64,000 nt of DNA from an uncultured Candidatus Binatia bacterium (GTDB taxonomy: Bacteria; Desulfobacterota; Binatia; UBA9968; JAJDTQ01), in contig OZ219754.1 in assembly GCA_964291295.2 (NCBI GenBank), positions 2,240,001 through 2,304,000 on the forward strand, in the 5' to 3' direction. Of this stretch, positions 1 through 64,000 are shown piece by piece. The notes below the pieces were generated by a model. It did not search any database and was not told the DNA's origin. It worked only from the letters and a program-made list of their open reading frames with translations. Numbering within the stretch: the first letter of the stretch is position 1; the number at the start of each line of letters is the position of its first letter. Made by a program: the position numbers and the translations under genes.

Positions 1-2
1 CC

Positions 3-143
3 GCCGGCCACGGCTTCGCGCTGGCCGACGGCGATGCCTACGATCCTGCGCTGGCGAAACTCATCTGGCCGCTGTCCGTGAACTTTCTGGACCGGGTGCT
101 GGGAAGGGAGCCGGCGGCCATCGGGAAGCACGCGATTGCCTGA
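3..143 (+). CDS. 3' end of a dienelactone hydrolase-family protein (partial, runs off the window start)
   Basis: Manual translation AGHGFALADGDAYDPALAKLIWPLSVNFLDRVL...; the GHGF...YD...W..FL pattern matches the DLH C-terminus. Confidence 0.6.
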   Translation, partial: AGHGFALADGDAYDPALAKLIWPLSVNFLDRVLGREPAAIGKHAIA

Positions 144-222
144 CCCTCCGGGGAGCGGACACCGCGGGCGGCCGATGCCCGTACGGGTGCGGAAGCGGGA
201 AACCGGGAAACGGGCGAAACCG

Positions 223-1668
223 TCAGACCGCGGCTGGCGGTCTGCGCCGGTGCCATCCGGCGGCCTGCTCGCAGGCGTGGGCGGCGCGCAGCACCCGTCC
301 TTCCCGAAAACGCGGCCCCACCAGCTGGAGCCCGATGGGCAGGCCGCCGGAGGAGAACCCGCCGTTGACGCTGAGGGCCGGCAGCCCGGTGAGGTTGAAC
401 GGCGTGGTGAAGAGGGAACGGAAGTTCACGCCCGGACTTTCCAGCCGGATCTCCTCTCCGTCCACCTCCATCACCGCGCGCTGCGACTCCTCGATGGTGG
501 GGGCCGGCACCGGGGCGGTGGGTGCGGCGATGAGGTCCACGTTCGCGAAGGCTTCGTCGAACTCCCGGCACAGGAGGCGACGAAGGCGCTGGGCGGCAAC
601 GTAGGCATGGGCGGGGATCAGCATGGCGCCGATGTTCTGAAACAGCAGGCGCGCGCTGTACTCACGCGGCCTCGCGGCGAGCCAGGGCAGGTGTTCCCCC
701 ACGTTCTCCGGCCGCGTGATGCAGGGCCAGACCACTCGCGTCATGTCCAGATGGGGCACCTCCACCTCCACCAGGCGGGCGCCCAGGGTTTCCATCAGGC
801 GCTGTGACTCGGTGAACGCCTGCCGGACCGCCTTCGTCATGTACCGGTCGAAGTAGTCCTTGACCACGCCCACCCGCAGGCCCTCGATGCCGGCGGTCAG
901 TTCTTCGCCGTAATCCGGAACCGGTTCGTCCGCGCTGACGGGATCCTTGGGGTCCCGGCCGGCAACGGCCTGCAGGATCAGCGCGCAGTCCCGCACCGTC
1001 TTGCCGAACACCCCCACATGATTGGTGCTGAAACCGCCGTCCCCTGGCACGTGTCCGAACCGGCTGATGCGCCCCCAGGTGGGCTTGAATCCCGCGATGC
1101 CGCACAGCGACGCCGGGTTTCGCACCGAGCCGCCGTTGTCGGTGCCGATGGAGCCCAGGCACAGGCTCGCGGCCACCCCCGCGGCCGACCCGCCGCTGGA
1201 GCCCCCGGCGATCCGCTCCGTGTCCCAGGGATTTCGGGTGGTGCCGTAGAACGGATTGATGGTGGTGCCGCCGTTGGCCCACTCGTGCATGTTGGTCTTG
1301 CCCAGGATCACCGCGCCCGCATCCCGGAGCCGCGCCACCACCGTGGCGTCGTGATCCGGAACCCACCCCTCCAGCACCCTGGATCCCGCGGTGGTGCGGA
1401 TTCCGCTGGTGGCGAGGTTGTCCTTGATGGACAGGGGGATGCCGTGCAGCGGGCCGCGATACGCTCTGCCCCGTATCGCCGCCTCCGCCGCCCGGGCATC
1501 CGCCAGCGCCCGCTCCCGCGCCACCGTGACATACGCCACCAGCTCCGGATTCAGGCGGTCCATGCGTGCCAGCATGCGTTCGGTGAGTTCCACCGGAGAG
1601 AGGTCGCCGTTCCTGATCCGGGCTGCGGCCGCGTCGATGGTCAACTCCGTCAGGTCGTGGTCGGTCAT
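223..1668 (-). CDS. Amidase signature family protein (GatA-like amidase)
   Basis: KDN catalytic Lys, GGSSGGS and GTDNGGSVRNPA motifs. Start MTDHDL follows a GGAGG RBS. Confidence 0.9.
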   Translation of the reverse strand: MTDHDLTELTIDAAAARIRNGDLSPVELTERMLARMDRLNPELVAYVTVARERALADARAAEAAIRGRAYRGPLHGIPLSIKDNLATSGIRTTAGSRVLEGWVPDHDATVVARLRDAGAVILGKTNMHEWANGGTTINPFYGTTRNPWDTERIAGGSSGGSAAGVAASLCLGSIGTDNGGSVRNPASLCGIAGFKPTWGRISRFGHVPGDGGFSTNHVGVFGKTVRDCALILQAVAGRDPKDPVSADEPVPDYGEELTAGIEGLRVGVVKDYFDRYMTKAVRQAFTESQRLMETLGARLVEVEVPHLDMTRVVWPCITRPENVGEHLPWLAARPREYSARLLFQNIGAMLIPAHAYVAAQRLRRLLCREFDEAFANVDLIAAPTAPVPAPTIEESQRAVMEVDGEEIRLESPGVNFRSLFTTPFNLTGLPALSVNGGFSSGGLPIGLQLVGPRFREGRVLRAAHACEQAAGWHRRRPPAAV

Positions 1669-2140
1669 GGTTCCTCCGGGAGACGGGCTGTCGCCGGCAC
1701 CCCGCCGGGTCACGGTGAGCCTAAGCGCACACCGGTCGTGAATCAACCGCGGTGTTCCGGTCGAGCGGATCGTTGCCCGACGTGACTTGGCTTTCGGCCG
1801 CCGCACAGGTACATCCTTTCGGGTGTCCGTCCCTGCCGGTTGCAATGTCCTGTTGCGGGAGGCGGCTACGGATGGTCTCGCAGGGATCGCCCGTGCAAGG
1901 GAAGGTCTGAACAGGGTGATGGCTCGACAGTGAGCGGCCCGCAACCTGTGGATCCCATTGTTTCAGCCCCGGGTTCAGACCTTCCCAGGGAGAATCGTCT
2001 GGCCAGGCTTCTGACCGGACCTGCGCGGACGGGATCGTGGAGTCGACGGTGGGGTTTCCTGCGCCAGCGGGGTTCCCTGTCCCGGGGACATGAAAGGGTT
2101 GCCGGGAGCGTTTCCGGGTCAACCGCAAGGTATCGGTGAG

Positions 2141-3061
2141 ATGCGAATTGCCGCAGTGGATCTGGTCAGCAACACCTGCTTCCCGGCCTTGGCTGCTCAG
2201 GAGTTGGGGTTCTATCGGGAAGAGGGCGCCGACGTGGAGATCGAACTGGTGTCCCAGATCGGCGCCACGCGGGCACTCCGGGAGGGCGGCGCGGACGCCA
2301 TGATCGCGGGGTCGGTGCACGACCTGTTGCGGGAGTTTCCCTGTTGGCGCGGCGCCAGGCTGCTGGTGGCGCTGTCTCAGGGAACCCCGTGGCTGCTGAC
2401 GGTGCGGGCGGACCTGGCGGCGGAGCGGGGAGACATCCAGGCACTCAAGGGCCTGCGTCTGACCGCGGCGGAGGGGCCGGATCTGGTGTTCAAGGCGCTG
2501 CTGGCGGCCGCAGGGCTGGATCCGGCGAAAGACGTGCGCCTCGTGCACCTGCCGGGTTCCGAGGCCCGGGACGTGTCGTTCGGCGTCCATGCCGCCCGCG
2601 GCCTGGAGTCCGGGCGGATCGACGGCTTCTGGTCCAACGCCATGGGCAGTGCCGTGGCCGTGTCGCTGGGGGTCGGCAAGCTCCACGTGGACGTGCGCCG
2701 GGGCGACGACCCCGGGGAGATCCGTCACTGCACCTTCGCCGGTGTCGGCACCACGGACGCCTTCATCGAGCGGGAACCGGAGCAGGCGGCGGCCGTGGTC
2801 CGCGCCATCGTGAAGGCGCAGAAGGCGTTGCGCGCGGACCCGTCCCGGGCCGCCCGGGTGGGCCGGGGACTCTTCCCGAAGGACGCGGCCGAACTCATCA
2901 CCGGCATCGTCGAGCGCGACGTGCGGTTCTACCAGCCGGCCATCTCCGAGACGGCGGTGGCGAAGCTCAATGCCTTTGCCCGGTCCGCCGGCCATCTGCC
3001 GGGGCTGGTGCCCTACGAGCAGGTGGCGGCGGTGCAATTCCGCCACCTGTGGGAGGATTGA
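2141..3061 (+). CDS. NitT/TauT (SsuA/THI5-like) ABC substrate-binding protein, orphan
   Basis: P..AA..LGFY.EEG.DVE N-terminal pattern typical of NMT1/SsuA-type binding proteins. Confidence 0.75.
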   Translation: MRIAAVDLVSNTCFPALAAQELGFYREEGADVEIELVSQIGATRALREGGADAMIAGSVHDLLREFPCWRGARLLVALSQGTPWLLTVRADLAAERGDIQALKGLRLTAAEGPDLVFKALLAAAGLDPAKDVRLVHLPGSEARDVSFGVHAARGLESGRIDGFWSNAMGSAVAVSLGVGKLHVDVRRGDDPGEIRHCTFAGVGTTDAFIEREPEQAAAVVRAIVKAQKALRADPSRAARVGRGLFPKDAAELITGIVERDVRFYQPAISETAVAKLNAFARSAGHLPGLVPYEQVAAVQFRHLWED

Positions 3062-3228
3062 CACCCCGCCGCCCGCGGCAAGACGCCCCCGGGAGTCGAT
3101 CCGTACCACGCAGCCGGTCCTGTCGGATCACTCATGAAGGGGACGGAATCATACGTTTGTGCTCTTCCGTCACCCCCAGTCCGGACATGGCGTGACGGGA
3201 GGATCAAAAAATTCGCGTGCCGGGTCCA

Positions 3229-3534
3229 TCACGCCGGCTGATACCGCCGGACGTCGATCTCATCGGCGCGTGCTCGCATCCGCGCGGCGTCGTGCCATGC
3301 CTGCATCCGCAACAGCAGATCCATGCTCACGCCGAAGGCCTTCTCGACCCGCAAAGCCATTTCCGGCGACAGCGACGCGTTGCCGTTCAACAGGTCCGAG
3401 AGCGTCGCGCGGCGCACGCCGAGAATCCGCGCCCCAGCGGCAATACTCAATCCGAACTCCTCGATCACTTCGATCCGGATAAAGGCGCCAGGATGCGAAG
3501 GGGTCATCCCGGTCTTGATGCCGTGATCGGTCAT
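3229..3534 (-). CDS. higA: HigA family antitoxin (HTH)
   Basis: HPG.FI..E, LGV.R.TLS.LLNG...LSPEMALR.EKAFG motif. TGATG-coupled to the upstream toxin. Confidence 0.9.
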   Translation of the reverse strand: MTDHGIKTGMTPSHPGAFIRIEVIEEFGLSIAAGARILGVRRATLSDLLNGNASLSPEMALRVEKAFGVSMDLLLRMQAWHDAARMRARADEIDVRRYQPA

Positions 3535-3830
3535 CAGTGGTAATCCTCCAGGTTCACGTATTCGATCCCGCCGTGCCGTTCCTCGAAGGTGACCCGCCAA
3601 TTGGCCGACACCGATACGCTCCACTCGTTGCGGCGTTCACCGGACAGTCGGTGAACCCGCCAGCCGGGCGGCGCTTCCCGGATGAAGCCCTCCACGTTCT
3701 CGGCCAGGACCAGCGCGGTCATGATGCCGCGCACCCGTTCCATGAGGCTTTGTTTCAGCAATCGAGAGGAGTCGTTCTCGAAAAGCTGGCGCAGTCCCCG
3801 ATGACGGATGGAAGGGATGACCATGCCCAT
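3534..3830 (-). CDS. higB: HigB/RelE-like toxin (plasmid maintenance system killer)
   Basis: I.SIRHRGL..LF...PPGWRVH.L.G....WSVSVSANWRVTF...NLEDYH; toxin-first gene order. Confidence 0.9.
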   Translation of the reverse strand: MGMVIPSIRHRGLRQLFENDSSRLLKQSLMERVRGIMTALVLAENVEGFIREAPPGWRVHRLSGERRNEWSVSVSANWRVTFEERHGGIEYVNLEDYH

Positions 3831-3832
3831 GT

Positions 3833-3849
3833 GTACGGCATGACCGTAC
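3833..3849. promoter_or_regulatory. Inverted repeat GTACGG-N5-CCGTAC, candidate HigA operator
   Basis: Perfect 6-bp palindromic arms immediately upstream of the higB start. Confidence 0.5.
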
Positions 3850-4491
3850 GAACCGCAAAAGTGTGGGCGACCGGAGAACGAACGGTCGGGCACGGCGGCG
3901 CGAGCCCGTTTCTGTCGCCCTGGTCGGCGTCAGGTCTCGCTTGTGCGCCCGCACCACTCGCGCATCCCGCCGCCAGTGCCAGGATGGCCGGACAGGGGGA
4001 AACCGGGTTTGCGAGGGCGTGTGCGTATCGCGCGACCATGACATTATCCTTTCCTTCGTCAAGCCGCGTCGGCCGCCCCGATCATGTCGAGGAGCGAATG
4101 ATGACGATGCGACGCCGCGAACACGCCGCTCCTTCCAGCCGGCACTGTACCATGACGTGGCCCTGCCCGTCGTCGGACAGCAACCCGATCAGAAGCCGCC
4201 GCTCCGTGCCCGGCTTCGCTCCCATGAAGTGCATCCCGGGTCGGTGTCGGTGGGGATGGCAGCCGTGGTTCCCCGTGCGTTCGAGCAGGGCGCGGGCGTC
4301 CACGCGCACCGTCGCCGGCGGATTCGCGGGATTGCGGCATTTGATAGGGCCTGGGCTTGATCTACCATGGTGGCACCGTTTCGGCGGACCGCCGCCGGGA
4401 CACATACCCGGGACTTGCGGGAAGCTGGAGACGCGGAGCAGGACATGGGGCAAGGGGCGGTGCGCCGCCCCTTCGAGGAAGGAGTTGAGCC

Positions 4492-5625
4492 ATGAGGGAT
4501 GGATTTCGTGTCATCGATTCGGACCGGCATATCATGGAGCCGTCGGACGTCTACGACCGCTACATGCCGGAGAAGTTCCGCGGGAGGGTCAAGATCACCG
4601 GACCCAACCAGTCCGGGCGCTTCGTGGACGGCAAGGCCGTCTCGGATTCGGACCGGCGCCCCGACCGGGAGGTCACGGACCATGGTTTCATCTTCGCCAG
4701 CAACAAGTCCTGGCGGGAGACATTTGCCGAAGCCATCGCCACGGGTTTCGATCCCGCTTCCAACCTCCGCGACATGGACCGGGAAGGCATCGACCTGAGC
4801 GTGCTGTTCCCCACCATGGGCCTCTACGTCATGTGGCGCTCGGACATCGACCCGGAGTTGAGCGCGGCCATCTGCCGGGCCTACAACACCTGGCTCGCGG
4901 AGTATTGCAGCCACGACGCGTCGCGGCTGCGCGGCGTCATGCTGCTGCCGCTGCAGGATCCCGCACGGGCCGTGGAGGAGCTGCGGCATGCCCGCGAGAC
5001 CCTTGGCCTGCTGGGCATCTTCTGGCGTCCCAACAAGCTCTGCGGCCGCACGCTGGCGAGTCCCGACTACTTTCCCGTCTACGAGGCGGCCCAGGATCTG
5101 GGCGTCACCGTCTGCGTCCACGAAGGCGCGCGCACGGTGCTGGAACAGGCCGGCAGCGACCGCTACAGCGAATTCGGTCGCCACGTGGCCTGTCATCCCC
5201 TGGAGCAGATGCTCGCGTGCCTGAGCTTTTGCGGCGACGGCGTGCTGGAGCGGTTTCCCGCCCTGAAGGTGGCCTATCTGGAGTCCGGCTGCGGCTGGGT
5301 GCCGTTCTGGCTTGAGCGCATGGACGAGCATTGGGAGCACGAGTCCCACGGCTCCGCCAGAACCACCCCCGAAAAACCCAGCTTCTACTTCCACCGACAG
5401 TGCTGGGTGAGTTGCGAGGCCGGGGAAGAGCTGGTGCCGAGCTTCGTGGAGCACGTGGGCAACGACCGCCTGACCATGGCCACGGACTATCCCCACAGCG
5501 ATTGCATCGACAAGTGGCCGGACCTCACCGTCGGTGCCCTGAGCGCCAACGAGAAGCTGTCGCAGGAGACCCGCCGCAAGATCCTGTGGGACAATCCGGC
5601 GCGGATGTACGGTCTGGAGGCGTAG
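4492..5625 (+). CDS. Amidohydrolase_2 family metal-dependent hydrolase/decarboxylase
   Basis: IDSDRH, MDREGID..VLFPT, AYN.WL, ESG.GW.P, TDYPH and NPARMYG motifs. Confidence 0.9.
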   Translation: MRDGFRVIDSDRHIMEPSDVYDRYMPEKFRGRVKITGPNQSGRFVDGKAVSDSDRRPDREVTDHGFIFASNKSWRETFAEAIATGFDPASNLRDMDREGIDLSVLFPTMGLYVMWRSDIDPELSAAICRAYNTWLAEYCSHDASRLRGVMLLPLQDPARAVEELRHARETLGLLGIFWRPNKLCGRTLASPDYFPVYEAAQDLGVTVCVHEGARTVLEQAGSDRYSEFGRHVACHPLEQMLACLSFCGDGVLERFPALKVAYLESGCGWVPFWLERMDEHWEHESHGSARTTPEKPSFYFHRQCWVSCEAGEELVPSFVEHVGNDRLTMATDYPHSDCIDKWPDLTVGALSANEKLSQETRRKILWDNPARMYGLEA

Positions 5626-5627
5626 GG

Positions 5628-6653
5628 ATGGCGCGATTCCGGGTCGTCTACTGTGGCAGCAACGATGTGCCCGCCGACCTCATCGAGCCGGTCCTGCGGG
5701 AGGCCGACGCGGAGATGGTGGTGGCCCGGCCCACCAGCGACGAGGAGGTGGCGGAGGCCGGGCGCGACGCCGACGGCATGATCTTTCACGGCGCCCTGCC
5801 GCTCACCCGCGAGATCATCTCGAAGCTCGACCGCTGCAAGGTCATCTGCCGCACCGGCGTGGGCGTGGACCGACTGGACCTGGCCGCGGCCAGGGAGCAC
5901 GGCATCGTCGTGTGCAACGCCGCCGGCTGCAACGCCATCGAGGTGGCGGAGCAGATGATCGGGCTCATGATCGCCATCTCCCGCAAGCTCGTGCGCATGA
6001 ACCAGTACGTGCGCGAGGGCCGCTGGCGCCGCCACACCGCCGAACTCCATGCCTACCGCGGTCCGGTGGCGCGCATTGCCGGCCAGACCCTGGGGATCGT
6101 CGGCCTCGGCCACGTCGGACGCCAGGTGGCGCCCCGGGCCCAGGGCATGAAAATGAACGTCCAGGCCGCGGACCCCTATGTGGCCGCGGTCATTGCCGAG
6201 GCCATGGACGTCCGGCTGGTCGCCTTCGACGAACTGGTTCGCAGCTCGGACGTCATCACCCTGCACGCCCCGCTGGTGCCGGCCACCCGCCGGATGTTCG
6301 GCCGGGAACAGTTCGCGGCCATGAAGAACAGCGCCTATCTCATCAACTGCGCCCGGGGCGGGCTGGTGGACACCGGCGCCCTCCACGAGGCCCTCACCAC
6401 CGGTCAGATCGCCGGGGCGGCCCTGGACGTTACCGACCCCGAACCCCTGCCCGCCGACCATCCGCTGCTGATGCTGCCCAATGTCATTGTCACCTGCCAC
6501 ACCGCCGCCAACTCCAACGAGTCCTATGTCGATTGCCAGACCCACGCCGCCCGGGAAGTGGTGCGGGTGCTCCGGGGCGAGCCTCCCACCACCGCCATCG
6601 ACGACCCATGGCTGCTGACCGACGCCCAGGATCGGGGCTTCGGCGGCGTGTGA
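5628..6653 (+). CDS. D-isomer-specific 2-hydroxyacid dehydrogenase (CtBP/SerA-like)
   Basis: GVGVD, GIVGLGHVG, LHAPL, INCARG, AALDV..PEP and H-T-A motifs. Confidence 0.9.
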   Translation: MARFRVVYCGSNDVPADLIEPVLREADAEMVVARPTSDEEVAEAGRDADGMIFHGALPLTREIISKLDRCKVICRTGVGVDRLDLAAAREHGIVVCNAAGCNAIEVAEQMIGLMIAISRKLVRMNQYVREGRWRRHTAELHAYRGPVARIAGQTLGIVGLGHVGRQVAPRAQGMKMNVQAADPYVAAVIAEAMDVRLVAFDELVRSSDVITLHAPLVPATRRMFGREQFAAMKNSAYLINCARGGLVDTGALHEALTTGQIAGAALDVTDPEPLPADHPLLMLPNVIVTCHTAANSNESYVDCQTHAAREVVRVLRGEPPTTAIDDPWLLTDAQDRGFGGV

Positions 6654-6803
6654 CGTTGCGGGGTAGAACGGCGGCGGAACGGCGGCGCGAAGGCCGGTCG
6701 AAGAGAACACCGCCCTCGGGCGGGTTGCCCTCGTGTCCGTGCCCTTGAGTCCGGGCGTTGCCGGCGCCACCGATGGATGCTCGTCCATCCCCCGCCGGCG
6801 GGA

Positions 6804-9128
6804 TCATTCCGCAGGTGATGGTCCTTGCGCTTTCCGGATCGCCTGCCACAGCTTCGGTGCGGTGTAGGGCATGTCGATGTGGTCGATGCCCAGGGGGGAG
6901 AGGGCGTCCATGACGGCGTTGGCCACGGCCGGGGGCGCACCGTTGGTGCCGGCCTCGCCCACGCCCTTGACGCCCAGCGGGTTGAAGGGATTGGGAGTCT
7001 CGGTCTCGCCGAGGACCAGGGGCGGCATGGTGGAGGCGCGCGGTACCGCGTAGTCCATGAGGGTGCCGGTCCTGGGCTGGCCCGCCTCGTCGAAGACCAT
7101 CTGTTCGCACAGCGCTTCGCCGAGGCCCTGGGCGAGGCCGCCGTGGACCTGGCCTTCCACGATCAATGGGTTCAACACGACGCCGATGTCGTCCACCAGC
7201 ACCAGTTTCTCCACGGTCAGTTCGCCAGTGTCGGTATCAATGCGCACCAGCGCCACGTGGGCGCCGAAACCCCAAGCCTCCCGGTCGGGGTCGAAGAAGG
7301 CGACTTCGTGGAGACCGGGATCCATCCCCGCCGGCGTCCCCTTGGCGTGAGCCGCTCCGGCCACTTGGCGCCAGCTCACGTTTCGTTCCGGCACGCCGGC
7401 CACCGCGAAGCCCCCGTCCACCTGGACCACGTCGTCCGGCGCCGCTTCCATGAGGTTGGCGGCGACGGCCCGAGCCTTGGCGATGACGCGTTCGACGGCC
7501 CGGCTCAGGGCGCCGCCGCCCATGACCGCGCTGCGGCTGCCGAAGGTGCCGGTGCCCTGCTGGATGGCCATGGTGTCGCCGTGGCGTACCACCACGCTTT
7601 CCACGGGTACCTTGAGTTTCTCGGCGGCCACCTGGGCCCACACGGTTTCGTGCCCCTGCCCGTGCGAACTGGAACCCGTCAGCACGGTCACCTCGCCGGT
7701 GCGGTCCACCCGAACGGCGCCGCTTTCGAACCCGGCACCGCCGCTGGGCTCCACGAAGGTGGAGACCCCCACTCCCGCCAGTTCGCCGCGCCCCCGGGCC
7801 TCGTCGCGCCGGCGCAGGAGCTGGTCGTAGTCGGACAGACGCAGCGCTTCGTCGAGGGACTTCTCGTAGTCCCCGGAGTCGTAGGTGACGCCCACGCCGG
7901 TGCGGTAGGGAAACTGGTCCGGCTGGATGAAGTTCCTGCGGCGGAGTTCCAGGGGGTCCAGGCCCAGATCCCGGGCCGCCTTGTCCGCCAGCCGCTCGAT
8001 GTTGAGCACCGATTCGGGACGGCCGGCGCCGCGGTACGGCCCGGTGGGCACGGTGTTGGTAAAGGCGGAGACGACCTCCACCCGGACGTCCTGGATGCGG
8101 TAGCAGCCGGGGGCCATGACCAGCATGCGCTGGGGCGGCCCGGCGGTGGCGGAGTGCAGGTAGGCGCCGAGGTTCGCCACCACCCGCACCTTGAGGCCGA
8201 GCATCCTGCCGTCCCTGCTCAGCGCCAGTTCCGAGGTCATGGCCTGGTCGCGGCCCTGGCAGGTGGTGAGGAAATCCTCGCTGCGGGTGGCCATCCACTT
8301 GACCGGCCGCCCCAGCTTTCGGGCCAGATGGCAGACCAGGACGTCTTCCCGGTAGACGCAGCCCTTGCTGCCGAAACCGCCCCCCACGTCCGGGGCGATG
8401 ACCCGGATGCGGTTCTCGGGAAAGCCCAGCGAGTTGGCCAGGTCCGCGCGTGAACGGTGCGGCCCCTGGGTGGAGAGCCATACCGTGAGTTCGTTCCTGA
8501 TGGGGTCGGGGTTTGCCAGGACTCCCCGCGCCTCCATTGACATGGCCACCAGCCGCGGGCTCTTCATGTGCAGGCGGACGATGTGGTCCGCCTCGGCGAA
8601 CGCCTTGTCCACGTCGCCGTTCTCCCGCTTCAGGGTGTAGCAGTGGTTGGTGCCGAGTTCCTCGTGTGCCAGCGCGGCGCCTTCCTCGAGCGCGGCCTCG
8701 GCGTCGGTGACCACCGGCAGCGGTTCGTAGCTGACGCCGATGGCGGCGGCGGCGTCTTCCGCCAGGGCGCGGCTCTCGGCCACCACGGCCGCTATCGGCG
8801 CGCCCACCGCGTGGACCACACCCCGGGCCAGCACGGGATGCTCCGGCATGTTCATGTCCGGCGTCAGCATGGGCGCGCGCAGGCGCAGGTCGCCGGTGTC
8901 GCCGCCGGTCACCACACAGACCACGCCGGGCATGGAAGCGGCTTCGCCGGTGTCAACGGACAGGATCCGGGCGTGGGGATGAGTGCTCCGGTGAATCGCC
9001 ACGTGCAGGATGCCCGGCAGCTTCACGTCATCCACGTAACAGCCCCGGCCGGTGAGCAGGGGCGGATCCTCGACCCGGGGGATGGCGGCGCCGATCAGGC
9101 CGCGGGAACTGCTTTGCTCTGTGCTCAT
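6804..9128 (-). CDS. Xanthine dehydrogenase-family Mo-hydroxylase large subunit (CoxL form II-like)
   Basis: DVGGGFGSK, PYRGAGRPE, HGQGHET, GTFGSRS and KGVGEAG motifs. Confidence 0.9.
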   Translation of the reverse strand: MSTEQSSSRGLIGAAIPRVEDPPLLTGRGCYVDDVKLPGILHVAIHRSTHPHARILSVDTGEAASMPGVVCVVTGGDTGDLRLRAPMLTPDMNMPEHPVLARGVVHAVGAPIAAVVAESRALAEDAAAAIGVSYEPLPVVTDAEAALEEGAALAHEELGTNHCYTLKRENGDVDKAFAEADHIVRLHMKSPRLVAMSMEARGVLANPDPIRNELTVWLSTQGPHRSRADLANSLGFPENRIRVIAPDVGGGFGSKGCVYREDVLVCHLARKLGRPVKWMATRSEDFLTTCQGRDQAMTSELALSRDGRMLGLKVRVVANLGAYLHSATAGPPQRMLVMAPGCYRIQDVRVEVVSAFTNTVPTGPYRGAGRPESVLNIERLADKAARDLGLDPLELRRRNFIQPDQFPYRTGVGVTYDSGDYEKSLDEALRLSDYDQLLRRRDEARGRGELAGVGVSTFVEPSGGAGFESGAVRVDRTGEVTVLTGSSSHGQGHETVWAQVAAEKLKVPVESVVVRHGDTMAIQQGTGTFGSRSAVMGGGALSRAVERVIAKARAVAANLMEAAPDDVVQVDGGFAVAGVPERNVSWRQVAGAAHAKGTPAGMDPGLHEVAFFDPDREAWGFGAHVALVRIDTDTGELTVEKLVLVDDIGVVLNPLIVEGQVHGGLAQGLGEALCEQMVFDEAGQPRTGTLMDYAVPRASTMPPLVLGETETPNPFNPLGVKGVGEAGTNGAPPAVANAVMDALSPLGIDHIDMPYTAPKLWQAIRKAQGPSPAE

Positions 9129-9156
9129 GGATCGTCCTCGAAGGTTGGGGCGAGCG

Positions 9157-10035
9157 TCACGTTGCCCCGCCGAGGTCCCGTTCCCGCGCCGCCTTGATGG
9201 TGCGGCGGGCGCAGACCACGGCCATGTGGCGCTTGTAGTCGGCGTCGGCGTAGGAGTCGGCGTGCGGATCGATGCCGTCCGCGGCCCGCCCGGCCGCCGC
9301 TTCCACCACCTCCGGCGTCAGCGCCCGGCCCGCCAGGGCGGCCTCGGCCGCGGTTGCCCGGTGGGGGGTGCCGGCCACGCCTCCCAGCACCAGCCGCGCC
9401 CCGGTGCAGGCGCCGGTGCCGTCCACCGACAGCGCCGCCGCCGCGCTCACCACCACGTAACCGGAGGCCGGGTGAGGCAGCTTGGCGTAGCTCGTCCTGG
9501 CAGGGGGGGCGGGCAACGGGATGCGTACCGCGGTGAGGATCTCGTGAGGTTCCAGCGCGGTGGTGAAGAAATCCACGAAAAAGTCGTCAACCCCCACGGT
9601 CCGCTCGCCCCCGGACGAGGCCAGCACGAAGGAGGCGTCGAGGGCGGTCAGGGTCACCGGCAGGTCGGCGGCCGGGTCGGCGTGGGCCACGCTGCCGCCC
9701 AGGGTGCCGCGGTTCCGCACCTGCAGGTCGCCGATGACCGAGGCCGTGTCCGTCAGTCCCGGAAGCAGGTCGCGCACGATTTCCGACGCGCCCACTTCGG
9801 CGTGGGTGGTGAGGGCGCCGATGACCAGCGCCTCCCCTTCCAGCCGGATGCCGCTCAGGCCCGGTATGCGGCGCAGGTCGATGAGCACCTCGGGATGGGT
9901 CAGCCGGAGTTTCATGGCCGGAATCAGGCTGTGGCCTCCCGCCAGCACCTTGCCGTCCTCGCCGTGTTCCCGCAGCAGAGTGAAGGCTTCCTGAAGGGAG
10001 TGCGGCGCGTGATATCCGAAGCTAGCGGGATGCAT
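9157..10035 (-). CDS. Mo-hydroxylase FAD-binding medium subunit (CoxM/CutM-like)
   Basis: LAGGHSLIP and [17 protein letters not shown] motifs. Confidence 0.9.
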
Positions 10036-10516
10036 GTGCTCCCCTCATCTGCTCGGCGGCTCGGCGGATGGCCTTGACGATGTTCACATAACCGGTACAG
10101 CGGCACAGGTTTCCTTCCAGCGCGTGCTTGACGGCGTCCTCGTCGGGGTCCGGATCGGTCTCCAGCAGGTGGGCCGCGGTCATCACCATGCCCGGCGTGC
10201 AGTAGCCGCACTGAAGTCCGTGCTGCTCCTGGAAGGCCGCCTGCACGGGATGCAGGGTGGTGCCGTCCGCCATGCCCTCGATGGTCGTGACCGCGGCGCC
10301 GTCGGCCTGCACCGCGAGCACCGTGCACGACTTCACCGCGGCACCGTTCAGGTGCACCGTGCAGGCGCCGCACTGGCTGGTGTCGCAACCCACATGGGTG
10401 CCGGTGAGCCCGAGGTGCTCGCGCAGGAAATGAACCAGCAGCAGCCGCGGTTCCACCTCGGCCGCGCGGCCCTCTCCGTTGACGGTGATCTGGATGGGTA
10501 TTGCGGGATGTTCCAT
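10022..10516 (-). CDS. Mo-hydroxylase 2Fe-2S small subunit (CoxS-like)
   Basis: [19 protein letters not shown] and GNLCRCTGY motifs. Confidence 0.92.
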
Positions 10517-10595
10517 GGTTTCCTCGTCAGCGGCGCGTCTTCCCGGAGGAGCGGCGCATGGACCCGGCCGCCGGCGCTTCGCGTGACCCGGCGGG

Positions 10596-11885
10596 TCAGG
10601 ACCGCTCGTTCACCGGCACCGCCTTGCCGTTCACCGGTTCCGCGGGGTTGCCGGCGTGCGCGCCCGCCTGGCCGCCGCGCTTCCGGGCGCGGCGTTTGCG
10701 GGCCGGTCGCTTCCGTGCGGTTTCGGCGGCGTCCGGTTTCGCACCCCGTTTCCGGTCCGCCGGGCTGCCCGACGGCCGCGGGATGGGCTTGCCCAGGATG
10801 TTTTCGATGGCCCGCACCGACTGGCTGTCGGCGTCGGTGGCGAAGCTGGTGGCTCGTCCCACTGCGCTCATCCGCGCGGTGCGGCCGATGCGGTGGACGT
10901 AGTCTTCGGGCGTGTAGGGGAGATCGTAGTTGATGACGTGGCCGATGTTGTCGATGTCCAGACCCCGGGCGGCGATGTCGGTGGCCACCAGGATCCGGTA
11001 GCGGCCCCGGCGGAATCCCTCCAGTGCGGCCCGGCGTCGTTCCAGCGACAGGTTGCCATGGATCTCGGCGGCCCGGTGACCGCTGCGCCGCAGGGTTTCG
11101 GCGATGAGGTCGGCGCGGTTCTTGGTACGGGTGAACACCAGTACCGATTCGTCGTTGTTCTTCAGCAGGGAAAGCAGCAGGGAGGTCTTGGCCCCCGGTG
11201 TGGTGGTGTGAAGCGTGTGGGCGACGCCGTCCGCCGGGGTTGCCGGCCTGGCCACGACGGCGTGAAACGGATCGCGCAGGGACATGCGCGCCAACTCCTC
11301 CAGGTCCGTGGGAAGCGTCGCGGAATAGAGAAAGCTCTGCCGGCCCGGCGGCAGCGCGTCGATGATCTGGTTCAACTGGTCGGCGAATCCCATGTCGAGC
11401 ATGCGGTCGGCCTCGTCCAGCACCACCACCTCGACCTCCCTCAGGTCGAGGTGGCCGTCCCACATGAGATCGAGCAGCCGGCCGGGTGTGGCCACGACGA
11501 TCTCGGGATGTTGCCTGAGACCGCGGATCTGGGCCTGCATGTCGGCACCCCCCACCACGGTGGTGGCATAGACACGCAGCGAGCGCCCGAGCTGGTCGAT
11601 GGTCTCCTGTATCTGGAAGGCAAGCTCACGGGTGGGAGCGAGGATCAATCCACGGGGCGGCCCCGGCGGCGAGCCGGCGAGCCGTTCCACCATGGGAATC
11701 ACGAAGGCCGCGGTCTTGCCCGTGCCGGTCTGCGCGCAGCCCAGGATGTCGCAGCCCTCCAGGGCGGAGGGCAGGGCCAGTTGCTGGATGGGAGTGGGAG
11801 AGGCGAAGCCGACCTTGGCGAGATCCTTGAGCATCGGGTCGGACAAACCGAAGGCGTTGAAATTCGTACTGTCTGATTCCGGCAT
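10596..11885 (-). CDS. DEAD-box RNA helicase (RhlE-like)
   Basis: Q-motif [30 protein letters not shown] and HRIGRTAR; basic C-terminal tail. Confidence 0.93.
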
Positions 11886-12133
11886 GAAAGATGTTCCGTA
11901 CTGAGGCTGGATTCTCGTGTCCGCGGCGCTGCGGCCTCGGTTTCCGGGGCGCCGTCTTGTCGATGCAACCGGGCGAAGCGATCGACCCGCGGCGATTGAC
12001 CGAAGCGATTGAAGTGGCGGGGCTCGGTCAACCGCCGGGCACGGCGAGGGTGGACGGCCGGCAGCCTTGTCCGCCCGTCGCGCCCTCCAGGACGATGAAA
12101 TGGGTGACAGAAAGCGACGACAGGATCCAGGCC

Positions 12134-12325
12134 CTAGAGTTCGTCGATGCGGGGCTGCGGACCGGGGACGATGTCGGCGATGTCGGGATCGACATCATCG
12201 TCGCGTTCCGGCCGGTCCTGCCGGGCTTCCCTGCGTTCGGCGCGCCGCCTGGCCTTTTCCTCTTTCTTCTCCTGTTTCGCGCGTTCCCGTTGCCGCTTGG
12301 CAAAGGTGGTTCGTGGTTGAGCCAT
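12134..12325 (-). CDS. Small basic/acidic hypothetical protein (63 aa)
   Basis: MAQPRTTFAKRQRERAKQEKK...DPDIADIVPGPQP. GAGG RBS, typical codon usage, co-oriented between the ybaK-like gene and the DEAD helicase. Confidence 0.7.
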   Translation of the reverse strand: MAQPRTTFAKRQRERAKQEKKEEKARRRAERREARQDRPERDDDVDPDIADIVPGPQPRIDEL

Positions 12326-12334
12326 GCCCTCAGT

Positions 12335-12865
12335 CTAACGCGTCTCGGTGCGAACGCCAAACGGCGGCGGTGCCGGCATCGACAGCCCGTCGACGAATTC
12401 GACGCCGGGTATCCTGTGGAGCTCGGCCGGAGCGATCTTCAGCTTGGACGAACGGCTCCCCGAGCCGAGTATGACGTACTCCCGCGACAGCAGGTTCGGG
12501 TCCGCATAGACCGCAAGTCCGGCAGGCAGCGCGAACGCGGTGACCCCGCCGATCATCATCCCGGTGAGTCCCCGGGTCGCTTCGGCGGAGGCGAACGACG
12601 CCCTTGAGACACCCATCAGCCGTTTGACCGTCCTGTTCACGTCGAGTCGCGCGGAAGCCTGCACGACGCACGCGCAGTAGCTGGGTTCGCCGCGTCTGGA
12701 GGCCACGAGGATGGTGTTGCCGCTGGTCTCCGGCGGGTAGCCGTAGCGCTCGCAGAACGCGGCGGTGTCGGCGAATGCGGGGTCGATGCGGACGAGCTCG
12801 TATGAAACCCCGAGTTCGCCCAGGACGGCCAGGACCCGCGCCTCGATGCCGGTGGAAACGTCCAT
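12335..12865 (-). CDS. YbaK/ProX aminoacyl-tRNA deacylase-like protein
   Basis: DT..FC..YG, SFAS.E....TGM.IGGVT.F and G.GSRSSK motifs. Start overlaps the upstream stop (TGATG). Confidence 0.8.
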   Translation of the reverse strand: MDVSTGIEARVLAVLGELGVSYELVRIDPAFADTAAFCERYGYPPETSGNTILVASRRGEPSYCACVVQASARLDVNRTVKRLMGVSRASFASAEATRGLTGMMIGGVTAFALPAGLAVYADPNLLSREYVILGSGSRSSKLKIAPAELHRIPGVEFVDGLSMPAPPPFGVRTETR

Positions 12866-15156
12866 CAGCCGCCCGGCTCCATCAGCCGGTACACCCGCTC
12901 GGGGTTCATGGGAAGGTCGCGGGCCACGATGCCCACGGCCTTCCTCAACGCGGCCGCGACGGCGGGGGCCACCGGCGCCAGGCCGCCCTCGGCCATGCCC
13001 TTGCTGCCGAAGGGGCCGGGGCCGTCCCGGTTCTCGATCAGGACCGAGTCCAGCACCGCCGGCAGGTCCCTGAACCGGGGCAGGGCGTAGTCGATGACGC
13101 CGGGGTTCTGCAACAGGGCGCCGTCGAACACCTGTTCCTCGGTGAGCGTGTTGCCCATGCCGAACATGATGGAGCCCTGCTCCTGGCCTTCGCACCGCAG
13201 TGGATGCATGGCCTGTCCGATATCCGCGGCGGAGACGTAGTTCAGGCAGCGCACCTTGCCGGTGTCCGGATCCACCGCCACCACCGCGATGCCGGCGTTG
13301 ATCTCCCAGGTGCGGATATCGATGCGGTCCCGGGTGAGGGCCTTGTCCATGCCCCGGCCCACCAGCGTGCCGGTGGTTCCCTCGGCCAGCTCTTCGAGGC
13401 TCAACACCGGCTCGCCGTCACTCGTGAACGCCCCGCCCTCCAGGGCGAGGCTCCGGCGGTCCCGGTCCGACAGCGCCGCCGCCTTTTCCAGCAACAGCTC
13501 CCGCAACTCCTCGGACGCCCGCTTCACGGCATTGCCCATGAGCACGGTGATGCGGCTGCCGTAGACGCCGGAGGCACCGGGCGTGTTGCTGGTGTCGTAG
13601 GGGGCGATGGTGATCCTGTCGATGGCCACCCCGAGCACCTCGGCCGCGGTCTGGGCCAGTACCGTCCTGGCACCGCCGCCGATCTCCGGAGCGTTGGCGT
13701 AGACGGTGAAGCGGGCGTCTTCGTTGAACACGACCCGGGCGTTGTACCGGGTAGTGGAAAGGTCCTTGATGGCGCAGGCGACGCCGGTGCCGATCTTTTC
13801 GCCGGCCTGCGCCAGGGACTCCGGGGCCCGCGTCCGACGGGCCTGTTCGAAGAGTTCCAGGCAGGCGGTGAACGCTCCATGCGGATTGCCGTCCAGCGGC
13901 GGCCCGCCGAGCACGTATTTCTCCCCGGCCCGCAGCAGGTTCTTGAGCCGGAACTCGATGGGGTCGTAGCCGAGCTCGGTGCAGATGTGGTCGGTGTGGG
14001 CCTCGCAGGCCCATCCGAGCTGCACACTGCCGATGCCGCGGAAGGCGCCCGCCGGCACCTTGTTGGTGTAGACCGAAAAGCAGTCGGCCCGGGCGTGCTC
14101 GACCCGGTAGGGTCCCACGGAACGGAACGCCGCCTTGCGCGTCACCTGGATGCCGAAGTCGGCGTAGGCGCCGGTATCCAGGTGGATCTTCGCCTCCCGG
14201 CAAAGCAGGGTGCCGTCCTGCCGCAGTCCCGTGCGGATCTCGATCTCGGCGGGATGGCGCCGGGCGGTGAATGCGGTCTCCTCCATGGAGAGGCGAAGCT
14301 GCACCGCCGCCCCGGAGGCGGCGGCGGCCAGGACCGCCAGGTGCTCGACACCGATGTGGCCCTTGGCCCCGAAGCCGCCGCCGACGTACGGCACCTTCAC
14401 CGTCACCTGTTCCTCCCGGAGGCCGAACATGCGCGCCAGTTCGTCGCGCACCGGAAAGGGAGCCTGCGACGAGGTGTGCACGGTAACGGACCTGTCGTCC
14501 ACGGCGGCGACGGCGCAGTGGGGCTCCATGGGATAGTGGAACAGGGACGGGAAGGAGAAATGGTCCTCGATGACGCGGGCGGCCTCGCGGAAGGCCCGCT
14601 CCGGGTCGCCCGCCACGAAATGGGTGCCGCCGCAGTTGTTGCGGCCGTAGTCGTGGTCGAAGTCGTCCTCGCCTTCGCGGTCGTAGGCGGCATCGGCGTC
14701 GTGCACCGTCGTGCCCCCTGCCAGCGCCGACATCATCTCCGACACCGGCGGCAGCGGCGTGTAGCGGACCTCCACCTGCGCTGCCGCCGCCGCGGCCTCG
14801 GTCTCGCTGTCGGCCACCACGATGGCGACCGGCTCGCCCTGGAACCGCACCTTGTCATGGGCCAGCACCGGCCGGTCCTTGACGGCCTGGCCGTACGGCC
14901 TGACGGTCCGCAGGCATCCCAGCCTGTTGAAGTCGAGGCGGTCATGAGTCACGACAGCGCGCACGCCCGGGGCCGCAAGTGCGGCCTCGAGGTGGATTCC
15001 GTCGATGCGCGCGTGCGCATGGGGACTGCCGACCACCGTGGCGAACTTCATCCCCGGGAGGGTGAGGTCCGCCGCAAAGACCGCGCTGCCGGTCACTTTT
15101 TCGTCCGCATCGAGGCTGCGCACCGATTGGCCCACGTATTTCATGGAACGATTCAT
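12865..15156 (-). CDS. Stand-alone xanthine dehydrogenase-family molybdopterin-binding subunit
   Basis: KVTG.A.F..D, MEPH, VGGGFGAK, AFRG.G and GPFGSKGMAE motifs. Confidence 0.88.
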   Translation of the reverse strand: MNRSMKYVGQSVRSLDADEKVTGSAVFAADLTLPGMKFATVVGSPHAHARIDGIHLEAALAAPGVRAVVTHDRLDFNRLGCLRTVRPYGQAVKDRPVLAHDKVRFQGEPVAIVVADSETEAAAAAAQVEVRYTPLPPVSEMMSALAGGTTVHDADAAYDREGEDDFDHDYGRNNCGGTHFVAGDPERAFREAARVIEDHFSFPSLFHYPMEPHCAVAAVDDRSVTVHTSSQAPFPVRDELARMFGLREEQVTVKVPYVGGGFGAKGHIGVEHLAVLAAAASGAAVQLRLSMEETAFTARRHPAEIEIRTGLRQDGTLLCREAKIHLDTGAYADFGIQVTRKAAFRSVGPYRVEHARADCFSVYTNKVPAGAFRGIGSVQLGWACEAHTDHICTELGYDPIEFRLKNLLRAGEKYVLGGPPLDGNPHGAFTACLELFEQARRTRAPESLAQAGEKIGTGVACAIKDLSTTRYNARVVFNEDARFTVYANAPEIGGGARTVLAQTAAEVLGVAIDRITIAPYDTSNTPGASGVYGSRITVLMGNAVKRASEELRELLLEKAAALSDRDRRSLALEGGAFTSDGEPVLSLEELAEGTTGTLVGRGMDKALTRDRIDIRTWEINAGIAVVAVDPDTGKVRCLNYVSAADIGQAMHPLRCEGQEQGSIMFGMGNTLTEEQVFDGALLQNPGVIDYALPRFRDLPAVLDSVLIENRDGPGPFGSKGMAEGGLAPVAPAVAAALRKAVGIVARDLPMNPERVYRLMEPGG

Positions 15157-15390
15157 CGAAGGAACTCCGTCATGGAAGGAACACCGGAACCGGGGTGTCC
15201 GTCTTCTATAGCGAACCCGCCGCCGCGCCGAAACCGCTGCGACCGTGAAAACGGCGCGTTCAAGACGCGTCCGGCCGGCGGGCCGGTTCGCCAGACATGT
15301 CCCGGCCGTGGCGAAAGCAACCGTATGTTGATAGACTCCCGGGTTCGGCATGACAAGCCGACTGCCTGCCTTGCGTTCGGGGAGGTCCGA

Positions 15391-15417
15391 GGAATTCACG
15401 GAATTCATGGAATTCGC
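15391..15417. repeat. 3 x 9-bp tandem repeat (GGAATTCac/at/gc) in the divergent promoter region
   Basis: ggaattcac ggaattcat ggaattcgc, read directly from the sequence. Confidence 0.8.
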
Positions 15418-15590
15418 GGTGAGACCGGCGGTGTCGTCAAAACCGGCGGGCCGCGGGGCGTCTCCCTGACAGGAAACGACGTGCCAGCTACTGAAACCCG
15501 GATGGTTTTGTGCTACTCCGGCTTGTTTCTCGGGCTTGTTTCGGATACCGGCAAGACTCCTGTCAGCCGTCTTGCAGAGAGCTGTTGGAC

Positions 15591-18500
15591 ATGAAGAAGC
15601 AGTACCAGGGACTCTATGACCCCGCGTATGAACACGATGCCTGCGGCGTGGGGGTGGTGGCCAATCTCGACGGCCGGAAGTCTCACGACATCATTCGCCA
15701 CGCGGTCGAGGTGCTTGTCAACCTGGAGCATCGCGGGGCCTGCGGATGCGACCCCCATACCGGTGACGGCGCGGGTATCCTGTTCCAGATTCCCCACGCC
15801 TTCTTTCATCGGCATTGCCGGCCCATGGGCATCGCCCTGCCCGCTCCGGGCGAGTACGGCGTCGGCATGGTCTTCCTGCCGCGGCAGACGGAAGCGCACC
15901 GGTGGTGCGAGCGGGTCATCGAAGAGACCGTCGGCGCCGAAGGCCAGGAGTTTCTGGGATGGCGCGACGTACCCGTGGATTTCACCCAGGCCGGAGACGT
16001 GGCCACCCGGGTGGCGCCGCTGATCCGGCAGTTCTTTGTCGGCGCCGGCCCGGAGACGGCCACCCGGGACCGGTTCGAGCGCAAGCTCTACGTGATCCGC
16101 AAGGTCATCGAGAACGCGGTGGACAGCGGACTCGCTCCCGAGGTCCGGGACGACTTCTACATCTCCAGCCTGTCCAGCAGGACCGTGGTCTACAAGGGCC
16201 TGTTGCGGGCCGATCAACTGGATTCCTTCTACCGCGACCTCTCCGACGATTCCATCGTCTCGGCCCTGGCCCTGGTGCACTCGCGCTACAGCACCAACAC
16301 GCTGGGCTCGTGGCGGCTGGCGCATCCCTACCGGATGCTGTGCCACAACGGCGAGATCAACACCATCCGGGGCAACCAGAACTGGATGCGCGCGCGGGAA
16401 GCGTTGTTCTCGTCGCCGCTGTTCGGGGACGACATGGCCAAGCTGATGCCGATCATCCGCGAGGGGGCCAGCGATTCCGCGGGATTCGACAACGCCCTGG
16501 AACTGTTGGTGTTCACCGGCCGGTCCCTGCCCCATGCCCTGATGATGATGATTCCCGAGGCCTGGGAAAACCACGAGACCATGTCCGACGAGAAGAAGGC
16601 CTTCTACGCCTATCACGCCTGCCTCATGGAGCCTTGGGACGGTCCCGCGCTCATCGCGGCCTGCGACGGCGACCGGGTGTGCACCACGCTGGACCGGAAC
16701 GGACTGCGGCCCTTCCGTTACGTGGTCACCCGGGACAACTTCATCGTCGGCGCCTCGGAGGCGGGGGTGCTCGACCTGCCCGCCGAGCGCATCCTGACAC
16801 GAGGCCGCCTGCAGCCGGGCCGGTTGTTCCTGATCGATACGCTCGAAGGCCGCATTGTCGCCGACGACGAGATCAAGCACGAGATCAGCACGCGCCGCCC
16901 CTATCGCCGGTGGCTTTCCCGGGAGATGGTGGCGCTGGAAGACCTGCCCGAGCCGGAAGAGACGCCGGGCCTCGACATGGAGACGCTCGCGGAACGCCAA
17001 CGGGCCTTCGGATTCACCAGCGAGGAACTGAAGATCCTCGTCGGCCCCATGGCGGTCCGGGGAGAGGAACCGGTGGGCTCCATGGGCAACGACGCCCCGC
17101 TCGCGGTGCTGTCCAACCGGCCCCAGTTGCTCTTTCACTACTTCAAGCAACTCTTCGCCCAGGTGACCAATCCGCCCCTGGACGCCATCCGTGAAGAGCT
17201 GGTGACCGCCCTGCGGACCTCGGTCGGTTCGGAGCGGGATCTCTTTGCCGAGACCGCTGAACATTGCCGCCAGCTCCAGCTCGCGCGGCCGATCCTGTCC
17301 AATGGCGAGACCGCCCGCATCAAGTCCCTGGACCGCCCCGGACTCAAGGCGGAGACTCTTGCCGCGGTGTTCCCGAAGTCGGCGTCCGCCGGCGCGCTGA
17401 CCGATGCCGTGGAGGCGCTGTGCGCCGAGGCCGGCCGCGCCGTCAAGGACCGGGGCGCGACGGTGCTGGTGCTGTCCGACCGCGGTGTCGGCCCGGACCG
17501 GGTCCAGATCCCGAGCCTGCTGGCCGCCGCGGCGGTCCATCACCACCTCATCCGGGAGGGGCTCCGGACCCGCGCCGCCCTGGTGGTGGAGTCGGGCGAG
17601 CCCAGGGAGGTCATGCATTGCTGCCTGCTCGTCGGCTACGGGGCCAATGCGGTGAACCCCTACCTGGCCCTGGAGACGGTGGAGTGGATGTGCCGCGACG
17701 GCCTGATTCCGGACGTGGACGGCAAGAAGGCCCGGGAAAACCTGCTCAAGGCCCTGTGCAAGGGCGTGCTGAAGACCATGTCCAAGATGGGCATCTCCAC
17801 CATCAAGTCCTATCACGGCGCGCAGATCTTCGAGGCCATCGGGCTGAAGCAGGCGGTCATCGACCGCTACTTCACCTGGACGGCCTCGCGCATCGAAGGC
17901 ATCGGCCTCGACGAAATCGAGCAGGAGTACCGCCTGCACCACCATCACGGCTATCCGGAGCGCACGGTTGCCGGCGACGGCGCACTGGATGTGGGTGGCT
18001 ACTATCAATGGCGCAAGGACGGGGAGCACCACCTCTTCAACCCGCATACCATCGCGCTGCTGCAGACCTCCACGCAAACCGGCGACTACGGATTGTTCCG
18101 GGAATATTCGCGGCAGATCGACGACCAGACCCGGCTGCTGGGGACGCTTCGGGGCCTGTTCGAGTTCAGGTCGGCGCAGCCGTCCGTGCCCATCGACGAG
18201 GTGGAACCGGCGTCGGAGATCGTCAAGCGGTTCTCCACCGGGGCCATGTCCTACGGCTCCATCAGCAAGGAGGCCCACGAGAGCCTGGCCATCGCCATGA
18301 ACCGCATCGGCGGCCGCAGCAACTCGGGCGAGGGCGGCGAGGACCCGGACCGCTACCACCCCGACGCCGACGGCAACTGGCGCAACAGCGCCATCAAGCA
18401 GGTCGCTTCCGGGCGCTTCGGCGTCACCAGCAACTATCTGGTCAACTGCACCGACCTGCAGATCAAGATGGCCCAGGGGGCCAAGCCGGGCGAGGGCGGA

Positions 18501-20141
18501 CAACTGCCCGGTCACAAGGTGTTCGAGGCCATCGCCCGGGTGCGGAAATCCACCCCGGGCGTGGGGCTCATCTCCCCGCCGCCGCACCACGACATCTACT
18601 CCATCGAGGACCTGGCCCAGTTGATCCACGATCTCAAGTGCGCCAACGACCGTGCGCGCGTCCACGTCAAACTGGTGGCCGAAGTGGGCGTCGGCACGGT
18701 GGCCGCGGGCGTCTCCAAGGGCAAGGCGGACGTGGTGCTGATCAGCGGCTACGACGGCGGCACCGGCGCCTCTCCGGAGTCCTCGATGAAACACGCCGGC
18801 GTCCCTTGGGAGCTGGGGGTTGCCGAGACGCAGCAGGTGCTGGTGCGGAACGATCTGCGGGGCCGCATCGTCGTGCAGACCGACGGGCAGCTCAAGACCG
18901 GACGGGACGTGGCCGTCGCCTGCCTGCTGGGCGCGGAGGAGTTCGGCTTCGCCACCACTGCACTGGTGGTCAGCGGCTGCATCATGCTGCGCAAATGCCA
19001 TCTCAACACCTGCTCGGTGGGGGTGGCGACGCAGGACGCGGAGCTGCGAAAGAAGTTCACCGGCAAGCCGGAACATGTCGTCAACTTCATGATGTTCATC
19101 GCCGAGCAGTTGCGGGAGGTCATGGCGGAGCTGGGTTTCCGCACCGTCAACGAGATGGTCGGGCGCGCCGACTGCCTCGACACCCGCAAGGCCATCGAAC
19201 ACTGGAAGGCCAAGGGACTGGACTTCTCCAGGCTGCTCGCATCGGTGGAGGTGCCGTCGTCGGTGGCCCGGTACTGCCGCGAGACGCAGGACCACGGGCT
19301 GGACAAGAAGCTCGACCAGCGGCTCATCGAAGCGGCCCGGGAAGCTCTCGAGGAGCGCAACCCGGTGGTCATCCGCCACGAGATCCACAACATCGACCGC
19401 ACCGCGGGGACCTTGCTCAGCGCCGAGGTGTCGCGCCGTTACGGCGAGGAGGGACTGCCCCGGGGCACCATCCGGGTCGATCTCTTCGGTTCCGCCGGGC
19501 AGAGCTTCGGCGCGTTCCTGGCTCCGGGCGTCTCGCTCTTCCTTGAGGGGGAGTCCAACGACTACACCGGCAAGGGGCTGTCCGGCGGCGTCATGGCGGT
19601 CTATCCCCCCGAGAACGCCGCGTTCAATCCCACCGAGAACATCATCATCGGCAATGTGGCCCTCTACGGCGCCACCGGCGGCCAGGCCTTCTTCCGCGGT
19701 CGCGCCGGCGAACGTTTCGCGGTGCGCAACAGCGGCGCCGAAACCGTCGTCGAAGGCGTCGGCGACCACGGTTGCGAGTACATGACCGGCGGCCGCGTGG
19801 TGGTGCTGGGGCCGGTGGGGCGCAACTTCGCCGCCGGCATGAGCGGCGGCGTCGCCTACGTGCTGGATGAGGACGGCGTCTTCCCGGGGCTGTGCAACCG
19901 GCAGATGGTGGACCTGGAGCCTCTGGAGGACGCAGAGGATGTCGCACACCTCCGTCGCCTCATCGAGGCCCACGTGGAGCATACCGGCAGCGACCGGGGC
20001 GCCCGGGTGCTGGAGCGCTGGCCGCGAGGGTCGTTCGTGAAGGTCATGCCGGTGGACTACCGCCGGGCCTTGCAGGAGATGGCCGCCCGCGCGGCGCAGG
20101 TGGCCGAATCCGCCGGAGCGGCGGCGTCCGCTTCGGCTTGA
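15591..20141 (+). CDS. gltB: Glutamate synthase large subunit
   Basis: HDACGVG N-terminal nucleophile, [41 protein letters not shown] 3Fe-4S motif, GXGXG domain. Confidence 0.97.
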
Positions 20142-20222
20142 GCGGTCGCGCCCACCCAAGCCATACAGGTTCAGGATCGAAGGGCAGGGGGCGTTGCCGG
20201 GAGACGTCTCCGGGTTGTCGTT

Positions 20223-21719
<1,497 letters not shown>

Positions 21720-21726
21720 GCGGGCC

Positions 21727-22644
21727 TCACGTCCACGCCAGCAGGAACACCCCACCGACGATCAGCACGGCGCCCGCGCCGTCCCGTAACCGCACCACCT
21801 CGATGCCCTTCAGGGTGAAGTGCGCCAGCGCGAAGGTGACCAGGGGCTGGATGTTCCAGATGGGTCCCACGATCACTGCCGGTGCGTGGACCACCGCCAG
21901 GAAGGTGAGAAGGGTGCCGATGCCGTGGACGATGCCGGAAAGGGCGAAGCAAACGGTGCCCGCCAGGGGCACCCCGCGCCAGACGATGCGGACGCGCACG
22001 GCCCGGCCGAGCAGCCCGAGGAACAGCAGTCCGGTGACCTGGGTGATCACGGCGCCGACGATGGGGTCGCCGCCCTGCAGCACGCCGAGCCGCTTGAGGA
22101 TCGGCCCCAGGCTGTAGAAGACGAAGGAGAGGGCGGCATTGCCCAGGCCCGCCAGGGGCGCGGCGGATTCCGCGGCGGCCCCCGTGGCGCGAGTGATGAG
22201 AAGGATGCCGGCAACGATGACGGCGACCCCGCCGAAGGTTCCGATGGTGGCGGATTCGCCCAGGAAGGTGACGCCGATCACCGCGGTGAGCAGCGGCGAC
22301 GCGTTCTTGATGGACTGCGCGCGGGAGGCGCCGATCTGGTCGATGGCCCGGAGCAGGAAGACGCGGCCGAAGAAGGCGCCCACCGCGCCCAGGAGGACAA
22401 AGGTGGCGACCGCGGCCAGAGGGACCGGCAGGCCCCCGGCGCCGTAGCCGACCACCCAAACCAGCAGCAGGAACGCCACCATGGCGAGTTGCTGCACGGT
22501 CACCGCGGCATCCACGTTGGAGTGGACCAGGCCGCGCTTCACCAGCGGGGGCACCAGCCCCCAGACGATGCCCCCGGCCAGGGCGTAAATGATCCCGAGT
22601 CCCACGCCGGCAGGCTGCTTCCAGGTCAAGCGGCCCCGGCCCAT
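21727..22644 (-). CDS. DMT/EamA family transporter
   Basis: About 10 hydrophobic helices in two repeats; G.SRA, P....V.FLGE pattern. Confidence 0.8.
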   Translation of the reverse strand: MGRGRLTWKQPAGVGLGIIYALAGGIVWGLVPPLVKRGLVHSNVDAAVTVQQLAMVAFLLLVWVVGYGAGGLPVPLAAVATFVLLGAVGAFFGRVFLLRAIDQIGASRAQSIKNASPLLTAVIGVTFLGESATIGTFGGVAVIVAGILLITRATGAAAESAAPLAGLGNAALSFVFYSLGPILKRLGVLQGGDPIVGAVITQVTGLLFLGLLGRAVRVRIVWRGVPLAGTVCFALSGIVHGIGTLLTFLAVVHAPAVIVGPIWNIQPLVTFALAHFTLKGIEVVRLRDGAGAVLIVGGVFLLAWT

Positions 22645-22672
22645 GGCGCGGGGACGGCCAAGACCTCAGGCC

Positions 22673-23101
22673 TCACTGGGCGGGCAACACCTTGATGCGG
22701 ATGGTGTGCGCCATCTTCGCCCCAAGGGAGCGATGGAGGCCGTCGGCGAACTGCAGGGTCAGCGTGTAGCCGCCGGGGTCGAGAGTGAGCGTGGTTTCGG
22801 TCTCGCCCTTGCCGAAATGCAAGTGGGTCCTGTCCGTCGGGATCACCTTTCCCCCGCGCATGGGCCCCTTGTTGATGAGGATGTGGTGATGCCCGGTCCC
22901 CGCCACCACGCCGCCGGCGGGCTTGATCGCCATGCCATCCACTCCCATCACGACTTTCACCGGGCTCCGGACTTCCGCCCCGTCCTTCGGCTCGATGAAA
23001 AAGACCCGCTTCTCCGGCTCGGCTCCCGCCGCATGACCCGCCAGCGACAGGAATCCCGCCAGCGCCACCACCGCGAATCGACGCACTCCCGGCCCGTTCA
23101 T
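22673..23101 (-). CDS. DUF4399 domain exported protein
   Basis: Signal peptide, VFFIEPKDG, GTGHHHILI, HFGKGETET and TLTLQFADG.H motifs. Confidence 0.85.
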   Translation of the reverse strand: MNGPGVRRFAVVALAGFLSLAGHAAGAEPEKRVFFIEPKDGAEVRSPVKVVMGVDGMAIKPAGGVVAGTGHHHILINKGPMRGGKVIPTDRTHLHFGKGETETTLTLDPGGYTLTLQFADGLHRSLGAKMAHTIRIKVLPAQ

Positions 23102-23363
23102 GGTGAACTCCTTTCTCTTCAAAGCCTGGCTGCAACCGCGCCGGCCATGCGCGGCGGCGCGGCGCATGGTTCAGTCGCCTGCAGTTGCAGGCCAGTGTTA
23201 CCAAGGACCACTCGACCTCCAGTTGCTCAAGCCCCCCTCAACAGGAATTGCCGAAATTCCATCCCCTGCGCTACCCCGCCGAATACGGGCTCCATTGCGG
23301 CCCGGTCGTCGAACGCGCACACCGTGACCGGGACCTCCGCCATTCGGGCCGGTCTGCTTGATG

Positions 23364-23717
23364 TCACTGTCGCACCCGAATACGCGAGTCCTCGACGATC
23401 CAAAGCTGACCGGCGAGCGTTGTGTCGGACAGCGCATGGAGCAGCCGGGCTCCGATTTCCAGGATAGGGTTGCGAGACCGAGTGCTTGGTCGAAACACGA
23501 CAAGTCCGGAATAGGCGTCGGGCGGATATGTCCGGATGTCCGCAAAATCCGTATCAAGCGTCACGAAGGCCCGGCCTTCGCGCCTGCAGACCGATGCAAG
23601 GGTTGAGTCCCGCGCTCCCTTGAGATCCTGGTCGAATGCCGTCACCGCGTCGTACCCGGCTGCTCGGAAGAGATCCACCAGATTGACGGGAAGATTCTCG
23701 TCCAGCTTGAACCGCAT
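23364..23717 (-). CDS. DUF5615 / VapC45-like PIN toxin
   Basis: MRFKLDENLP, VTLDTDF and SRIRVR motifs. Confidence 0.85.
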   Translation of the reverse strand: MRFKLDENLPVNLVDLFRAAGYDAVTAFDQDLKGARDSTLASVCRREGRAFVTLDTDFADIRTYPPDAYSGLVVFRPSTRSRNPILEIGARLLHALSDTTLAGQLWIVEDSRIRVRQ

Positions 23718-23955
23718 GCCGACCTTCCTGTTGCCGGAGCGCTACGACCCGCTCGTTGGCCAGGACGGCGGCATAGCAAAGCGCTGCACGCACCGCTTCG
23801 CGAGAAACCGAAGGATAACTCCTTGCGATGCTGTCGGCGTCCAGACCGTCCGCCAGATTGTCCAGCACGGTTGTCACCAGAACGCGAGTACCCGAGATGC
23901 ACGCCTTGCCGTGGCAGATTTCAGGGTCCACGGTGATGTGGTCTCGCCAGTTCAT
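23554..23955 (-). CDS. DUF433 antitoxin (C-terminally extended into the toxin gene)
   Basis: ITVDPEICHGKACISGTRV.V..VLDNLA.G...I..SYP motif. Confidence 0.85.
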   Translation of the reverse strand: MNWRDHITVDPEICHGKACISGTRVLVTTVLDNLADGLDADSIARSYPSVSREAVRAALCYAAVLANERVVALRQQEGRHAVQAGRESSRQSGGSLPSSRVRRGDGIRPGSQGSAGLNPCIGLQARRPGLRDA

Positions 23956-24240
23956 GGTTTTCCCTCCTCTTTCCGCACGCATGCCCCGGACCTCATCCCG
24001 CCCTGAGGTCTGGGGACTCCCTTGCAGGCCTTCCAGGTCGCGCTCTCATCCCGCTCTCATCCAATCGAATGGTTCTGAAATTGCATTGTCAGTTCAACTT
24101 TACCACCTGGAGTCGGGATTGGGCAGGGACCCGGGCTGATTCCGCCGATTTCGACACGCATGCCGTTGACATCTCCTCGGGCGGGCCGATGGGGTGCCGC
24201 TCGCCGCTTTGGCTCATCACATGATATGCAGAGAAACCAT

Positions 24241-24287
24241 GTGAAGTTTGGAGATCGCGTGAAGTTTGGAGATCGCGTGAAGTTTGG
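24241..24287. repeat. About 2.6 x 18-bp tandem repeat GTGAAGTTTGGAGATCGC
   Basis: Read directly; ends 66 bp upstream of the first ThDP enzyme start. Confidence 0.85.
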
Positions 24288-24353
24288 TGCGTGGTCCTTT
24301 CAACACCACGGAGTACCACCCGGTCACGGAAAGGCATTTCAGAAAGGCACTTC

Positions 24354-26120
24354 ATGTCGAAGATACGGAAATCGGAACAGCGGTGGCAGTCGGACATCGT
24401 GGTCGATCTCATGAAGCTGTACGAAATCCCCTACGTCGCCCTCAATCCGGGGGCCAGCTACCGGGGGCTCCACGACTCCATGGTGAACTACGGCGAGAAC
24501 GAGCCGGAGATGCTGCTCTGCAACCACGAGAAGATCGCCGTGCAGATCGCCCACGGCTATGCGAAGGCTTCGGGGAAGCCCATGGCCGCCATCGTGCATG
24601 ACGTGGTGGGACTGCTGCACGCGCCCATGGGCATCTACTACGCCTACATCGACCGATGCCCGGTGTTCGTCATCGGCGCCACCGGCCCCATGGACGAAAA
24701 GTACCGGCGTCCCTTCATCGACTGGATCCACACGGCCTTCGCCCAGGGCGACGCGGTGCGGAACTTCACGAAGTGGGACTATCAGCCCGGCGGCATTCAC
24801 GGTGTGCCCGACTCCTTCGCCCGGGCCTACTCGATCATGATGACCGAGCCCCGGGGTCCCGTCTACATGTGCTACGACTCGGTGCTGCAGGAAAGCCCGC
24901 TCACCGAGGAAGTGCCGATTCCGCCGGCGTCCGCGGTCAAGGTGCCGTCGCGCATCGCGCCCGAGCCGGCGGCGGTGGCCGAGGCCGCGGAGTTGCTGGT
25001 GCGGGCCGACAACCCCTTGCTGCTCACCGAGTACGCCGCGCGCATGCCCGAGGGCTTCGAGCCCACGGTGGCGCTGGCGGAAACGGTGGGGGCGTCGGTG
25101 TTCGACGTCTGCAAGCGGCTGGGCTTCCCCAACCGCCATCCCCTGAACATGAGCTTCAACCCGGACGCTTTCGCCGGCGTGGACTTGGTGATGGCGCTGG
25201 ACGTGGTGGACTGGACCCGGGGCTCCCACCGGCTCAACACCCGGACCCGCGAGATCACGGTGGTGACGGCGCCGGACTGCAAGTGGGTCGACGCCGGCTT
25301 CGCCGACATCGAGATCAGCAAGTGGGCCACCGACTACAACAAGCACAACAACTGGGATCTGCGGGTGATGGGGGACACCTCCATCACCATCCCCGAGCTC
25401 ACCCGGGCGTGCCGCTCTCTCATCGAGGCCGATCCGGCGCTGCGGGAACGGGTGGAGGAACGCCGGCAGTGCCTGGCCGACAAGCACGAGCGTCAGTGGC
25501 GGCAGTGGCAGCAGCAGGTGGAGTCGGAGCGGGACCAGCGGCCCATGACCGAATCCCGGCTGGCCTGCGAGGTGTGGCAGGCCATCAAGGACGAAGACTG
25601 GGTGCTGACCGCCGGGACCCTGAAGGACTGGGTGCAGAAGATCTGGGACTTCGACCGGCCCTACCGCCATCCGGGCCGGGAGCTGGGGACCGGAACCCAG
25701 ATCGGCATGTCCATCGGTGTGGCCCTGGCTCACAAGGGACAGGGGCGGCTGGTGGTGGATCTCCAGCCCGACGGCGACCTGATGTTCGACCTGGGGGCGC
25801 TGTGGATGCCGGTCAAGTACGACATTCCCATGCTGGTGATCATGTACAACAACCGCGCCTACTACAACGACTGGGCACACCAGATACACATGGCCCATCA
25901 GCGCGGCACCGACCCGGCCCGGGCGTACATCGGCATGGACCTGGAGGCGCCGCCGCCGGACTTCGCGCACATCGCCCGAGGCATGGGCTGGTACGCCGAA
26001 GGCCCCATCGAGGACCCCGCGGAGGTGGCGCCGGCGGTGCGCCGGGCCATCGCGCAGGTCAAGGCCGGCAAGCCGGCGCTGGTGGATCCCATCGTCTGGC
26101 GCCGTGACATCGACACCTGA
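24354..26120 (+). CDS. Thiamine-diphosphate-dependent enzyme (benzoylformate decarboxylase/ALS superfamily), paralog 1
   Basis: NPGASYRGLHDS, HE.IA...AHGYA, P.GPVY and PDGD...YNN ThDP motif. Confidence 0.88.
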   Translation: MSKIRKSEQRWQSDIVVDLMKLYEIPYVALNPGASYRGLHDSMVNYGENEPEMLLCNHEKIAVQIAHGYAKASGKPMAAIVHDVVGLLHAPMGIYYAYIDRCPVFVIGATGPMDEKYRRPFIDWIHTAFAQGDAVRNFTKWDYQPGGIHGVPDSFARAYSIMMTEPRGPVYMCYDSVLQESPLTEEVPIPPASAVKVPSRIAPEPAAVAEAAELLVRADNPLLLTEYAARMPEGFEPTVALAETVGASVFDVCKRLGFPNRHPLNMSFNPDAFAGVDLVMALDVVDWTRGSHRLNTRTREITVVTAPDCKWVDAGFADIEISKWATDYNKHNNWDLRVMGDTSITIPELTRACRSLIEADPALRERVEERRQCLADKHERQWRQWQQQVESERDQRPMTESRLACEVWQAIKDEDWVLTAGTLKDWVQKIWDFDRPYRHPGRELGTGTQIGMSIGVALAHKGQGRLVVDLQPDGDLMFDLGALWMPVKYDIPMLVIMYNNRAYYNDWAHQIHMAHQRGTDPARAYIGMDLEAPPPDFAHIARGMGWYAEGPIEDPAEVAPAVRRAIAQVKAGKPALVDPIVWRRDIDT

Positions 26121-26211
26121 GCGGCGGGGTCTCGCCCGTTCCGTATCCACCGACCCTCGTTCCCGGCAAGGCGGGAACGAGGGTTCTCCCGAACGAACGA
26201 AGGAAGCCGAT

Positions 26212-27996
26212 ATGAGCAAAGCCGAGAGGATCGAGGCGTCCGCCATCAAGAAGTCGGACCGCAGGTGGCAGTCGGACGTCGTCGTGGACATGGTCAAGCG
26301 CTACGGGTTCGAGTACATCGCGCTCAATCCCGGCGCCAGCTATCGGGGACTCCATGACTCCCTGGTGAACTACGGCGAGAACGATCCGCCCATGATGCTC
26401 TGCAACCACGAGAAGATCGCGGTGCAGATCGCCCACGGCTACGCCCGGGCCAGCGGCAAGCCGATGATCGCCATCGTCCACGACCTGGTGGGGCTGCTGC
26501 ACGCGCCCATGGGCATCTACTACGCCTATCTCGACCGGGCGCCCATCTTCATCATCGGCGCCACCGGCCCCATGGAAGAGCCCAAGCGGCGCCCGTTCAT
26601 CGACTGGATCCATTCAGCCAGCGTCCAGGGCGAGGCCGTCCGCCACTATGTGAAGTGGGATTCCCAGCCCACCACCATCGACGCCGTCCCCGGCGCCTTC
26701 GCCCGCGCCTACGCCGTCATGATGAGCGGCAAGCAGGGCCCCATCTACATGTGCTACGACGCCGGCCTTCAGGAGGCGGTGCTGGACCACGACGTGGCGA
26801 TGCCGCCGGAGGACAATGTGCGCGTACCCGCGCCGGCCATGGCGGACCCGGCGGCGCTGGAGAAGGCCGCGGACACGCTGGCCGCGGCCAGGCGCCCGGT
26901 CATCGTGGCGGACTTTGCCGCCCGCCCGCCCCACGGCTGGGACCACGTGGTGGAACTGGCGGAGACCCTGGGGGCGGCGGTGTGGGACTGTGATTCGCGC
27001 CTCAATTTTCCGAGCGCGCATCCGCTGAATCTCAGCATGGACAGCGAAGGCTGCTACAAGGACGCGGACGTGGTGCTGACGCTGGACATCGCGGATTTCG
27101 AGAAGCCCACCCACGTGCGCGACATCGCCACCCGCACGGTGGTCGGCATGGTGCCGGACGACGCCACCTGGATCGACATCGGCTACACCGACACCGAGAT
27201 CAGCAAGTGGGCGATGACCTACGCCCGGCCGTTCCATGCGCACCAGCGCATGACCGCGGACCCGGTGACGGCGGCGCCGGCGTTGACGAAGCTCCTGAAG
27301 GAGCGCATCGCCCGGATACCCGGCCGAGCCGGGGAGATCGCCAGGCGGACCGAGGAGGTGGGCCGACGCCACGCCGAGGTCCGGGCCGAGTGGCGGCGGC
27401 AGGCGCGGGAGGATCGCTGGGACGCCGTGCCCATGACCGTGCCGCGCCTGGCGCTGGAGGTGTGGGAAGCCATCAAGGACGAGGACTGGGTGTTGACCTC
27501 CGGCACGCTGCACGACTGGGCGCGCCGGCTGTGGAACTTCGACCGGCCCTACCGCCACGGCGGGCGCGAGCTGGGTACCGGCACGCAGATCGGCCTCGCC
27601 CTGGGCGTGGCCTTGGCCCACAAGGGGAGCGGCAGGCTGGTGGTGGATCTCCAGCCCGACGGCGACCTCATGTTCGATGCCGGCAGCCTCTGGATAGCCG
27701 CCAAGTACGAGATCCCCATGCTCATCGTGATGTACAACAACCGCGCCTACTACAACGACTGGAACCACCAGATCGTCATGGCACGGAACCGCGGCACCGA
27801 TCCGTCGCGCGCGCACATCGGCATGGATCTGTGCGGACCCGATCCCGACTTCGCGACCTTGGCCCGCTCCATGGGCTGGTACGGCGAAGGTCCCATCGAG
27901 GACGCCGACGCTCTGCGGCCGGCGCTGGATCGGGCCATTGAGCAGGTCCGGCGCGGGAAGCCGGCGCTGGTGGACACCGTGACCCAGCGGCGCTGA
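26212..27996 (+). CDS. Thiamine-diphosphate-dependent enzyme, paralog 2
   Basis: Same motifs as paralog 1, with long near-identical blocks. Confidence 0.88.
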   Translation: MSKAERIEASAIKKSDRRWQSDVVVDMVKRYGFEYIALNPGASYRGLHDSLVNYGENDPPMMLCNHEKIAVQIAHGYARASGKPMIAIVHDLVGLLHAPMGIYYAYLDRAPIFIIGATGPMEEPKRRPFIDWIHSASVQGEAVRHYVKWDSQPTTIDAVPGAFARAYAVMMSGKQGPIYMCYDAGLQEAVLDHDVAMPPEDNVRVPAPAMADPAALEKAADTLAAARRPVIVADFAARPPHGWDHVVELAETLGAAVWDCDSRLNFPSAHPLNLSMDSEGCYKDADVVLTLDIADFEKPTHVRDIATRTVVGMVPDDATWIDIGYTDTEISKWAMTYARPFHAHQRMTADPVTAAPALTKLLKERIARIPGRAGEIARRTEEVGRRHAEVRAEWRRQAREDRWDAVPMTVPRLALEVWEAIKDEDWVLTSGTLHDWARRLWNFDRPYRHGGRELGTGTQIGLALGVALAHKGSGRLVVDLQPDGDLMFDAGSLWIAAKYEIPMLIVMYNNRAYYNDWNHQIVMARNRGTDPSRAHIGMDLCGPDPDFATLARSMGWYGEGPIEDADALRPALDRAIEQVRRGKPALVDTVTQRR

Positions 27997-28108
27997 ACCG
28001 GAGCGCCATGCGGTCTGCCGGGGAACGGCGCACCACCGGTTTCCGCGGCTGCGGTATCTCTGCCTTTTCCCTGCCGCATCCCTGCGTTGCCGGGCGGTTC
28101 TGACGGCA

Positions 28109-28489
28109 ATGCCGTACGAGTACGATGACATAAGGGGCTGCGAGCGGCTCATCGTCCGGGTGGCCCTGGGCCTCGACCCGGCCACGGCCGCGGACGTGGA
28201 GCGCTACGGCGCCGCGTCCGTCCTGTGGAGCCTCTACCACCGCCTTCGGGAAGACCAGCGGGAGGTCTTCCTGGTCGGCTTGGGAAACGCGCTGGAGAAG
28301 AACGCGAGCCGCAAGGCCCTGTCGCGGCTGGCGCTGTTCGCGTCCAATCCGATGCTGGGCTTGGACCACAGCGTCGACATCCTCGGAGACTGGTTCATCA
28401 AGAACAGGAAGGCGGACCCGGGCCTGTACGAGGCCCTCGACGTCTGCTGGCGCCGCCGTTTCAACCGCGGATTCGACGACGAGGCCTGA
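28109..28489 (+). CDS. Hypothetical protein (126 aa)
   Basis: Fills the gap between genes with strong GC3 codon bias; no recognised motif. Confidence 0.6.
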   Translation: MPYEYDDIRGCERLIVRVALGLDPATAADVERYGAASVLWSLYHRLREDQREVFLVGLGNALEKNASRKALSRLALFASNPMLGLDHSVDILGDWFIKNRKADPGLYEALDVCWRRRFNRGFDDEA

Positions 28490-28496
28490 CCGGGGG

Positions 28497-29318
28497 CTAC
28501 GCTTCGAAGAAGGCCAGGGTGCGCACCTCGATGCTCTCCCGCGGCGGCGCATCCGCCGGGGTGCCGGGAGGGTCGAAGGCGGAATGGGCGGAAAAGCGCG
28601 CCCTCCCGTCTTTCTTCGAGTCGTAGCACTTGAAGACGATGGCCTCGTCCGGCTGCATTTCCGGGAAGTAGTGGAAGCGGTGGTCGGGATTGTAGGTCAG
28701 GTGGTAGGTCTCGCCGAGCCGGTGGGGATGCGGCCGCACGGTCGGAATGAGATCCTCGGCGGCGATGCTCCGGGCGTCGCACATGGCCAGCGGCGCGCGC
28801 AGCACCGGCTCACGCATGCCGCGCCAGACCTGCACCACCGCGAAGCGGCGTTGGAGCAGTTCCGCCGCCTCGTCCGGCAGCAGATCCCGCACCCGCTCCG
28901 GACCGGACCACTCGGTGTAGTCGTTGTGGACGCTCCGCACCGGCCCCTTGGCTCCCCTTTCCGCATGGCCGGACCGCAGCGTATGGTCGAAGACCAGCAC
29001 CCGGTGCGCCCCGGTGTGCTCCTTGATCAGCGCTTCCACTTCGGGATAGTACACCGCCCGCACCTCGTCCTCGTCGAAGAAGTCGGTCATCTTCGTGGAC
29101 TGCGGCTTCAGGGCGAAACCGTTGCGTTCGATGGAGAGTTCGGGGTGGCGGCGCCCGTTTCGGACCCGCACCTGGTGCGTCTCGTACTTCCGCTCCTTGT
29201 GCGGATAGCCGAGGCTGGGTCTGTCGAAGGTGGTGACGGGCCTGGGGCCGGTGTGGGTCATGTAGTTGAAGCTGGCCTCGACGGTGTCATCAAGGGTTTC
29301 CGCTGCGGCTGTGGCCAT
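28497..29318 (-). CDS. CmcJ/NvfI-family oxidoreductase/methyltransferase-like protein
   Basis: YYPEVE.LIK..TGA.RV..FDH..R, VHNDYT, PLA.CDA, HSAF..P and RESIEVR motifs. Confidence 0.8.
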   Translation of the reverse strand: MATAAAETLDDTVEASFNYMTHTGPRPVTTFDRPSLGYPHKERKYETHQVRVRNGRRHPELSIERNGFALKPQSTKMTDFFDEDEVRAVYYPEVEALIKEHTGAHRVLVFDHTLRSGHAERGAKGPVRSVHNDYTEWSGPERVRDLLPDEAAELLQRRFAVVQVWRGMREPVLRAPLAMCDARSIAAEDLIPTVRPHPHRLGETYHLTYNPDHRFHYFPEMQPDEAIVFKCYDSKKDGRARFSAHSAFDPPGTPADAPPRESIEVRTLAFFEA

Positions 29319-29452
29319 TGGCGTCTCCTTCGGGACCGCGGCGTGTTCTCTTCCGTGCGGTTCCTGGTTCCCGGCGTGCCGGGTCATGGCAACGTTCCGG
29401 CGGATCGGGCGATACCGCGCTGCCGCCGGGACGGAAAATATCCGGTGACGGT

Positions 29453-29480
29453 GGTACAAGTCAGCCGGCGGTACAAGTCA
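29453..29480. promoter_or_regulatory. Direct repeat GGTACAAGTCA x2 (17-bp period), candidate operator for the CmcJ-like gene
   Basis: Identical 11-mers at 29453-29463 and 29470-29480. Confidence 0.4.
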
Positions 29481-29493
29481 AGAGTCGATTTCC

Positions 29494-29511
29494 CGGCCGC
29501 GACCGCGGCCG
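29494..29511 (-). promoter_or_regulatory. Putative bacterial SECIS hairpin CGGCCGC-GGUC-GCGGCCG
   Basis: Perfect 7-bp stem with a G-starting loop, 16 nt after the in-frame UGA at 29523-29521. Confidence 0.7.
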
Positions 29512-29736
29512 CTACACCGTTCAGCTTCCGCCGAAGCCGATGGTGATCCGGCCGTTCTCCACGATGACCGGGATCTCGCGCCGTCCGCCGTTGAGAGCCA
29601 TCATGCGACGGAGGCCGTCCTCGTCATCCAGCACGTTGATATAATCGAAGGGCACGTTGCGGTCCGAGTAGTCCCGACGGGCACTCGACGTGTAGTCACA
29701 GTGATCGTGGCCGAAGATCGATACCTTGTCCGGCAT
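29512..29736 (-). CDS. Uxx-star family glutaredoxin-like selenoprotein (C-terminal GGS-U-T-V-stop)
   Basis: Grx-like MPDKVSIFG..CDYT..AR..Y...IPVIVENGRITIGFGGS, then TGA ACG GTG TAG followed by a hairpin. Confidence 0.82.
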
Positions 29737-29904
29737 GGCGCATCCTTTCCGGCGGCGTTTGGGGATTGTCTTTACCCGTATCGCCAAACGCGGCTTTTGG
29801 CAATCGCCCGGGACGGGCGGCGGCGGTTCGCCCCGGGCGGGGCGGAGCCGGCGGACCGCGGGCGGCGAAAAACCCGCTCCGGGGAGCATGTTCCAAAGGA
29901 AGAT

Positions 29905-30160
29905 TGACGGCCTGTCCAACCCACTGTAGTAGCCGAGGCGCACCAGGGTCCGCTTCACGAACTCGCAGGTGTCGGCTCGCTCGGTCGGGTGAAAATCCAA
30001 AGGCATGCTCGCCTCGACGAAGGCCGCGACCTGCTCGATAGTCCCCATGCGTTCCGTTCGAAGTGCCACGATCATTTCCTGATGATCCCCGACTCCTCTG
30101 CTTCAGGCTCACTTTGCATTGGATCCGCTTCACGTTTTCGGGCTGACTTTGCATTGGACA
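29905..30160 (-). mobile_element. Truncated IS remnant: transposase N-terminus plus end region with 22-bp subterminal direct repeats
   Basis: MIVALRTERMGTIEQVAAFVEAS...EFVKRTLVRLGY resembles transposase N-termini (from recollection). Repeats TTCaGGCTcACTTTGCATTGGA at 30102-30123 and 30137-30158. Confidence 0.55.
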
Positions 30161-30289
30161 AGATCAGTGCTTGCACGGTCAGCCGCTCTGTAGTAGTGAC
30201 TGCCCGAGATGAAATAGAAGGACGCCTTGACGAACGAAGCTTGACGTTTGCTGAGTGCCTGCGGATGTTGCAGGAGGGCAGTTCCGTGG

Positions 30290-30349
30290 CATCGTACCAA
30301 GGCCCATCGTACCAAGGCCCATCCTACCAAGGCCCATCGTGCCAAGGCT
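30290..30349. repeat. 4 x 15-bp tandem repeat CATCGTACCAAGGCC
   Basis: Read directly; ends 25 bp before the lipoprotein start codon. Confidence 0.9.
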
Positions 30350-30374
30350 TTTGAAGGCGGCAAAGGAGATCGTA

Positions 30375-32217
30375 ATGGAAAGGACGAGGACATTGATGTA
30401 CAGGATGATGTACGGGAATGTGGCGACGGTCTTGTGCGCGGTGGTGCTGGCCATGGGTCTTGCGGCATGCGGCGGCAGCAGCAACAACCGGACCCCGGAC
30501 ACTCCTACCCCCCCCCCCCCCCCCCCCGCTGACGGAAGTTGAGACGATCCTGAAGGAGGCTCGGACGGCGGCCATGACGGCATCCGGCAAGGCCATGACG
30601 GCGTCAGACAACGCCGGGACGTCGGCCGATGAGGCGGAAACGGCGACCATGGGTCTGGTGTTCCACCCTGTTCCCAAGAGGGAGATGACGGCGAAGAGCT
30701 ACGCGGAGGAGGCCCGGACCGCGGCCAACATGGCGAAGGCCGAGTACGACAAGGCCAAGATGGAGTCGGACAAGGCCGCGGCCACGAGCGACGTGCGTGC
30801 GGCCGCCAAGGCCAAAGTCGCAGCCGAGGCGGCTCAGGCGAAGGCCGAGGCTCAGGCGGCGACAGCCGCCGAAAAGGCGAAGATGGCGAAGGAAGCTGCG
30901 GCCAGGGAGGTCCGGCATGTCGAGGGAATGACCTACGAGTACGGCGGCACGCGCATCACCGCCGATGCCCCCAAGGTCACCGTCAAGACCGGGGGCAAGA
31001 CGGTGGAGAGCGGCAAGGCCGGGGACATCTCAGACGATTCAACTCGTTATTCAAAGGCCCCCGTCGCCTACGTGGCGGCAACGGATACCAAGCCGGAGGT
31101 GGCTGCCCGGACGGGATTCTATGGTCGCCTAATCAAGATCGGTTCCTACACCGACTCGGAGCAGGTCGGTTCCAGCATCGACTCGGAGGAGCTGGGTTCC
31201 ACCACCGAATCGGAGCAGTTCCGTCTCTGGCTGGTGGACAAATATATCACCAACACCAAGGCGGTGAAGGCCTACCGCAAGGACAGCGGTACTAACGGCG
31301 CCGAGTTCACGGCCCCGGTCACGGCAGAAAATCCGTTCGGCTCGCGCACCGTTGACAGCAAGACCTACAAGATCATGCGGGCGGAGGGGGAGTTCTATCG
31401 TGTCGACACCGAGGAGCATACGAAATTCGACAAGACGAATGCCAATGACTGGATCAATGTGACGCACACGGACGCGAACGCGGGCGTGGGGGTCTACTAC
31501 TACACGGATAGCAGCGGGAAAAAGGTCTATCTTCTGAGCACCGGAGCCGAGGGTGCCACGGGACTCAAGTACCGTCCGTTGCTCGTCTACGATGTGCCGG
31601 ATTTCCCGGAGGCGAAGCCCTACGAGCACATGAACTTCGGCATGTGGACCAAGAAGTCAAATCGGACCCACCTTGGCATCGCATTCGTCCAGGCGCTGCC
31701 GGGCAAGGGGCCGACCCCGACCGCCAACATGCCAAGCTTCGGCACCGCCACCTACGAGGGCCATGCATATTATCAAATCCGCGCCAAGAACAACGCTCGA
31801 ACCGTCGGCGGTTTTGCTGGAAACGCAACTACAACGGTGGATTTCGAGGAAAGCACCATCAAGACGGAAATGCACATAGTGTCTATCTATCCGAATAGGG
31901 CCAAACTTGTCCACGGACATCTCATCCCTTTCGCCACACTCCACGGCACCATCGACGGGAACCGGTTCTCGGGCAGTAAAGTGACCAATGTCAACACCGT
32001 GAACGCCGTTCCCGGCGGATTCGCAAATACCGTCGAACAACTTCGTGGCATTTTGAATTTGACCCCGAGCGAAGACGGCAGCCTGTATGAGGTGAGGGAG
32101 TACAGCGGCCATTTCTTCGGACCGAACGGCGAAGAGGTGGGCGGCGTGTTCGATGTCACGTCCAAGGACAAGAAGAGCGGCGAGTTTCGCGGCTCCTTCG
32201 GTGGCCGCAGGGAGTAA
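30375..32217 (+). CDS. TbpB-like (transferrin-binding protein B beta-barrel) surface lipoprotein, frameshifted at a C20 tract (phase-OFF or assembly error)
   Basis: AAGGAG RBS and signal peptide with lipobox GLAAC-GGSS in one frame. The Ala/Lys-rich stalk and C-terminal G.FFGPNGEEVGGVF...GSFGG barrel are in the +1 frame after the poly-C. Confidence 0.75.
30508..30527 (+). repeat. Homopolymer C20
   Basis: Counted directly. Confidence 0.9.
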
Positions 32218-32551
32218 CAGGCCGCCGTCATCGGCAGTGGTTCACCGAGCGGGCGGCTTTGAGAGAAGCTGCGGCATCGGGCAGGGAGCGAAACCTGGCG
32301 TAGGGCGTGCAGACGTTGCCAAGGCGATGGACGCGCCGGATGGGGCCGGGTGGGAAACATCACGTTTTCCGGCTCACGTTGCCTTGGGCAACACTGGGGG
32401 TTTCATGCGAGGGAGCCTGCGACAGGATGCGGAATGCCGTTTGGGGGGTGCGGCGGTTTTGCAGTGCTTTCCCGGCGGTTCTCGTCCAGCCGCCATGGCG
32501 GTGGTTGTCGCCACTTCGGAGCATCGTTCGTAATATCGGTCAGGGCAGCGA

Positions 32552-33334
32552 ATGGTTGAACAACTCAAGGAGCTCGGCACCATCACCCTCAGTCTCACGC
32601 TCTTCACGGCGCTGTGGGAACTCTCGGTGTGGCTCTTCTCGGTGTCCGAGTTTCTGTTGCCGGCGCCGTCGCAGGTGCTCGTCACCCTGGTTCTCAAGAT
32701 CGGTCCACTTCTCGAACACTGCCTCGTGACCTTTCGGGAAACCGTCTACGGATTTCTGATGGGGCTGGTGCTGGGGGTGATTTCCGCGGTCATGATCGTC
32801 TACTCCCGGCTGCTCCAGAACCTTCTCTATCCGCTGATCCTGGTCGCCCAGATTGTCCCCAAGGTGGCCATTGCGCCGCTCCTGCTGGTGTGGGTGGGGT
32901 ATGGCGAGATCTCCAAGGTGCTCATCGCGTTCCTGGTTTCCTGGTTTCCCATCATCGTCACCACGGTCCAGGGCATGCGCATGGTGCAGCCCGAGATGCT
33001 GGATCTGGTCAAGTCGCTGCAGGCCACGGACTGGCAGATCTTCACCAAGGTGCGCCTGCCCAACGCGCTGCCGCACTTCTTCGGCGGCCTCAAGATCGCC
33101 ATCACGCTGGCGGTCATCGGCGCCATCATCGGCGAGTTCGTGGGTGGCAACACGGGCCTCGGCTACCTGGTCATGGTCGCCAACTACGAAGTCAACACGC
33201 CGCTCATGTTCGCGGCCCTCATCGTGCTGTCGGTGCTGGGCCTGGTACTCTACGGTGTGCTGGTGTTGCTGGAGTTGTGGCTGATCCCGTGGAGCATCGG
33301 CGAAGAGGATCAGCCGGCAAGTTTCGGCATGTAG
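32552..33334 (+). CDS. NitT/TauT ABC transporter permease
   Basis: LLPAPS, PKVAIAPL, LPNALP..F.GLK and EF.GG..GLGY motifs. Confidence 0.9.
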   Translation: MVEQLKELGTITLSLTLFTALWELSVWLFSVSEFLLPAPSQVLVTLVLKIGPLLEHCLVTFRETVYGFLMGLVLGVISAVMIVYSRLLQNLLYPLILVAQIVPKVAIAPLLLVWVGYGEISKVLIAFLVSWFPIIVTTVQGMRMVQPEMLDLVKSLQATDWQIFTKVRLPNALPHFFGGLKIAITLAVIGAIIGEFVGGNTGLGYLVMVANYEVNTPLMFAALIVLSVLGLVLYGVLVLLELWLIPWSIGEEDQPASFGM

Positions 33335-33379
33335 CCGCGCGCCATCGGATGCCAGGACGCTGAATCGGGACGGCAAGGG

Positions 33380-34153
33380 ATGACGGAAGCCAGCAAGGCC
33401 ATCGAGGTCAGGCACCTCACCAAGATCTATCCTTCCAAGGACGCGCCCATCGTCGCGCTGGAAGAGGCCACCTTCGATGTCTACGATCAGGAGTTCATCT
33501 CGCTGGTCGGCCACAGCGGCTGCGGCAAGACCACCATCATGAAGATCATCGCGGGCCTGCTCGACAAGACCCGTGGCGACGTGCTGGTGAACGGCACGCC
33601 GGTGACCGGGCCCCGATCCAGCACCGGGATCGTGTTCCAGACGCCGGTGCTGTTCCAGTGGCGCTCGGTGATCGAGAACGTGCTGCTTCCGGTAGAAATC
33701 CTGGGCCTTTCCAGGAAGGAATACTATCCCAGGGCGCTTGAGATGCTGGAGCTTACCGGGCTGACGGAGTTCAGGGAGAAGTACCCCAGGGAGCTTTCCG
33801 GAGGCATGCAGCAACGCGTCTCCATCAGCCGCGCGCTGGTGCACGAGCCGTCGCTGCTGCTGCTGGACGAGCCCTTCGGCGCCCTGGACGCCATGACCCG
33901 GGGCGAGATGAACATGGAGTTGCAGCGCATCTGGAGCGAGAAGAAAAAGACCAGCCTGCTCATCACCCACAGCATACCGGAGGCGGTTTTTCTGGCCGAC
34001 CGGGTCATGGTGATGACTCCCCGGCCGGGCCATATCGCCGACATCATCGACATCGGCCTGCCGCGGCCGCGGACGCCGGAGATGAGACTGTCGGCGGAAT
34101 TCACCGAATGCGTGCGAGAGGTGGGAAAGACCATTGGATTGCAGTATCTGTGA
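33380..34153 (+). CDS. NitT/TauT ABC transporter ATP-binding protein
   Basis: GHSGCGKT, LSGGMQQR and LLLDEPFGALD motifs. Confidence 0.93.
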   Translation: MTEASKAIEVRHLTKIYPSKDAPIVALEEATFDVYDQEFISLVGHSGCGKTTIMKIIAGLLDKTRGDVLVNGTPVTGPRSSTGIVFQTPVLFQWRSVIENVLLPVEILGLSRKEYYPRALEMLELTGLTEFREKYPRELSGGMQQRVSISRALVHEPSLLLLDEPFGALDAMTRGEMNMELQRIWSEKKKTSLLITHSIPEAVFLADRVMVMTPRPGHIADIIDIGLPRPRTPEMRLSAEFTECVREVGKTIGLQYL

Positions 34154-34220
34154 CGGCGACGGAACGGAGCCGTGACAGGGACCGTAATGGAGTCACAGAA
34201 AGACTCGGGAGGGACACGAC

Positions 34221-35225
34221 ATGAACCGCACATACATCGCGCTGGCGATATTCCTGTTGTATCTGGTCGGTGCCGCCATCGCGTCGGCCGCAGACAAGGT
34301 GAAGTTCGCGCTGGACTGGATCCCCTACGGGAAGCACGCCATGTTCTACGCGAGCATCGACAAGGGATTCTGGAAGGAAGCCGGCCTGGACGTGGCCATG
34401 ACCCGCGGATTCGGCTCCGGCGACACCGTCAAGCGGGTGGCCTCCGGCACCGAGGACTTCGGCTTCGCGTCCGTGGGGAACATGATTGCCGCCCGGTCCC
34501 GGGGCGCCCAGCTCAAGATGGTGGGCATGATCCACGACAAGACCCTGGAGACCGTCGCCACGCTGGTGGGCAACGGGATCACCAGGCCGTCCGACCTGGA
34601 AGGGAAGCGCATCGGCTCGCCCGAGGCCAATGCCTCCCGGGTCATCTTTCCGGCTTTCGCCAACATCAACAAGTTCGATGACGGCAAGGTCACCTGGGTC
34701 AACATGACCGTGCCTGCCACCACCCCGAGCCTCATGGCGGGCCGGGTGGACGCCATCCTGATCTTCTACACGGAGAAGCCGACCGTGGACAAGGCATCGA
34801 AGGTCGCCGGGAAGAAGCCGCTGTACATGCTCTACGCGGACCACGGCATGTCCACCTACGGCAACGGTCTGCTCGTGTCCGAGAAGACCCTCAGGGAGAA
34901 GCCGGACCTGGTGACCCGGTTCCTGGCCGCCACCTACAAGGGCATCGCCTGGTCGGTGGAGAATCCCCAGGAGGCCGTGGACATTTTCATCAAGCACAAT
35001 CCGGCCATCAGCCCGGATCTGGCGCGGGCGCATTTCGACATCGCGGTGGACTCGCTGCTGTCCGCCAATGCCATGAAGGAAGGCATCGGCCACATGACCC
35101 GGGACCGCATGGTGTTCACCAACAATCTCATCACCAAGCACATGAAGCTTCCCAGGGAGACGGCGGTGGAGAACGTCTATACCAACACGTTCCTGCCGAA
35201 GCTCTTTCCGAAGCGGGCGAAGTAG
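34221..35225 (+). CDS. NMT1/THI5-like ABC substrate-binding protein
   Basis: Signal peptide, LDW.P.G.H..FY...DKG...EAGLDV motif. Confidence 0.88.
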   Translation: MNRTYIALAIFLLYLVGAAIASAADKVKFALDWIPYGKHAMFYASIDKGFWKEAGLDVAMTRGFGSGDTVKRVASGTEDFGFASVGNMIAARSRGAQLKMVGMIHDKTLETVATLVGNGITRPSDLEGKRIGSPEANASRVIFPAFANINKFDDGKVTWVNMTVPATTPSLMAGRVDAILIFYTEKPTVDKASKVAGKKPLYMLYADHGMSTYGNGLLVSEKTLREKPDLVTRFLAATYKGIAWSVENPQEAVDIFIKHNPAISPDLARAHFDIAVDSLLSANAMKEGIGHMTRDRMVFTNNLITKHMKLPRETAVENVYTNTFLPKLFPKRAK

Positions 35226-35480
35226 TCGCCGGCCGGACCGCGGCGGGTGCGGGGCCGCGGCGGATCGCCGGTCGTCAGGACGGGCGGGGGTCCGCCGCGG
35301 ATACGGACCCCACCGGCCGAGGACCCTGTGCTTTGCACCTTTGCCAGGCATCGCATCATCCTTGCTCCGCAGGGTCCCTGCCCCGCGTGCTTCAAGGTGG
35401 CCTGTTTCGCGGCGGCCTGCGAGGTCGGAACCGGGATCTTGTGAAGGACGGATGCGTCCCGTTCGCCGGAAGGAACCGAC

Positions 35481-36563
35481 ATGAGTGAACCGTTCGTCAG
35501 CAACCAGGAGCTTGTGGTCGAGGCCAGGCGCAACCTGCCCCAGCCGGTGTGGGACTATCTGAGCGGGGGCAGCGAGTCGGAGACCACCATGCGCCGCAAC
35601 CGGCTGGCCCTGGACTCGCTGGCGCTTCGTCCGCGGGTGCTGGTGGACGTCTCCGAGGTGGACCCCTCCACCACCGTGCTCGGCCACAAGCTGCGCATCC
35701 CCGTCATGCTGGCCCCCATAGGCTCGCTTCAGCAGATCACCCCGGAGGGTGCCGTGGCCGCCGCCAGGGCGGCCGACGAGTTCGGCACGGTCAACTTCGT
35801 CAGTTCGGTCACCCAGCCCGACCTGGAGGAGACCGCGGCCGCCACGCCGTCGGACAAGATATTCCAGTTGTACATCCGCGGAGGCCTGGACTGGGTCGAG
35901 GAGATCCTGACACGGGTCCGGCGGTCGGGATACAAGGCCCTGTGCCTGACCGTGGACTCCGCCCATTACAGCAACCGGGAGCGGCAGTTGATGAACCGCT
36001 GGCTGCCGCCCAGCAAGCGGCGGGAGGCCGCCAACCAGGACCGGCTGTGGCAGGCCCGGCTCACCTGGGAGACCATGGACGCCATCAGGGAGATCGGCGG
36101 GATGCCGTTCATCCTCAAGGGCGTGGCCACCGCGGAGGACGCGGCTCTGGCCCTGGAGCACGGCGTGGACGTCGTCTATGTCTCCAACCACGGCGGCCGC
36201 CAGCTCGACCACGGGCAGGGGACCATGGAGATGCTTCCGGAGATCGTCCAGGCGGTGGGCGGCCGGGCCGAGATCGTCATCGACGGCGGCTTCCTGAGAG
36301 GCACCGACGTGCTCAAGGCGGTGGCGCTGGGCGCCAGGGCGGTGACCATCGGCAAGCTGCAGGGCTGGGCCCTGGGAGCGGCCGGCCATGAAGGGTTGGT
36401 GCGCGCGCTGCAGCTCCTGGAGAACGAGATCGTCATCGCCATGGGCCTTCTGGGGGTGACGCGGATCGACCAGCTCACGCCGGCCCACGTCTGCAAGGCG
36501 CCCCCGGCGATGCTGCCGACCGAGATGAGCACCTTCGTCAATCTGCCGCAGCGGTTGTTGTAA
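35481..36563 (+). CDS. FMN-dependent alpha-hydroxy acid oxidase/dehydrogenase
   Basis: SNHGGRQLD and DGG..RG.DV.KA.ALGA motifs. Confidence 0.92.
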   Translation: MSEPFVSNQELVVEARRNLPQPVWDYLSGGSESETTMRRNRLALDSLALRPRVLVDVSEVDPSTTVLGHKLRIPVMLAPIGSLQQITPEGAVAAARAADEFGTVNFVSSVTQPDLEETAAATPSDKIFQLYIRGGLDWVEEILTRVRRSGYKALCLTVDSAHYSNRERQLMNRWLPPSKRREAANQDRLWQARLTWETMDAIREIGGMPFILKGVATAEDAALALEHGVDVVYVSNHGGRQLDHGQGTMEMLPEIVQAVGGRAEIVIDGGFLRGTDVLKAVALGARAVTIGKLQGWALGAAGHEGLVRALQLLENEIVIAMGLLGVTRIDQLTPAHVCKAPPAMLPTEMSTFVNLPQRLL

Positions 36564-36587
36564 CCGGGCCGCCGGGCCGTTCCACCC

Positions 36588-38012
36588 TCAGTTCCGCCGT
36601 CCCTTTCTTCCCCGCAGCAGCGAGCAGGTCACGGCCGCCAGGGCGATGGCCGTGGTGACGAGAAAGGTGTCCTGAAGTGCCAGCGTGAAGTGCACCGGGT
36701 GCGCGGCCGCGGGCAGCGCGTCCGGGTCGCCGGCGTGCATCCGGAAGGCCACGGTCATGATGAAGTTCCCCACGGTCACGCCCAGGACGTTGCCCAGCCC
36801 GAACATGGTGTAGAGCGTGCCGGTGGCCACGCCCCGGTGTTCGAAGGGGGCCGACGCGATCAGCGCGGTATGGTTTGCCGGGAAGAAGAGGGCGGTCCCC
36901 AGTCCTCCAAGCGCCAGCACGACGGCTGGCAGCATCCAGTGGGAGTTCGGCTGGAACCAGACCCCGAGGACGGACGCCACCGCGAACAGCGCCGCGCCGG
37001 CGGTGGCGGGAATCTTCGGGCCGGCCCTGTCCGAGAGGATGCCGCCCACCGGCGACAGCGTGGCCGCGAAGAGCGGCGCGCTGATGAACAGGATGCCCAT
37101 GAACGACGGGGTCAGCCGCAGCACGTCCTGCAGGTAGAACGGCAGCAGATAGACGGTCAGGGTCATGACGATGGAGATCAGCAACAGCGTCACCGTGCTG
37201 ACGGCGAACATCCGGATGCGGAAGAGCGCCAGGTGCAGGATCGGGCTTGGAGCGCGGTTCTCGCGCCAGACGAAGCCGGCCATCAGCACCCCCAGGCCGA
37301 TCACCGCGCCGGCGCGCCCGGCTGGGGCGAGCGACTCCATGGCCTGACGGTCGAGAACCGCCATGAGTGCCAGGGTCGCCGCCACCAGAAGCGCGGCTCC
37401 GGGGTAGTCGATGGCGGGACGTTCGTGCTTCGGACGCTCCGCAACCGGCCCCTCCCGGCGCCGCCGAAAGGCCAGTACCAGCGCCGTTGCCACCGCGCCC
37501 AGCGGAACCAGAAAGAAGAACACGCCGCGCCAGTGGATGTACTGGATGATGAATCCGCCCAGCCCCGGTCCGAGAAGGAAGCCGCCGTGGTGCGCCGTGG
37601 TCATGAGCCCTTGTGCCCGGCCCCTGGACTCCTCGGTCGAAGCGTCCATGGCCAGCGCCCGGCCCTGGGCCTGGATCATGGCGGCGCCGAGCCCCTGGAG
37701 CACCCGGTAGAATATCAGTTGGCCGATGTTCCCGGACAATCCGCACAGAAACGAGCTTGCGGTGAAGAGCACGATGCCCTGGAGGTAGACGTTCTGGCGT
37801 CCATGGACGTCCCCGATCCGCCCGAAGACCAGCGACAGCGAAGCGGTGGCCAGCTGGAAGGAGATCAGCGCCCACGAAATCCCCACCATGCCGGTATAGA
37901 GCCCGGTGGCAAGCGACGGCATGGAGACCGCGAAGATGCGGCTGGCCGTCCCGGTGGTGAAGGTGACCAGCAGGGTCGTGGCCAGCAGCAGGGCATTGGT
38001 GCGGGATGTCAT
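36588..38012 (-). CDS. MFS transporter, DHA2/EmrB-QacA-like
   Basis: About 14 TM helices; GRIGD..GR, R..QG.G, GP.LGG....W..VF and DY.GA motifs. Confidence 0.85.
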   Translation of the reverse strand: MTSRTNALLLATTLLVTFTTGTASRIFAVSMPSLATGLYTGMVGISWALISFQLATASLSLVFGRIGDVHGRQNVYLQGIVLFTASSFLCGLSGNIGQLIFYRVLQGLGAAMIQAQGRALAMDASTEESRGRAQGLMTTAHHGGFLLGPGLGGFIIQYIHWRGVFFFLVPLGAVATALVLAFRRRREGPVAERPKHERPAIDYPGAALLVAATLALMAVLDRQAMESLAPAGRAGAVIGLGVLMAGFVWRENRAPSPILHLALFRIRMFAVSTVTLLLISIVMTLTVYLLPFYLQDVLRLTPSFMGILFISAPLFAATLSPVGGILSDRAGPKIPATAGAALFAVASVLGVWFQPNSHWMLPAVVLALGGLGTALFFPANHTALIASAPFEHRGVATGTLYTMFGLGNVLGVTVGNFIMTVAFRMHAGDPDALPAAAHPVHFTLALQDTFLVTTAIALAAVTCSLLRGRKGRRN

Positions 38013-38043
38013 GCTGAATCGTGAGCAGTTGGCAAAACGAGAG

Positions 38044-38071
38044 ACATGACAGAACATGACACAACATGACA
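38044..38071. promoter_or_regulatory. 3 x ACATGACA at 10-bp period, upstream of the MFS gene
   Basis: Copies at 38044, 38054 and 38064; helical-turn phasing. Confidence 0.5.
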
Positions 38072-38454
38072 AGGCAGATTCACCTTTCCGGATCGTTGGG
38101 ACAGACGGGAGCGGAGCAGGAACCGGCCTGCTCTCGGCGACCACAAGCTGTTGCCAATAAAAAATTTTGCCTTTCCCGACGATTCGTCGTATCACCCGGA
38201 GAGGGGTCTGGCGGGAGCGGAGCGACCCGCCAATTGCATGCCGGTCGATTTCTGGGTGAAGACAGGGCTTCTTGCACAATGTCCGGAATCCGGGAAGCGT
38301 TCGGCCAGGCGGTGATGGAAGGTCCGGTGGCGCCGGACGAGGGCGGGCACGGCCCGGCAGGCTGCGGCGTGGCCGTCGTCTGCTTCATCGCCGTCACCCT
38401 TCGAGCCAGGGGTTTCGGACGGGCAGAGAGTCTGCGGAGCCGGAGATTGGAGCC

Positions 38455-38967
38455 TTGGGCACTGTCAAGCTGAACAGGCGGGCGATAGACGGCCTGACCG
38501 TGGAACGCGGCAACCGGGTGTTCTGGGACAGCGAGTTGCAGGGCTTCGGGGTGCGCGTCCATGCGAGCGGGCGCAAGGTCCATGTGGCGCAGACGCGCGC
38601 GGGCGGCCCGCACCCCGTTCGCGTGACGGTGGGGCGCGCGAGAATCCGCGAGCGCGCCGGGCTGGAGGACATGCACCTGCATGACTGCCGGCACAGTTTC
38701 GCCTCCCGGGCGCTGGCGCTCGGCGAGAGCCTGCCGATGATCGGCAGTATGCTCGGCCACAGCGAGGTGAAGACGACCGCGCGCTACGCGCATCTCGCCC
38801 GGGACTCCGTGCATGAGGCCGGAGAGCGGGTCGCCGCGAGGATCGAGGGGCTGCTGGAACGGGATTGTCCGCCGACCCGGGCAGCCTCGACAGCGGCCTG
38901 TCATGTCCCCACAGGCGAACAGCCCGATGCCGGCGGCTTTCGACAGGCCGCCAGCGTTGGCCATTGA
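38455..38967 (+). pseudogene. Tyrosine integrase with a large internal deletion (arm-binding N-terminus fused to catalytic C-terminus)
   Basis: WDSELQGFGVRV.ASGRK (arm-binding, DUF4102-like) joined to LHDCRHSFAS...LGHS...TARYAHL. The core-binding domain and first catalytic Arg are missing. Confidence 0.8.
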
Positions 38968-38992
38968 CATTGGATAGCATGATTTGATAGCA
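38964..38992 (+). promoter_or_regulatory. TA promoter: TTGACA -35 box with two GATAGCA sites
   Basis: TTGACA at 38964, GATAGCA at 38973, TGATAGCA at 38985; the last equals the FitA operator half-site. Confidence 0.55.
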
Positions 38993-39023
38993 CATGGGCC
39001 GTTATCGAACCGGAGGCATCGGC

Positions 39024-39281
39024 ATGAGCACAAGCATCGTCGTCCGCGACATCGACCCCGGAGACAAGTCCTGGCTGCGGCGCGAGGCCCGGCAGGCCGG
39101 GGTGTCGATGGAAGAACTGGTGCGCCGCCTGATCCGCGAAACGCGCGCTAAACGCGAACGCCAGCTAAAACCGTCCGAAGCCTTCGCGCGGTATTTCGGG
39201 GAGGAGCACGGCGTCGAGCTTCCGCCGCCGGCCCGCCTTGGCTACAGGCCGCTGTCGTTCTCCGGAGCGAAGGAGGAATGA
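39024..39281 (+). CDS. FitA/VapB-like ribbon-helix-helix antitoxin
   Basis: SIVVRDID...LR..A...G.SMEE..R.LI pattern; GGAGG RBS; ATGA overlap with the toxin. Confidence 0.8.
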   Translation: MSTSIVVRDIDPGDKSWLRREARQAGVSMEELVRRLIRETRAKRERQLKPSEAFARYFGEEHGVELPPPARLGYRPLSFSGAKEE

Positions 39282-39727
39282 CGGTTCGGCTTGCATGGCT
39301 GGTCGACGCGAATGCGGTCTCCGAAATGATGCGGCCGCGGCCCGACCCGCAGGTCGCCGCCTTCCTCGATTCCATCGCCGACGAGGGGCTGGGCATCGCT
39401 TCCGTCACCGTCTGGGAGATTCTCAACGGTATCGGCCGGCTCGATCCCGGCCGGCGCCGACGCGAACTCGCCGAACGGTTCCGGGATCTTCTCGACGACC
39501 TGTTCGAGGACCGGGTCGTCGCGTGTTCTGCAGCGGATGCGCAGGCCTGCGCGCGGATCATGGAGGACAAGCGCCGGCGCGGCGAGCCGCTCGACGAGCA
39601 TGTTCCGGACGCCTTCCTCGCCGCCGCGGCGGCCGTGCGCGGTCTTGCCGTCATCACCCGCAATCGGGCGGAATTTCGGAACACCGGCGTCGAAACGGTG
39701 GATCCCTGGACCGGCCGCCAGTCTTGA
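39278..39727 (+). CDS. vapC: VapC/FitB PIN-domain toxin
   Basis: LVDANAVSE...P.P.P.V, E...GI, DA.LAA.A, TRN..EF...G....DPW motifs. Confidence 0.88.
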   Translation: MTVRLAWLVDANAVSEMMRPRPDPQVAAFLDSIADEGLGIASVTVWEILNGIGRLDPGRRRRELAERFRDLLDDLFEDRVVACSAADAQACARIMEDKRRRGEPLDEHVPDAFLAAAAAVRGLAVITRNRAEFRNTGVETVDPWTGRQS

Positions 39728-39869
39728 GCATCGCGTCGCACGCCGAGCCTTTGCCCTGTCTCTGTGAGAGCACCGGGCAGGTCGCCCGGTTCACGAACGG
39801 GCGCGACCCAAATCCGCACTCTTGGAGGTCTTCTCCTTCCATCGTCCGGAGACCCCGAATGGCCGGATC

Positions 39870-40445
39870 CGTCTACAGCGCGACCGGCTGCGCCGGGTCC
39901 GCCGCCGTGAGGGCCGTTACCTGCTGCGATCCAGCATGGTCGCCGAAGACCCCGCCACGCTGTGGCATCTGTACATGCAGCTCATCGAGATCGAGCAGGC
40001 GTTCAGGAACTCAAGCACGATCTCGCGATCCGCCCCATCTTCCATCAGCGCCAGGAGCGTATCGAGGCGCATATCTTCGTCTCGTTCATCGCCTGCTGCC
40101 TGCTGGTGACCCTGAAGAACCTCGCCCGGCCGCGCGCCTCGGGCCTCACCCCGCGGCCATGCTTGAGGCCTTCGCCACCATCCGGATGGTGGACGTCCAT
40201 CTGCCAACCACCGACGGCCGGCACCTCGTCCTGCCGCGCCACACTCGGCCGAACAAGGAGCATGAGCTACTGCTGCAACAGCTCGGCATGACTTGGCCGC
40301 AGCAACCCGCACCCCGGATCTCCACCTGACGGCACACGGCGGCGCCTCTCCGTTCGGCGCCTTGTAGTGCCGACCTTTGGGGAGCCGATCAAGGCTATTC
40401 AATGAGTTGGCATCCTCACGAACCCCGAGTTGCGGAAGCCGGGTC
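39870..40445 (+). mobile_element. IS1634-family transposase 3' fragment with two frameshifts, plus right end
   Basis: REGRYLLRS...Y.QL.EIEQAF / LKHDL.IRPIFHQ...RIEAHIF / DVHLPTTDGR.L.LPR.T distributed over three frames. Confidence 0.8.
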
Positions 40446-41030
40446 AAGGTAACGGCGCTGGCGCGCGACGACGCGGTGGCACTGCACTACGAGATACATG
40501 GCAAGCCCTGCCCGGACCCGGACAACCGCCAAGTGTATGTCCACCTCGCCGACGATCTGCTGCAGGGTGCTTCCGGGCGAATCGCCACATCCCTCAAGCA
40601 TGCCGATAGCGCGCGTCTGCCTCACTTCCGGGCCCGCCCGTCACGGGCCGACGGAACGGTTACGGGAACATTGACGAAATGGTTGCACTTCCGGCTTCAC
40701 AAGTGGACAATTGGCCGCGCGGGATAGAAAACATCAGCTCTCGATTTGAAGACATATCAGGTGATACAACTTCAACTCATTGATATAAAACCGTTATTTT
40801 TCTGAAAAATAGGAAACAGGACAGTAGACAGTTACGTGTAGCCGGGGAAGATTCGAACAAGCCGATGGCGAGCCGCGGAACTGCTCGCCGTCTGCTGTTT
40901 CCATTGATTCAGCTTTGGCGGATCAGCCCAGCCCCGGCGCATGTTCAGACCTTCCGTAGCAGATCGGATCGGGCGGTGCGAGGAACGGCGCGCTCCGGCC
41001 GCGGGTGTTCGAGCTTCACAGGTGGTTGCA

Positions 41031-43940
41031 ATGCGCGTGCGATTCCTTTTCGCGGCCTTGGGGGTGTCCGCGGCGGCGGTCCTGGCCGGACCCGGGGTGT
41101 GGCCCGGCCTCGGCCAGACGCCGCCCGGCACCGCCGAAGAACGGCAGGAGCCCGGGCCGGCGGCGGAGTTCCCGCGGCCGGTGGAACCGCCGCCCGCGGA
41201 GTCGGCCGCCGAGACCCGGACGCCGACGCAGGCCCGGCCCGCAGGGGAGCCCGAGGGCTCCCGGGAGACCGGCCCGCGCACCGCGGCAAGCCTCGATTTC
41301 GAGGAGGCGGTCCTGGATGACCGCATCGCCATCATCGAAGAACATCTCACCGAGACGACATCGCGGGTAGACAGCGTGTTCACGGCGCTGGAACTGGGGG
41401 TGCTGAAGGTACAGAAGGAGACCCTCGGGCGCCGCCGTGAACTTGAGGCGATACGGAGCCGGCTTTCCGAGCAGGAGCGTCTCACCGCCCAGGATCTGCG
41501 CAACAAGCAACGGCTGGTGGAGCTGGTGGAGCGTTACGGCGCCGGCGACTGGGTGGCGCGCCACATCAAGGTGGAACTGGAGAAATTCCGCCATCGGACG
41601 CAACGGAGCCCGGTCCGGGCCACGGATGAAGAGTTGTTGCGCCAGCGCCTTCGGGAGTACCGCCAGTCCCTGTTCGAACTCGGTACGCGGCTGTTCCGCG
41701 TCGACTCGGAGGCCCGGGACCTTGCCCAAGCGCTGTCGGCGGAGATGCGGGCGACGCCGGCCGTCAGCGCCCGGCTCGACAGCCTGCTGAGCGACCGCAA
41801 GCGGGCGCTTCAGGCCCAGGAGCGTGTCCTCGACGAGCTGGCGGTGCACACCACGCGGCTGGCGGACCTCGTGCGCCAGCGGGAAGACCACTTCGAGGGG
41901 CTCTACACCCTTGTCCTGGGCAGGATGCTGTGGCTGCGCAACCGCGAGCCGGTGTTCCATCGGGCGCTCTTCGGTCATGCCCTGGATGGCGCGGCGGCAC
42001 TGGCGGGACGCCTCTCCGGCTGGCCTTGGCGGGAATGGCAGATTGTCCAGATCCGATTCGCCGCGTCGTCGTGGCCGTGGGCGGCGGCGGTGCTGGTGTT
42101 TGCCGTGGCCCCCTGGCTGGCGGTGCACGCGCGCCGGCTACTCGGGGCGCCGCGGGCCGTGCCGGCGCATCGCGCGGCCTTGCTGTTGGCCGGCCGCGCC
42201 GCGGTCTGGCCCGCATTCATCATCCTCGTCACCTGGTCGCTGCCGCAGTTCGGCCTGTCTCGCAACGACGCCCTCGGTCCGGCGTTGGCCGGGGCGTTGC
42301 AGGTGGCCGCGCTGGTGCTCTGGATCGCGCTGTTCGGTCGGGCGCTCTTCCGATCGGACGGCCACGGGGAGCGGCGCTGGGGGCTGACTCCGGAAGCCGG
42401 ACGGTTGCTTCGGACCGGGGTGGTTGCGGGGTGCGCGGCGGCGTTGGTGTTGCTGGTTCCGCGCCACGTGCTGCTGAATGCCCCGGGAGACGACGTGGCC
42501 GAGAGCCTGGCGCTGGCCCGCCTGCTGATGGTGGCCTTTGCACTGGTGGTGCTGGCGCTGGTGGCAGTGGGGCTGCGCCGGCGTGGCGCCTTGATGCAGA
42601 CGGTCCTCCGACACAGCCGCTCGCAGGAAGGGTTCCTGTGGTCGGTGTGGCCCTTGGTGCATCTGGTGGCGGCGGCGGTGTTGGCCGGCACCGTGGTCCT
42701 GAATCTGGCGGGCTACCAGTATGCGTCGCAGTTCATCTGGCAGAGGATCATGGCCACCGGGCTGGTGGTGCTGGTGGCGCTGTGGTTGTCGTTCTATCTG
42801 AAGAGCGCGGTGCGGGCCGTGTGGCAGAGGGTCGTTGCCGGGGGCGGCGCACCGGCACCGCAGGGTGGCCGGGCCGACACTGCGCACGCCGGCCTGCTGT
42901 GCACGCTGGTGGACCTGCCGCTGGCTCTGCTGGCGGCGGTGGTGCTGCTGGAGACATGGGGCGTCTCCGTGATGGAGTTCTTCGGCACGCCGGCGGGCGG
43001 GACGGTGCTGGCGCGGGCCGGGCTGATCGCGTTGGTGATCGCCGCCGGGCTGGGCCTCATACGCCTCAGCAACGCCACGGTGCTGTCGCTGCTGCGCCCG
43101 AGGGTTCTGGATCTTGTCGGCAGCCGGGAGGCGGGGCGAAGGCTTCAGACCCTTGCGCCGCTGGCGCAGACATCGGTGAAGCTGCTGGTGGTACTGGTGG
43201 GGTTCCTGCTGATCCTGCAACTGGTGGGGGTGGAGACCGGACCGCTGCTGGCGGGGGTGGGGATATTCGGACTGGCGGTGGGTTTTGCCGCGCAGTCGCT
43301 CATCAAGGATGTCATCAACGGCCTGTTCATCCTGACGGAGGGCAGCCTGGGTGCGGGCGACGTGGTGGACGTGGGCGGGGTTGCGGGCGTGGTGGAGAAG
43401 GTGACGCTGCGCTCGGTGCGCATCCGCGACTTGAGCGGCAATGTGCACTTCGTTCCCAACAGCACCATCGAGCACGTTCAGAACATGACCAAGGACTACT
43501 CCCGCTATCTGCTCGACGTGGGGGTGGGCTATCGCGAGGACACCGACGAGGTAGTGGCGGTCATGAAGGAGGTGGACGAAACCATGCGCCGGGATCCGCA
43601 GTTTCGCCGGGACATGCTGGAGCCCATCGAGATCCTGGGCGTGGACCGGTTTGAGGATTCCGCGGTAATCGTGCGCGGCCGGCTCAAGACCCGTCCGGTG
43701 GAACAGTGGCGCATCGGGCGCGAGTACAACCGCCGTCTCAAGAAGGCCTTTGACGAGCGCGGCATCGAGATACCTTTTCCGCACCGCACCGTCTATTGGG
43801 GCGAGACCAAGCAGGGACAGCCTCCGCTGCAGGTGGAGCACAGGAGCCCGGCGCCGACGGCGCCCCCCGGTGCGCCGGAAGCGGAGAAGCAGAAGGAGGG
43901 AGAACCCCGTGGCACGAAGCAGTTCGAGACTGAATCTTGA
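41031..43940 (+). CDS. Large mechanosensitive channel (MscS/MscK-like) with N-terminal coiled coil
   Basis: GLAVGFAAQSLIKD, GDVV.V....G.VE.VTLR, G.VHFVPN and IEIPFP motifs. Confidence 0.88.
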   Translation: MRVRFLFAALGVSAAAVLAGPGVWPGLGQTPPGTAEERQEPGPAAEFPRPVEPPPAESAAETRTPTQARPAGEPEGSRETGPRTAASLDFEEAVLDDRIAIIEEHLTETTSRVDSVFTALELGVLKVQKETLGRRRELEAIRSRLSEQERLTAQDLRNKQRLVELVERYGAGDWVARHIKVELEKFRHRTQRSPVRATDEELLRQRLREYRQSLFELGTRLFRVDSEARDLAQALSAEMRATPAVSARLDSLLSDRKRALQAQERVLDELAVHTTRLADLVRQREDHFEGLYTLVLGRMLWLRNREPVFHRALFGHALDGAAALAGRLSGWPWREWQIVQIRFAASSWPWAAAVLVFAVAPWLAVHARRLLGAPRAVPAHRAALLLAGRAAVWPAFIILVTWSLPQFGLSRNDALGPALAGALQVAALVLWIALFGRALFRSDGHGERRWGLTPEAGRLLRTGVVAGCAAALVLLVPRHVLLNAPGDDVAESLALARLLMVAFALVVLALVAVGLRRRGALMQTVLRHSRSQEGFLWSVWPLVHLVAAAVLAGTVVLNLAGYQYASQFIWQRIMATGLVVLVALWLSFYLKSAVRAVWQRVVAGGGAPAPQGGRADTAHAGLLCTLVDLPLALLAAVVLLETWGVSVMEFFGTPAGGTVLARAGLIALVIAAGLGLIRLSNATVLSLLRPRVLDLVGSREAGRRLQTLAPLAQTSVKLLVVLVGFLLILQLVGVETGPLLAGVGIFGLAVGFAAQSLIKDVINGLFILTEGSLGAGDVVDVGGVAGVVEKVTLRSVRIRDLSGNVHFVPNSTIEHVQNMTKDYSRYLLDVGVGYREDTDEVVAVMKEVDETMRRDPQFRRDMLEPIEILGVDRFEDSAVIVRGRLKTRPVEQWRIGREYNRRLKKAFDERGIEIPFPHRTVYWGETKQGQPPLQVEHRSPAPTAPPGAPEAEKQKEGEPRGTKQFETES

Positions 43941-44346
43941 AAAGGCGGCGGTCATCGTCGACGAGACCCTGGCCCAGGCCCGCCGACTGGACCTCAAGCC
44001 CATGTGCGTGGCCGTGCTCGACGACGGCGGCCACCTCAAGGCGCTCAAGCGCGAGGACGGCGCCAGCATCCTGCGCCCGCAGATCGCCATCGGCAAGGCC
44101 TGGGGCGCCCTGGGCATGGGCGGCTCGAGCCGTTCCATCGCCGACCGCCTCAAGGACCGCCCCTCGTTCCTCGCCGCCCTCACCGACCTGGCCCACGGCA
44201 AGGTGGTACCCGCCGCCGGCGGCCTGCTCATCCGCGACGGAGACGAAGTGGTGGGCGCCGTCGGCGTGAGCGGCGGCACCTCCGACGAGGACGAAGACAT
44301 CGCCCGGGTGGGCGTCGCCGCCGCGGGCCTGGACTGCTTCGATTGA
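43909..44346 (+). CDS. GlcG/HbpS heme-binding protein
   Basis: VAVLDDGG.L....R.DGA, IA.GKA and GAVGVSG..S..DE motifs; GTG start after AGGAGG. Confidence 0.88.
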   Translation: MARSSSRLNLEKAAVIVDETLAQARRLDLKPMCVAVLDDGGHLKALKREDGASILRPQIAIGKAWGALGMGGSSRSIADRLKDRPSFLAALTDLAHGKVVPAAGGLLIRDGDEVVGAVGVSGGTSDEDEDIARVGVAAAGLDCFD

Positions 44347-44482
44347 TTCGGACGCGGGAGGGGCTACGGCGTTCTGCCGGTCCGGGAGGCGGGTGCCCGC
44401 TGGATCGCAGTCCTGCTTGCATTGCAGTTGGCTGTTCCGCTGCCTGAACGAACACCACGAACGAATACGACAGCAGACCGCT

Positions 44483-45154
44483 CTACGTGGCGCCGGCGCC
44501 AAGGTCAGGCATTTCTCCGCGTTCCAACTGGTCGAAAGCCCGGAGCACGTAACGTTGTGTGCGGTACTCGCCGAATTGCTTCATTTCGTTCTGCTTGAGT
44601 GACGGAAACGAGGAGCTTGGCGGCTCGGCATCCAGGATCCATTGCAGATCGCAACGATTCAATCCGTACATGTGCGCAAAGACTGCATCGAGTTCACACC
44701 GCAGGCGATGGCGGCGCTGCTCGTCCCAAGGGAAGGGCGGACCTTCAAAACCCAGGTCGCCGGCGAATCCAGCCATATCCTCCGACGTATAGGTCAACTC
44801 CAAGACCCGCGGCACGATGTGTTGAACGTATGGCAGGCCGACGGTGCTGTGCTTCAAGTACTCCTCTGGCGGCAATACGGGGAGTTGCTTGACGATGAAG
44901 AAGCTCATGTGACTCCCGCCAACAGATACTCTGGCGGCCCAGTCGAGTGGCAGGCTGTTCATGTTCGCCAAGACCAGGAGTGAAGCCACTGCCCTTGCCC
45001 GGTCAAAATTCATCAACGAAGTTGTATGACCTGTGCCGCTCTCAGGCAGCGAAGCGGCGAGCAGTGTCCGCTCGTTGGTCGAATTCGTGATATCGCGAAA
45101 CGCTTGAAGAACCTTCACCGGGTCGAGTCGGATGATCGGAGCACCTTCGTTCAT
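44483..45154 (-). CDS. Possible separately translated C-terminal MTase fragment (223 aa; third recognition cassette plus C-terminus)
   Basis: ATG at 45154-45152 overlaps the upstream-frame TGA at 45153-45151 (ATGA). Confidence 0.45.
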   Translation of the reverse strand: MNEGAPIIRLDPVKVLQAFRDITNSTNERTLLAASLPESGTGHTTSLMNFDRARAVASLLVLANMNSLPLDWAARVSVGGSHMSFFIVKQLPVLPPEEYLKHSTVGLPYVQHIVPRVLELTYTSEDMAGFAGDLGFEGPPFPWDEQRRHRLRCELDAVFAHMYGLNRCDLQWILDAEPPSSSFPSLKQNEMKQFGEYRTQRYVLRAFDQLERGEMPDLGAGAT

Positions 45155-48100
45155 CGCTGAGGGTCCACGACAAACGGCAAAAATCGCCGTTCGCCGATTT
45201 GTTGCGTTTGTGATGTTCCTGAAGGAGAAAACCCAAGGAACAGTATCGTTGCCGTATGGCCCACTGCGACGCTCGGCATCATGGATATGACCCCGGTTCG
45301 CTCGTCGGTCGCTCGCGCGACATCCCGCAGAGCGAGTTGCCAGCCAAGGCGGCAAGAGCGTCGAATTCGATCTGTCGATCTGTCGATCTGTCGATCTGTC
45401 GATCTGTCGATCTGTCGATCTGTCGATCTGTCGATCTGTCGATCTGTCGATCTGTCGATCTGTCGATCTGTCGATCTGTCGATCTGTCGATCTGTCGATC
45501 TGTCGATCTGTCGATCTGTCGATCTGTCGATGAACAATCCTGTGCTCACTTCGCTCTTGTCAAGTCTTTCCGCAACTTCCCTTTCCGAAACCCAGTATCG
45601 TGGAACGGCAACGGTTCCCGGGTCCGACTTTTCTTTTGCGGTCATCAGGCGGGCGTTGCCCTTCTTGATGTCACTGTCAGAGACGTTATCGAAGGTGGCG
45701 AACCGGTGGTCGTACTGATGGAACAGCTTGGCCTCGTAGAGCGGCAGATAGCGCTCATCCTCCTTCACGAACACGCTGCCATCAAGCATCCACCCGTCGT
45801 CTTCCATCTCCGTTCGTGTTCGAAAGAGCCCGGAGTCGTTGGACATGTCAAACATGCGCTGGAATGACACGCCCCACGGATTGTCTTCCGGTTGCGAATC
45901 GTTGCCTTCCCTCCAGAACACCCCGGCGCGGCGGTACATCTTGCACGCGATTTCCATGTCGCGCCGCGTGCGGAAAATGGGGCAGGTCCGAGTATTGGGA
46001 TTGAACAGCGAGAAGTCTTCCGCGCTGAGCGTGAACCGCCGTTCAGCCTCCTTCAACTGTTCGGGCTGGTGCAGGAAGAAGGCGAACTCGGCTGCGGGAA
46101 CAGGATTGGCCTCGCCGCTCAGCGTGAGGAGGCTGAACTTGATCCGACTATGAATCCCGGGAAAGATTTTCTCCCGGTTCTCGAAGTCGAACAGGCTGAC
46201 AAGCCTTTTTTCTGAAACAATGTGGCCAAAGAACTTCTTGGTCGAGTCATCGGTGGCGATGCCGGTGGGCACGATCATCCCCGCACGACCTTGCGGGTTG
46301 AGGAGTTGCAGAAATGTCTCCGCGAATACGGCATAGGTGTTGAGATCACCGATCCCGGTCAGCGGGAATCTGCCGCCGGTCCGTGCATACTGGCTGGCCG
46401 CCTCAGCGTCATGTTTTGCGGTCTCAAATTCCCGAAAGAGGGCCTTTTCAAATGGCGGAGCCTCCTCGTGGTTCAGTTGCCGGATCAATCGGTCCCGTGC
46501 GGCCTTGTTGCGAGCGGCGGCGATTTCCGAATACCGCGAGGCGAAGAACTCCTGTTCCTGCAGCTTGATGCGCTCCCACGGCGGATTGCCGAGAACTACA
46601 TCGAAACCGCCTGCCTTCATGATCTTTTCAAACGCCAGATGCCAGTGCCGGAAATTGTGCTTGTAGGCCAGTCTCTTTTTTGCAAGGTCTACGACGTCAC
46701 GGCGCTGCAGGCGGTTCTCTCTCAGCCGCAAGAGGTCCCGGGTTTGGGGCACGATCTCCAGGGTTTTCGGTGTCTTGGGCGCGAAGTACGCACCCACAAA
46801 GAGGTCGGCGCACAGGGATTCGCGGGCTTGGTCGCTGAGCACCATCTGGTACGTGTCTCGTTTGTTCTCGACGTCACGCAGCGTGTTCTCGGGCATGGCA
46901 TTGAGATCGGGGCTTGCGTTGTCGATCTTCGGCACGGGGTCGTCAGTGAACGAGAGGTATTCCTGCCCCCTCTGGCTGTTGTGTTTCTTGAGATCACGGC
47001 AAACACCCTTGTCGTCTCCCGTCAACGGTTTGTAGGCGTCGCCCGGAATGCCGTTTTCCATGATCGCCGGATCGAGGATGCCGACCAGGCTATCGCCTTC
47101 AAGGATGTGGGCATCAAGGAATGTGAGCGGTTTGCCCGGCTCGACGGCTTCCATCCACAGGGCGGTCTTGCAGAGTTCGACGGCGAGCGGATTTCGGTCC
47201 ACGCCGTAGATGCAGTGTTGCAGCACCTCGCGCAGGGCATGTTGGCGGGCGGCTTCGTCCGGGGTGTCGCCGCTCGATTCGGCGCGGACGATCTCGGTGG
47301 CGAGGCGCCGCGCCGCCGCCAGCAGGAAGTGGCCCGAACCGCAGGCGGGATCGAGGATCTTCAATTCGAGAATGGCATCCCGGGGGGGGGGGGGTAGCTG
47401 CACCGTTGGCAACGGCCTGGCGAATGACGGGATCGAGCGTTGACTTGACGAGTTCGTTCACCAGTGCGGGGGGCGTGTAATAGGAACCCGTCAACTTGCG
47501 CTCGGACCCCCTGGTCTGTTCGCGGTTGTCGTCGCCGCTGAAGGTGAATGTCCACGGCGAAGTGTCCACATGGACGACGGGTCGAAGCTCCAGCAGGCTT
47601 TCGTATACCGACCCCAACTCTTCGGTGTCCATGTCCCGGTAGTTGACGCGGGCAAGCGTTTTGTCGGAGCGGAAGAATGCGAGTGTGCGAATCGCTTCCA
47701 GCAGGTGCTCGTTGGCGATGGCCGCACCGTCGAGGTCCGGGCACTGGTCGGCCCGGAACAGCTCGTCCAGAGCCGGCAGGCCAAGGTGGTCGCGAGCGCC
47801 CTCGGCCAGCGCCCGGAAGGTGACCTGAAGTCCTTGCCAGAGATCGTGGTTCCGGTCGTAGTGCCGGCGGCGCAGGGCGCGTTCGCGCAGCCGGGAGAGG
47901 GCATAGCCTTCGGCGAACACGGCGCGCTGTTCCCTGGTGGCCTCCGGTGCGTGGAGCAGATCGCGCTCCTCGGCCACGAAGAGAAAGAGCAGGCGGTAGA
48001 CGAGGCGAAGGATCTGCTGGAAGTAGCGCTCGGGCGAGAGCGCGCTGGATTGGCGCGAGCGCGACGGGGAGTCCGTTTCCCCGGAGGAGGGGAAGCGCCC

Positions 48101-48979
48101 TTCGGGCGGGAGGTCGCCGGACTCGCGCTCTTCGCCCAGTGCGAGGTTCTGGCGCAGTTCGGCGTTGGAGGGATGCTGCAGGAAGCCGTTGCCGAGTTGG
48201 CGCAGGGAGTCGGTGACGCCGTGGCGGAGATTCTCCCGGATCCGCTCGCCGGTCTCGTGCGCCTTCTTGCGCCAGGACTCGATGATGCATTGCGACGGGT
48301 CGCCGTTGTCGGGGCGAAGGCGGCTGGCATGGGTACAGAGCCAGAGTGCGGCGAAGTCGGAATAGAGTTTCTCGTCGAAGAGGAGATCGAGGTCGGCCTC
48401 GATGCAGGCGGGCCGGGTCAGGCTCGCGTTGTCGCGCAGAAGGCGGAGCTTCGATCCGTTGGAGACCATTCCCCACAGCGCTCCCTCCTCGGCGTTGAGG
48501 TACTCCTGCATCATGCCGTGGGGTGCCCGCCCGCGTCCGTCCTGCCCGAAACGCGGATCGGCCTTGTCCAGGTCGAAATCGCGCGTCACCAGCAGCATGG
48601 GCACGGTGCCGCCGCAGGCGCGGTGCGTCAATCTGAAGACGCGGTCCTCGCGCACGATCGCTCCGGCGGCGGTGAGGTCGTCATAGCCGAGAACCTTGCG
48701 CAGGAGCGGGTCGAGCCACTTCGCGACGCCAACCCGCGACCGGGGGATGTCGCGCCGTGGATGTCGCTCGGCATAGCGTCCGTGGAGGTCGCTGGCCATG
48801 CGCCAGTACCTGGCCAGTTCTTCCCTGACGGCGAGGGATTTCGACAGCCCGTAGTGGGCACCCGTCTGGCTCGGGGCCTTGAGCGCGGCCACGGTCTGGA
48901 GGAACTCCGGCGGCAGGATGCCGCCTTCGATCTTCAATGCCGTAAATCCCCGGCTTCGCCGCGCGCTCGCCACGGTCAC
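44483..48979 (-). CDS. N6-adenine DNA methyltransferase (Eco57I/type IIL, DrmMI-like), currently split by two SSR frameshifts
   Basis: GSYYTP, motif I DPACGSGHF, motif IV GNPPW. Segments are 48979-~47395, ~47394-45151 and 45154-44483. GTGA-coupled to the SNF2 gene. Confidence 0.88.
45367..45531. repeat. Perfect octamer SSR (TCGATCTG)20 + TCGAT inside the MTase CDS
   Basis: 160 bp of perfect repeat plus 5 bp; translates as (IDRSTDRQ)n with no stop in any frame. Confidence 0.97.
47382..47394. repeat. Homopolymer G13 (C13 on the coding strand) at the MTase frameshift
   Basis: Counted directly; C12 would fuse ...ANGAAT-PPP-RDAILELKILDPACGSG in frame. Confidence 0.9.
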
Positions 48980-51855
48980 ACTCCTGCCACGGGCATGAAG
49001 ACGTAGACGCCGATGGTGTCGATGGGCAGGGCCGGGACGACGTTGTAGCGCAGGCCCCGGGTAACGCTGGCCTCGCGGATGCGGCGGTGGTCGGCGAGCA
49101 ACCGCGCCGCCCGCTCCCGGGCCACGCGCTCGAAAACCTCTTCCAGGCCCGGCAATGCGGCGAGAGCCGCCTGAACGAGATGGGTCTTCTGGCCGCCGGC
49201 CATGTTGCGCGCCGGTTCGAGGGAGAGAAGCGAAAGCGCGTCGTCGTCGGTCAGAAGCTCGGCCGCGTCGCCGCCCCGGACGGCGATCCCGAGACACTCC
49301 TCGGCCAGCAGGGACTTGAACGGCGCGTAGCGGCCCTCCGCGTCCCGCCGCTCCACCAGGAGCTGGCTGCGCAGCCTCAGCAGGTAGAGCACGGTGCGCG
49401 CGGTGACGCCGCTCGTGAACATGGCGCCGGTGCGAGCGCCGACCGCCGCATTGCCGGCGTCGAGGGCCTGTTCGGCAACGAAGTCCGCAAGCGCGGCCAC
49501 CAGCGGATGGGTGCGGTGGATATAGGCCGCTCCGGCGGGTGCGGGTTGACGGAACGCCAGCTTCGCCGAGGCGGTGAAGCCGATGGCCTCAAGGCGCTCC
49601 TGAAGCGGTTTGGGCAGGTGCGCCGCCGGCAGCCGGCACCAGCCGTCCCGTGCGTCGAGCGGTGCCCCGAGCCGTTCGGCCGCCAGGTACACGAAGCGGG
49701 CGACGTCGTCCGGTCCCCCCAGGACGGAAACGGCCTTGCGCCATTCGGGCAGCACGTCGTCCGGCCTCAGACGCTGCTGGGCGAAGACCGTCCGTGTCAT
49801 CCTGCTGGCAGCCGTCCGCCAGGCGTCGTCGACCTGGGCTTCGGTGTCTCCCAGACCGAGTTCCGTCTGGACGTTCGGGGAAAGGGGGCCGCCGTGCAGC
49901 AGGACGGCCTTCATGATGGCGTCCACCACCTTGTGGTTGTCCTCGGGCAAGGGCACGGAAACGCCGAGTTCCTTGCGGATCTTTTCGGCCTTGCGGAGGA
50001 TGACGCGCAGCACCGCGCCGTCCACGGGATTGTCCTCGCCGTAGAGCATCAGTGCGCGAACGATCGGAGAGGATTGTCCGAAGCGGTCCGCACGGCCTTC
50101 GCGCTGCTCGTGGCGGGTGGGATTCCAGGTAAGGTCGTAGTGCACCACCGCATTGAAATGGCGCTGGAGATTGACGCCTTCGGACAGGCAGTCGGTGGCC
50201 ACGAGCACCGGCGCGACATTCCCGTCAAGGTCGGCAAGAGCCTCCACGCGTTCTTCGCGCTGATCGGAGGTGAGCTCCCCGGTGACCACGGTGAGGTGCG
50301 CCTTCGCTCCCGTCAGGGCGTCGCTCAATGCTTCGCCTACGTAGTGCGCGGTGGCGATGTAGCGGCAGAACACCACCGGGCGGAAGCCGTCCCGCAGGAG
50401 TTTCCTGACCTCGTTGACAAGGGTGTCGAGCTTGGGGTCCTTGCCGGGGCCGCGCAGCGCCTCCGCGCGGTCGATGAGTTCGCGCAGCGCCGCGGTGTCC
50501 TCCACCTCGTCAACGGTGCCGGCAGGAATGCTCTCGTCAAGGGTGAGGGAGTCGTCGGCGGTTTCGTCCATCACCGTCTCGACCGCCGTATGCTCCAGAT
50601 TGGCAAGCTGCTCCTCGGCGCTCTCGCCCGTGGCGGCCTCAAGGCGGGTCCGAAGCGCAAGCGCCGCGGCCGCCGGGCTTGAGGAGACGCAGCGCAGAAG
50701 CGCCAGCGCCGCCCACCAGGACATGCGCTGTTGGAGTTTCGAGCCGCTTTCGGCACGCCGCACCATGGTTCGCGCGTAGGCGAGCACGTCGTTGACGATT
50801 CGGCCCCAGTCGCCGGTGAGCCGGTAGGTGGCCTCCCGGCTCTCCCGAGCGGGGAAGCCGGCCTGGTCCTTCCATTCGGCGATGTCGCCGCGGCGGCGCT
50901 GCACGAAATGCAGCGCGAGTTCTTCGCGCAGGCGCCGGCGTTGGCCGCCTTCGGGGGTGTGGGCCAGTCCGGCGAACTTCGGCTCCAGCAGGCCCAGCAG
51001 ATTGTGGAAGGCGGTGTCATCGCCCGAGTGCGGCGTGGCGGTAAGGAACACCATGTTTCGCCGGGGCTCGCTCTCGGCGAGACCCTTGAGCAGCTGGTAG
51101 CGCTGGTGGCGGGTATTCGTGTTCGACTGCACGCAGGCGTGGGCCTCGTCGACGATGACGAACTCCGGGCAGGCGCGCAGGAAGTCGCCGCGGCGCCGGT
51201 CCGACTTGATGTAGTCGAGGGACACCACCGTGAAGGGGTAGACCTCGAACACCGATTCGCCGGGCGGCAACCCGCGTTCGAGTCGGGCGGCCGTGCCGGT
51301 GCGTACGACTTCGGCATCAATGCTGAACTTCTCCGCGAGTTCCCGTTGCCACTGTTCGCACAGATGCGGCGGACAGATGACGGCGAACCGTTCGATCTCG
51401 CCGCGGTCCAGCAGTTCCCGCGCAATGAGGCCCGCCTCGATGGTCTTGCCGATGCCGACGTCGTCGGCCACCAGCAGCCGGACGGTGTCCAGTTTGAGGG
51501 CCATGAGCAGGGGTGCCAGTTGCCAGGTGCGCGGTTCGACATTGAGATTGCCGAAGCTCCGGAAGGGTCCGGCCCCGGAGCGGAGCTTGAGACGCAGCGC
51601 GTCGCGCAGCAGCAGGGCCGCCTCCCGGGAACCCGGCGTGTCGGGGTCGGGGAGATCGAAGGTCGCGGGTACCGGCGCCTCGGGCTCAAGCGGGAGCCAG
51701 ATGAGGGTGGCATCGTCCTCCGCACCGCCCAGTGGCCGCAGCTTCAGGAGATTCTCGCGCGTCTCCGGCAGCACCACCCATTCCCGACCACGCGCCCGGA
51801 CCAGATTCCCGGGTCTGAACTCCACCGGAGTCGGTGCCGCCAACCGTTGCATCAT
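48976..51855 (-). CDS. SNF2-family helicase (DrmD-like)
   Basis: PG.LVRARGREWVV N-terminus, ADDVGIGKT, DEAH, TATPH, SEGVNLQ and EQREGR.DR motifs. Confidence 0.9.
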   Translation of the reverse strand: MMQRLAAPTPVEFRPGNLVRARGREWVVLPETRENLLKLRPLGGAEDDATLIWLPLEPEAPVPATFDLPDPDTPGSREAALLLRDALRLKLRSGAGPFRSFGNLNVEPRTWQLAPLLMALKLDTVRLLVADDVGIGKTIEAGLIARELLDRGEIERFAVICPPHLCEQWQRELAEKFSIDAEVVRTGTAARLERGLPPGESVFEVYPFTVVSLDYIKSDRRRGDFLRACPEFVIVDEAHACVQSNTNTRHQRYQLLKGLAESEPRRNMVFLTATPHSGDDTAFHNLLGLLEPKFAGLAHTPEGGQRRRLREELALHFVQRRRGDIAEWKDQAGFPARESREATYRLTGDWGRIVNDVLAYARTMVRRAESGSKLQQRMSWWAALALLRCVSSSPAAAALALRTRLEAATGESAEEQLANLEHTAVETVMDETADDSLTLDESIPAGTVDEVEDTAALRELIDRAEALRGPGKDPKLDTLVNEVRKLLRDGFRPVVFCRYIATAHYVGEALSDALTGAKAHLTVVTGELTSDQREERVEALADLDGNVAPVLVATDCLSEGVNLQRHFNAVVHYDLTWNPTRHEQREGRADRFGQSSPIVRALMLYGEDNPVDGAVLRVILRKAEKIRKELGVSVPLPEDNHKVVDAIMKAVLLHGGPLSPNVQTELGLGDTEAQVDDAWRTAASRMTRTVFAQQRLRPDDVLPEWRKAVSVLGGPDDVARFVYLAAERLGAPLDARDGWCRLPAAHLPKPLQERLEAIGFTASAKLAFRQPAPAGAAYIHRTHPLVAALADFVAEQALDAGNAAVGARTGAMFTSGVTARTVLYLLRLRSQLLVERRDAEGRYAPFKSLLAEECLGIAVRGGDAAELLTDDDALSLLSLEPARNMAGGQKTHLVQAALAALPGLEEVFERVARERAARLLADHRRIREASVTRGLRYNVVPALPIDTIGVYVFMPVAGV

Positions 51856-54800
51856 GGCCGCTCGCTCCTTGACGATGCGCCGGGTCCGAACACCCAGGTG
51901 TATCTGGCCGCAATGCACGGCCAGGACCACCGGTCCGCCGGAAAGCGGACCACGGTATAGCCGGCATCGGCGAGGCGTTGGTCGATGGCCTCGTCGGCGC
52001 TTTCCCGCACCCGTGTCTGATGGTGCGGGCCGTCAATGTAGACCAGGGTCTGCGAAGCCGTGTAGACGAAATCGGGGCGGGTTGCATGGAGTTTCAGATT
52101 GATCTGAGCCCGGTCGGGCAGGCGGTAACCATTGGACTTGATGAACTTGAGCCACTCCTTCTCCAGGGAAGACGATGAAGCGTTCGTCAGTTCATCGTAG
52201 CTGTTGCCGTCGGTGATCCCGTACGCCAGAGCCTTTGCCGAACTGTGAATGAGCCGGCATAGCAGGCTCCGCATCTCGTCGTCCCGCCGGTCGACAAGCG
52301 GATGGTCCGGTTGGTTGTAGTAGCTCAACAGGCAGCGGTAGCATCCCGCCTCGCACTCGTCGTCGAGATTCTCAAGGTCGCCGGACCCGGACCAGTCGCC
52401 GGACTTCGATCTGTAGTGGCAGACTTCCAGCGCCCGGCGAGCGATGCGCGCAAGGGTCCCGGGGGCGTTGGCCAGACGCGTGAGCACGCCGGCGCCGCCT
52501 TCGGCGGCCTCGTAAAACAGAATCGTGGTGCGGTGGTTCCGGTCGGGCAGCGGCTCGGCGGCAAGCTCGGCCTCTTCCAGTTGAAACTCCTGCTCGATGC
52601 CGCGCTTGATGGCGTATTGCAGCGAGACTCGGGCGGTTTCGGAGAGGTGGGCGGGCGGACGAAGCATCAGAACATTGCGCGTGTCTGCCACGAACGGTGT
52701 GACGCGCTCGACTGTCTTGCCCTCGCTCACGCTGTCGTCTTCGGCATCGTCAGGGGCCTGCGAATCCTTGGTCCACTCGCCGGTATGGGGATTGACGCTG
52801 AAGCCGTAGATGGACTTTACCTTGCGCCGGCGCCAGCCGAGATTGATGCGCCAGAGCCAGGCGGCGGGGCCATAGTGCAATTCCAGCAGGGTGTCGCCGC
52901 CTTCCACGACGGCGATGCCCTGGACCCGCGCGCGACCCCCCTCTTCACTGAAGCGGAGGGTCGTGATCATCTCGTAACCTTGGCGCTGGCGCTCCTCTTC
53001 ATCCGAGGTGATGCGGTTCGCCCGCCGTGTGGACACCTGCTCGATACGGTAGAGGTTCAGGATCGAGCGCCCACCGTCGAGGCGTTGACCGCAGTTGACG
53101 CAGCGCTCGTACTCCCTCTGGTCCCCGAAGTGTCCATAGCCGCACGCCGGACAGATGCGGGCGGCCTGTACCGGAAGACGGGCCGATACCGTTACCCTGG
53201 ACGTGTCGCGCAGGGAGAGAATGGCTCGGCGCACGCGATAGGTGCTGCCCTCGTGGTAGATGATGGACTGGGGGCCGAACTCGCTGAGTCCAAGAAATCG
53301 CGGCCGGCTCAGGAACGAATCCCGGCCCACCTTCTCGCGCCGGCCGGGAACGAACGCCATCAGCGGCAGGCGCGGGAAGTTGTAGCCCGGCAGGAATCCC
53401 TGCGCGGCGAGATAGCGGTAGGTGTAGAAGTCGGAGTTCATCGTCGCCCGGTGGCCGAGCAGCAGGTTCTGCTGCGTGAACGCTTCGTCGAGCCGTGCCT
53501 TGGCCTCGCCGCGCTCCCCCTCGGCGGCGGCGGCATTGTTGATGACATCGTTGGCCAACTTCATCTGACTCGCCGTCGCGCGGAACAGCGAGCGCCAGCG
53601 CTCGAACGCTTCGTCGAAGCGGCGAGCGGCGGAGTTCATCACGGCGTCGCACCAGGTGTCCGTGTACCAGGGCGCGGCCTGGCCCCCGAGATCGGTGGCG
53701 AGCGTTGCGAGAACGCCGTGGGCGCGCCGCTGCACGTTGTCCACGACCCGGGAGGCGCCGATCTGGTCCGCCACCTCGGCGTGGAGCGGCAACGTATCGG
53801 ACTTCTCCCGATCGAGCACATCGGGCACCGATGAGCCGAGTTGCACGCCGGTCTCCCCGAGCCAGACCGCCTGCAGATGGCTGCGGATCAGGTCTTCGTT
53901 GGCCAGGTCGATGTTCGGTGGATTGACCGCGCCGGCCACCATGCGTTTCGGATCGGAAAAGAAATACTGGTCGTGCGGCGACCGCGCCGCGCAGTAGGTG
54001 ACCACCAGGGCGGGCTGGCCGCTCCGTCCCGCCCGTCCGCTGCGCTGGGCGTAGTTGGCAGGTGTCGGCGGCACGTTGCGCATGTAGACCGCGTTCAGCA
54101 TGGAGATGTCGACGCCGAGCTCCATGGTTGGCGAACAGAACAGGATGGGCAGTCCCGCCGGTTCGACCGTGCCGTCGACGACGCGTTCGCCCGCCAGCCC
54201 CTTGCGGAATCGCGCCTCGCGCTTCTCGCGGGTGTCCGCATCCACCTGCGCCGTGTGTTCCCGCGCCTCAAGCTGGTGCAGAAGACGGTCGCCGCCGTCG
54301 AGCATTCCCGACACATTCCGGTAGAGGTCGCGGAAAAACCCGTTCGGCTCTTGCGGTTTGCTGCCGGCGTCGTCCGCCAGGCGCCATTCGAGGACCGAAC
54401 TGTCGATGCGGTAGCCGGTGCGCGCGCCGTCAAGGTCCGTCGGCTCGACATGGCCGTAGGTCGTCAGCACCCCGAGGATGTCGTCCATCACGTGGTTGTA
54501 GACATCCTCGTCGAACCTGGACGGCCAATGGGGGTTGCGCTGGCCCCAGAACGGCCGGGACCGCACCCTGTGGCCGAATGCGGAGCGGTACGAGATGTGC
54601 AGAGCCCGGTAGTCCCGCCGGCGTCCCGGGCCGCCGGGCCGGGGAACCATGAAGGCGTGCGAGAACAGGCGCTCGTCTTCCGACAGGCCCCAGGGTTCCC
54701 TGAGCTCGTTGAAACTCCGGTTGCGCACCTGTTCCTGGAAGTTGGGGTCGAGGTAGATGGTCTTGATGCAGAGCCCCCGGCGCATTTGCTCCAGGAGTTC

Positions 54801-57164
54801 GCAGATGATCTCGAAGCGGCGGTCCGGCGTGATGGAGCCGAGCAGAGGATGCCGCGCACGCCATTCCTCCTCGTCCCCGCAGCACTCCCGGAGTCCCCTG
54901 TAACCGATCTTCAGGAGGTTCAACTGTTCGAGATTGGGATTGTTGATGCGCCAGCCGCGTTGCAGGTCAAAGTACATCCGGTAGCCGAGCACGTCGCGCA
55001 GCGCCTTGCGCGTGCTCTCCTTCTTGATGCCCTTGGCCTTGGGATTGGCGGCGTAGTCCTCGGGGGCGAGGTGCAGGTGCGCAAGCACGCTCCGGGTCAG
55101 GGTATCGTCGGTGAGCAGGCCGCCCTCGTCGGCCCGAATGGCCGCCAGCAACGCGCCCCGCAGCATCAGAATCTGCACGAAATCGTTGAAATGGCCGGCC
55201 TGCAGGCTCGCGTCCTGACGGTTGTCGGTAAAGGCGAGAAGTTTCTTGGTCCGTTCGTCGAGATCGGTGTGGATGAGGTGCTTGAGCGAGGACAGCGCGA
55301 GCATGGTGGTGGCGGAACTGCGGCCTTCGCTCGACAGCCCGGAGACTTTGGAGAAATCGCTCCGCTTGCCGCTTTCGTACCAGGCGTTGCACTCCGGGTG
55401 CAGGCAGAAACGGAACGATCCGGGAATGAACCAGGCGGGCAAGCCGCCGGCGGCCGCGCTGCCGGTGGTGTCCACCTGCACGGCGACGGGACGGTAGCGG
55501 CGATAATGTGACTTGAGGCGTGGTTCGTCTCCGCGGTATTCCAGCCACTCTTCCGGGTATCGGGTTTTCACATCCGCGGAATCGAACAGCCCCGACGGAT
55601 CGGGCATGAGATAGCCGAACTGGATCTCCTCGTCCTCGCTGGCGCGTTCGGACAGGTCGCGGGGGTCGAACCCCTGAGGTGTCCTGCCCGCCAACTTCGC
55701 CCACACGGGATGGTATTCCTGCCCGCAGGCTCGGCAGAAGCAGAGCGGATAGAGGCGGCGTTCGCGGTCGCCCGGCTTGAACTGCTGTCCGTTCAGGGTG
55801 ACATGGCGCTCGCCCTTTGCCTCCAGCGTCGAGTAGACGTTCCAGGATCCGCTGATGAACTGATGCAGGCGGAACGCAAAGAAGCTCTGGCCCCGCTCGT
55901 TCCGGCTCGCGTGGGCGGCCAGCAGGAACCTGGCAAGATAGTGGCCGCAGAGGTCGGCGTCGAGACCGCACTCGTTGGCCAGCGCCTGCGAGGCTTCGCG
56001 TATCGTCAGGGGCTGCGAAGTGCGTTCCAGCCTGCCGTCGCGCTCTTCCAGCCCCAGATTGTGCTCTACCCAGGCAGCGACGGGGTGTCCGGACAACGCG
56101 TCATGTGTCATGGGTGGACTGTCCGGCACGCCTTTTTCGATGGCGGCGCGAAGGTCGGCGCCGGCGGGGCCTGCCTCGGACCGGGTTACGCGTTGCAGTG
56201 TTTCGGAAACAACGTTGCCGGGATCCACCGTGTCACCGAACAGGCGGCTTGCGATGCGCGCCACCGCCATGTTCCGGCCTTCCTGCGACCCTTCCGGGGC
56301 CATGGTCGCGGAAGTGCCGATGCAGAGAAGCTGCTGGTTGAAGCGTTCCCGCACCCGGCGGACCAGCATGGCGACATCGGCGCCCTGCCGACCGCGGTAG
56401 GTGTGCAGTTCGTCCAGTACCAGGAACCGGAGTCCGGCGGCGTGTTCACGGATCGCCTTGTCGGTCTCCTGGAACCGCGTCATGACCAGTTCGAGCATGA
56501 CGTAGTTGGTCAGCAGAATGTCCGGAGGGTTGCTGGCGATGCGCTCGCGTTCCTCGTTCGATTCCTGTCCGGTGTAGCGGGCGAAGGTGACGGGCTCGCC
56601 GGCCTCGCCGTAACCGAACTGGAGATATTTCTTCAATTCCTCGCACTGACTGTTGCACAGCGCATTCATCGGGTAGACGACGACGGCGGTGATGCCCTTG
56701 CCGGCGTCGCCCGCGCGTTTGCGCCGCAGCACATCGTCAACGATCGGAATGAAGTAGGCGAGGGACTTGCCGGAACCGGTGCCGGTGGTCAGCACGTAGC
56801 TCTTCCCGCGCTTGGCGATGGCGATGGCGTCGGTCTGGTGCCGGTGCAGCCGGAGGCGCTCGCCAAAGGTGTCGCCGGCGTGCTTGAGCCGGAAGACTTT
56901 CGCGCATTCCCTGTCCAGGGTGCCGTCGGCCACGAGCTCGTCGACCCACTTGCCCGGCTTGAAGTTCGGATTCAACTGGATGAGCGGGGCCGGCCAGAAA
57001 CGGCTCTCCTTATCGGCCGCATCCACCGCGTCGGAGATGTCCTCGGCCCGGATGTGGGTGAAGCTGCGGGAAAACCGGCTGTACTCGGCGACGAGTTCGT
57101 TGCGAAATGCGAAAACGTCCATCAGTTGCCGCGATTGCCGAGATGAAACAGGGCGGTCGGACAT
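51852..57164 (-). CDS. Large SF2 DEAD/DEAH helicase with DUF1998 (YprA/DrmA-DrmB/DruE-like) and a C-terminal nuclease-like domain
   Basis: TGTGSGKS, DELH.YRG.QG, SAT, MELGVDI, QRSGRAGR, several CxxC pairs, C..GCY.CL (DUF1998), and PDF...IDGPHH (Vsr/DUF559-like). Confidence 0.9.
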   Translation of the reverse strand: MSDRPVSSRQSRQLMDVFAFRNELVAEYSRFSRSFTHIRAEDISDAVDAADKESRFWPAPLIQLNPNFKPGKWVDELVADGTLDRECAKVFRLKHAGDTFGERLRLHRHQTDAIAIAKRGKSYVLTTGTGSGKSLAYFIPIVDDVLRRKRAGDAGKGITAVVVYPMNALCNSQCEELKKYLQFGYGEAGEPVTFARYTGQESNEERERIASNPPDILLTNYVMLELVMTRFQETDKAIREHAAGLRFLVLDELHTYRGRQGADVAMLVRRVRERFNQQLLCIGTSATMAPEGSQEGRNMAVARIASRLFGDTVDPGNVVSETLQRVTRSEAGPAGADLRAAIEKGVPDSPPMTHDALSGHPVAAWVEHNLGLEERDGRLERTSQPLTIREASQALANECGLDADLCGHYLARFLLAAHASRNERGQSFFAFRLHQFISGSWNVYSTLEAKGERHVTLNGQQFKPGDRERRLYPLCFCRACGQEYHPVWAKLAGRTPQGFDPRDLSERASEDEEIQFGYLMPDPSGLFDSADVKTRYPEEWLEYRGDEPRLKSHYRRYRPVAVQVDTTGSAAAGGLPAWFIPGSFRFCLHPECNAWYESGKRSDFSKVSGLSSEGRSSATTMLALSSLKHLIHTDLDERTKKLLAFTDNRQDASLQAGHFNDFVQILMLRGALLAAIRADEGGLLTDDTLTRSVLAHLHLAPEDYAANPKAKGIKKESTRKALRDVLGYRMYFDLQRGWRINNPNLEQLNLLKIGYRGLRECCGDEEEWRARHPLLGSITPDRRFEIICELLEQMRRGLCIKTIYLDPNFQEQVRNRSFNELREPWGLSEDERLFSHAFMVPRPGGPGRRRDYRALHISYRSAFGHRVRSRPFWGQRNPHWPSRFDEDVYNHVMDDILGVLTTYGHVEPTDLDGARTGYRIDSSVLEWRLADDAGSKPQEPNGFFRDLYRNVSGMLDGGDRLLHQLEAREHTAQVDADTREKREARFRKGLAGERVVDGTVEPAGLPILFCSPTMELGVDISMLNAVYMRNVPPTPANYAQRSGRAGRSGQPALVVTYCAARSPHDQYFFSDPKRMVAGAVNPPNIDLANEDLIRSHLQAVWLGETGVQLGSSVPDVLDREKSDTLPLHAEVADQIGASRVVDNVQRRAHGVLATLATDLGGQAAPWYTDTWCDAVMNSAARRFDEAFERWRSLFRATASQMKLANDVINNAAAAEGERGEAKARLDEAFTQQNLLLGHRATMNSDFYTYRYLAAQGFLPGYNFPRLPLMAFVPGRREKVGRDSFLSRPRFLGLSEFGPQSIIYHEGSTYRVRRAILSLRDTSRVTVSARLPVQAARICPACGYGHFGDQREYERCVNCGQRLDGGRSILNLYRIEQVSTRRANRITSDEEERQRQGYEMITTLRFSEEGGRARVQGIAVVEGGDTLLELHYGPAAWLWRINLGWRRRKVKSIYGFSVNPHTGEWTKDSQAPDDAEDDSVSEGKTVERVTPFVADTRNVLMLRPPAHLSETARVSLQYAIKRGIEQEFQLEEAELAAEPLPDRNHRTTILFYEAAEGGAGVLTRLANAPGTLARIARRALEVCHYRSKSGDWSGSGDLENLDDECEAGCYRCLLSYYNQPDHPLVDRRDDEMRSLLCRLIHSSAKALAYGITDGNSYDELTNASSSSLEKEWLKFIKSNGYRLPDRAQINLKLHATRPDFVYTASQTLVYIDGPHHQTRVRESADEAIDQRLADAGYTVVRFPADRWSWPCIAARYTWVFGPGASSRSERP

Positions 57165-57514
57165 GGCGGCGAGGCCTCCGGCAGGGCCTCGGCATGATCC
57201 ACGATGCGATGGGAAAGTGCGCGCATGTTCATGTTTCCAACGCAGGGTGTCAGAAATCTGACGGCCCGATCATGGTAGTACAGAAAAGCAATCCGGGCTT
57301 CAAGCGCAGTTCTGGCCGCGGGATCGGGATGAGCGAGGTGATGACTTGCAGGGTAGTTGGTTCGGGAGAGTTCCGAGCGTGGGTCCACGAGATGAGGGTG
57401 GTGCTTCGCGCGGGACCGCACGGCGCCGCAGGACCGGTCGCCGCCGTCGCTGGACCCTGGGCCGCCCTTTGTCTATATTGACCGGCTCATCACACACATC
57501 CCAGGAGGCATTCC

Positions 57515-58711
57515 ATGGCTGGAAACGGAAAAGAGAAGTGGCAGGAGCCCACGGGCGAGATGCAGAAGGCGGGTTACGGGAAGTTCCTTCGTCCCAACAC
57601 CGCCTACGATACCTTCATGGAAGAGCAGGGGATCCCCGTCTACCGGGACATCGGGGTGGAGAAGGTCCAGAATCTGCCCATGAAGCCGTGGAAGCGGGTG
57701 GGGGGAAACGCCAGCTTCATCCAGCTCCTGGGGACCGAGGGGTTGTGGGGTTCCTATGTCGTGGAGGTTCCCGGTGCCGGTGCCCTGAACGCCGAGAAGC
57801 ATCTGTACGAGGAGCAGTTCTTCGTGGTGGAGGGCCGCGGCACCACGGAAGTGTGGGCCGAGGGCAGCGACCGGAAGCATACCTTCGAGTGGCAGCAGGG
57901 TTCGCTGTTCGCGATTCCGATGAATGCCACCCACCGCATCGTCAACGCCACCTCCAGCCCGGCGTTGCTGCTGGCGGGCACCACGGCGCCCAACATCATG
58001 AATCTTTTCAACAACACCGATTTCATCTTCAACTGTCCGTACGTCTTCAGCGACCGCTACAAGGAGAGCGAGGACTACTACCGGCCCAATGAGGAGATCG
58101 AGCCCGATCCGGTGCGCGGACTGGCCATGCGTCAGACCAACATCATCCCGGACATCGTCACCTGCGAGTTGCCGCTGGACAATCGCCGCTCCCCCGGCTA
58201 CCGCCGCATCGAACCGCACATGGTGGGCAACAGCTTCTACCTCTGGATCGGCCAGCACGAGACCGGCCGGTATTCCAAGGCGCACGCCCACGGCTCGGCC
58301 GCGGTGCTGATCTGCGTCAAGGGCAAGGGCTACACCTACACGTGGCCCTCCACCCTGGGGCCCACCCCGTGGAAGGATGGCAAGGCCGAAGGGGTGAGGC
58401 GGCAGGACTACGAGCCGGTGGGCATGGTGAGCGCGGCTCCCATGGGGGGCAACTGGTTCCACGCCCACTTCGGCGTCAGCGCGGAGCCGCTGCGCCTGTC
58501 GGCGTGGTTTGGCCCCAACGCGCCCGGCCGTGAGCGCGGGCGCCCGGGCGAGAAGGCCATCGACTACGGCGCCATCGAGATCAAGGACGGCGGCACCGCC
58601 ATCGCCTATCGGGACGAAGATCCGTTCCTGCGCAAGGAGTTCGAGGAGACCCTGGCCAAGGTGGGGATGAAGTCCAAGATGCCCACCGAGATATACCAGC
58701 CGGAAGCCTGA
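57515..58711 (+). CDS. Bicupin protein
   Basis: Two cupin motifs: EKHLYEE...GRG.T...P.NA.H and KAHAH....GKGY...WFH.H. Confidence 0.8.
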   Translation: MAGNGKEKWQEPTGEMQKAGYGKFLRPNTAYDTFMEEQGIPVYRDIGVEKVQNLPMKPWKRVGGNASFIQLLGTEGLWGSYVVEVPGAGALNAEKHLYEEQFFVVEGRGTTEVWAEGSDRKHTFEWQQGSLFAIPMNATHRIVNATSSPALLLAGTTAPNIMNLFNNTDFIFNCPYVFSDRYKESEDYYRPNEEIEPDPVRGLAMRQTNIIPDIVTCELPLDNRRSPGYRRIEPHMVGNSFYLWIGQHETGRYSKAHAHGSAAVLICVKGKGYTYTWPSTLGPTPWKDGKAEGVRRQDYEPVGMVSAAPMGGNWFHAHFGVSAEPLRLSAWFGPNAPGRERGRPGEKAIDYGAIEIKDGGTAIAYRDEDPFLRKEFEETLAKVGMKSKMPTEIYQPEA

Positions 58712-58713
58712 TC

Positions 58714-60210
58714 GTGGCCCAGGCGGGCAGCGCCGGTTTCACCGGTTCCGGCCGACACATCGTCGAGGAAGACGAGATCAAGCTCACCAGCGTGGGCGTG
58801 GATATCGGCTCGTCCACGTCCCATCTGGTGTTCTCGCGTCTCGAACTGAGCCAGGAAGGCACCCGCTACGTTGTCAGGAAGCGCACGGTGCTGAGCGAAT
58901 CGGAGATCCTGCTCACCCCCTACACCGACGATCTGACCATCGACACGGAGCGCCTGGGACGCTTCATCAATGCGCAGTACCAGCGCGCCGGGCTCAAGCG
59001 GGAGGATGTCGATACCGGCGCGCTGATCCTCACCGGCGTGGCGGTGCGGCGGCGCAACTCCCGGGCCATCGCCGAGTTGTTTGCCGAGGAGGCGGGCCGC
59101 TTCGTCTCGGTCACCGCCGGCGACGGACTCGAGACCACCATGGCGGCCCACGGTTCCGGGGCGGTGGCCCGCTCCGGTCGGGAAGACGCGGTGGTGCTGA
59201 ACATCGACGTGGGCGGCGGCACCAGCAAGATCGCGGTGTGCGCCGGCGGCAGGGTGCGCGAGGTCACGGCCATGGACGTGGGCGCGCGGCTGGTGGCCCT
59301 GGACGACGCCAATGCGGTGGTGCGGGTGGAAGAGGCCGGGCGGCGCCACGGCGGCGCGGTCGGCGTCGAACTGGAGCTTGGCCGGTGTCTGAGCGAGGAC
59401 GCCCTCCGGGCCATGGCCGCGGAGATGGCCGACCGCCTGTTCGAGGTGATCCACCGGCGGGAACTCGCCCCGGAGACCCGGGAACTGTTGCGGCTGCCGC
59501 CGCTGGCCTACCGGGGCGGGATCGATGCCGTCACCTTCTCGGGCGGCGTGTCCGAGTTCATCTACGGCCACGCCGGCAACGGCTTCGGCGACATGGGCGC
59601 GGTCCTGGGCCGGGAGCTGCGCCAGCGGGTGGAAGGGCTGGGGATACCCATTCTCGAGCCGGCGGCGCGTATCCGGGCCACCGTCATCGGCGCGTCGCAG
59701 TACACCATCCAGGTGAGCGGCAGCACCATCTTCATCGCACCGCCGGACGCGGTGCCGGTCCGGAACGTTCCGGTGGTGCGCGTCGACTTCGAGTGGGGCG
59801 ACGTCATCGACGGGGCGAAGGTTGCCGGCGCCATCGACCATGCGCTGCGGCGGCTGGACCTTCAGACGGGCCGCCAGCCCGCGGCGCTGGCATTCCACTG
59901 GGACGGCTCGGCCACGTTCGCGCGCCTGCAGGCCTTCTGCGGTGCGGTGGCGGCGGGCCTCAGGCCGGTGCTGGACAACGGACACCCGCTCGTGCTGGTC
60001 AACGACGGCGACATCGGCGGCATCCTCGGCCTCCATTTCAAGGAGGAGATGCAGCTCGATACGTCGATCATTTCGGTGGACGGCATCGCGCTGCAGGAGT
60101 TCGACTACATCGACGTGGGCGCGCTGATCCCGTCGTCGGGGGCTGTGCCCGTGGTCATCAAGTCGCTGGTGTTTCCCAACGCGGAACAGAACGCGGCCAT
60201 CCGCTCGTAG
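58714..60210 (+). CDS. eutA: EutA-like (ethanolamine ammonia-lyase reactivase-family, ASKHA ATPase)
   Basis: SVGVDIGSSTS, GA.I.TG, AG..LE...A..GSGA, DVGGGT, FSGGV, IRATVIGA and VPVVIKSL.F motifs. Confidence 0.75.
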   Translation: MAQAGSAGFTGSGRHIVEEDEIKLTSVGVDIGSSTSHLVFSRLELSQEGTRYVVRKRTVLSESEILLTPYTDDLTIDTERLGRFINAQYQRAGLKREDVDTGALILTGVAVRRRNSRAIAELFAEEAGRFVSVTAGDGLETTMAAHGSGAVARSGREDAVVLNIDVGGGTSKIAVCAGGRVREVTAMDVGARLVALDDANAVVRVEEAGRRHGGAVGVELELGRCLSEDALRAMAAEMADRLFEVIHRRELAPETRELLRLPPLAYRGGIDAVTFSGGVSEFIYGHAGNGFGDMGAVLGRELRQRVEGLGIPILEPAARIRATVIGASQYTIQVSGSTIFIAPPDAVPVRNVPVVRVDFEWGDVIDGAKVAGAIDHALRRLDLQTGRQPAALAFHWDGSATFARLQAFCGAVAAGLRPVLDNGHPLVLVNDGDIGGILGLHFKEEMQLDTSIISVDGIALQEFDYIDVGALIPSSGAVPVVIKSLVFPNAEQNAAIRS

Positions 60211-60276
60211 CTCCCGTCCGCCCGCACGGCCCGTCGAGGCTTGCGTCCGGGTGCGGTTGGAAGTAGAAGACGGTTC

Positions 60277-61662
<1,386 letters not shown>

Positions 61663-63512
61663 AGCGAAGCCAGCCTGGCGTACAGGCCGCCGCCGCTCAT
61701 CAGCGCCTCGTGGGTGCCGGTGGCCGCGATACGGCCCTGGTCGATGACCACGATGCGGTGGGCCTTGAGCACGGTGGCCAGGCGATGGGCGATGATCACG
61801 GTGGTGCGGTTGGCCATGAGGCGCTCCAGGGCCTGGTGCACCAGGTGTTCGCTTTCCGCGTCCAGGGAACTGGTGGCCTCGTCCAGGAGCATGACGGCCG
61901 GATCCCTCAGGATGGCGCGGGCGACGGCGATGCGTTGCCGCTGGCCGACGGAGAGGCGCAGGCCCTTCTCGCCGAGAAAGGTGTCGTAGCGCTGCGGCAG
62001 CCCCTGGATGAAGTCGTCGGCAAAGGCGGCCCGGGCCGCCGCCGCCACCTCGGCGTCCGTGGCCTCGGGGCGGCCGTAGCGGATGTTCTCCCGGGCGCTG
62101 GCGGCGAATATCACCGTTTCCTGGGGGACCAGGCCGATGCGCCGCCGCACCGCCCCGGGGTCGGCCTCCCGCAGGTCCACGCCGTCCAGCCGGATGGCGC
62201 CCCGGCCCGGGTCATAGAACCGCAGCAGCAGCTTGAACACGGTGCTCTTGCCGGCTCCCGACGGACCCACCAGCGCCACGGTCTCACCGGGCCGTATGGC
62301 CAGGGTGAAGCCGTGCAGTGCGTGCGCGTCGGGCCGGGAAGGGTACTGGAACTCCACGTCATCGAGTTCGACGCGGCCCTCTGCGGGTACCGGCAGCCGT
62401 CGGGGCGCGGCGGGCGGGGCAATGGCGGGGCGCGCGTCCAACAGCTCCAACAATCGCTCGGCGGCACCGGCCGCCCGCTGCACTTCGCCCCAGACCTGGC
62501 TCAGGCTCGCGGCCGAACCCGCCACGAAGATCGCGTAGAACACGAACTGGATCAGCACGCCGGCGGACATGCGGCCGCTCAGCACCGCTTCCGCCCCCAG
62601 CCACAGTACCCCCACCACACCGCCGAACATCAGCGCGATCACGAGGAAGATGAGCAGGGCGCGGTTGCGGACTCTCACCAGCGCGGTGTGGCAGGCGGCC
62701 TCGGCGGCGGCACCGAAGCGTTCTCTTTCGCTGTGTTCCTGGGTGAAGGCCTGCACCGTCTCCACCGCATGGAGGTTCTCGCCCGCAAGCGCGCTGGTGT
62801 CGGCCACCCGGTCCTGGCTCAGCCGGGACAGCCGCCGCACCCGCCGGCCCAGCACGAGAATCGGCAACAGGACCAGCGGGATCAGCACCATGACGGCGCC
62901 CATGAGCTGCGGGCTGGTGACGATCAGCATGATCAGGCCGCCCGCGAAGATCAGCAGGTTGCGCAACGCCATGGAGGCACCAGAGCCGATCACCGTCTGG
63001 ATCAACGTGGTGTCGGTGGTCAGACGCGAAAGGATCTCGCCGGTGCGGGTGATCTCGAAGAACGTGGGGTTCATGTCCAGCACATGGCCGTGGATCCGCT
63101 TGCGGATGTCGGCCACCACCCGTTCGCCGATCCTGGCAACGAAATAGAAGCGGCTGGCGGAGGCCGCGGCCAGGACGGCGATGACTCCCAGGAGCAACTG
63201 GAAACGCTGGCTGATCAGTTCGCGGTTCTCTTCGGTGAAACCGGTTTCCAGTATCTGACGGGCGGCGATGGGCAGGATGAGCGTGGCCGCAGCGGCCGTC
63301 AGGAGGGACAGTGCCGCCAGCACCAGCAGGACCGGGTAGGGCCTCAGAAAGGCGGCAAGCCGGCGCAGCGGCCGCACATTGCGGCTGGCAGGTCGAGAAT
63401 CGGAAACGTTGGCTGGCGCTTGCATCGGCGGCGGGCCCGCTCGTTCCACTCCATGCGAAAACGGGCGCCACCGCGTGGCAGTGGCGCCCGTTCCCGGCGT
63501 CGGACCCGGTTT

Positions 63513-64000
63513 CTATACGTTGACCACCACCACGCCCTTGGGCTCCAGGTAGTAGTCCAGCGCCTCGGGCCCGTGCTCGCGCCCCACGCCGCTGGACTTG
63601 ACACCGCCGAAGGGCAGCTCGTCGTAGCCGTAGTGGAGCGAATTGACCCACACATTGCCCGCCTCGAGCTTGTCGATGGCCTTGTTGGCGTATCCCATTT
63701 GGCTCGTCCAGATGGACGAGCCCAGGCCGAACTCCGAAGCGTTGGCGCGTTCGATGGCCTCGTCCAGGTCCTTGAACGTGAACACCGGCAGGGCCGGCCC
63801 GAAACACTCCTCGGTGGCGATGCGGGCGTCGTCCGGCACGTCCGTGAGCAGCGTCGGCAGGTAGAAGTGGCCGTTCCTGAACGCGTCGCCCTCGGGTCGG
63901 GCGCCGCCCGCCACCGCCTTGGCCCCGCGGGCCCGGGCGTCCTCCACCTGCTCCTCCACCTCGGTGCGCTGGTAGTCCACGTGGAGCGGCCCCATGCGGC
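63513..64000 (-). CDS. Aldehyde dehydrogenase, C-terminal part (runs off the window end)
   Basis: EECFGP, AN...FGL and PFGGVKSSG.GRE motifs. Confidence 0.9.
   Translation of the reverse strand, partial: RMGPLHVDYQRTEVEEQVEDARARGAKAVAGGARPEGDAFRNGHFYLPTLLTDVPDDARIATEECFGPALPVFTFKDLDEAIERANASEFGLGSSIWTSQMGYANKAIDKLEAGNVWVNSLHYGYDELPFGGVKSSGVGREHGPEALDYYLEPKGVVVVNV

What the first reader, a model, noticed from the sequence alone, without database searches (positions are those of the whole stretch)
45000..45531. Octamer SSR that selects among three tandem recognition cassettes in different reading frames: a candidate three-way specificity switch in a defence methyltransferase
Seen: right after (CAGATCGA)20 on the coding strand lie three diverged copies of one ~36-41 aa segment. 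C1 is WQLALRDVARATDERTGVISMMPSVAVGHT (from 45342), C2 is WVFSFRNITNATNRRTAIFAV (from 45235), and C3 is VLQAFRDITNSTNERTLLAASLPESGTGHT (from 45112). C1 is in the current frame; C2, C3 and the C-terminus are in the -1 frame. Since 8 mod 3 = 2, each unit gained or lost changes the frame. With n=20 the protein includes C1 and stops at TGA 45153-45151. With n=19 or 22 it reads through the C1 DNA stop-free in another frame and gives a full-length C2+C3 protein. With n=18 or 21 it stops at TGA 45281-45279 with no cassette in frame. Known: SSR-driven phase variation occurs in type I, IIG and III MTases, and this C-terminal region of type IIL-like MTases contains the target-recognition determinants. 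Inference: repeat slippage switches methylation/restriction specificity instead of simply turning the gene on or off, without any invertase. I do not know a described system with this layout.
Basis: partly seen in the sequence, partly recalled or inferred. Interest (0 to 1): 0.95.

Follow-up and report, generated by a model that had tools for sequence, protein, structure and literature searches.

The report
Repeat-driven frame switch in defence methyltransferase
A slippery eight-base repeat inside a phage-defence DNA methyltransferase gene decides which of several out-of-register copies of one protein segment is translated, and the same layout recurs in relatives from many bacterial groups, so it looks like an evolved switch and not damage.

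Summary
(CAGATCGA)20.6 lies at 45367-45531 on the minus strand.

The gene (48973..44483) is the Eco57I/DrmMI-like methyltransferase of a conserved three-gene DISARM-like set. It is also out of frame at a C13 tract (47382-47394).

Comparison with relatives:
- 26 of 26 loci of its clade carry a hypermutable tract at the same site. Units are 1, 4, 5, 7, 8, 10 or 11 nt, never a multiple of 3. The tract is in 0 of 40 more distant relatives.
- C1 sits 107 nt before C2 in 12 of 12 loci measured, and evolves as coding sequence in its own frame (pN/pS 0.48, against 1.64 in the read-through frame).
- The read-through frame stays open in 12 of 12 loci.
- Four relatives hold three cassettes in three frames.
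- Alleles at least 90% identical differ in tract length and frame.

A confident model of a one-cassette relative puts the cassette in the core beta-sheet of the domain after the methyltransferase domain.

Best reading: slippage selects between a full-length protein, a C1-terminated protein and a null. A change of DNA specificity is possible but not shown. This is a new variant of repeat-driven phase variation.

The parts
44483..48973 (-). Eco57I/DrmMI-like N6-adenine DNA methyltransferase gene of about 1490 codons. As assembled it lies in three frames: N piece, middle piece and C piece.
   Evidence: Pfam Eco57I PF07669 scores 82.9 bits against a cutoff of 25.3, and PADLOC DrmMI gives 2.4e-48. 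Full-length homologues are 1400-1460 aa. The likely start is GTG 48973-48971, with GGAG 7 nt upstream.
47382..47394 (-). C13 homopolymer on the coding strand. This is a second hypermutable tract. C12 or C15 would put the N-terminal 526 codons in frame with the rest.
   Evidence: No homologue has a tract at this site. A contig of run X1 bridges it unchanged.
45367..45531 (-). (CAGATCGA)20.6 octanucleotide SSR, the frame selector. It is translated as a (DRSTDRQI)n peptide in every frame.
   Evidence: TRF gives 100% matches and the three-frame translation is. A tract sits at the same site in 26 of 26 clade members.
45235..45342 (-). Cassette C1 (36 codons) in frame x, which is the current frame. 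The same DNA is read stop-free in frame z as a linker.
   Evidence: pN/pS in its own frame is 0.48, against 1.64 in frame z. Third codon positions are the most variable, bootstrap 1.000. It aligns without gaps to the single cassette of distant homologues.
45279..45281 (-). TGA that ends frame y (n=18 or 21). It is forced by the conserved Met codon followed by a codon starting with A inside C1.
   Evidence: The y frame is closed in 12 of 12 loci.
45113..45235 (-). Cassette C2 (41 codons) in frame z.
   Evidence: It starts 107 nt after C1 in 12 of 12 loci measured. pN/pS in its own frame is 0.49.
45151..45154 (-). ATGA overlap: the TGA (45153-45151) that ends the C1 isoform overlaps a z-frame ATG (45154-45152).
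   Evidence: An RTGA overlap lies at C1R+171 or C1R+174 (nt after the first base of C1's first Arg codon) in 9 of 12 loci. Re-initiation there is inference only.
45005..45112 (-). Cassette C3 (36 codons) in frame z. It is the copy closest to the single cassette of distant homologues.
44486..45004 (-). C-terminal, mostly helical domain in frame z. It is made only in the full-length state, or separately if re-initiation occurs.
   Evidence: The L088 model has helices at 724-881 with pLDDT above 90. pN/pS is 0.27.
48976..51930 (-). SNF2-family helicase gene (DrmD/DpdE-like) immediately upstream. Its stop overlaps the start region of the methyltransferase gene.
   Evidence: Pfam SNF2-rel_dom and Helicase_C. 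PADLOC DpdE 3.2e-205 and DrmD 5e-86. It lies next to the MTase gene in 76 related loci.
51852..57164 (-). 1770-aa DEAD-box helicase fused to an MZB/DUF1998 domain (DrmA+DrmB-like, DruE-like). It is the first gene of the three-gene set.
   Evidence: Pfam DEAD, Helicase_C and MZB. PADLOC DruE 1.7e-91. Conserved beside SNF2 and the MTase.

Best explanation
The gene encodes the methyltransferase, and probably the DNA-recognition subunit, of a three-gene DISARM-like defence system: helicase-DUF1998, SNF2 helicase and Eco57I-family MTase.

In one clade of this family a hypermutable tract has been placed in a surface loop. The loop lies directly before the last beta-meander (the 'cassette', W-x-x-x-x-R-x-I-x-x-x-T-x-x-R-T...P...G) of the domain that follows the MTase domain. 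Paralogous cassette copies lie downstream in staggered reading frames.

Slipped-strand mispairing changes the number of 8-nt units, and so changes the frame in which the ribosome leaves the repeat:
- Frame z (n = 19 or 22): the C1 DNA is read as an unconstrained linker. The protein then continues through C2, C3 and the C-terminal helical domain. This is the full-length enzyme.
- Frame x (n = 20, as assembled): C1 is translated as the cassette that completes the sheet. The protein ends 27 codons after C1's 36th codon, at a TGA that overlaps a z-frame ATG. This isoform lacks the C-terminal domain. That part may be made separately by re-initiation, which is inference.
- Frame y (n = 18 or 21): translation stops inside C1. 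No cassette is made, so this is a null.

A second, independent tract (C13) switches the whole gene on or off.

Shown here: the anatomy, its conservation, selection on each cassette in its own frame, selection to keep the read-through frame open, and tract-length and frame polymorphism among near-identical alleles.

Inferred: slippage in this organism, that the C1 isoform is stable and active, and what the isoforms do. My preferred output is a change of activity state of the system (with or without the C-terminal domain, fused or split) and not a new recognition motif.
For: 1. Anatomy at the stated coordinates.

2. Family-wide tract.
- 66 of 82 loci had the RYW anchor. All 26 of 26 loci of the ..QYDHR[FY] clade carry a tract starting 36-91 nt after it. 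0 of 40 other loci do, and 16 loci without an anchor were not scored.
- Unit lengths are 1 (6 loci), 4 (7), 5 (8), 7 (1), 8 (2), 10 (1) and 11 (1). None is a multiple of 3.
- By their record titles the loci come from Alpha- and Gammaproteobacteria, Rhodothermales, Acidimicrobiia, Bryobacterales, Verrucomicrobiae, Longimicrobiales, Caldilineaceae and Dehalococcoidia.

3. The C1-to-C2 spacing is exactly 107 nt in 12 of 12 loci measured. L022 was dropped because of a 3-nt insertion in C1.

4. C1 is coding in its own frame.
- Entropy by codon position is 0.88/0.49/1.25 bits, and position 3 is highest in 1.000 of bootstraps.
- pN/pS is 0.48 in frame x, 1.64 in z and 0.88 in y. C2 in its own frame gives 0.49 (12 loci, 66 pairs).

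5. Frame z is open across C1 in 12 of 12 loci. Synonymous resampling leaves it open in only 0.10-0.32 of trials per locus.

6. In L017, L035, L072 and L083 three cassettes lie 113-119 nt apart in three different frames. C1 and C2 each show third-position variability in their own frame.

7. The paralogues are old. C1-C1 identity between loci is 0.50, against 0.30-0.37 between cassettes within one locus.

8. Assemblies are spread over all frames. Of 20 readable loci, 5 are in the full-length frame, 6 in the first-cassette frame and 9 in the remaining frame. L025 was excluded for an N run, four loci end in the tract, and L030 was not read.

9. Near-identical alleles differ at the tract. Within clusters of at least 90% identity, P0028 has (DTTRH)x4, P0131 has x5, and P0130 is in the second-cassette frame with the C-terminal part called as a separate ORF (P0129). 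P0020 and P0124 also differ at the tract.

10. Structure.
- The AlphaFold2 model of the one-cassette homologue L088 has mean pLDDT 91.2 and pTM 0.90.
- The cassette (residues 684-718) forms strands 684-689, 702-706, 709-711 and 714-718, next to the RYWV strand 664-667, with block pLDDT 95/77/97/95.
- The C-terminal part is a helical domain.
- In other homologues the tract site tolerates insertions of 100-150 aa.

11. Complex prediction, mid domain against C1, gave weak support.
- The score was 0.39 and the best of 3 controls 0.00.
- The mark was reached by 58 of 80 solved complexes and 2 of 110 mismatched pairs. At 0.60 or under it was reached by only 7 of those 80 and by both mismatches that passed.
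- Partner pLDDT was at least 56, and the runs agree in at least 63% of contacts.
- My own alignments were used, so these counts hold only roughly.
Against: - There is no read-level evidence of tract variation in this organism. Only Logan contigs were on hand, and they cannot resolve a 165-nt repeat.
- As assembled, the gene is also out of frame at C13, so none of the three C-terminal states would be made from the N-terminal start in the consensus genotype.
- The three-cassette protein itself folded poorly in the cassette region: L016 C-terminal half, residues 185-337 with pLDDT below 50. How C2 and C3 pack is therefore unknown.
- The complex test gave only weak support.
- No experiment or solved structure shows that a protein ending after C1 is stable or active.
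- The loci compared are related, so counts across them overstate independence. pS between them is high (0.6-0.9).
- The x-frame TGA/ATG overlap could be a by-product of the conserved A-[MV]-[SN] residues of C2.
Confidence: 0.62

Rival explanations
1. Specificity switch. The genetic mechanism is the same, but the isoforms recognise different DNA motifs, because the cassette that completes the recognition domain differs (C1 against C2+C3). Slippage would then change the methylation and defence target rather than the activity state.
For: - Whole-chain fold matches of the L088 model are to enzymes whose post-MTase domain reads DNA: BrxX-DNA 9ewz_C at E 9.8e-16, PglX 8c45_A at 5.3e-14, CamA-DNA 8cxs_A at 5.8e-13 (TMt 0.55), M.BseCI and M.TaqI.
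- Atlas look-alikes of the C-terminal 365 aa include MmeI_TRD/MmeI_C (0.92) and TaqI_C (0.90) clusters. These are leads only.
- The C2-C3 block is the least conserved structured part of the protein, at 0.39-0.49 mean pairwise identity against 0.5-0.8 elsewhere.
- The block is mosaic. P0019 and P0133 are 97.3% identical over residues 1-1140, 54.4% over 1141-1275 and 97.8% over 1276-1410.
- Passages of PMC9881135 report programmed inversions that swap variable parts of DrmMI, DISARM-like and PglX genes.
Against: - No residue-level mapping of the cassette onto a DNA-contacting element was obtained.
- Pfam finds no TRD family in 0 of 10 C-terminal regions. The sequence search of solved structures hits only the MTase part, weakly.
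- The core cassette positions (W, R, T, R-T, P) are invariant or nearly so across the family.
- The C1 isoform differs mainly by losing the C-terminal region.
- In this window C2 and C3 are not alternatives to each other.
Confidence: 0.25
2. Plain ON/OFF phase variation. Only the full-length frame is functional. C1 is a relic of an old tandem duplication that merely has to stay stop-free in the read-through frame.
For: SSR-driven ON/OFF switching of RM methyltransferases is the common case, as seen in the listings and abstracts of PMC5909438, PMC7383803 and PMC4889913. Frame y here is a plain null, and the C13 tract is a plain ON/OFF tract.
Against: - A relic would not keep coding-type constraint in its own frame (pN/pS 0.48, equal to C2; position 3 most variable in 1.000 of bootstraps).
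- It would not keep an exact 107-nt offset in 12 of 12 loci.
- The read-through frame shows no constraint beyond staying open (pN/pS 1.64).
- Relatives place a cassette in every frame.
- 6 of 20 readable assemblies sit in the first-cassette frame.
Confidence: 0.09
3. Decaying pseudogene or assembly artefact. The frameshifts are errors or decay at repeats, with no function.
For: The gene is in three frames as assembled. Long repeats and homopolymers are error-prone, and four related contigs end in the tract.
Against: - The staggered cassettes lie outside the repeat and do not depend on its length.
- All pieces remain open and conserved.
- The C-terminal domain has pN/pS 0.27.
- The same design recurs in 26 loci from many lineages.
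- Contigs of run X1 reproduce the flanks and the C13 tract exactly.
Confidence: 0.03
4. Programmed -1 ribosomal frameshifting joins C1 to C2, so the n=20 allele also gives a full-length C1-C2-C3 protein.
For: One database homologue (P0007) has C1, part of C2, and C3 fused in one frame without an SSR. Such a protein can therefore exist.
Against: No X_XXY_YYZ slippery heptamer lies in frame x between C1 and its stop in 0 of 12 loci. P0007 is explained by an indel.
Confidence: 0.01

Closest known systems
SSR phase-variable methyltransferases of Type III (mod), Type I (hsdM/hsdS) and Type IIG (C. jejuni Cj0031) systems ('phasevarions')
   Same: A repeat tract inside the ORF of a restriction-modification methyltransferase, with a unit that is not a multiple of 3. 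Slippage changes the frame and gives heritable, reversible heterogeneity. Sources: PMC5909438, PMC7383803 and PMC4889913 (search listings and abstracts only), and a Cj0031 polyG passage in PMC9881135.
   Different: Those tracts sit near the 5' end or give simple ON/OFF switching. Here the tract is about 1150 codons into a gene of about 1490 codons, and is followed by staggered, separately conserved copies of one structural segment. A second frame therefore gives a different selected protein and not a null.
NgoAV Type I system of Neisseria gonorrhoeae (polyG at the 3' end of hsdS1)
   Same: A homopolymer late in a specificity gene. One frame gives a truncated but active subunit and another a fused longer form, with different outcomes (passages of PMC9577141).
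   Different: It has no duplicated out-of-frame cassettes. The truncated HsdS works by dimerising half-subunits. It is a single-species case, not a layout conserved across phyla.
C-terminal phase variation (Helicobacter canadensis homopolymers near 3' ends)
   Same: The repeat lies late in the ORF, so slippage alters the C-terminus rather than abolishing the protein (passages of PMC2823697).
   Different: There the alternative tails are a few unselected residues. Here the alternative frames encode paralogous 36-41-aa structural units, each under purifying selection in its own frame.
Programmed inversions in Class 1 DISARM DrmMI, DISARM-like and BREX PglX genes (Milman et al. 2023)
   Same: The same kind of gene, including DISARM-like loci with one CDS carrying helicase plus DUF1998. 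Variation targets the middle-to-C-terminal variable part while the termini stay constant. One BREX locus splits PglX where the variable region ends (passages of PMC9881135).
   Different: That mechanism uses a recombinase and inverted repeats with silent gene copies. Here there is no recombinase. Alternatives are stored in overlapping reading frames of one strand and are chosen by repeat length.
BREX PglX/BrxX methyltransferase (solved structures 9ewz, 8c45, 8q56)
   Same: It is the best fold match of the modelled homologue (E 9.8e-16 to 7.3e-13). It is a large gamma-class N6-adenine MTase with a post-catalytic recognition region, and it works inside a multi-gene defence system.
   Different: Sequence similarity is confined to the MTase part. 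The partner genes differ: helicase-DUF1998 and SNF2 here, against BrxA/B/C, PglZ and BrxL. That Streptomyces pglX carries a polyG tract is recalled, not checked here.

Membership tests
Eco57I-family gamma-class N6-adenine DNA methyltransferase (Pfam PF07669) | Match to PF07669 above its gathering score | tested here: met
   82.9 bits against a cutoff of 25.3 on P0001.
Eco57I-family gamma-class N6-adenine DNA methyltransferase (Pfam PF07669) | SAM-binding motif (DPACGSGHF) and catalytic NPPW motif present and in order | tested here: met
   Both are read in the translation of 47412..45151. The motif names are recalled, not given by a tool.
Class 1 DISARM (DrmD, DrmMI, DrmA, DrmB, DrmC) | DrmMI-type methyltransferase | tested here: met
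   PADLOC DrmMI PDLC02643 at 2.4e-48 on the middle piece and 5.5e-23 on the N piece. The matches cover only part of the profile.
Class 1 DISARM (DrmD, DrmMI, DrmA, DrmB, DrmC) | SNF2 helicase (DrmD) adjacent | tested here: inconclusive
   The adjacent SNF2 gene hits DrmD at 5e-86, but the DpdE model scores far higher (3.2e-205, full length).
Class 1 DISARM (DrmD, DrmMI, DrmA, DrmB, DrmC) | DrmA helicase and DrmB (DUF1998) | tested here: met
   One 1770-aa protein carries DEAD, Helicase_C and MZB/DUF1998 domains, so this is a fused form. Its best PADLOC name is DruE.
Class 1 DISARM (DrmD, DrmMI, DrmA, DrmB, DrmC) | DrmC (phospholipase D nuclease) | tested here: not met
   None of the 22 flanking window ORFs scanned with Pfam had a PLD domain. 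The flanks are cupin, EutA, PALP and MscS genes. The system is therefore filed as DISARM-like, not as canonical DISARM.
SSR contingency locus (phase variation by slipped-strand mispairing) | Perfect tandem repeat inside an ORF, with a unit length that is not a multiple of 3 | tested here: met
   8-nt unit, 20.6 copies, 100% matches. All 26 clade tracts have units of 1, 4, 5, 7, 8, 10 or 11 nt.
SSR contingency locus (phase variation by slipped-strand mispairing) | Tract length differs among closely related alleles | tested here: met
   Met in relatives only. P0028, P0131 and P0130, and P0020 and P0124, differ within clusters of at least 90% identity. The same-genus genome G024 has (CGAC)37.5 at the site.
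SSR contingency locus (phase variation by slipped-strand mispairing) | Length heterogeneity within one population, with reversible switching | not testable with these tools
   The N piece has 0 Pfam families. MmeI_Mtase scores only 28.3 bits against a cutoff of 27. Neither MmeI_TRD nor MmeI_C is found in any of 10 C-terminal regions (0 of 10). PADLOC REase_MTase_IIG profiles do match parts of the protein.

The most novel reading that the evidence does not exclude
One gene stores up to three alternative versions of the last recognition-domain module in overlapping reading frames, and a repeat tract works as a three-position selector. In relatives of the L017 type every frame yields a cassette-bearing enzyme. 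In this window the n=20 state would yield a split, two-chain enzyme: an MTase ending with C1, plus a C3-and-C-terminal-domain chain re-initiated at the ATGA overlap. Its DNA specificity or defence activity would differ from that of the fused n=19 form. That would make this an invertase-free shufflon written in frames, spread by horizontal transfer across many bacterial phyla.
Probability: 0.25. Interest if true: 0.92.

Novelty: new variant of a known kind. Interest (0 to 1): 0.82.

Why it matters
Repeat-driven phase variation is usually described as an ON/OFF switch, mostly in host-adapted pathogens. Here a repeat selects between alternative, separately conserved protein modules stored in staggered frames of one gene. 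The design is kept, with ever-changing repeat units, in defence systems of environmental and symbiotic bacteria from many lineages.

If the isoforms differ in activity or target, this would be a recombinase-free way to diversify a defence system within a clone. It would also be a clear natural case of selected dual-frame coding, and it would give a practical rule for annotation: such 'frameshifted' methyltransferases should not be filed as pseudogenes.

The question can be tested directly, because a handful of locked alleles would give the answer.

Tried and rejected
Reads.
- The look-up of sequencing runs found two runs of one study (X1 share 0.97, X2 share 0.63), both kept only as contigs.
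- The part beside the repeat was then laid. X1 contigs equal the window, and one bridges the C13 tract unchanged. X2 holds a close variant with SNPs, and no listed piece of it bridges the tract.
- Nothing can be said about SSR length. No cover is not evidence.

Structure and family searches that gave nothing.
- The first AlphaFold2 job (L016 C-terminal half) gave pLDDT below 50 for residues 185-337, which cover the repeat peptide, linker, C2 and C3. Its Foldseek search of the PDB found nothing (best E 1.7).
- Pfam at E up to 10 on 10 C-terminal regions found no relevant family in 0 of 10. There was one chance DUF4212 hit.
- The profile search of solved structures gave only weak hits to the MTase part, E 0.07-0.15.

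Other tests.
- A search for -1 frameshift heptamers found none in 0 of 12 loci.
- L034 has a stop inside C2 in frame z, yet an intact C3-plus-C-terminal ORF after the ATGA. I hoped it would show that the C-terminal part is expressed separately. Its pN/pS (0.23-0.32) equals that of the others (0.27), but synonymous sites are saturated, so this does not decide.

Literature.
- Searches for this layout found no description. The library lacks most subscription journals.
- Supplements were closed. The supplementary figures of PMC9881135 might show which part of DrmMI is inverted.

Full report
WHAT IS THERE. On the minus strand, window 48973..44483 holds a gene of about 1490 codons for an Eco57I-family N6-adenine DNA methyltransferase. 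Pfam PF07669 scores 82.9 bits against a cutoff of 25.3, and PADLOC DrmMI gives 2.4e-48. As assembled the gene lies in three frames. An N-terminal piece of 526 codons ends at a C13 tract (47382-47394). A middle piece (47412..45151) holds the catalytic motifs, the octamer repeat and C1. A C-terminal piece (45355..44483) holds C2, C3 and the C-terminus. Tandem Repeats Finder reports one array at 45367-45531, period 8, 20.6 copies and 100% matches. Because 8 mod 3 = 2, n=19 or 22 leads through the C1 DNA, stop-free, into C2+C3 and the C-terminus. n=18 or 21 ends at 45281-45279.

CONTEXT. Upstream on the same strand lie an SNF2 helicase gene (48976-51930) and a gene for a 1770-aa DEAD-box helicase fused to MZB/DUF1998 (51852-57164). 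The flanks are ordinary genes: cupin, EutA and a PLP enzyme on one side and an MscS channel on the other. G+C dips to 0.60-0.62 over 44-48 kb, against 0.65-0.70 around it. tblastn shows the helicase, SNF2 and MTase genes together in 76 related loci. No phospholipase-D gene was found, so I call the set DISARM-like and not canonical class 1 DISARM. Passages of Milman et al. 2023 (PMC9881135) describe loci 'similar to Class 1 DISARM' with one CDS carrying helicase and DUF1998 domains. This locus resembles those.

THE LAYOUT IS FAMILY-WIDE. Full-length homologues (1400-1460 aa) showed peptide repeats such as (AEPSR)n, (SRAEQ)n and (DPTRP)n at the same position, followed by what looked like an out-of-frame cassette. 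I therefore fetched DNA: 80 loci from genome contigs and one from a same-genus genome. Of 82 loci, 66 had the conserved ...DHR...RYW anchor. All 26 loci of the ..QYDHR[FY] clade carry a tract starting 36-91 nt after RYW, and none of the other 40 do. The remaining 16 loci lacked the anchor and were not scored.

Unit lengths in the 26 loci:
- 1 nt: 6 loci (G9 to G51)
- 4 nt: 7 loci
- 5 nt: 8 loci
- 7 nt: 1 locus
- 8 nt: 2 loci (this window and L030)
- 10 nt: 1 locus
- 11 nt: 1 locus

None is a multiple of 3. The unit sequences differ from locus to locus, so the tracts turn over while the site and its frame-shifting property are kept. Four contigs end inside the tract. By their record titles the loci come from at least seven high-rank lineages.

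THE CASSETTES ARE REAL, OLD AND SEPARATELY SELECTED. In 12 of 12 loci measured, C1 lies exactly 107 nt (35 codons plus 2) before C2, so the frame offset is fixed. L022 was dropped for a 3-nt insertion.

Across those 12 loci:
- The C1 DNA shows the codon-position pattern of a coding sequence in its own frame. Entropy is 0.88/0.49/1.25 bits, and position 3 is highest in 1.000 of bootstraps.
- pN/pS is 0.48 in C1's own frame, 1.64 in the read-through frame and 0.88 in the third frame. C2 in its own frame gives 0.49 (66 pairs).
- The read-through frame is open across C1 in 12 of 12 loci, although synonymous resampling leaves it open in only 0.10-0.32 of trials per locus. The loci are related, so the product of these figures overstates the case.
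- The third frame is closed in 12 of 12 loci. The stop is forced by the conserved Met codon followed by a codon that starts with A.

Cassettes of one rank are more alike between loci (C1-C1 0.50, C3-C3 0.55) than different ranks are within a locus (0.30-0.37). The copies therefore predate the clade and are not homogenised. Within this window their DNA identity is 0.38-0.50, too low for recombination between them.

In a second subfamily (L017, L035, L072, L083) three cassettes lie 113-119 nt apart, each in a different frame. The first two are followed by stops and the third by the C-terminal domain. C1 and C2 there also show third-position variability only in their own frames. This window has two productive frames and one null.

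SWITCHING IS SEEN BETWEEN NEAR-IDENTICAL ALLELES.
- Twenty loci could be read. L025 was excluded for an N run, four contigs end in the tract, and L030 was not read. Of the 20, 5 sit in the full-length frame and 6 in the first-cassette frame, including this window. The other 9 sit in the remaining frame: 7 null and 2 second-cassette.
- Within protein clusters of at least 90% identity, P0028 has (DTTRH)x4 and P0131 has x5. P0130 is in the second-cassette frame, with the C-terminal part called as a separate ORF (P0129) on the same contig. P0020 and P0124 also differ at the tract.
- For this organism itself I could not test heterogeneity.

WHAT THE CASSETTE IS.
- A model of a minimal one-cassette homologue (L088, 885 aa from the start of the MTase domain) is confident, with mean pLDDT 91.2 and pTM 0.90.
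- Using the invariant positions of alignment A4 (W684, L685, R689, R698, T699, I701, P706), the cassette forms strands 684-689, 702-706, 709-711 and 714-718. These lie beside the RYWV strand 664-667, so the cassette is a core beta-meander of the domain after the MTase domain. A helical C-terminal domain follows (724-881).
- The repeat sits in the loop before the first cassette strand. In other homologues the same loop holds insertions of 100-150 aa.
- C1 aligns without gaps to the canonical cassette.
- A complex prediction of this window's mid domain with C1 gave weak support. The score was 0.39 and the best of 3 controls 0.00. The mark was reached by 58 of 80 solved complexes and 2 of 110 mismatched pairs, but at 0.60 or under by only 7 of the 80 and by both mismatches that passed. 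Partner pLDDT was at least 56 and contact agreement at least 63%. My own alignments were used.
- The three-cassette protein folded poorly in the cassette region, so how C2 and C3 share the job is unknown.

IS IT A RECOGNITION DETERMINANT?
- Fold search of the L088 model returns BrxX-DNA (9ewz_C, 9.8e-16), PglX (8c45_A, 5.3e-14), CamA-DNA (5.8e-13, TMt 0.55), M.BseCI and M.TaqI. In these enzymes the region after the catalytic domain reads DNA; that statement rests on my knowledge of those enzymes. The output gives no residue mapping.
- Atlas look-alikes include MmeI_TRD/MmeI_C and TaqI_C clusters at about 0.9. These are leads only.
- The C2-C3 block is the least conserved structured stretch in the clade (0.39-0.49 against 0.5-0.8).
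- In one pair of 93%-identical proteins the block is a clear mosaic: 97.3% (1109/1140), 54.4% (74/136) and 97.8% (132/135). Recognition modules in mod and hsdS genes behave this way.
- Against this, Pfam sees no TRD family (0 of 10), the cassette's motif positions are nearly invariant, and the C1 isoform differs mainly by lacking about 290 residues.
- I therefore rate a specificity change as possible (0.25) but not the best-supported output.

MECHANISM PROPOSED. Slippage at the octamer moves the ribosome among three frames.
- Frame z gives the full-length enzyme, with the C1 DNA read as an unconstrained linker.
- Frame x gives an enzyme whose sheet is completed by C1 and which ends 27 codons after C1's 36th codon.
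- Frame y gives a null.

The x-frame stop is a TGA that overlaps a z-frame ATG or GTG (RTGA) at the same place in 9 of 12 loci. In this window the TGA is 45153-45151 and the ATG is 45154-45152. This invites termination-reinitiation, which would make C3 plus the C-terminal domain as a second chain. L034 has a stop inside C2 yet an intact downstream ORF, which is compatible with that idea but does not decide it. No -1 frameshift signal was found (0 of 12). The C13 tract adds an independent master ON/OFF switch. As assembled it is OFF.

KNOWN AND NEW. Repeat-driven switching of restriction-modification methyltransferases, late-ORF 'C-terminal phase variation' (PMC2823697, passages), the polyG-truncated HsdS of NgoAV (PMC9577141, passages) and invertase-driven swapping of DrmMI and PglX parts (PMC9881135, passages) are all known. 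I found no description of staggered, separately selected cassette paralogues chosen by a repeat (searches; the library is incomplete and supplements were closed).

VERDICT. Confidence is 0.62 in the isoform-switch mechanism and 0.25 that the output is a change of specificity. Interest is 0.82.

Noticed in passing
window 47382-47394: C13 homopolymer inside the same methyltransferase gene, 91 nt after the YYTP motif. C12 or C15 would restore the frame. No homologue has a tract at this site, so it is a lineage-specific second switch. As assembled it is OFF.
   Followed up: partly
window 30508-30527 (gene 30418-32217, + strand): C20 tract about 90 nt into a gene for a lipoprotein. The protein has a signal peptide with a lipobox-like LAACGG, and a TbpB-type beta-barrel (PF01298, 3.8e-16). 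It looks like a classic surface-protein contingency locus. Local G+C is 0.605.
   Followed up: partly
whole genome G000: 37 G or C homopolymers of 10-27 nt lie in 3.7 Mb of a genome with about 67% G+C. The octamer array is the only long SSR with a 4-11-nt unit apart from a 10-mer x6. The organism seems to use many homopolymer switches. Their genes were not examined.
   Followed up: no
P0019 vs P0133 (proteins of one cluster at 90% identity): Mosaic alleles: 97% identical over 1275 residues, but 54% over the 136 residues that span the end of C1, C2, C3 and the first helix. This implies recombinational exchange of the cassette block between alleles.
   Followed up: partly
L034:9114-10600 (Arenicellales MAG record): A G10 tract is set in the C1 frame and there is a stop codon inside C2 in the full-length frame. 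The C3-plus-C-terminal ORF behind the ATGA overlap is nevertheless intact. This may be a natural split form.
   Followed up: partly
L024 (Bryobacterales MAG record), between C2 and C3: About 530 nt of extra sequence separates C2 from C3, and C3 is in yet another frame. The insertion was not identified.
   Followed up: no
window 48976-51930: The SNF2 helicase of the set matches the PADLOC DpdE profile over its full length (3.2e-205), far better than DrmD (5e-86). This raises the question of how this three-gene set relates to Dpd-type systems.
   Followed up: no
window 45532-49500 in run X2: A second run of the same study holds a close variant of the gene with scattered SNPs and a few replaced stretches. 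More than one strain of the locus exists in that study.
   Followed up: no

What the first reader, a model, noticed from the sequence alone, without database searches (positions are those of the whole stretch)
45151..45282. Both premature stop codons overlap ATG restarts (ATGA), so the C-terminal domain could be made in every phase
Seen: the current-frame stop (TGA 45153-45151) overlaps ATG 45154-45152, which opens a 223-aa ORF carrying C3 and the C-terminus but not the C2 core. The third-frame stop (TGA 45281-45279) likewise overlaps ATG 45282-45280, whose short ORF ends at that same coupling site. The other genes in this operon are joined by ATGA/GTGA overlaps. Inference: the states are a two-chain enzyme with C1(+C3), a single chain with C2+C3, and a two-chain enzyme with C3 only. 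ATGA overlaps can also arise by chance, and the RBS here is weak.
Basis: partly seen in the sequence, partly recalled or inferred. Interest (0 to 1): 0.8.

Follow-up and report, generated by a model that had tools for sequence, protein, structure and literature searches.

The report
Three-frame restart switch in defence methyltransferase
A phage-defence methyltransferase gene carries a slippery DNA repeat, and just downstream its three reading frames are wired together by conserved stop-start overlaps, so the end of the enzyme can probably still be made whichever frame the repeat selects.

Summary
On the minus strand, TGA 45153-45151 overlaps ATG 45154-45152, which opens a 223-codon ORF. TGA 45281-45279 overlaps ATG 45282-45280, which opens a 43-codon ORF ending at the first site.

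The gene is armB, the PglX-like adenine methyltransferase of an ARMADA type I defence operon. An 8-nt repeat (x20.6) interrupts it.

In one sequence two ATGA overlaps are near chance (about 5%). Across 42 related loci from many phyla they are not:
- [AG]TGA stands at the homologous frame-B stop in 40 of 42 loci and at the frame-C stop in 36 of 42.
- It is never CTGA or TTGA.
- It is absent from the structurally equivalent positions of the C3 copy (0 of 41) and of repeat-free homologues (0 of 24).

Frames B and C stay open up to these sites more often than the overlapping protein sequence requires. Frame B encodes a conserved canonical module (C1).

A complex model docks the 223-aa piece onto the frame-B chain, with C1 filling the module slot (ipSAE 0.84, best control 0.00).

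Best reading: conserved termination-reinitiation sites funnel all frames into frame A. No expression data exist. This allele is also broken upstream by a C13 tract.

The parts
44483..48979 (-). armB: PglX-like/DrmMI-like N6-adenine methyltransferase gene of an ARMADA type I operon. As assembled it lies in three frames, broken at the C13 tract and at the 8-nt repeat.
   Evidence: Pfam Eco57I and N6_Mtase. PADLOC DrmMI on both upstream pieces. Foldseek best hit of a homologue's model is BrxX/PglX. GTGA start overlap at 48979-48976.
45367..45531 (-). Hypermutable repeat: 8-nt unit (GATCGACA on the coding strand) x20.6. It is open in all three frames.
   Evidence: TRF. At the same spot homologous loci carry units of 1, 2, 4, 5, 7, 8 or 11 nt, never a multiple of 3.
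45244..45342 (-). C1: canonical module copy (WQLALRDVARATDERTGVISMMPSVAVGHTATI) encoded in frame B.
   Evidence: Translation. Frame B is the most conserved frame here: 0.6-0.7 pairwise identity against about 0.3 for frame A, in 26 loci. It aligns to the single module of repeat-free homologues.
45279..45282 (-). Site 1: ATGA. The frame-C stop overlaps a frame-B ATG inside C1.
   Evidence: It is the first frame-C stop at this position in 31 of 42 loci (ATG 22, GTG 8, ATA 1). [AG]TGA is present in 36 of 42.
45151..45282 (-). Relay ORF in frame B: 43 codons from site 1 to site 2.
   Evidence: In the bridge part, frame B is open in 35 of 41 loci, against 22 expected when synonymous codons are resampled.
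45155..45235 (-). C2: module copy in frame A that lacks the conserved Glu (FRNITNATNRRT).
   Evidence: C2 is found at a fixed distance, 106-107 codons (105 and 109 in two loci), before the FFIVKQ anchor across the family. Frame A is the most conserved frame from here on.
45151..45154 (-). Site 2: ATGA. The frame-B stop overlaps the frame-A ATG of the 223-codon C-terminal ORF.
   Evidence: [AG]TGA stands at the homologous position in 40 of 42 loci, and it is the first frame-B stop there in 36 of 42. It is never CTGA or TTGA.
44483..45154 (-). Restart ORF: 223 codons plus stop (MNEGAPIIR...), holding C3 (about 45100-45020) and the C-terminal half of the recognition region.
   Evidence: In a homologue's model the confident fold resumes about 10 residues after the equivalent Met. 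The complex model docks it on the frame-B chain.
47382..47394 (-). C13 tract just before SAM-binding motif I. It shifts the frame as assembled; C12 would join the two ORFs.
   Evidence: A Logan contig of run X1 spans it with no gap. No other locus has a tract at this place.
48976..51855 (-). armA: SNF2/BrxHII-like helicase gene, joined to its neighbours by ATGA and GTGA overlaps.
   Evidence: Pfam SNF2-rel and Helicase_C. PADLOC and NCBIfam DrmD/BrxH hits. Junctions.
51852..57164 (-). armC: YprA-like DEAD helicase with an MZB (DUF1998) domain and a C-terminal DUF559 (Vsr-like) domain.
   Evidence: Pfam. PADLOC DruE hits.

Best explanation
The two ATGA overlaps are conserved termination-reinitiation (translational coupling) sites. 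They belong to a three-frame switch built into armB, the methyltransferase gene of an ARMADA type I phage-defence operon.

A hypermutable repeat sits in a loop inside the enzyme's C-terminal, TRD-like region. Gain or loss of a unit moves ribosomes among three frames, and downstream all three frames are kept open.
- Frame A runs to the end of the gene as one chain: linker, C2, C3, C-terminus.
- Frame B encodes a canonical copy of the next structural module (C1) and ends at [AG]TGA. The ATG or GTG there reopens frame A about 10 residues before the folded C-terminal part.
- Frame C ends at an [AG]TGA inside C1. Its ATG reopens frame B as a 43-codon relay ORF that ends at the second site.

Ribosomes in any frame are therefore funnelled into frame A, and the 223-aa C-terminal piece can be made in every phase, either fused (A) or as a separate chain (B, C). 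In phase B, C1 of the long chain is modelled in the module slot with the C-terminal piece docked on it.

Shown: the anatomy, its conservation, the controls, and the fit of the two chains in a model.

Inferred: that restart happens, that the chains assemble, and that the three states differ in amount, connectivity or activity of ArmB and hence in defence or methylation.
For: (1) Family definition. The family was defined by a C1 motif in frame B, not by the overlaps. It comprises WIN plus 41 of the 76 loci (L035 was left out because it is the same stretch as G024).

(2) Site 2. [AG]TGA stands at the homologous place in 40 of 42 loci. It is the first frame-B stop in 36 of 42. The first-stop codon counts are ATG 17 and GTG 20 (one ATG, in L038, sits 8 codons upstream of the homologous site), with no CTG or TTG.

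(3) Site 1. It is the first frame-C stop at C1+15 in 31 of 42 loci (ATG 22, GTG 8, ATA 1). [AG]TGA is present there in 36 of 42.

(4) Controls. At the structurally equivalent positions of C3 in the same loci, [AG]TGA occurs in 0 of 41 at either position. In the single module of repeat-free homologues it occurs in 0 of 24 at either position. A later frame-C stop, which needs no restart, is mostly CTGA (11) or TTGA (3).

(5) ATG and GTG interchange about 10 times on the gene tree, at least 3 of them forced by well-supported branches. Only 2 of 41 rows carry another codon.

(6) Frames are kept open up to the sites.
- Frame-B bridge: 9 stops seen against 43 expected from the off-frame stop density of the same genes.
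- Frame C: 10 seen against 45 expected.
- With the overlapping protein held fixed and synonymous codons resampled: open in 35 of 41 loci against 22.0 expected, and in 32 of 41 against 22.4.

(7) Frame B is under protein-level constraint over C1 and hands over to frame A at C2. So the frame-B product matters.

(8) Anti-SD pairing upstream of the sites is stronger than at internal ATG/GTG codons. Means are -5.1 (n=36), -4.1 (n=40) and -2.65 (n=351).

(9) All three states occur in assemblies: A 16, B 8, C 13 of the 37 loci where the state could be read.

(10) The same ATGA and GTGA couplings join the operon's genes.

(11) Models.
- AF2 model of a natural frame-A protein (L024, 922 aa, pLDDT 88.2): only residues 607-709 (repeat, linker, C2) are below 50. 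The fold resumes about 10 residues after the site-2 Met.
- Complex of the window's frame-B chain with the 223-aa piece: ipSAE 0.84, 0.84 and 0.85 in three runs; best of 3 controls 0.00; runs agree in at least 71% of contacts; partner pLDDT at least 79. In the tool's calibration the mark was reached by 58 of 80 solved complexes and 2 of 110 mismatched pairs.
- The interface includes chain-1 residues 689-727, which is C1. Of the piece's own C3 it includes only residues 20 and 23.
Against: - There is no expression, proteomic or ribosome-profiling evidence. No RNA run was available.
- In this window the SD at site 2 is weak (-3.0 kcal/mol).
- Met and Val are acceptable hydrophobic residues at both positions. 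A TGA in the next frame forces NTG, so part of the signal could be selection for the stops alone.
- The loci are relatives, so counts and p-values overstate independence.
- The 223-aa piece modelled alone has a low-confidence first 88 residues (pLDDT below 50 for 1-10, 14-50, 69-88). Function would therefore need assembly with the long chain.
- The complex pass is expected for two halves of one fold. It was obtained with my own alignments, which include single-chain homologues. It shows complementarity, not assembly in cells.
- If every phase yields an assembled enzyme, it is unclear what the switch changes.
- The window's allele is also broken by C13 upstream.
Confidence: 0.6

Rival explanations
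1. Stops only. The conserved [AG]TGA motifs are selected as fixed stop codons that end out-of-frame translation. No restart occurs, phases B and C are simply OFF states, and the ATG or GTG is a by-product of needing NTG-A with a hydrophobic residue.
For: - The SD in this window is weak.
- The fragment alone is poorly modelled at its N-terminus.
- No expression data exist.
- Classical phase-variable methyltransferases are ON/OFF (abstracts listed).
Against: - CTGA or TTGA would serve equally well as stops. They are in fact used at a later frame-C stop (14 of 41 loci) but never at the two sites.
- Frames B and C are kept open up to the sites beyond what the overlapping proteins require.
- C1 is conserved as protein in frame B, which an OFF frame would not need.
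- The stop position is fixed to the codon in 36 of 42 and 31 of 42 loci.
Confidence: 0.22
2. The frame-B product alone is the point. The long chain ending in C1 is a functional truncated enzyme or scaffold without the C-terminal half, and the downstream restart is irrelevant.
For: C1 is a complete, canonical-like copy of the module, conserved in frame B. B-phase assemblies exist in 8 of 37 loci.
Against: - It does not explain the start-capable codons at both stops.
- It does not explain the open bridge after C1.
- It does not explain the relay from frame C.
- The C-terminal 130 residues are the best conserved part of the region and are invariant-rich.
Confidence: 0.1
3. Assembly artefact or decaying pseudogene. 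The frames reflect repeat-length errors in metagenome assemblies, or a dead gene, and the overlaps are leftovers.
For: - Most loci come from metagenome-assembled genomes.
- Repeat and homopolymer lengths are error-prone.
- This allele has a second break at C13.
- A few loci show extra stops (L030, L032, L038, L078).
Against: - The architecture downstream of the repeat does not depend on the assembled repeat length.
- It is conserved at 50-80% protein identity across many phyla.
- Frame A is open over the C1 region in 40 of 42 loci, against 23% expected.
- A Logan contig of run X1 reproduces C13, though it may come from the same sample.
Confidence: 0.04
4. Chance. Two ATGA overlaps arose by accident in this sequence.
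For: In this gene 22% of stop triplets are overlapped by ATG, so two by chance is about 5%.
Against: Conservation in 40 of 42 and 36 of 42 loci, against 0 of 41 and 0 of 24 in the controls.
Confidence: 0.02
5. Programmed -1 ribosomal frameshifting carries ribosomes from frame B (or C) into frame A, rather than restart at the stops.
For: Frame A is -1 relative to B, and B is -1 relative to C, so the geometry would allow it.
Against: A canonical X XXY YYZ heptamer occurs in the frame-B bridge of only 4 of 42 loci, at differing positions. Other slippery motifs and stimulatory RNA structures were not searched.
Confidence: 0.02

Closest known systems
ARMADA type I defence system, ArmB methyltransferase (bioRxiv 10.1101/2025.09.15.676423, passages read; mBio PMC13463889, passages read)
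   Same: Gene order is YprA-like helicase, then BrxHII/SNF2-like helicase, then PglX-like methyltransferase. The domain content matches. The papers report that ArmB and its NPPW motif are required for defence in E. coli ARMADA II.
   Different: The words 'frameshift' and 'phase' do not occur in the main text of the 2025 preprint. Repeat-driven frame switching, triplicated modules and stop-start overlaps in armB are not described there. I could not see the supplements. The mBio paper notes that armB is the variable gene among E. coli islands, but I saw no mechanism given.
Phase variation of pglX (Pgl/BREX) by a G tract in Streptomyces coelicolor (PMC4365076, passages read, citing Sumby and Smith 2003)
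   Same: A PglX-type defence methyltransferase is switched by length changes of a simple repeat inside the gene.
   Different: That case is described as an on/off switch. No alternative frames with conserved coding, no restart sites and no split enzyme are described.
licA translational switch of Haemophilus influenzae (PMC2212159, passages read)
   Same: A non-triplet repeat (CAAT) inside the ORF, with start codons placed in more than one frame, so that more than one repeat phase gives product.
   Different: In licA the start codons lie upstream of the repeat at the 5' end and only select whether the one protein is made. Here the starts lie downstream, overlap the stops of the other frames, and would yield a split enzyme with alternative module copies.
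Phase-variable Type III mod and Type I hsd genes (phasevarions) (PMC5909438, PMC7383803; search listing and abstracts only)
   Same: Simple-sequence repeats in N6-adenine methyltransferase or specificity genes drive reversible switching.
   Different: The abstracts describe ON/OFF switching, or specificity switching by recombination. They describe no three-frame architecture and no conserved reinitiation. The hosts there are host-adapted pathogens; here they are environmental genomes of many phyla.
Translational coupling at ATGA/GTGA overlaps between operon genes (textbook knowledge, recalled)
   Same: The same four-base stop-start overlap is used at the two gene junctions of this very operon.
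   Different: Here the overlaps lie inside one gene. They come into play only in the two repeat phases that leave frame A.

Membership tests
ARMADA type I | YprA-like DExH/DEAD helicase with a DUF1998 (MZB) domain | tested here: met
   ORF 51852-57164: Pfam DEAD 1.7e-26, MZB 6.3e-12, Helicase_C, plus DUF559 (Vsr-like) at the C-terminus. PADLOC DruE hits.
ARMADA type I | BrxHII/RapA-like Swi2/Snf2 helicase (ArmA) | tested here: met
   ORF 48976-51930: Pfam SNF2-rel_dom and Helicase_C. PADLOC DrmD and BrxH hits. NCBIfam DrmD 1.1e-96, below that model's cut-off, and RapA 1.4e-34.
ARMADA type I | PglX-like adenine methyltransferase (ArmB) | tested here: met
   Pfam Eco57I 3.8e-23 and N6_Mtase. PADLOC DrmMI 2.4e-48. 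The model of homologue L024 matches BrxX/PglX best (9ewz_C, E 2.2e-14).
ARMADA type I | Gene order YprA, then helicase, then methyltransferase, with no GajB-like ArmD | tested here: met
   The order on the minus strand follows from ORF coordinates. Downstream of armB the next gene is an MscS-type channel on the other strand. The order is as stated in the preprint passage.
ARMADA type I | The YprA homologue falls in the ARMADA clade of the YprA tree | not tested
   No tree of the helicase was built.
SSR contingency (phase-variable) locus | Perfect simple repeat inside the ORF with a unit that is not a multiple of 3 | tested here: met
   8 nt x20.6, 100% matches. Family units are 4 nt (15 loci, plus one gapped assembly), 5 (11), 7 (2), 8 (2), 11 (1) and 2 (1). 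Homopolymers of 11-14 nt stand at the same spot in 5 more loci.
SSR contingency (phase-variable) locus | Repeat number varies between close relatives or within a population | tested here: inconclusive
   L046 and L048 carry the same AGCC unit at 9.8 and 19.8 copies, in different phases, and are 91% identical over 870 nt downstream. Within-population variation could not be read, because the read tool does not lay reads on the repeat.
SSR contingency (phase-variable) locus | Reversible phenotypic switching | not testable with these tools
   Needs cultures or single-molecule methylome data.
Translational coupling by termination-reinitiation | Stop of the upstream frame overlaps or abuts a start codon of the downstream frame | tested here: met
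   ATGA at 45154-45151 and at 45282-45279. Conserved in 40 of 42 and 36 of 42 loci.
Translational coupling by termination-reinitiation | Ribosome-binding help (SD) upstream of the restart | tested here: inconclusive
   Family means of -4.1 and -5.1 kcal/mol are stronger than the -2.65 of internal controls, but weaker than my recalled range for strong SDs. In this window the values are -3.0 at site 2 and -5.7 at site 1. The signal overlaps conserved Gly codons.
Translational coupling by termination-reinitiation | The downstream polypeptide is produced and depends on upstream translation | not testable with these tools
   No RNA or proteome data were available.

The most novel reading that the evidence does not exclude
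armB of this ARMADA lineage is a three-state, three-frame 'frame funnel'. A repeat of any non-triplet unit selects the frame. Overlapping, separately conserved coding (C1 in frame B; C2 and C3 in frame A), together with a two-step restart relay, lets every frame yield an assembled methyltransferase of different build:
- fused, with C3 in the slot;
- two chains, with C1 in the slot;
- two chains, with C3 supplied in trans.

The switch would then tune subunit dose, or change the recognition module and hence methylation or defence behaviour, rather than simply turning the gene off. The design has spread by horizontal transfer through many bacterial phyla, while the repeat itself has been replaced again and again.
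Probability: 0.4. Interest if true: 0.9.

Novelty: new variant of a known kind. Interest (0 to 1): 0.8.

Why it matters
Repeat-driven phase variation is usually read as on/off. Here the sequence downstream of the repeat is built so that all three frames carry selected information and are joined by conserved stop-start overlaps.

If the restarts work, this is a compact way to get three enzyme forms from one gene without recombination. It sits in ArmB, a component that the ARMADA papers report as essential for defence. It would bear on three questions:
- how defence systems are tuned or escape self-damage;
- how overlapping reading frames are maintained;
- how genes broken at repeats should be annotated in metagenomes, since gene callers split them.

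The family offers about 40 natural alleles in all three phases, which makes the idea directly testable.

Tried and rejected
- Reads on the repeat. The read tool does not lay reads on the repeat, so repeat-length heterogeneity in the population was not seen.
- The stretch beside the repeat. It showed only that a contig of run X1 spans the C13 tract unchanged. Contigs of X2 stop on either side of it, which is not informative.
- No RNA holder was listed for the stretch.
- Sequence search of PDB with both ORF products gave no hit.
- Pfam and NCBIfam gave no family for the 290-aa frame-A product. PADLOC gave only a weak Type IIG hit.
- Programmed -1 frameshifting. Canonical heptamers occur in 4 of 42 loci and are not conserved.
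- Literature searches for this architecture found no description of it. The terms covered phase-variable methyltransferase/SSR/DISARM, sponge/symbiont/phase variation, translational coupling/phase-variable/reinitiation, and DrmMI/DISARM/phase variation. This covers the held library only; subscription papers and supplements were not seen.
- The earlier-findings look-up by place and by words returned nothing.
- I did not search metagenome contigs or viral contigs.
- I did not build a tree of the helicase.
Full report
**What is at the coordinates**

On the minus strand, an 8-nt repeat (GATCGACA, 20.6 copies, 100% matches, 45367-45531) interrupts a long methyltransferase gene.

The frame that enters the repeat in the assembly is frame B. 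It reads ...GWQLALRDVARATDERTGVISMMPSVAVGHT...VVDPQR and stops at TGA 45153-45151. That TGA overlaps ATG 45154-45152 in frame A. The ATG opens 223 codons, MNEGAPIIR...FRDITNSTNERT..., running to the gene's end at 44483.

The third frame, C, stops at TGA 45281-45279. That stop overlaps ATG 45282-45280 of frame B, whose 43 codons end at the first site.

The operon's gene junctions are ATGA (51855-51852) and GTGA (48979-48976).

In this gene 22% of stop triplets are overlapped by ATG, so two such overlaps in one sequence would not be remarkable.

**What the gene is**

The minus-strand operon encodes three proteins:
- a 1770-aa DEAD helicase with an MZB (DUF1998) domain and a Vsr-like DUF559 domain;
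- a 984-aa SNF2 helicase;
- an Eco57I/N6_Mtase-type methyltransferase with DrmMI and PglX-like hits.

The 2025 ARMADA preprint gives this content and order (YprA-like, BrxHII-like, PglX-like) for ARMADA type I. That preprint and a 2026 mBio paper report that ArmB and its NPPW motif are needed for defence in E. coli ARMADA II (passages read).

An AF2 model of a natural full-length relative matches BrxX/PglX, CamA, M.BseCI, MmeI and M.TaqI. These are gamma-class adenine methyltransferases, which I recall carry a C-terminal recognition domain.

**A caveat on 'current frame'**

A C13 tract at 47382-47394, just before SAM motif I, shifts the frame between the first about 630 codons and ORF 45151..47412. 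C12 would join them. A Logan contig of one run spans the tract unchanged, but that run may be the source sample. No other locus has a tract at that place.

**Related loci**

A same-genus genome (G024) has the same operon, with a CGAC x37.5 repeat at the same spot.

A scan of species-representative genomes gave 77 loci. L035 is the same stretch as G024 and was left out. I defined the family by a C1-type motif in frame B at the expected distance from a downstream anchor (FFIVKQ). This gave the window plus 41 loci.

In one search, 24 loci with the anchor but without C1 served as repeat-free 'canonical' homologues. Most of these are cyanobacterial and have a single module. The remaining loci lacked the anchor or upstream sequence and were not counted.

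The family comes from many phyla, and its gene tree does not follow them. The window's nearest relative, at 81% identity, is from another phylum.

**The repeat site**

Every family member with upstream sequence has a hypermutable tract at the same position, but the tract differs:

| Unit | Loci |
|---|---|
| 4 nt | 15, plus one gapped assembly |
| 5 nt | 11 |
| 7 nt | 2 |
| 8 nt | 2 |
| 11 nt | 1 |
| AG x12 | 1 |
| Homopolymer of 11-14 nt | 5 |

No unit is a multiple of 3.

Among the 37 loci where the upstream frame could be read, the assembled phase is A in 16, B in 8 and C in 13.

A close pair, L046 and L048 (91% identical downstream), has the same AGCC unit at 9.8 and 19.8 copies and sits in different phases.

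**The overlaps are conserved**

Site 2:
- [AG]TGA stands at the homologous position in 40 of 42 loci. The exceptions are L032 and L038.
- It is the first frame-B stop after C1 in 36 of 42.
- The first-stop codon counts are ATG 17 and GTG 20, with no CTG or TTG; one ATG, in L038, sits 8 codons upstream of the homologous site.

Site 1:
- The first frame-C stop falls exactly 15 codons after the C1 arginine in 31 of 42 loci (ATG 22, GTG 8, ATA 1).
- [AG]TGA is present there in 36 of 42.

On the gene tree, ATG and GTG at site 2 interchange about 10 times, at least 3 of them forced by well-supported branches. Only 2 of 41 rows carry another codon.

**Controls**

The same structural positions exist in C3 of the same loci and in the single module of canonical homologues. 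[AG]TGA occurs there in 0 of 41 (both positions) and 0 of 24 (both positions).

Those modules have Val/Ile-Gly and Leu/Ile/Asn-Leu/Ile at these positions. C2 has Met/Val-Ser/Asn and C1 has Met/Val-Ile. The overlaps were therefore created by departing from the family consensus.

A later frame-C stop inside C1, which needs no restart, is CTGA in 11 loci and TTGA in 3. Leucine codons are thus used where only a stop is present. They are not used at the two sites.

**Frames kept open**

Off-frame stop density in the same genes downstream is 3.7% per codon in the +1 frame and 3.1% in the +2 frame.

| Interval | Stops seen | Stops expected |
|---|---|---|
| Frame-B bridge, end of C1 to site 2 (about 27 codons) | 9 | 43 |
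| Frame C, repeat to site 1 (29 codons) | 10 | 45 |
| Frame A across C1 (47 codons) | 4 | 61 |

I then held the overlapping conserved protein fixed and resampled synonymous codons. The bridge is open in 35 of 41 loci against 22.0 expected, and frame C in 32 of 41 against 22.4.

The loci are kin, so these figures are descriptive rather than probabilities.

**Dual coding**

In 26 loci of identical geometry, frame B is the most conserved frame over C1 (pairwise identity 0.6-0.7 against about 0.3 for frame A). Frame A takes over from C2 onward. C1 keeps the family's Glu (TDERT/TNERT) in most loci. C2 has Arg, Gln or another residue there in nearly all. Both a frame-A and a frame-B product are therefore under selection.

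**Ribosome-binding signal**

Pairing to a generic anti-SD upstream of the sites averages -5.1 kcal/mol at site 1 (n=36) and -4.1 at site 2 (n=40). For 351 internal ATG/GTG codons it averages -2.65. The signal is modest and overlaps conserved Gly codons. In this window site 2 has only -3.0.

**Structure**

The AF2 model of L024's natural frame-A protein (922 aa from motif I to the end, 95-row alignment) has pLDDT 88.2 and pTM 0.86. Only residues 607-709 fall below 50: the repeat-encoded stretch, the frame-A linker and C2. The confident fold resumes about 10 residues after the site-2 Met (residue 700), with C3 starting at 718.

The window's 223-aa piece modelled alone is confident only from about residue 90 on. 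Its C3-containing N-terminal part therefore appears to need the rest of the enzyme.

The complex model paired the window's frame-B ORF product (753 aa) with the 223-aa piece:
- It scored ipSAE 0.84, 0.84 and 0.85 in three runs, against 0.00 for the best of 3 controls.
- The runs agree in at least 71% of contacts, and the partner's pLDDT is at least 79.
- In the tool's calibration this mark was reached by 58 of 80 solved complexes and 2 of 110 mismatched pairs. Those counts hold only roughly here, because my own alignments were used.
- The interface joins chain-1 residues 446-601 and 689-727 (the latter is C1) to residues 50-98 and 117-189 of the piece. Of the piece's own C3 (about 15-49) only residues 20 and 23 appear.

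In the model, then, C1 fills the module slot in phase B. This is two parts of one fold, modelled with alignments that include single-chain relatives. It shows that the parts fit, not that they assemble in a cell. No like complex was found in PDB by sequence.

**Reading**

The best-supported explanation is a frame funnel. Frame C terminates at site 1 and restarts in frame B. Frame B terminates at site 2 and restarts in frame A. The C-terminal half of the recognition region is therefore made in all phases:
- phase A: fused;
- phase B: a separate chain, with C1 on the long chain;
- phase C: a separate chain, with no module on the long chain.

What the states change is not known. It could be the dose of the C-terminal piece, the connectivity of the chains, or which module copy sits in the slot.

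The main rival is that the motifs are only fixed stops and that B and C are OFF. That rival fits the weak SD here and the lack of expression data. It does not explain the following:
- exclusive use of start-capable codons at the two sites;
- the open frames leading to them;
- conservation of C1 in frame B.

Conserved -1 frameshift signals were not found (4 of 42 loci).

**Comparison with what is known**

Known analogues are:
- pglX switching by a G tract in S. coelicolor (passages);
- the licA CAAT switch, with start codons in two frames (passages);
- phase-variable mod and hsd genes (abstracts).

None of what I read describes downstream stop-start overlaps, triplicated modules in different frames, or a split enzyme. 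The ARMADA preprint's main text holds neither 'frameshift' nor 'phase'. Four further searches found no description. Supplements and subscription journals were not seen.

I rate this a new variant of a known kind: SSR phase variation of a defence methyltransferase, of high interest.

Noticed in passing
window 47382-47394 (minus strand C13): A second hypermutable tract in armB, just before SAM-binding motif I, breaks the frame as assembled. C12 would join ORF 47114..49297 to ORF 45151..47412. No other family locus has a tract at this place. A Logan contig of run X1 spans it unchanged.
   Followed up: partly
window 30508-30527 (+): A C20 tract lies near the 5' end of ORF 30418..32217 (+, 599 aa), right after a lipoprotein-like signal (…LAACGGSS…). 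It encodes a Pro run and may be another phase-variable gene. This tract and the armB tract are the only homopolymers of 9 or more in the window.
   Followed up: partly
L017-L089 (repeat site, about 10-170 nt upstream of the match start): The hypermutable tract always sits at the same place in armB, but its unit differs among relatives (1, 2, 4, 5, 7, 8 and 11 nt, with many sequences). The repeat has been replaced repeatedly while the switch downstream stayed.
   Followed up: partly
window 45155-45235 and the homologous C2 of L017-L089: The C2 copy has systematically lost the family's near-invariant Glu (TNERT becomes TNRRT, TDQRT and the like). It keeps the rest of the motif and is as conserved as C3. 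Its role in the frame-A protein is unexplained, and AF2 leaves it unplaced.
   Followed up: partly
L078, about 2600-3300: This locus seems to hold an extra C1-like copy between the repeat and the usual C1, and has extra stops. It may be a rearranged or decaying allele.
   Followed up: no
L029 position 2315 (G12); L086 position 3476 (C12): Some relatives carry additional homopolymer tracts elsewhere in armB.
   Followed up: no
window 58606-61563 (-): A 985-aa ORF upstream of the operon has no Pfam, PADLOC or NCBIfam hit. About 1.4 kb of unassigned sequence lies between it and armC.
   Followed up: no
tree of 41 C-terminal pieces: The gene tree mixes Pseudomonadota, Gemmatimonadota, Chloroflexota, Acidobacteriota, Actinomycetota, Rhodothermota and others, which points to frequent horizontal transfer of this armB lineage.
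   Followed up: partly
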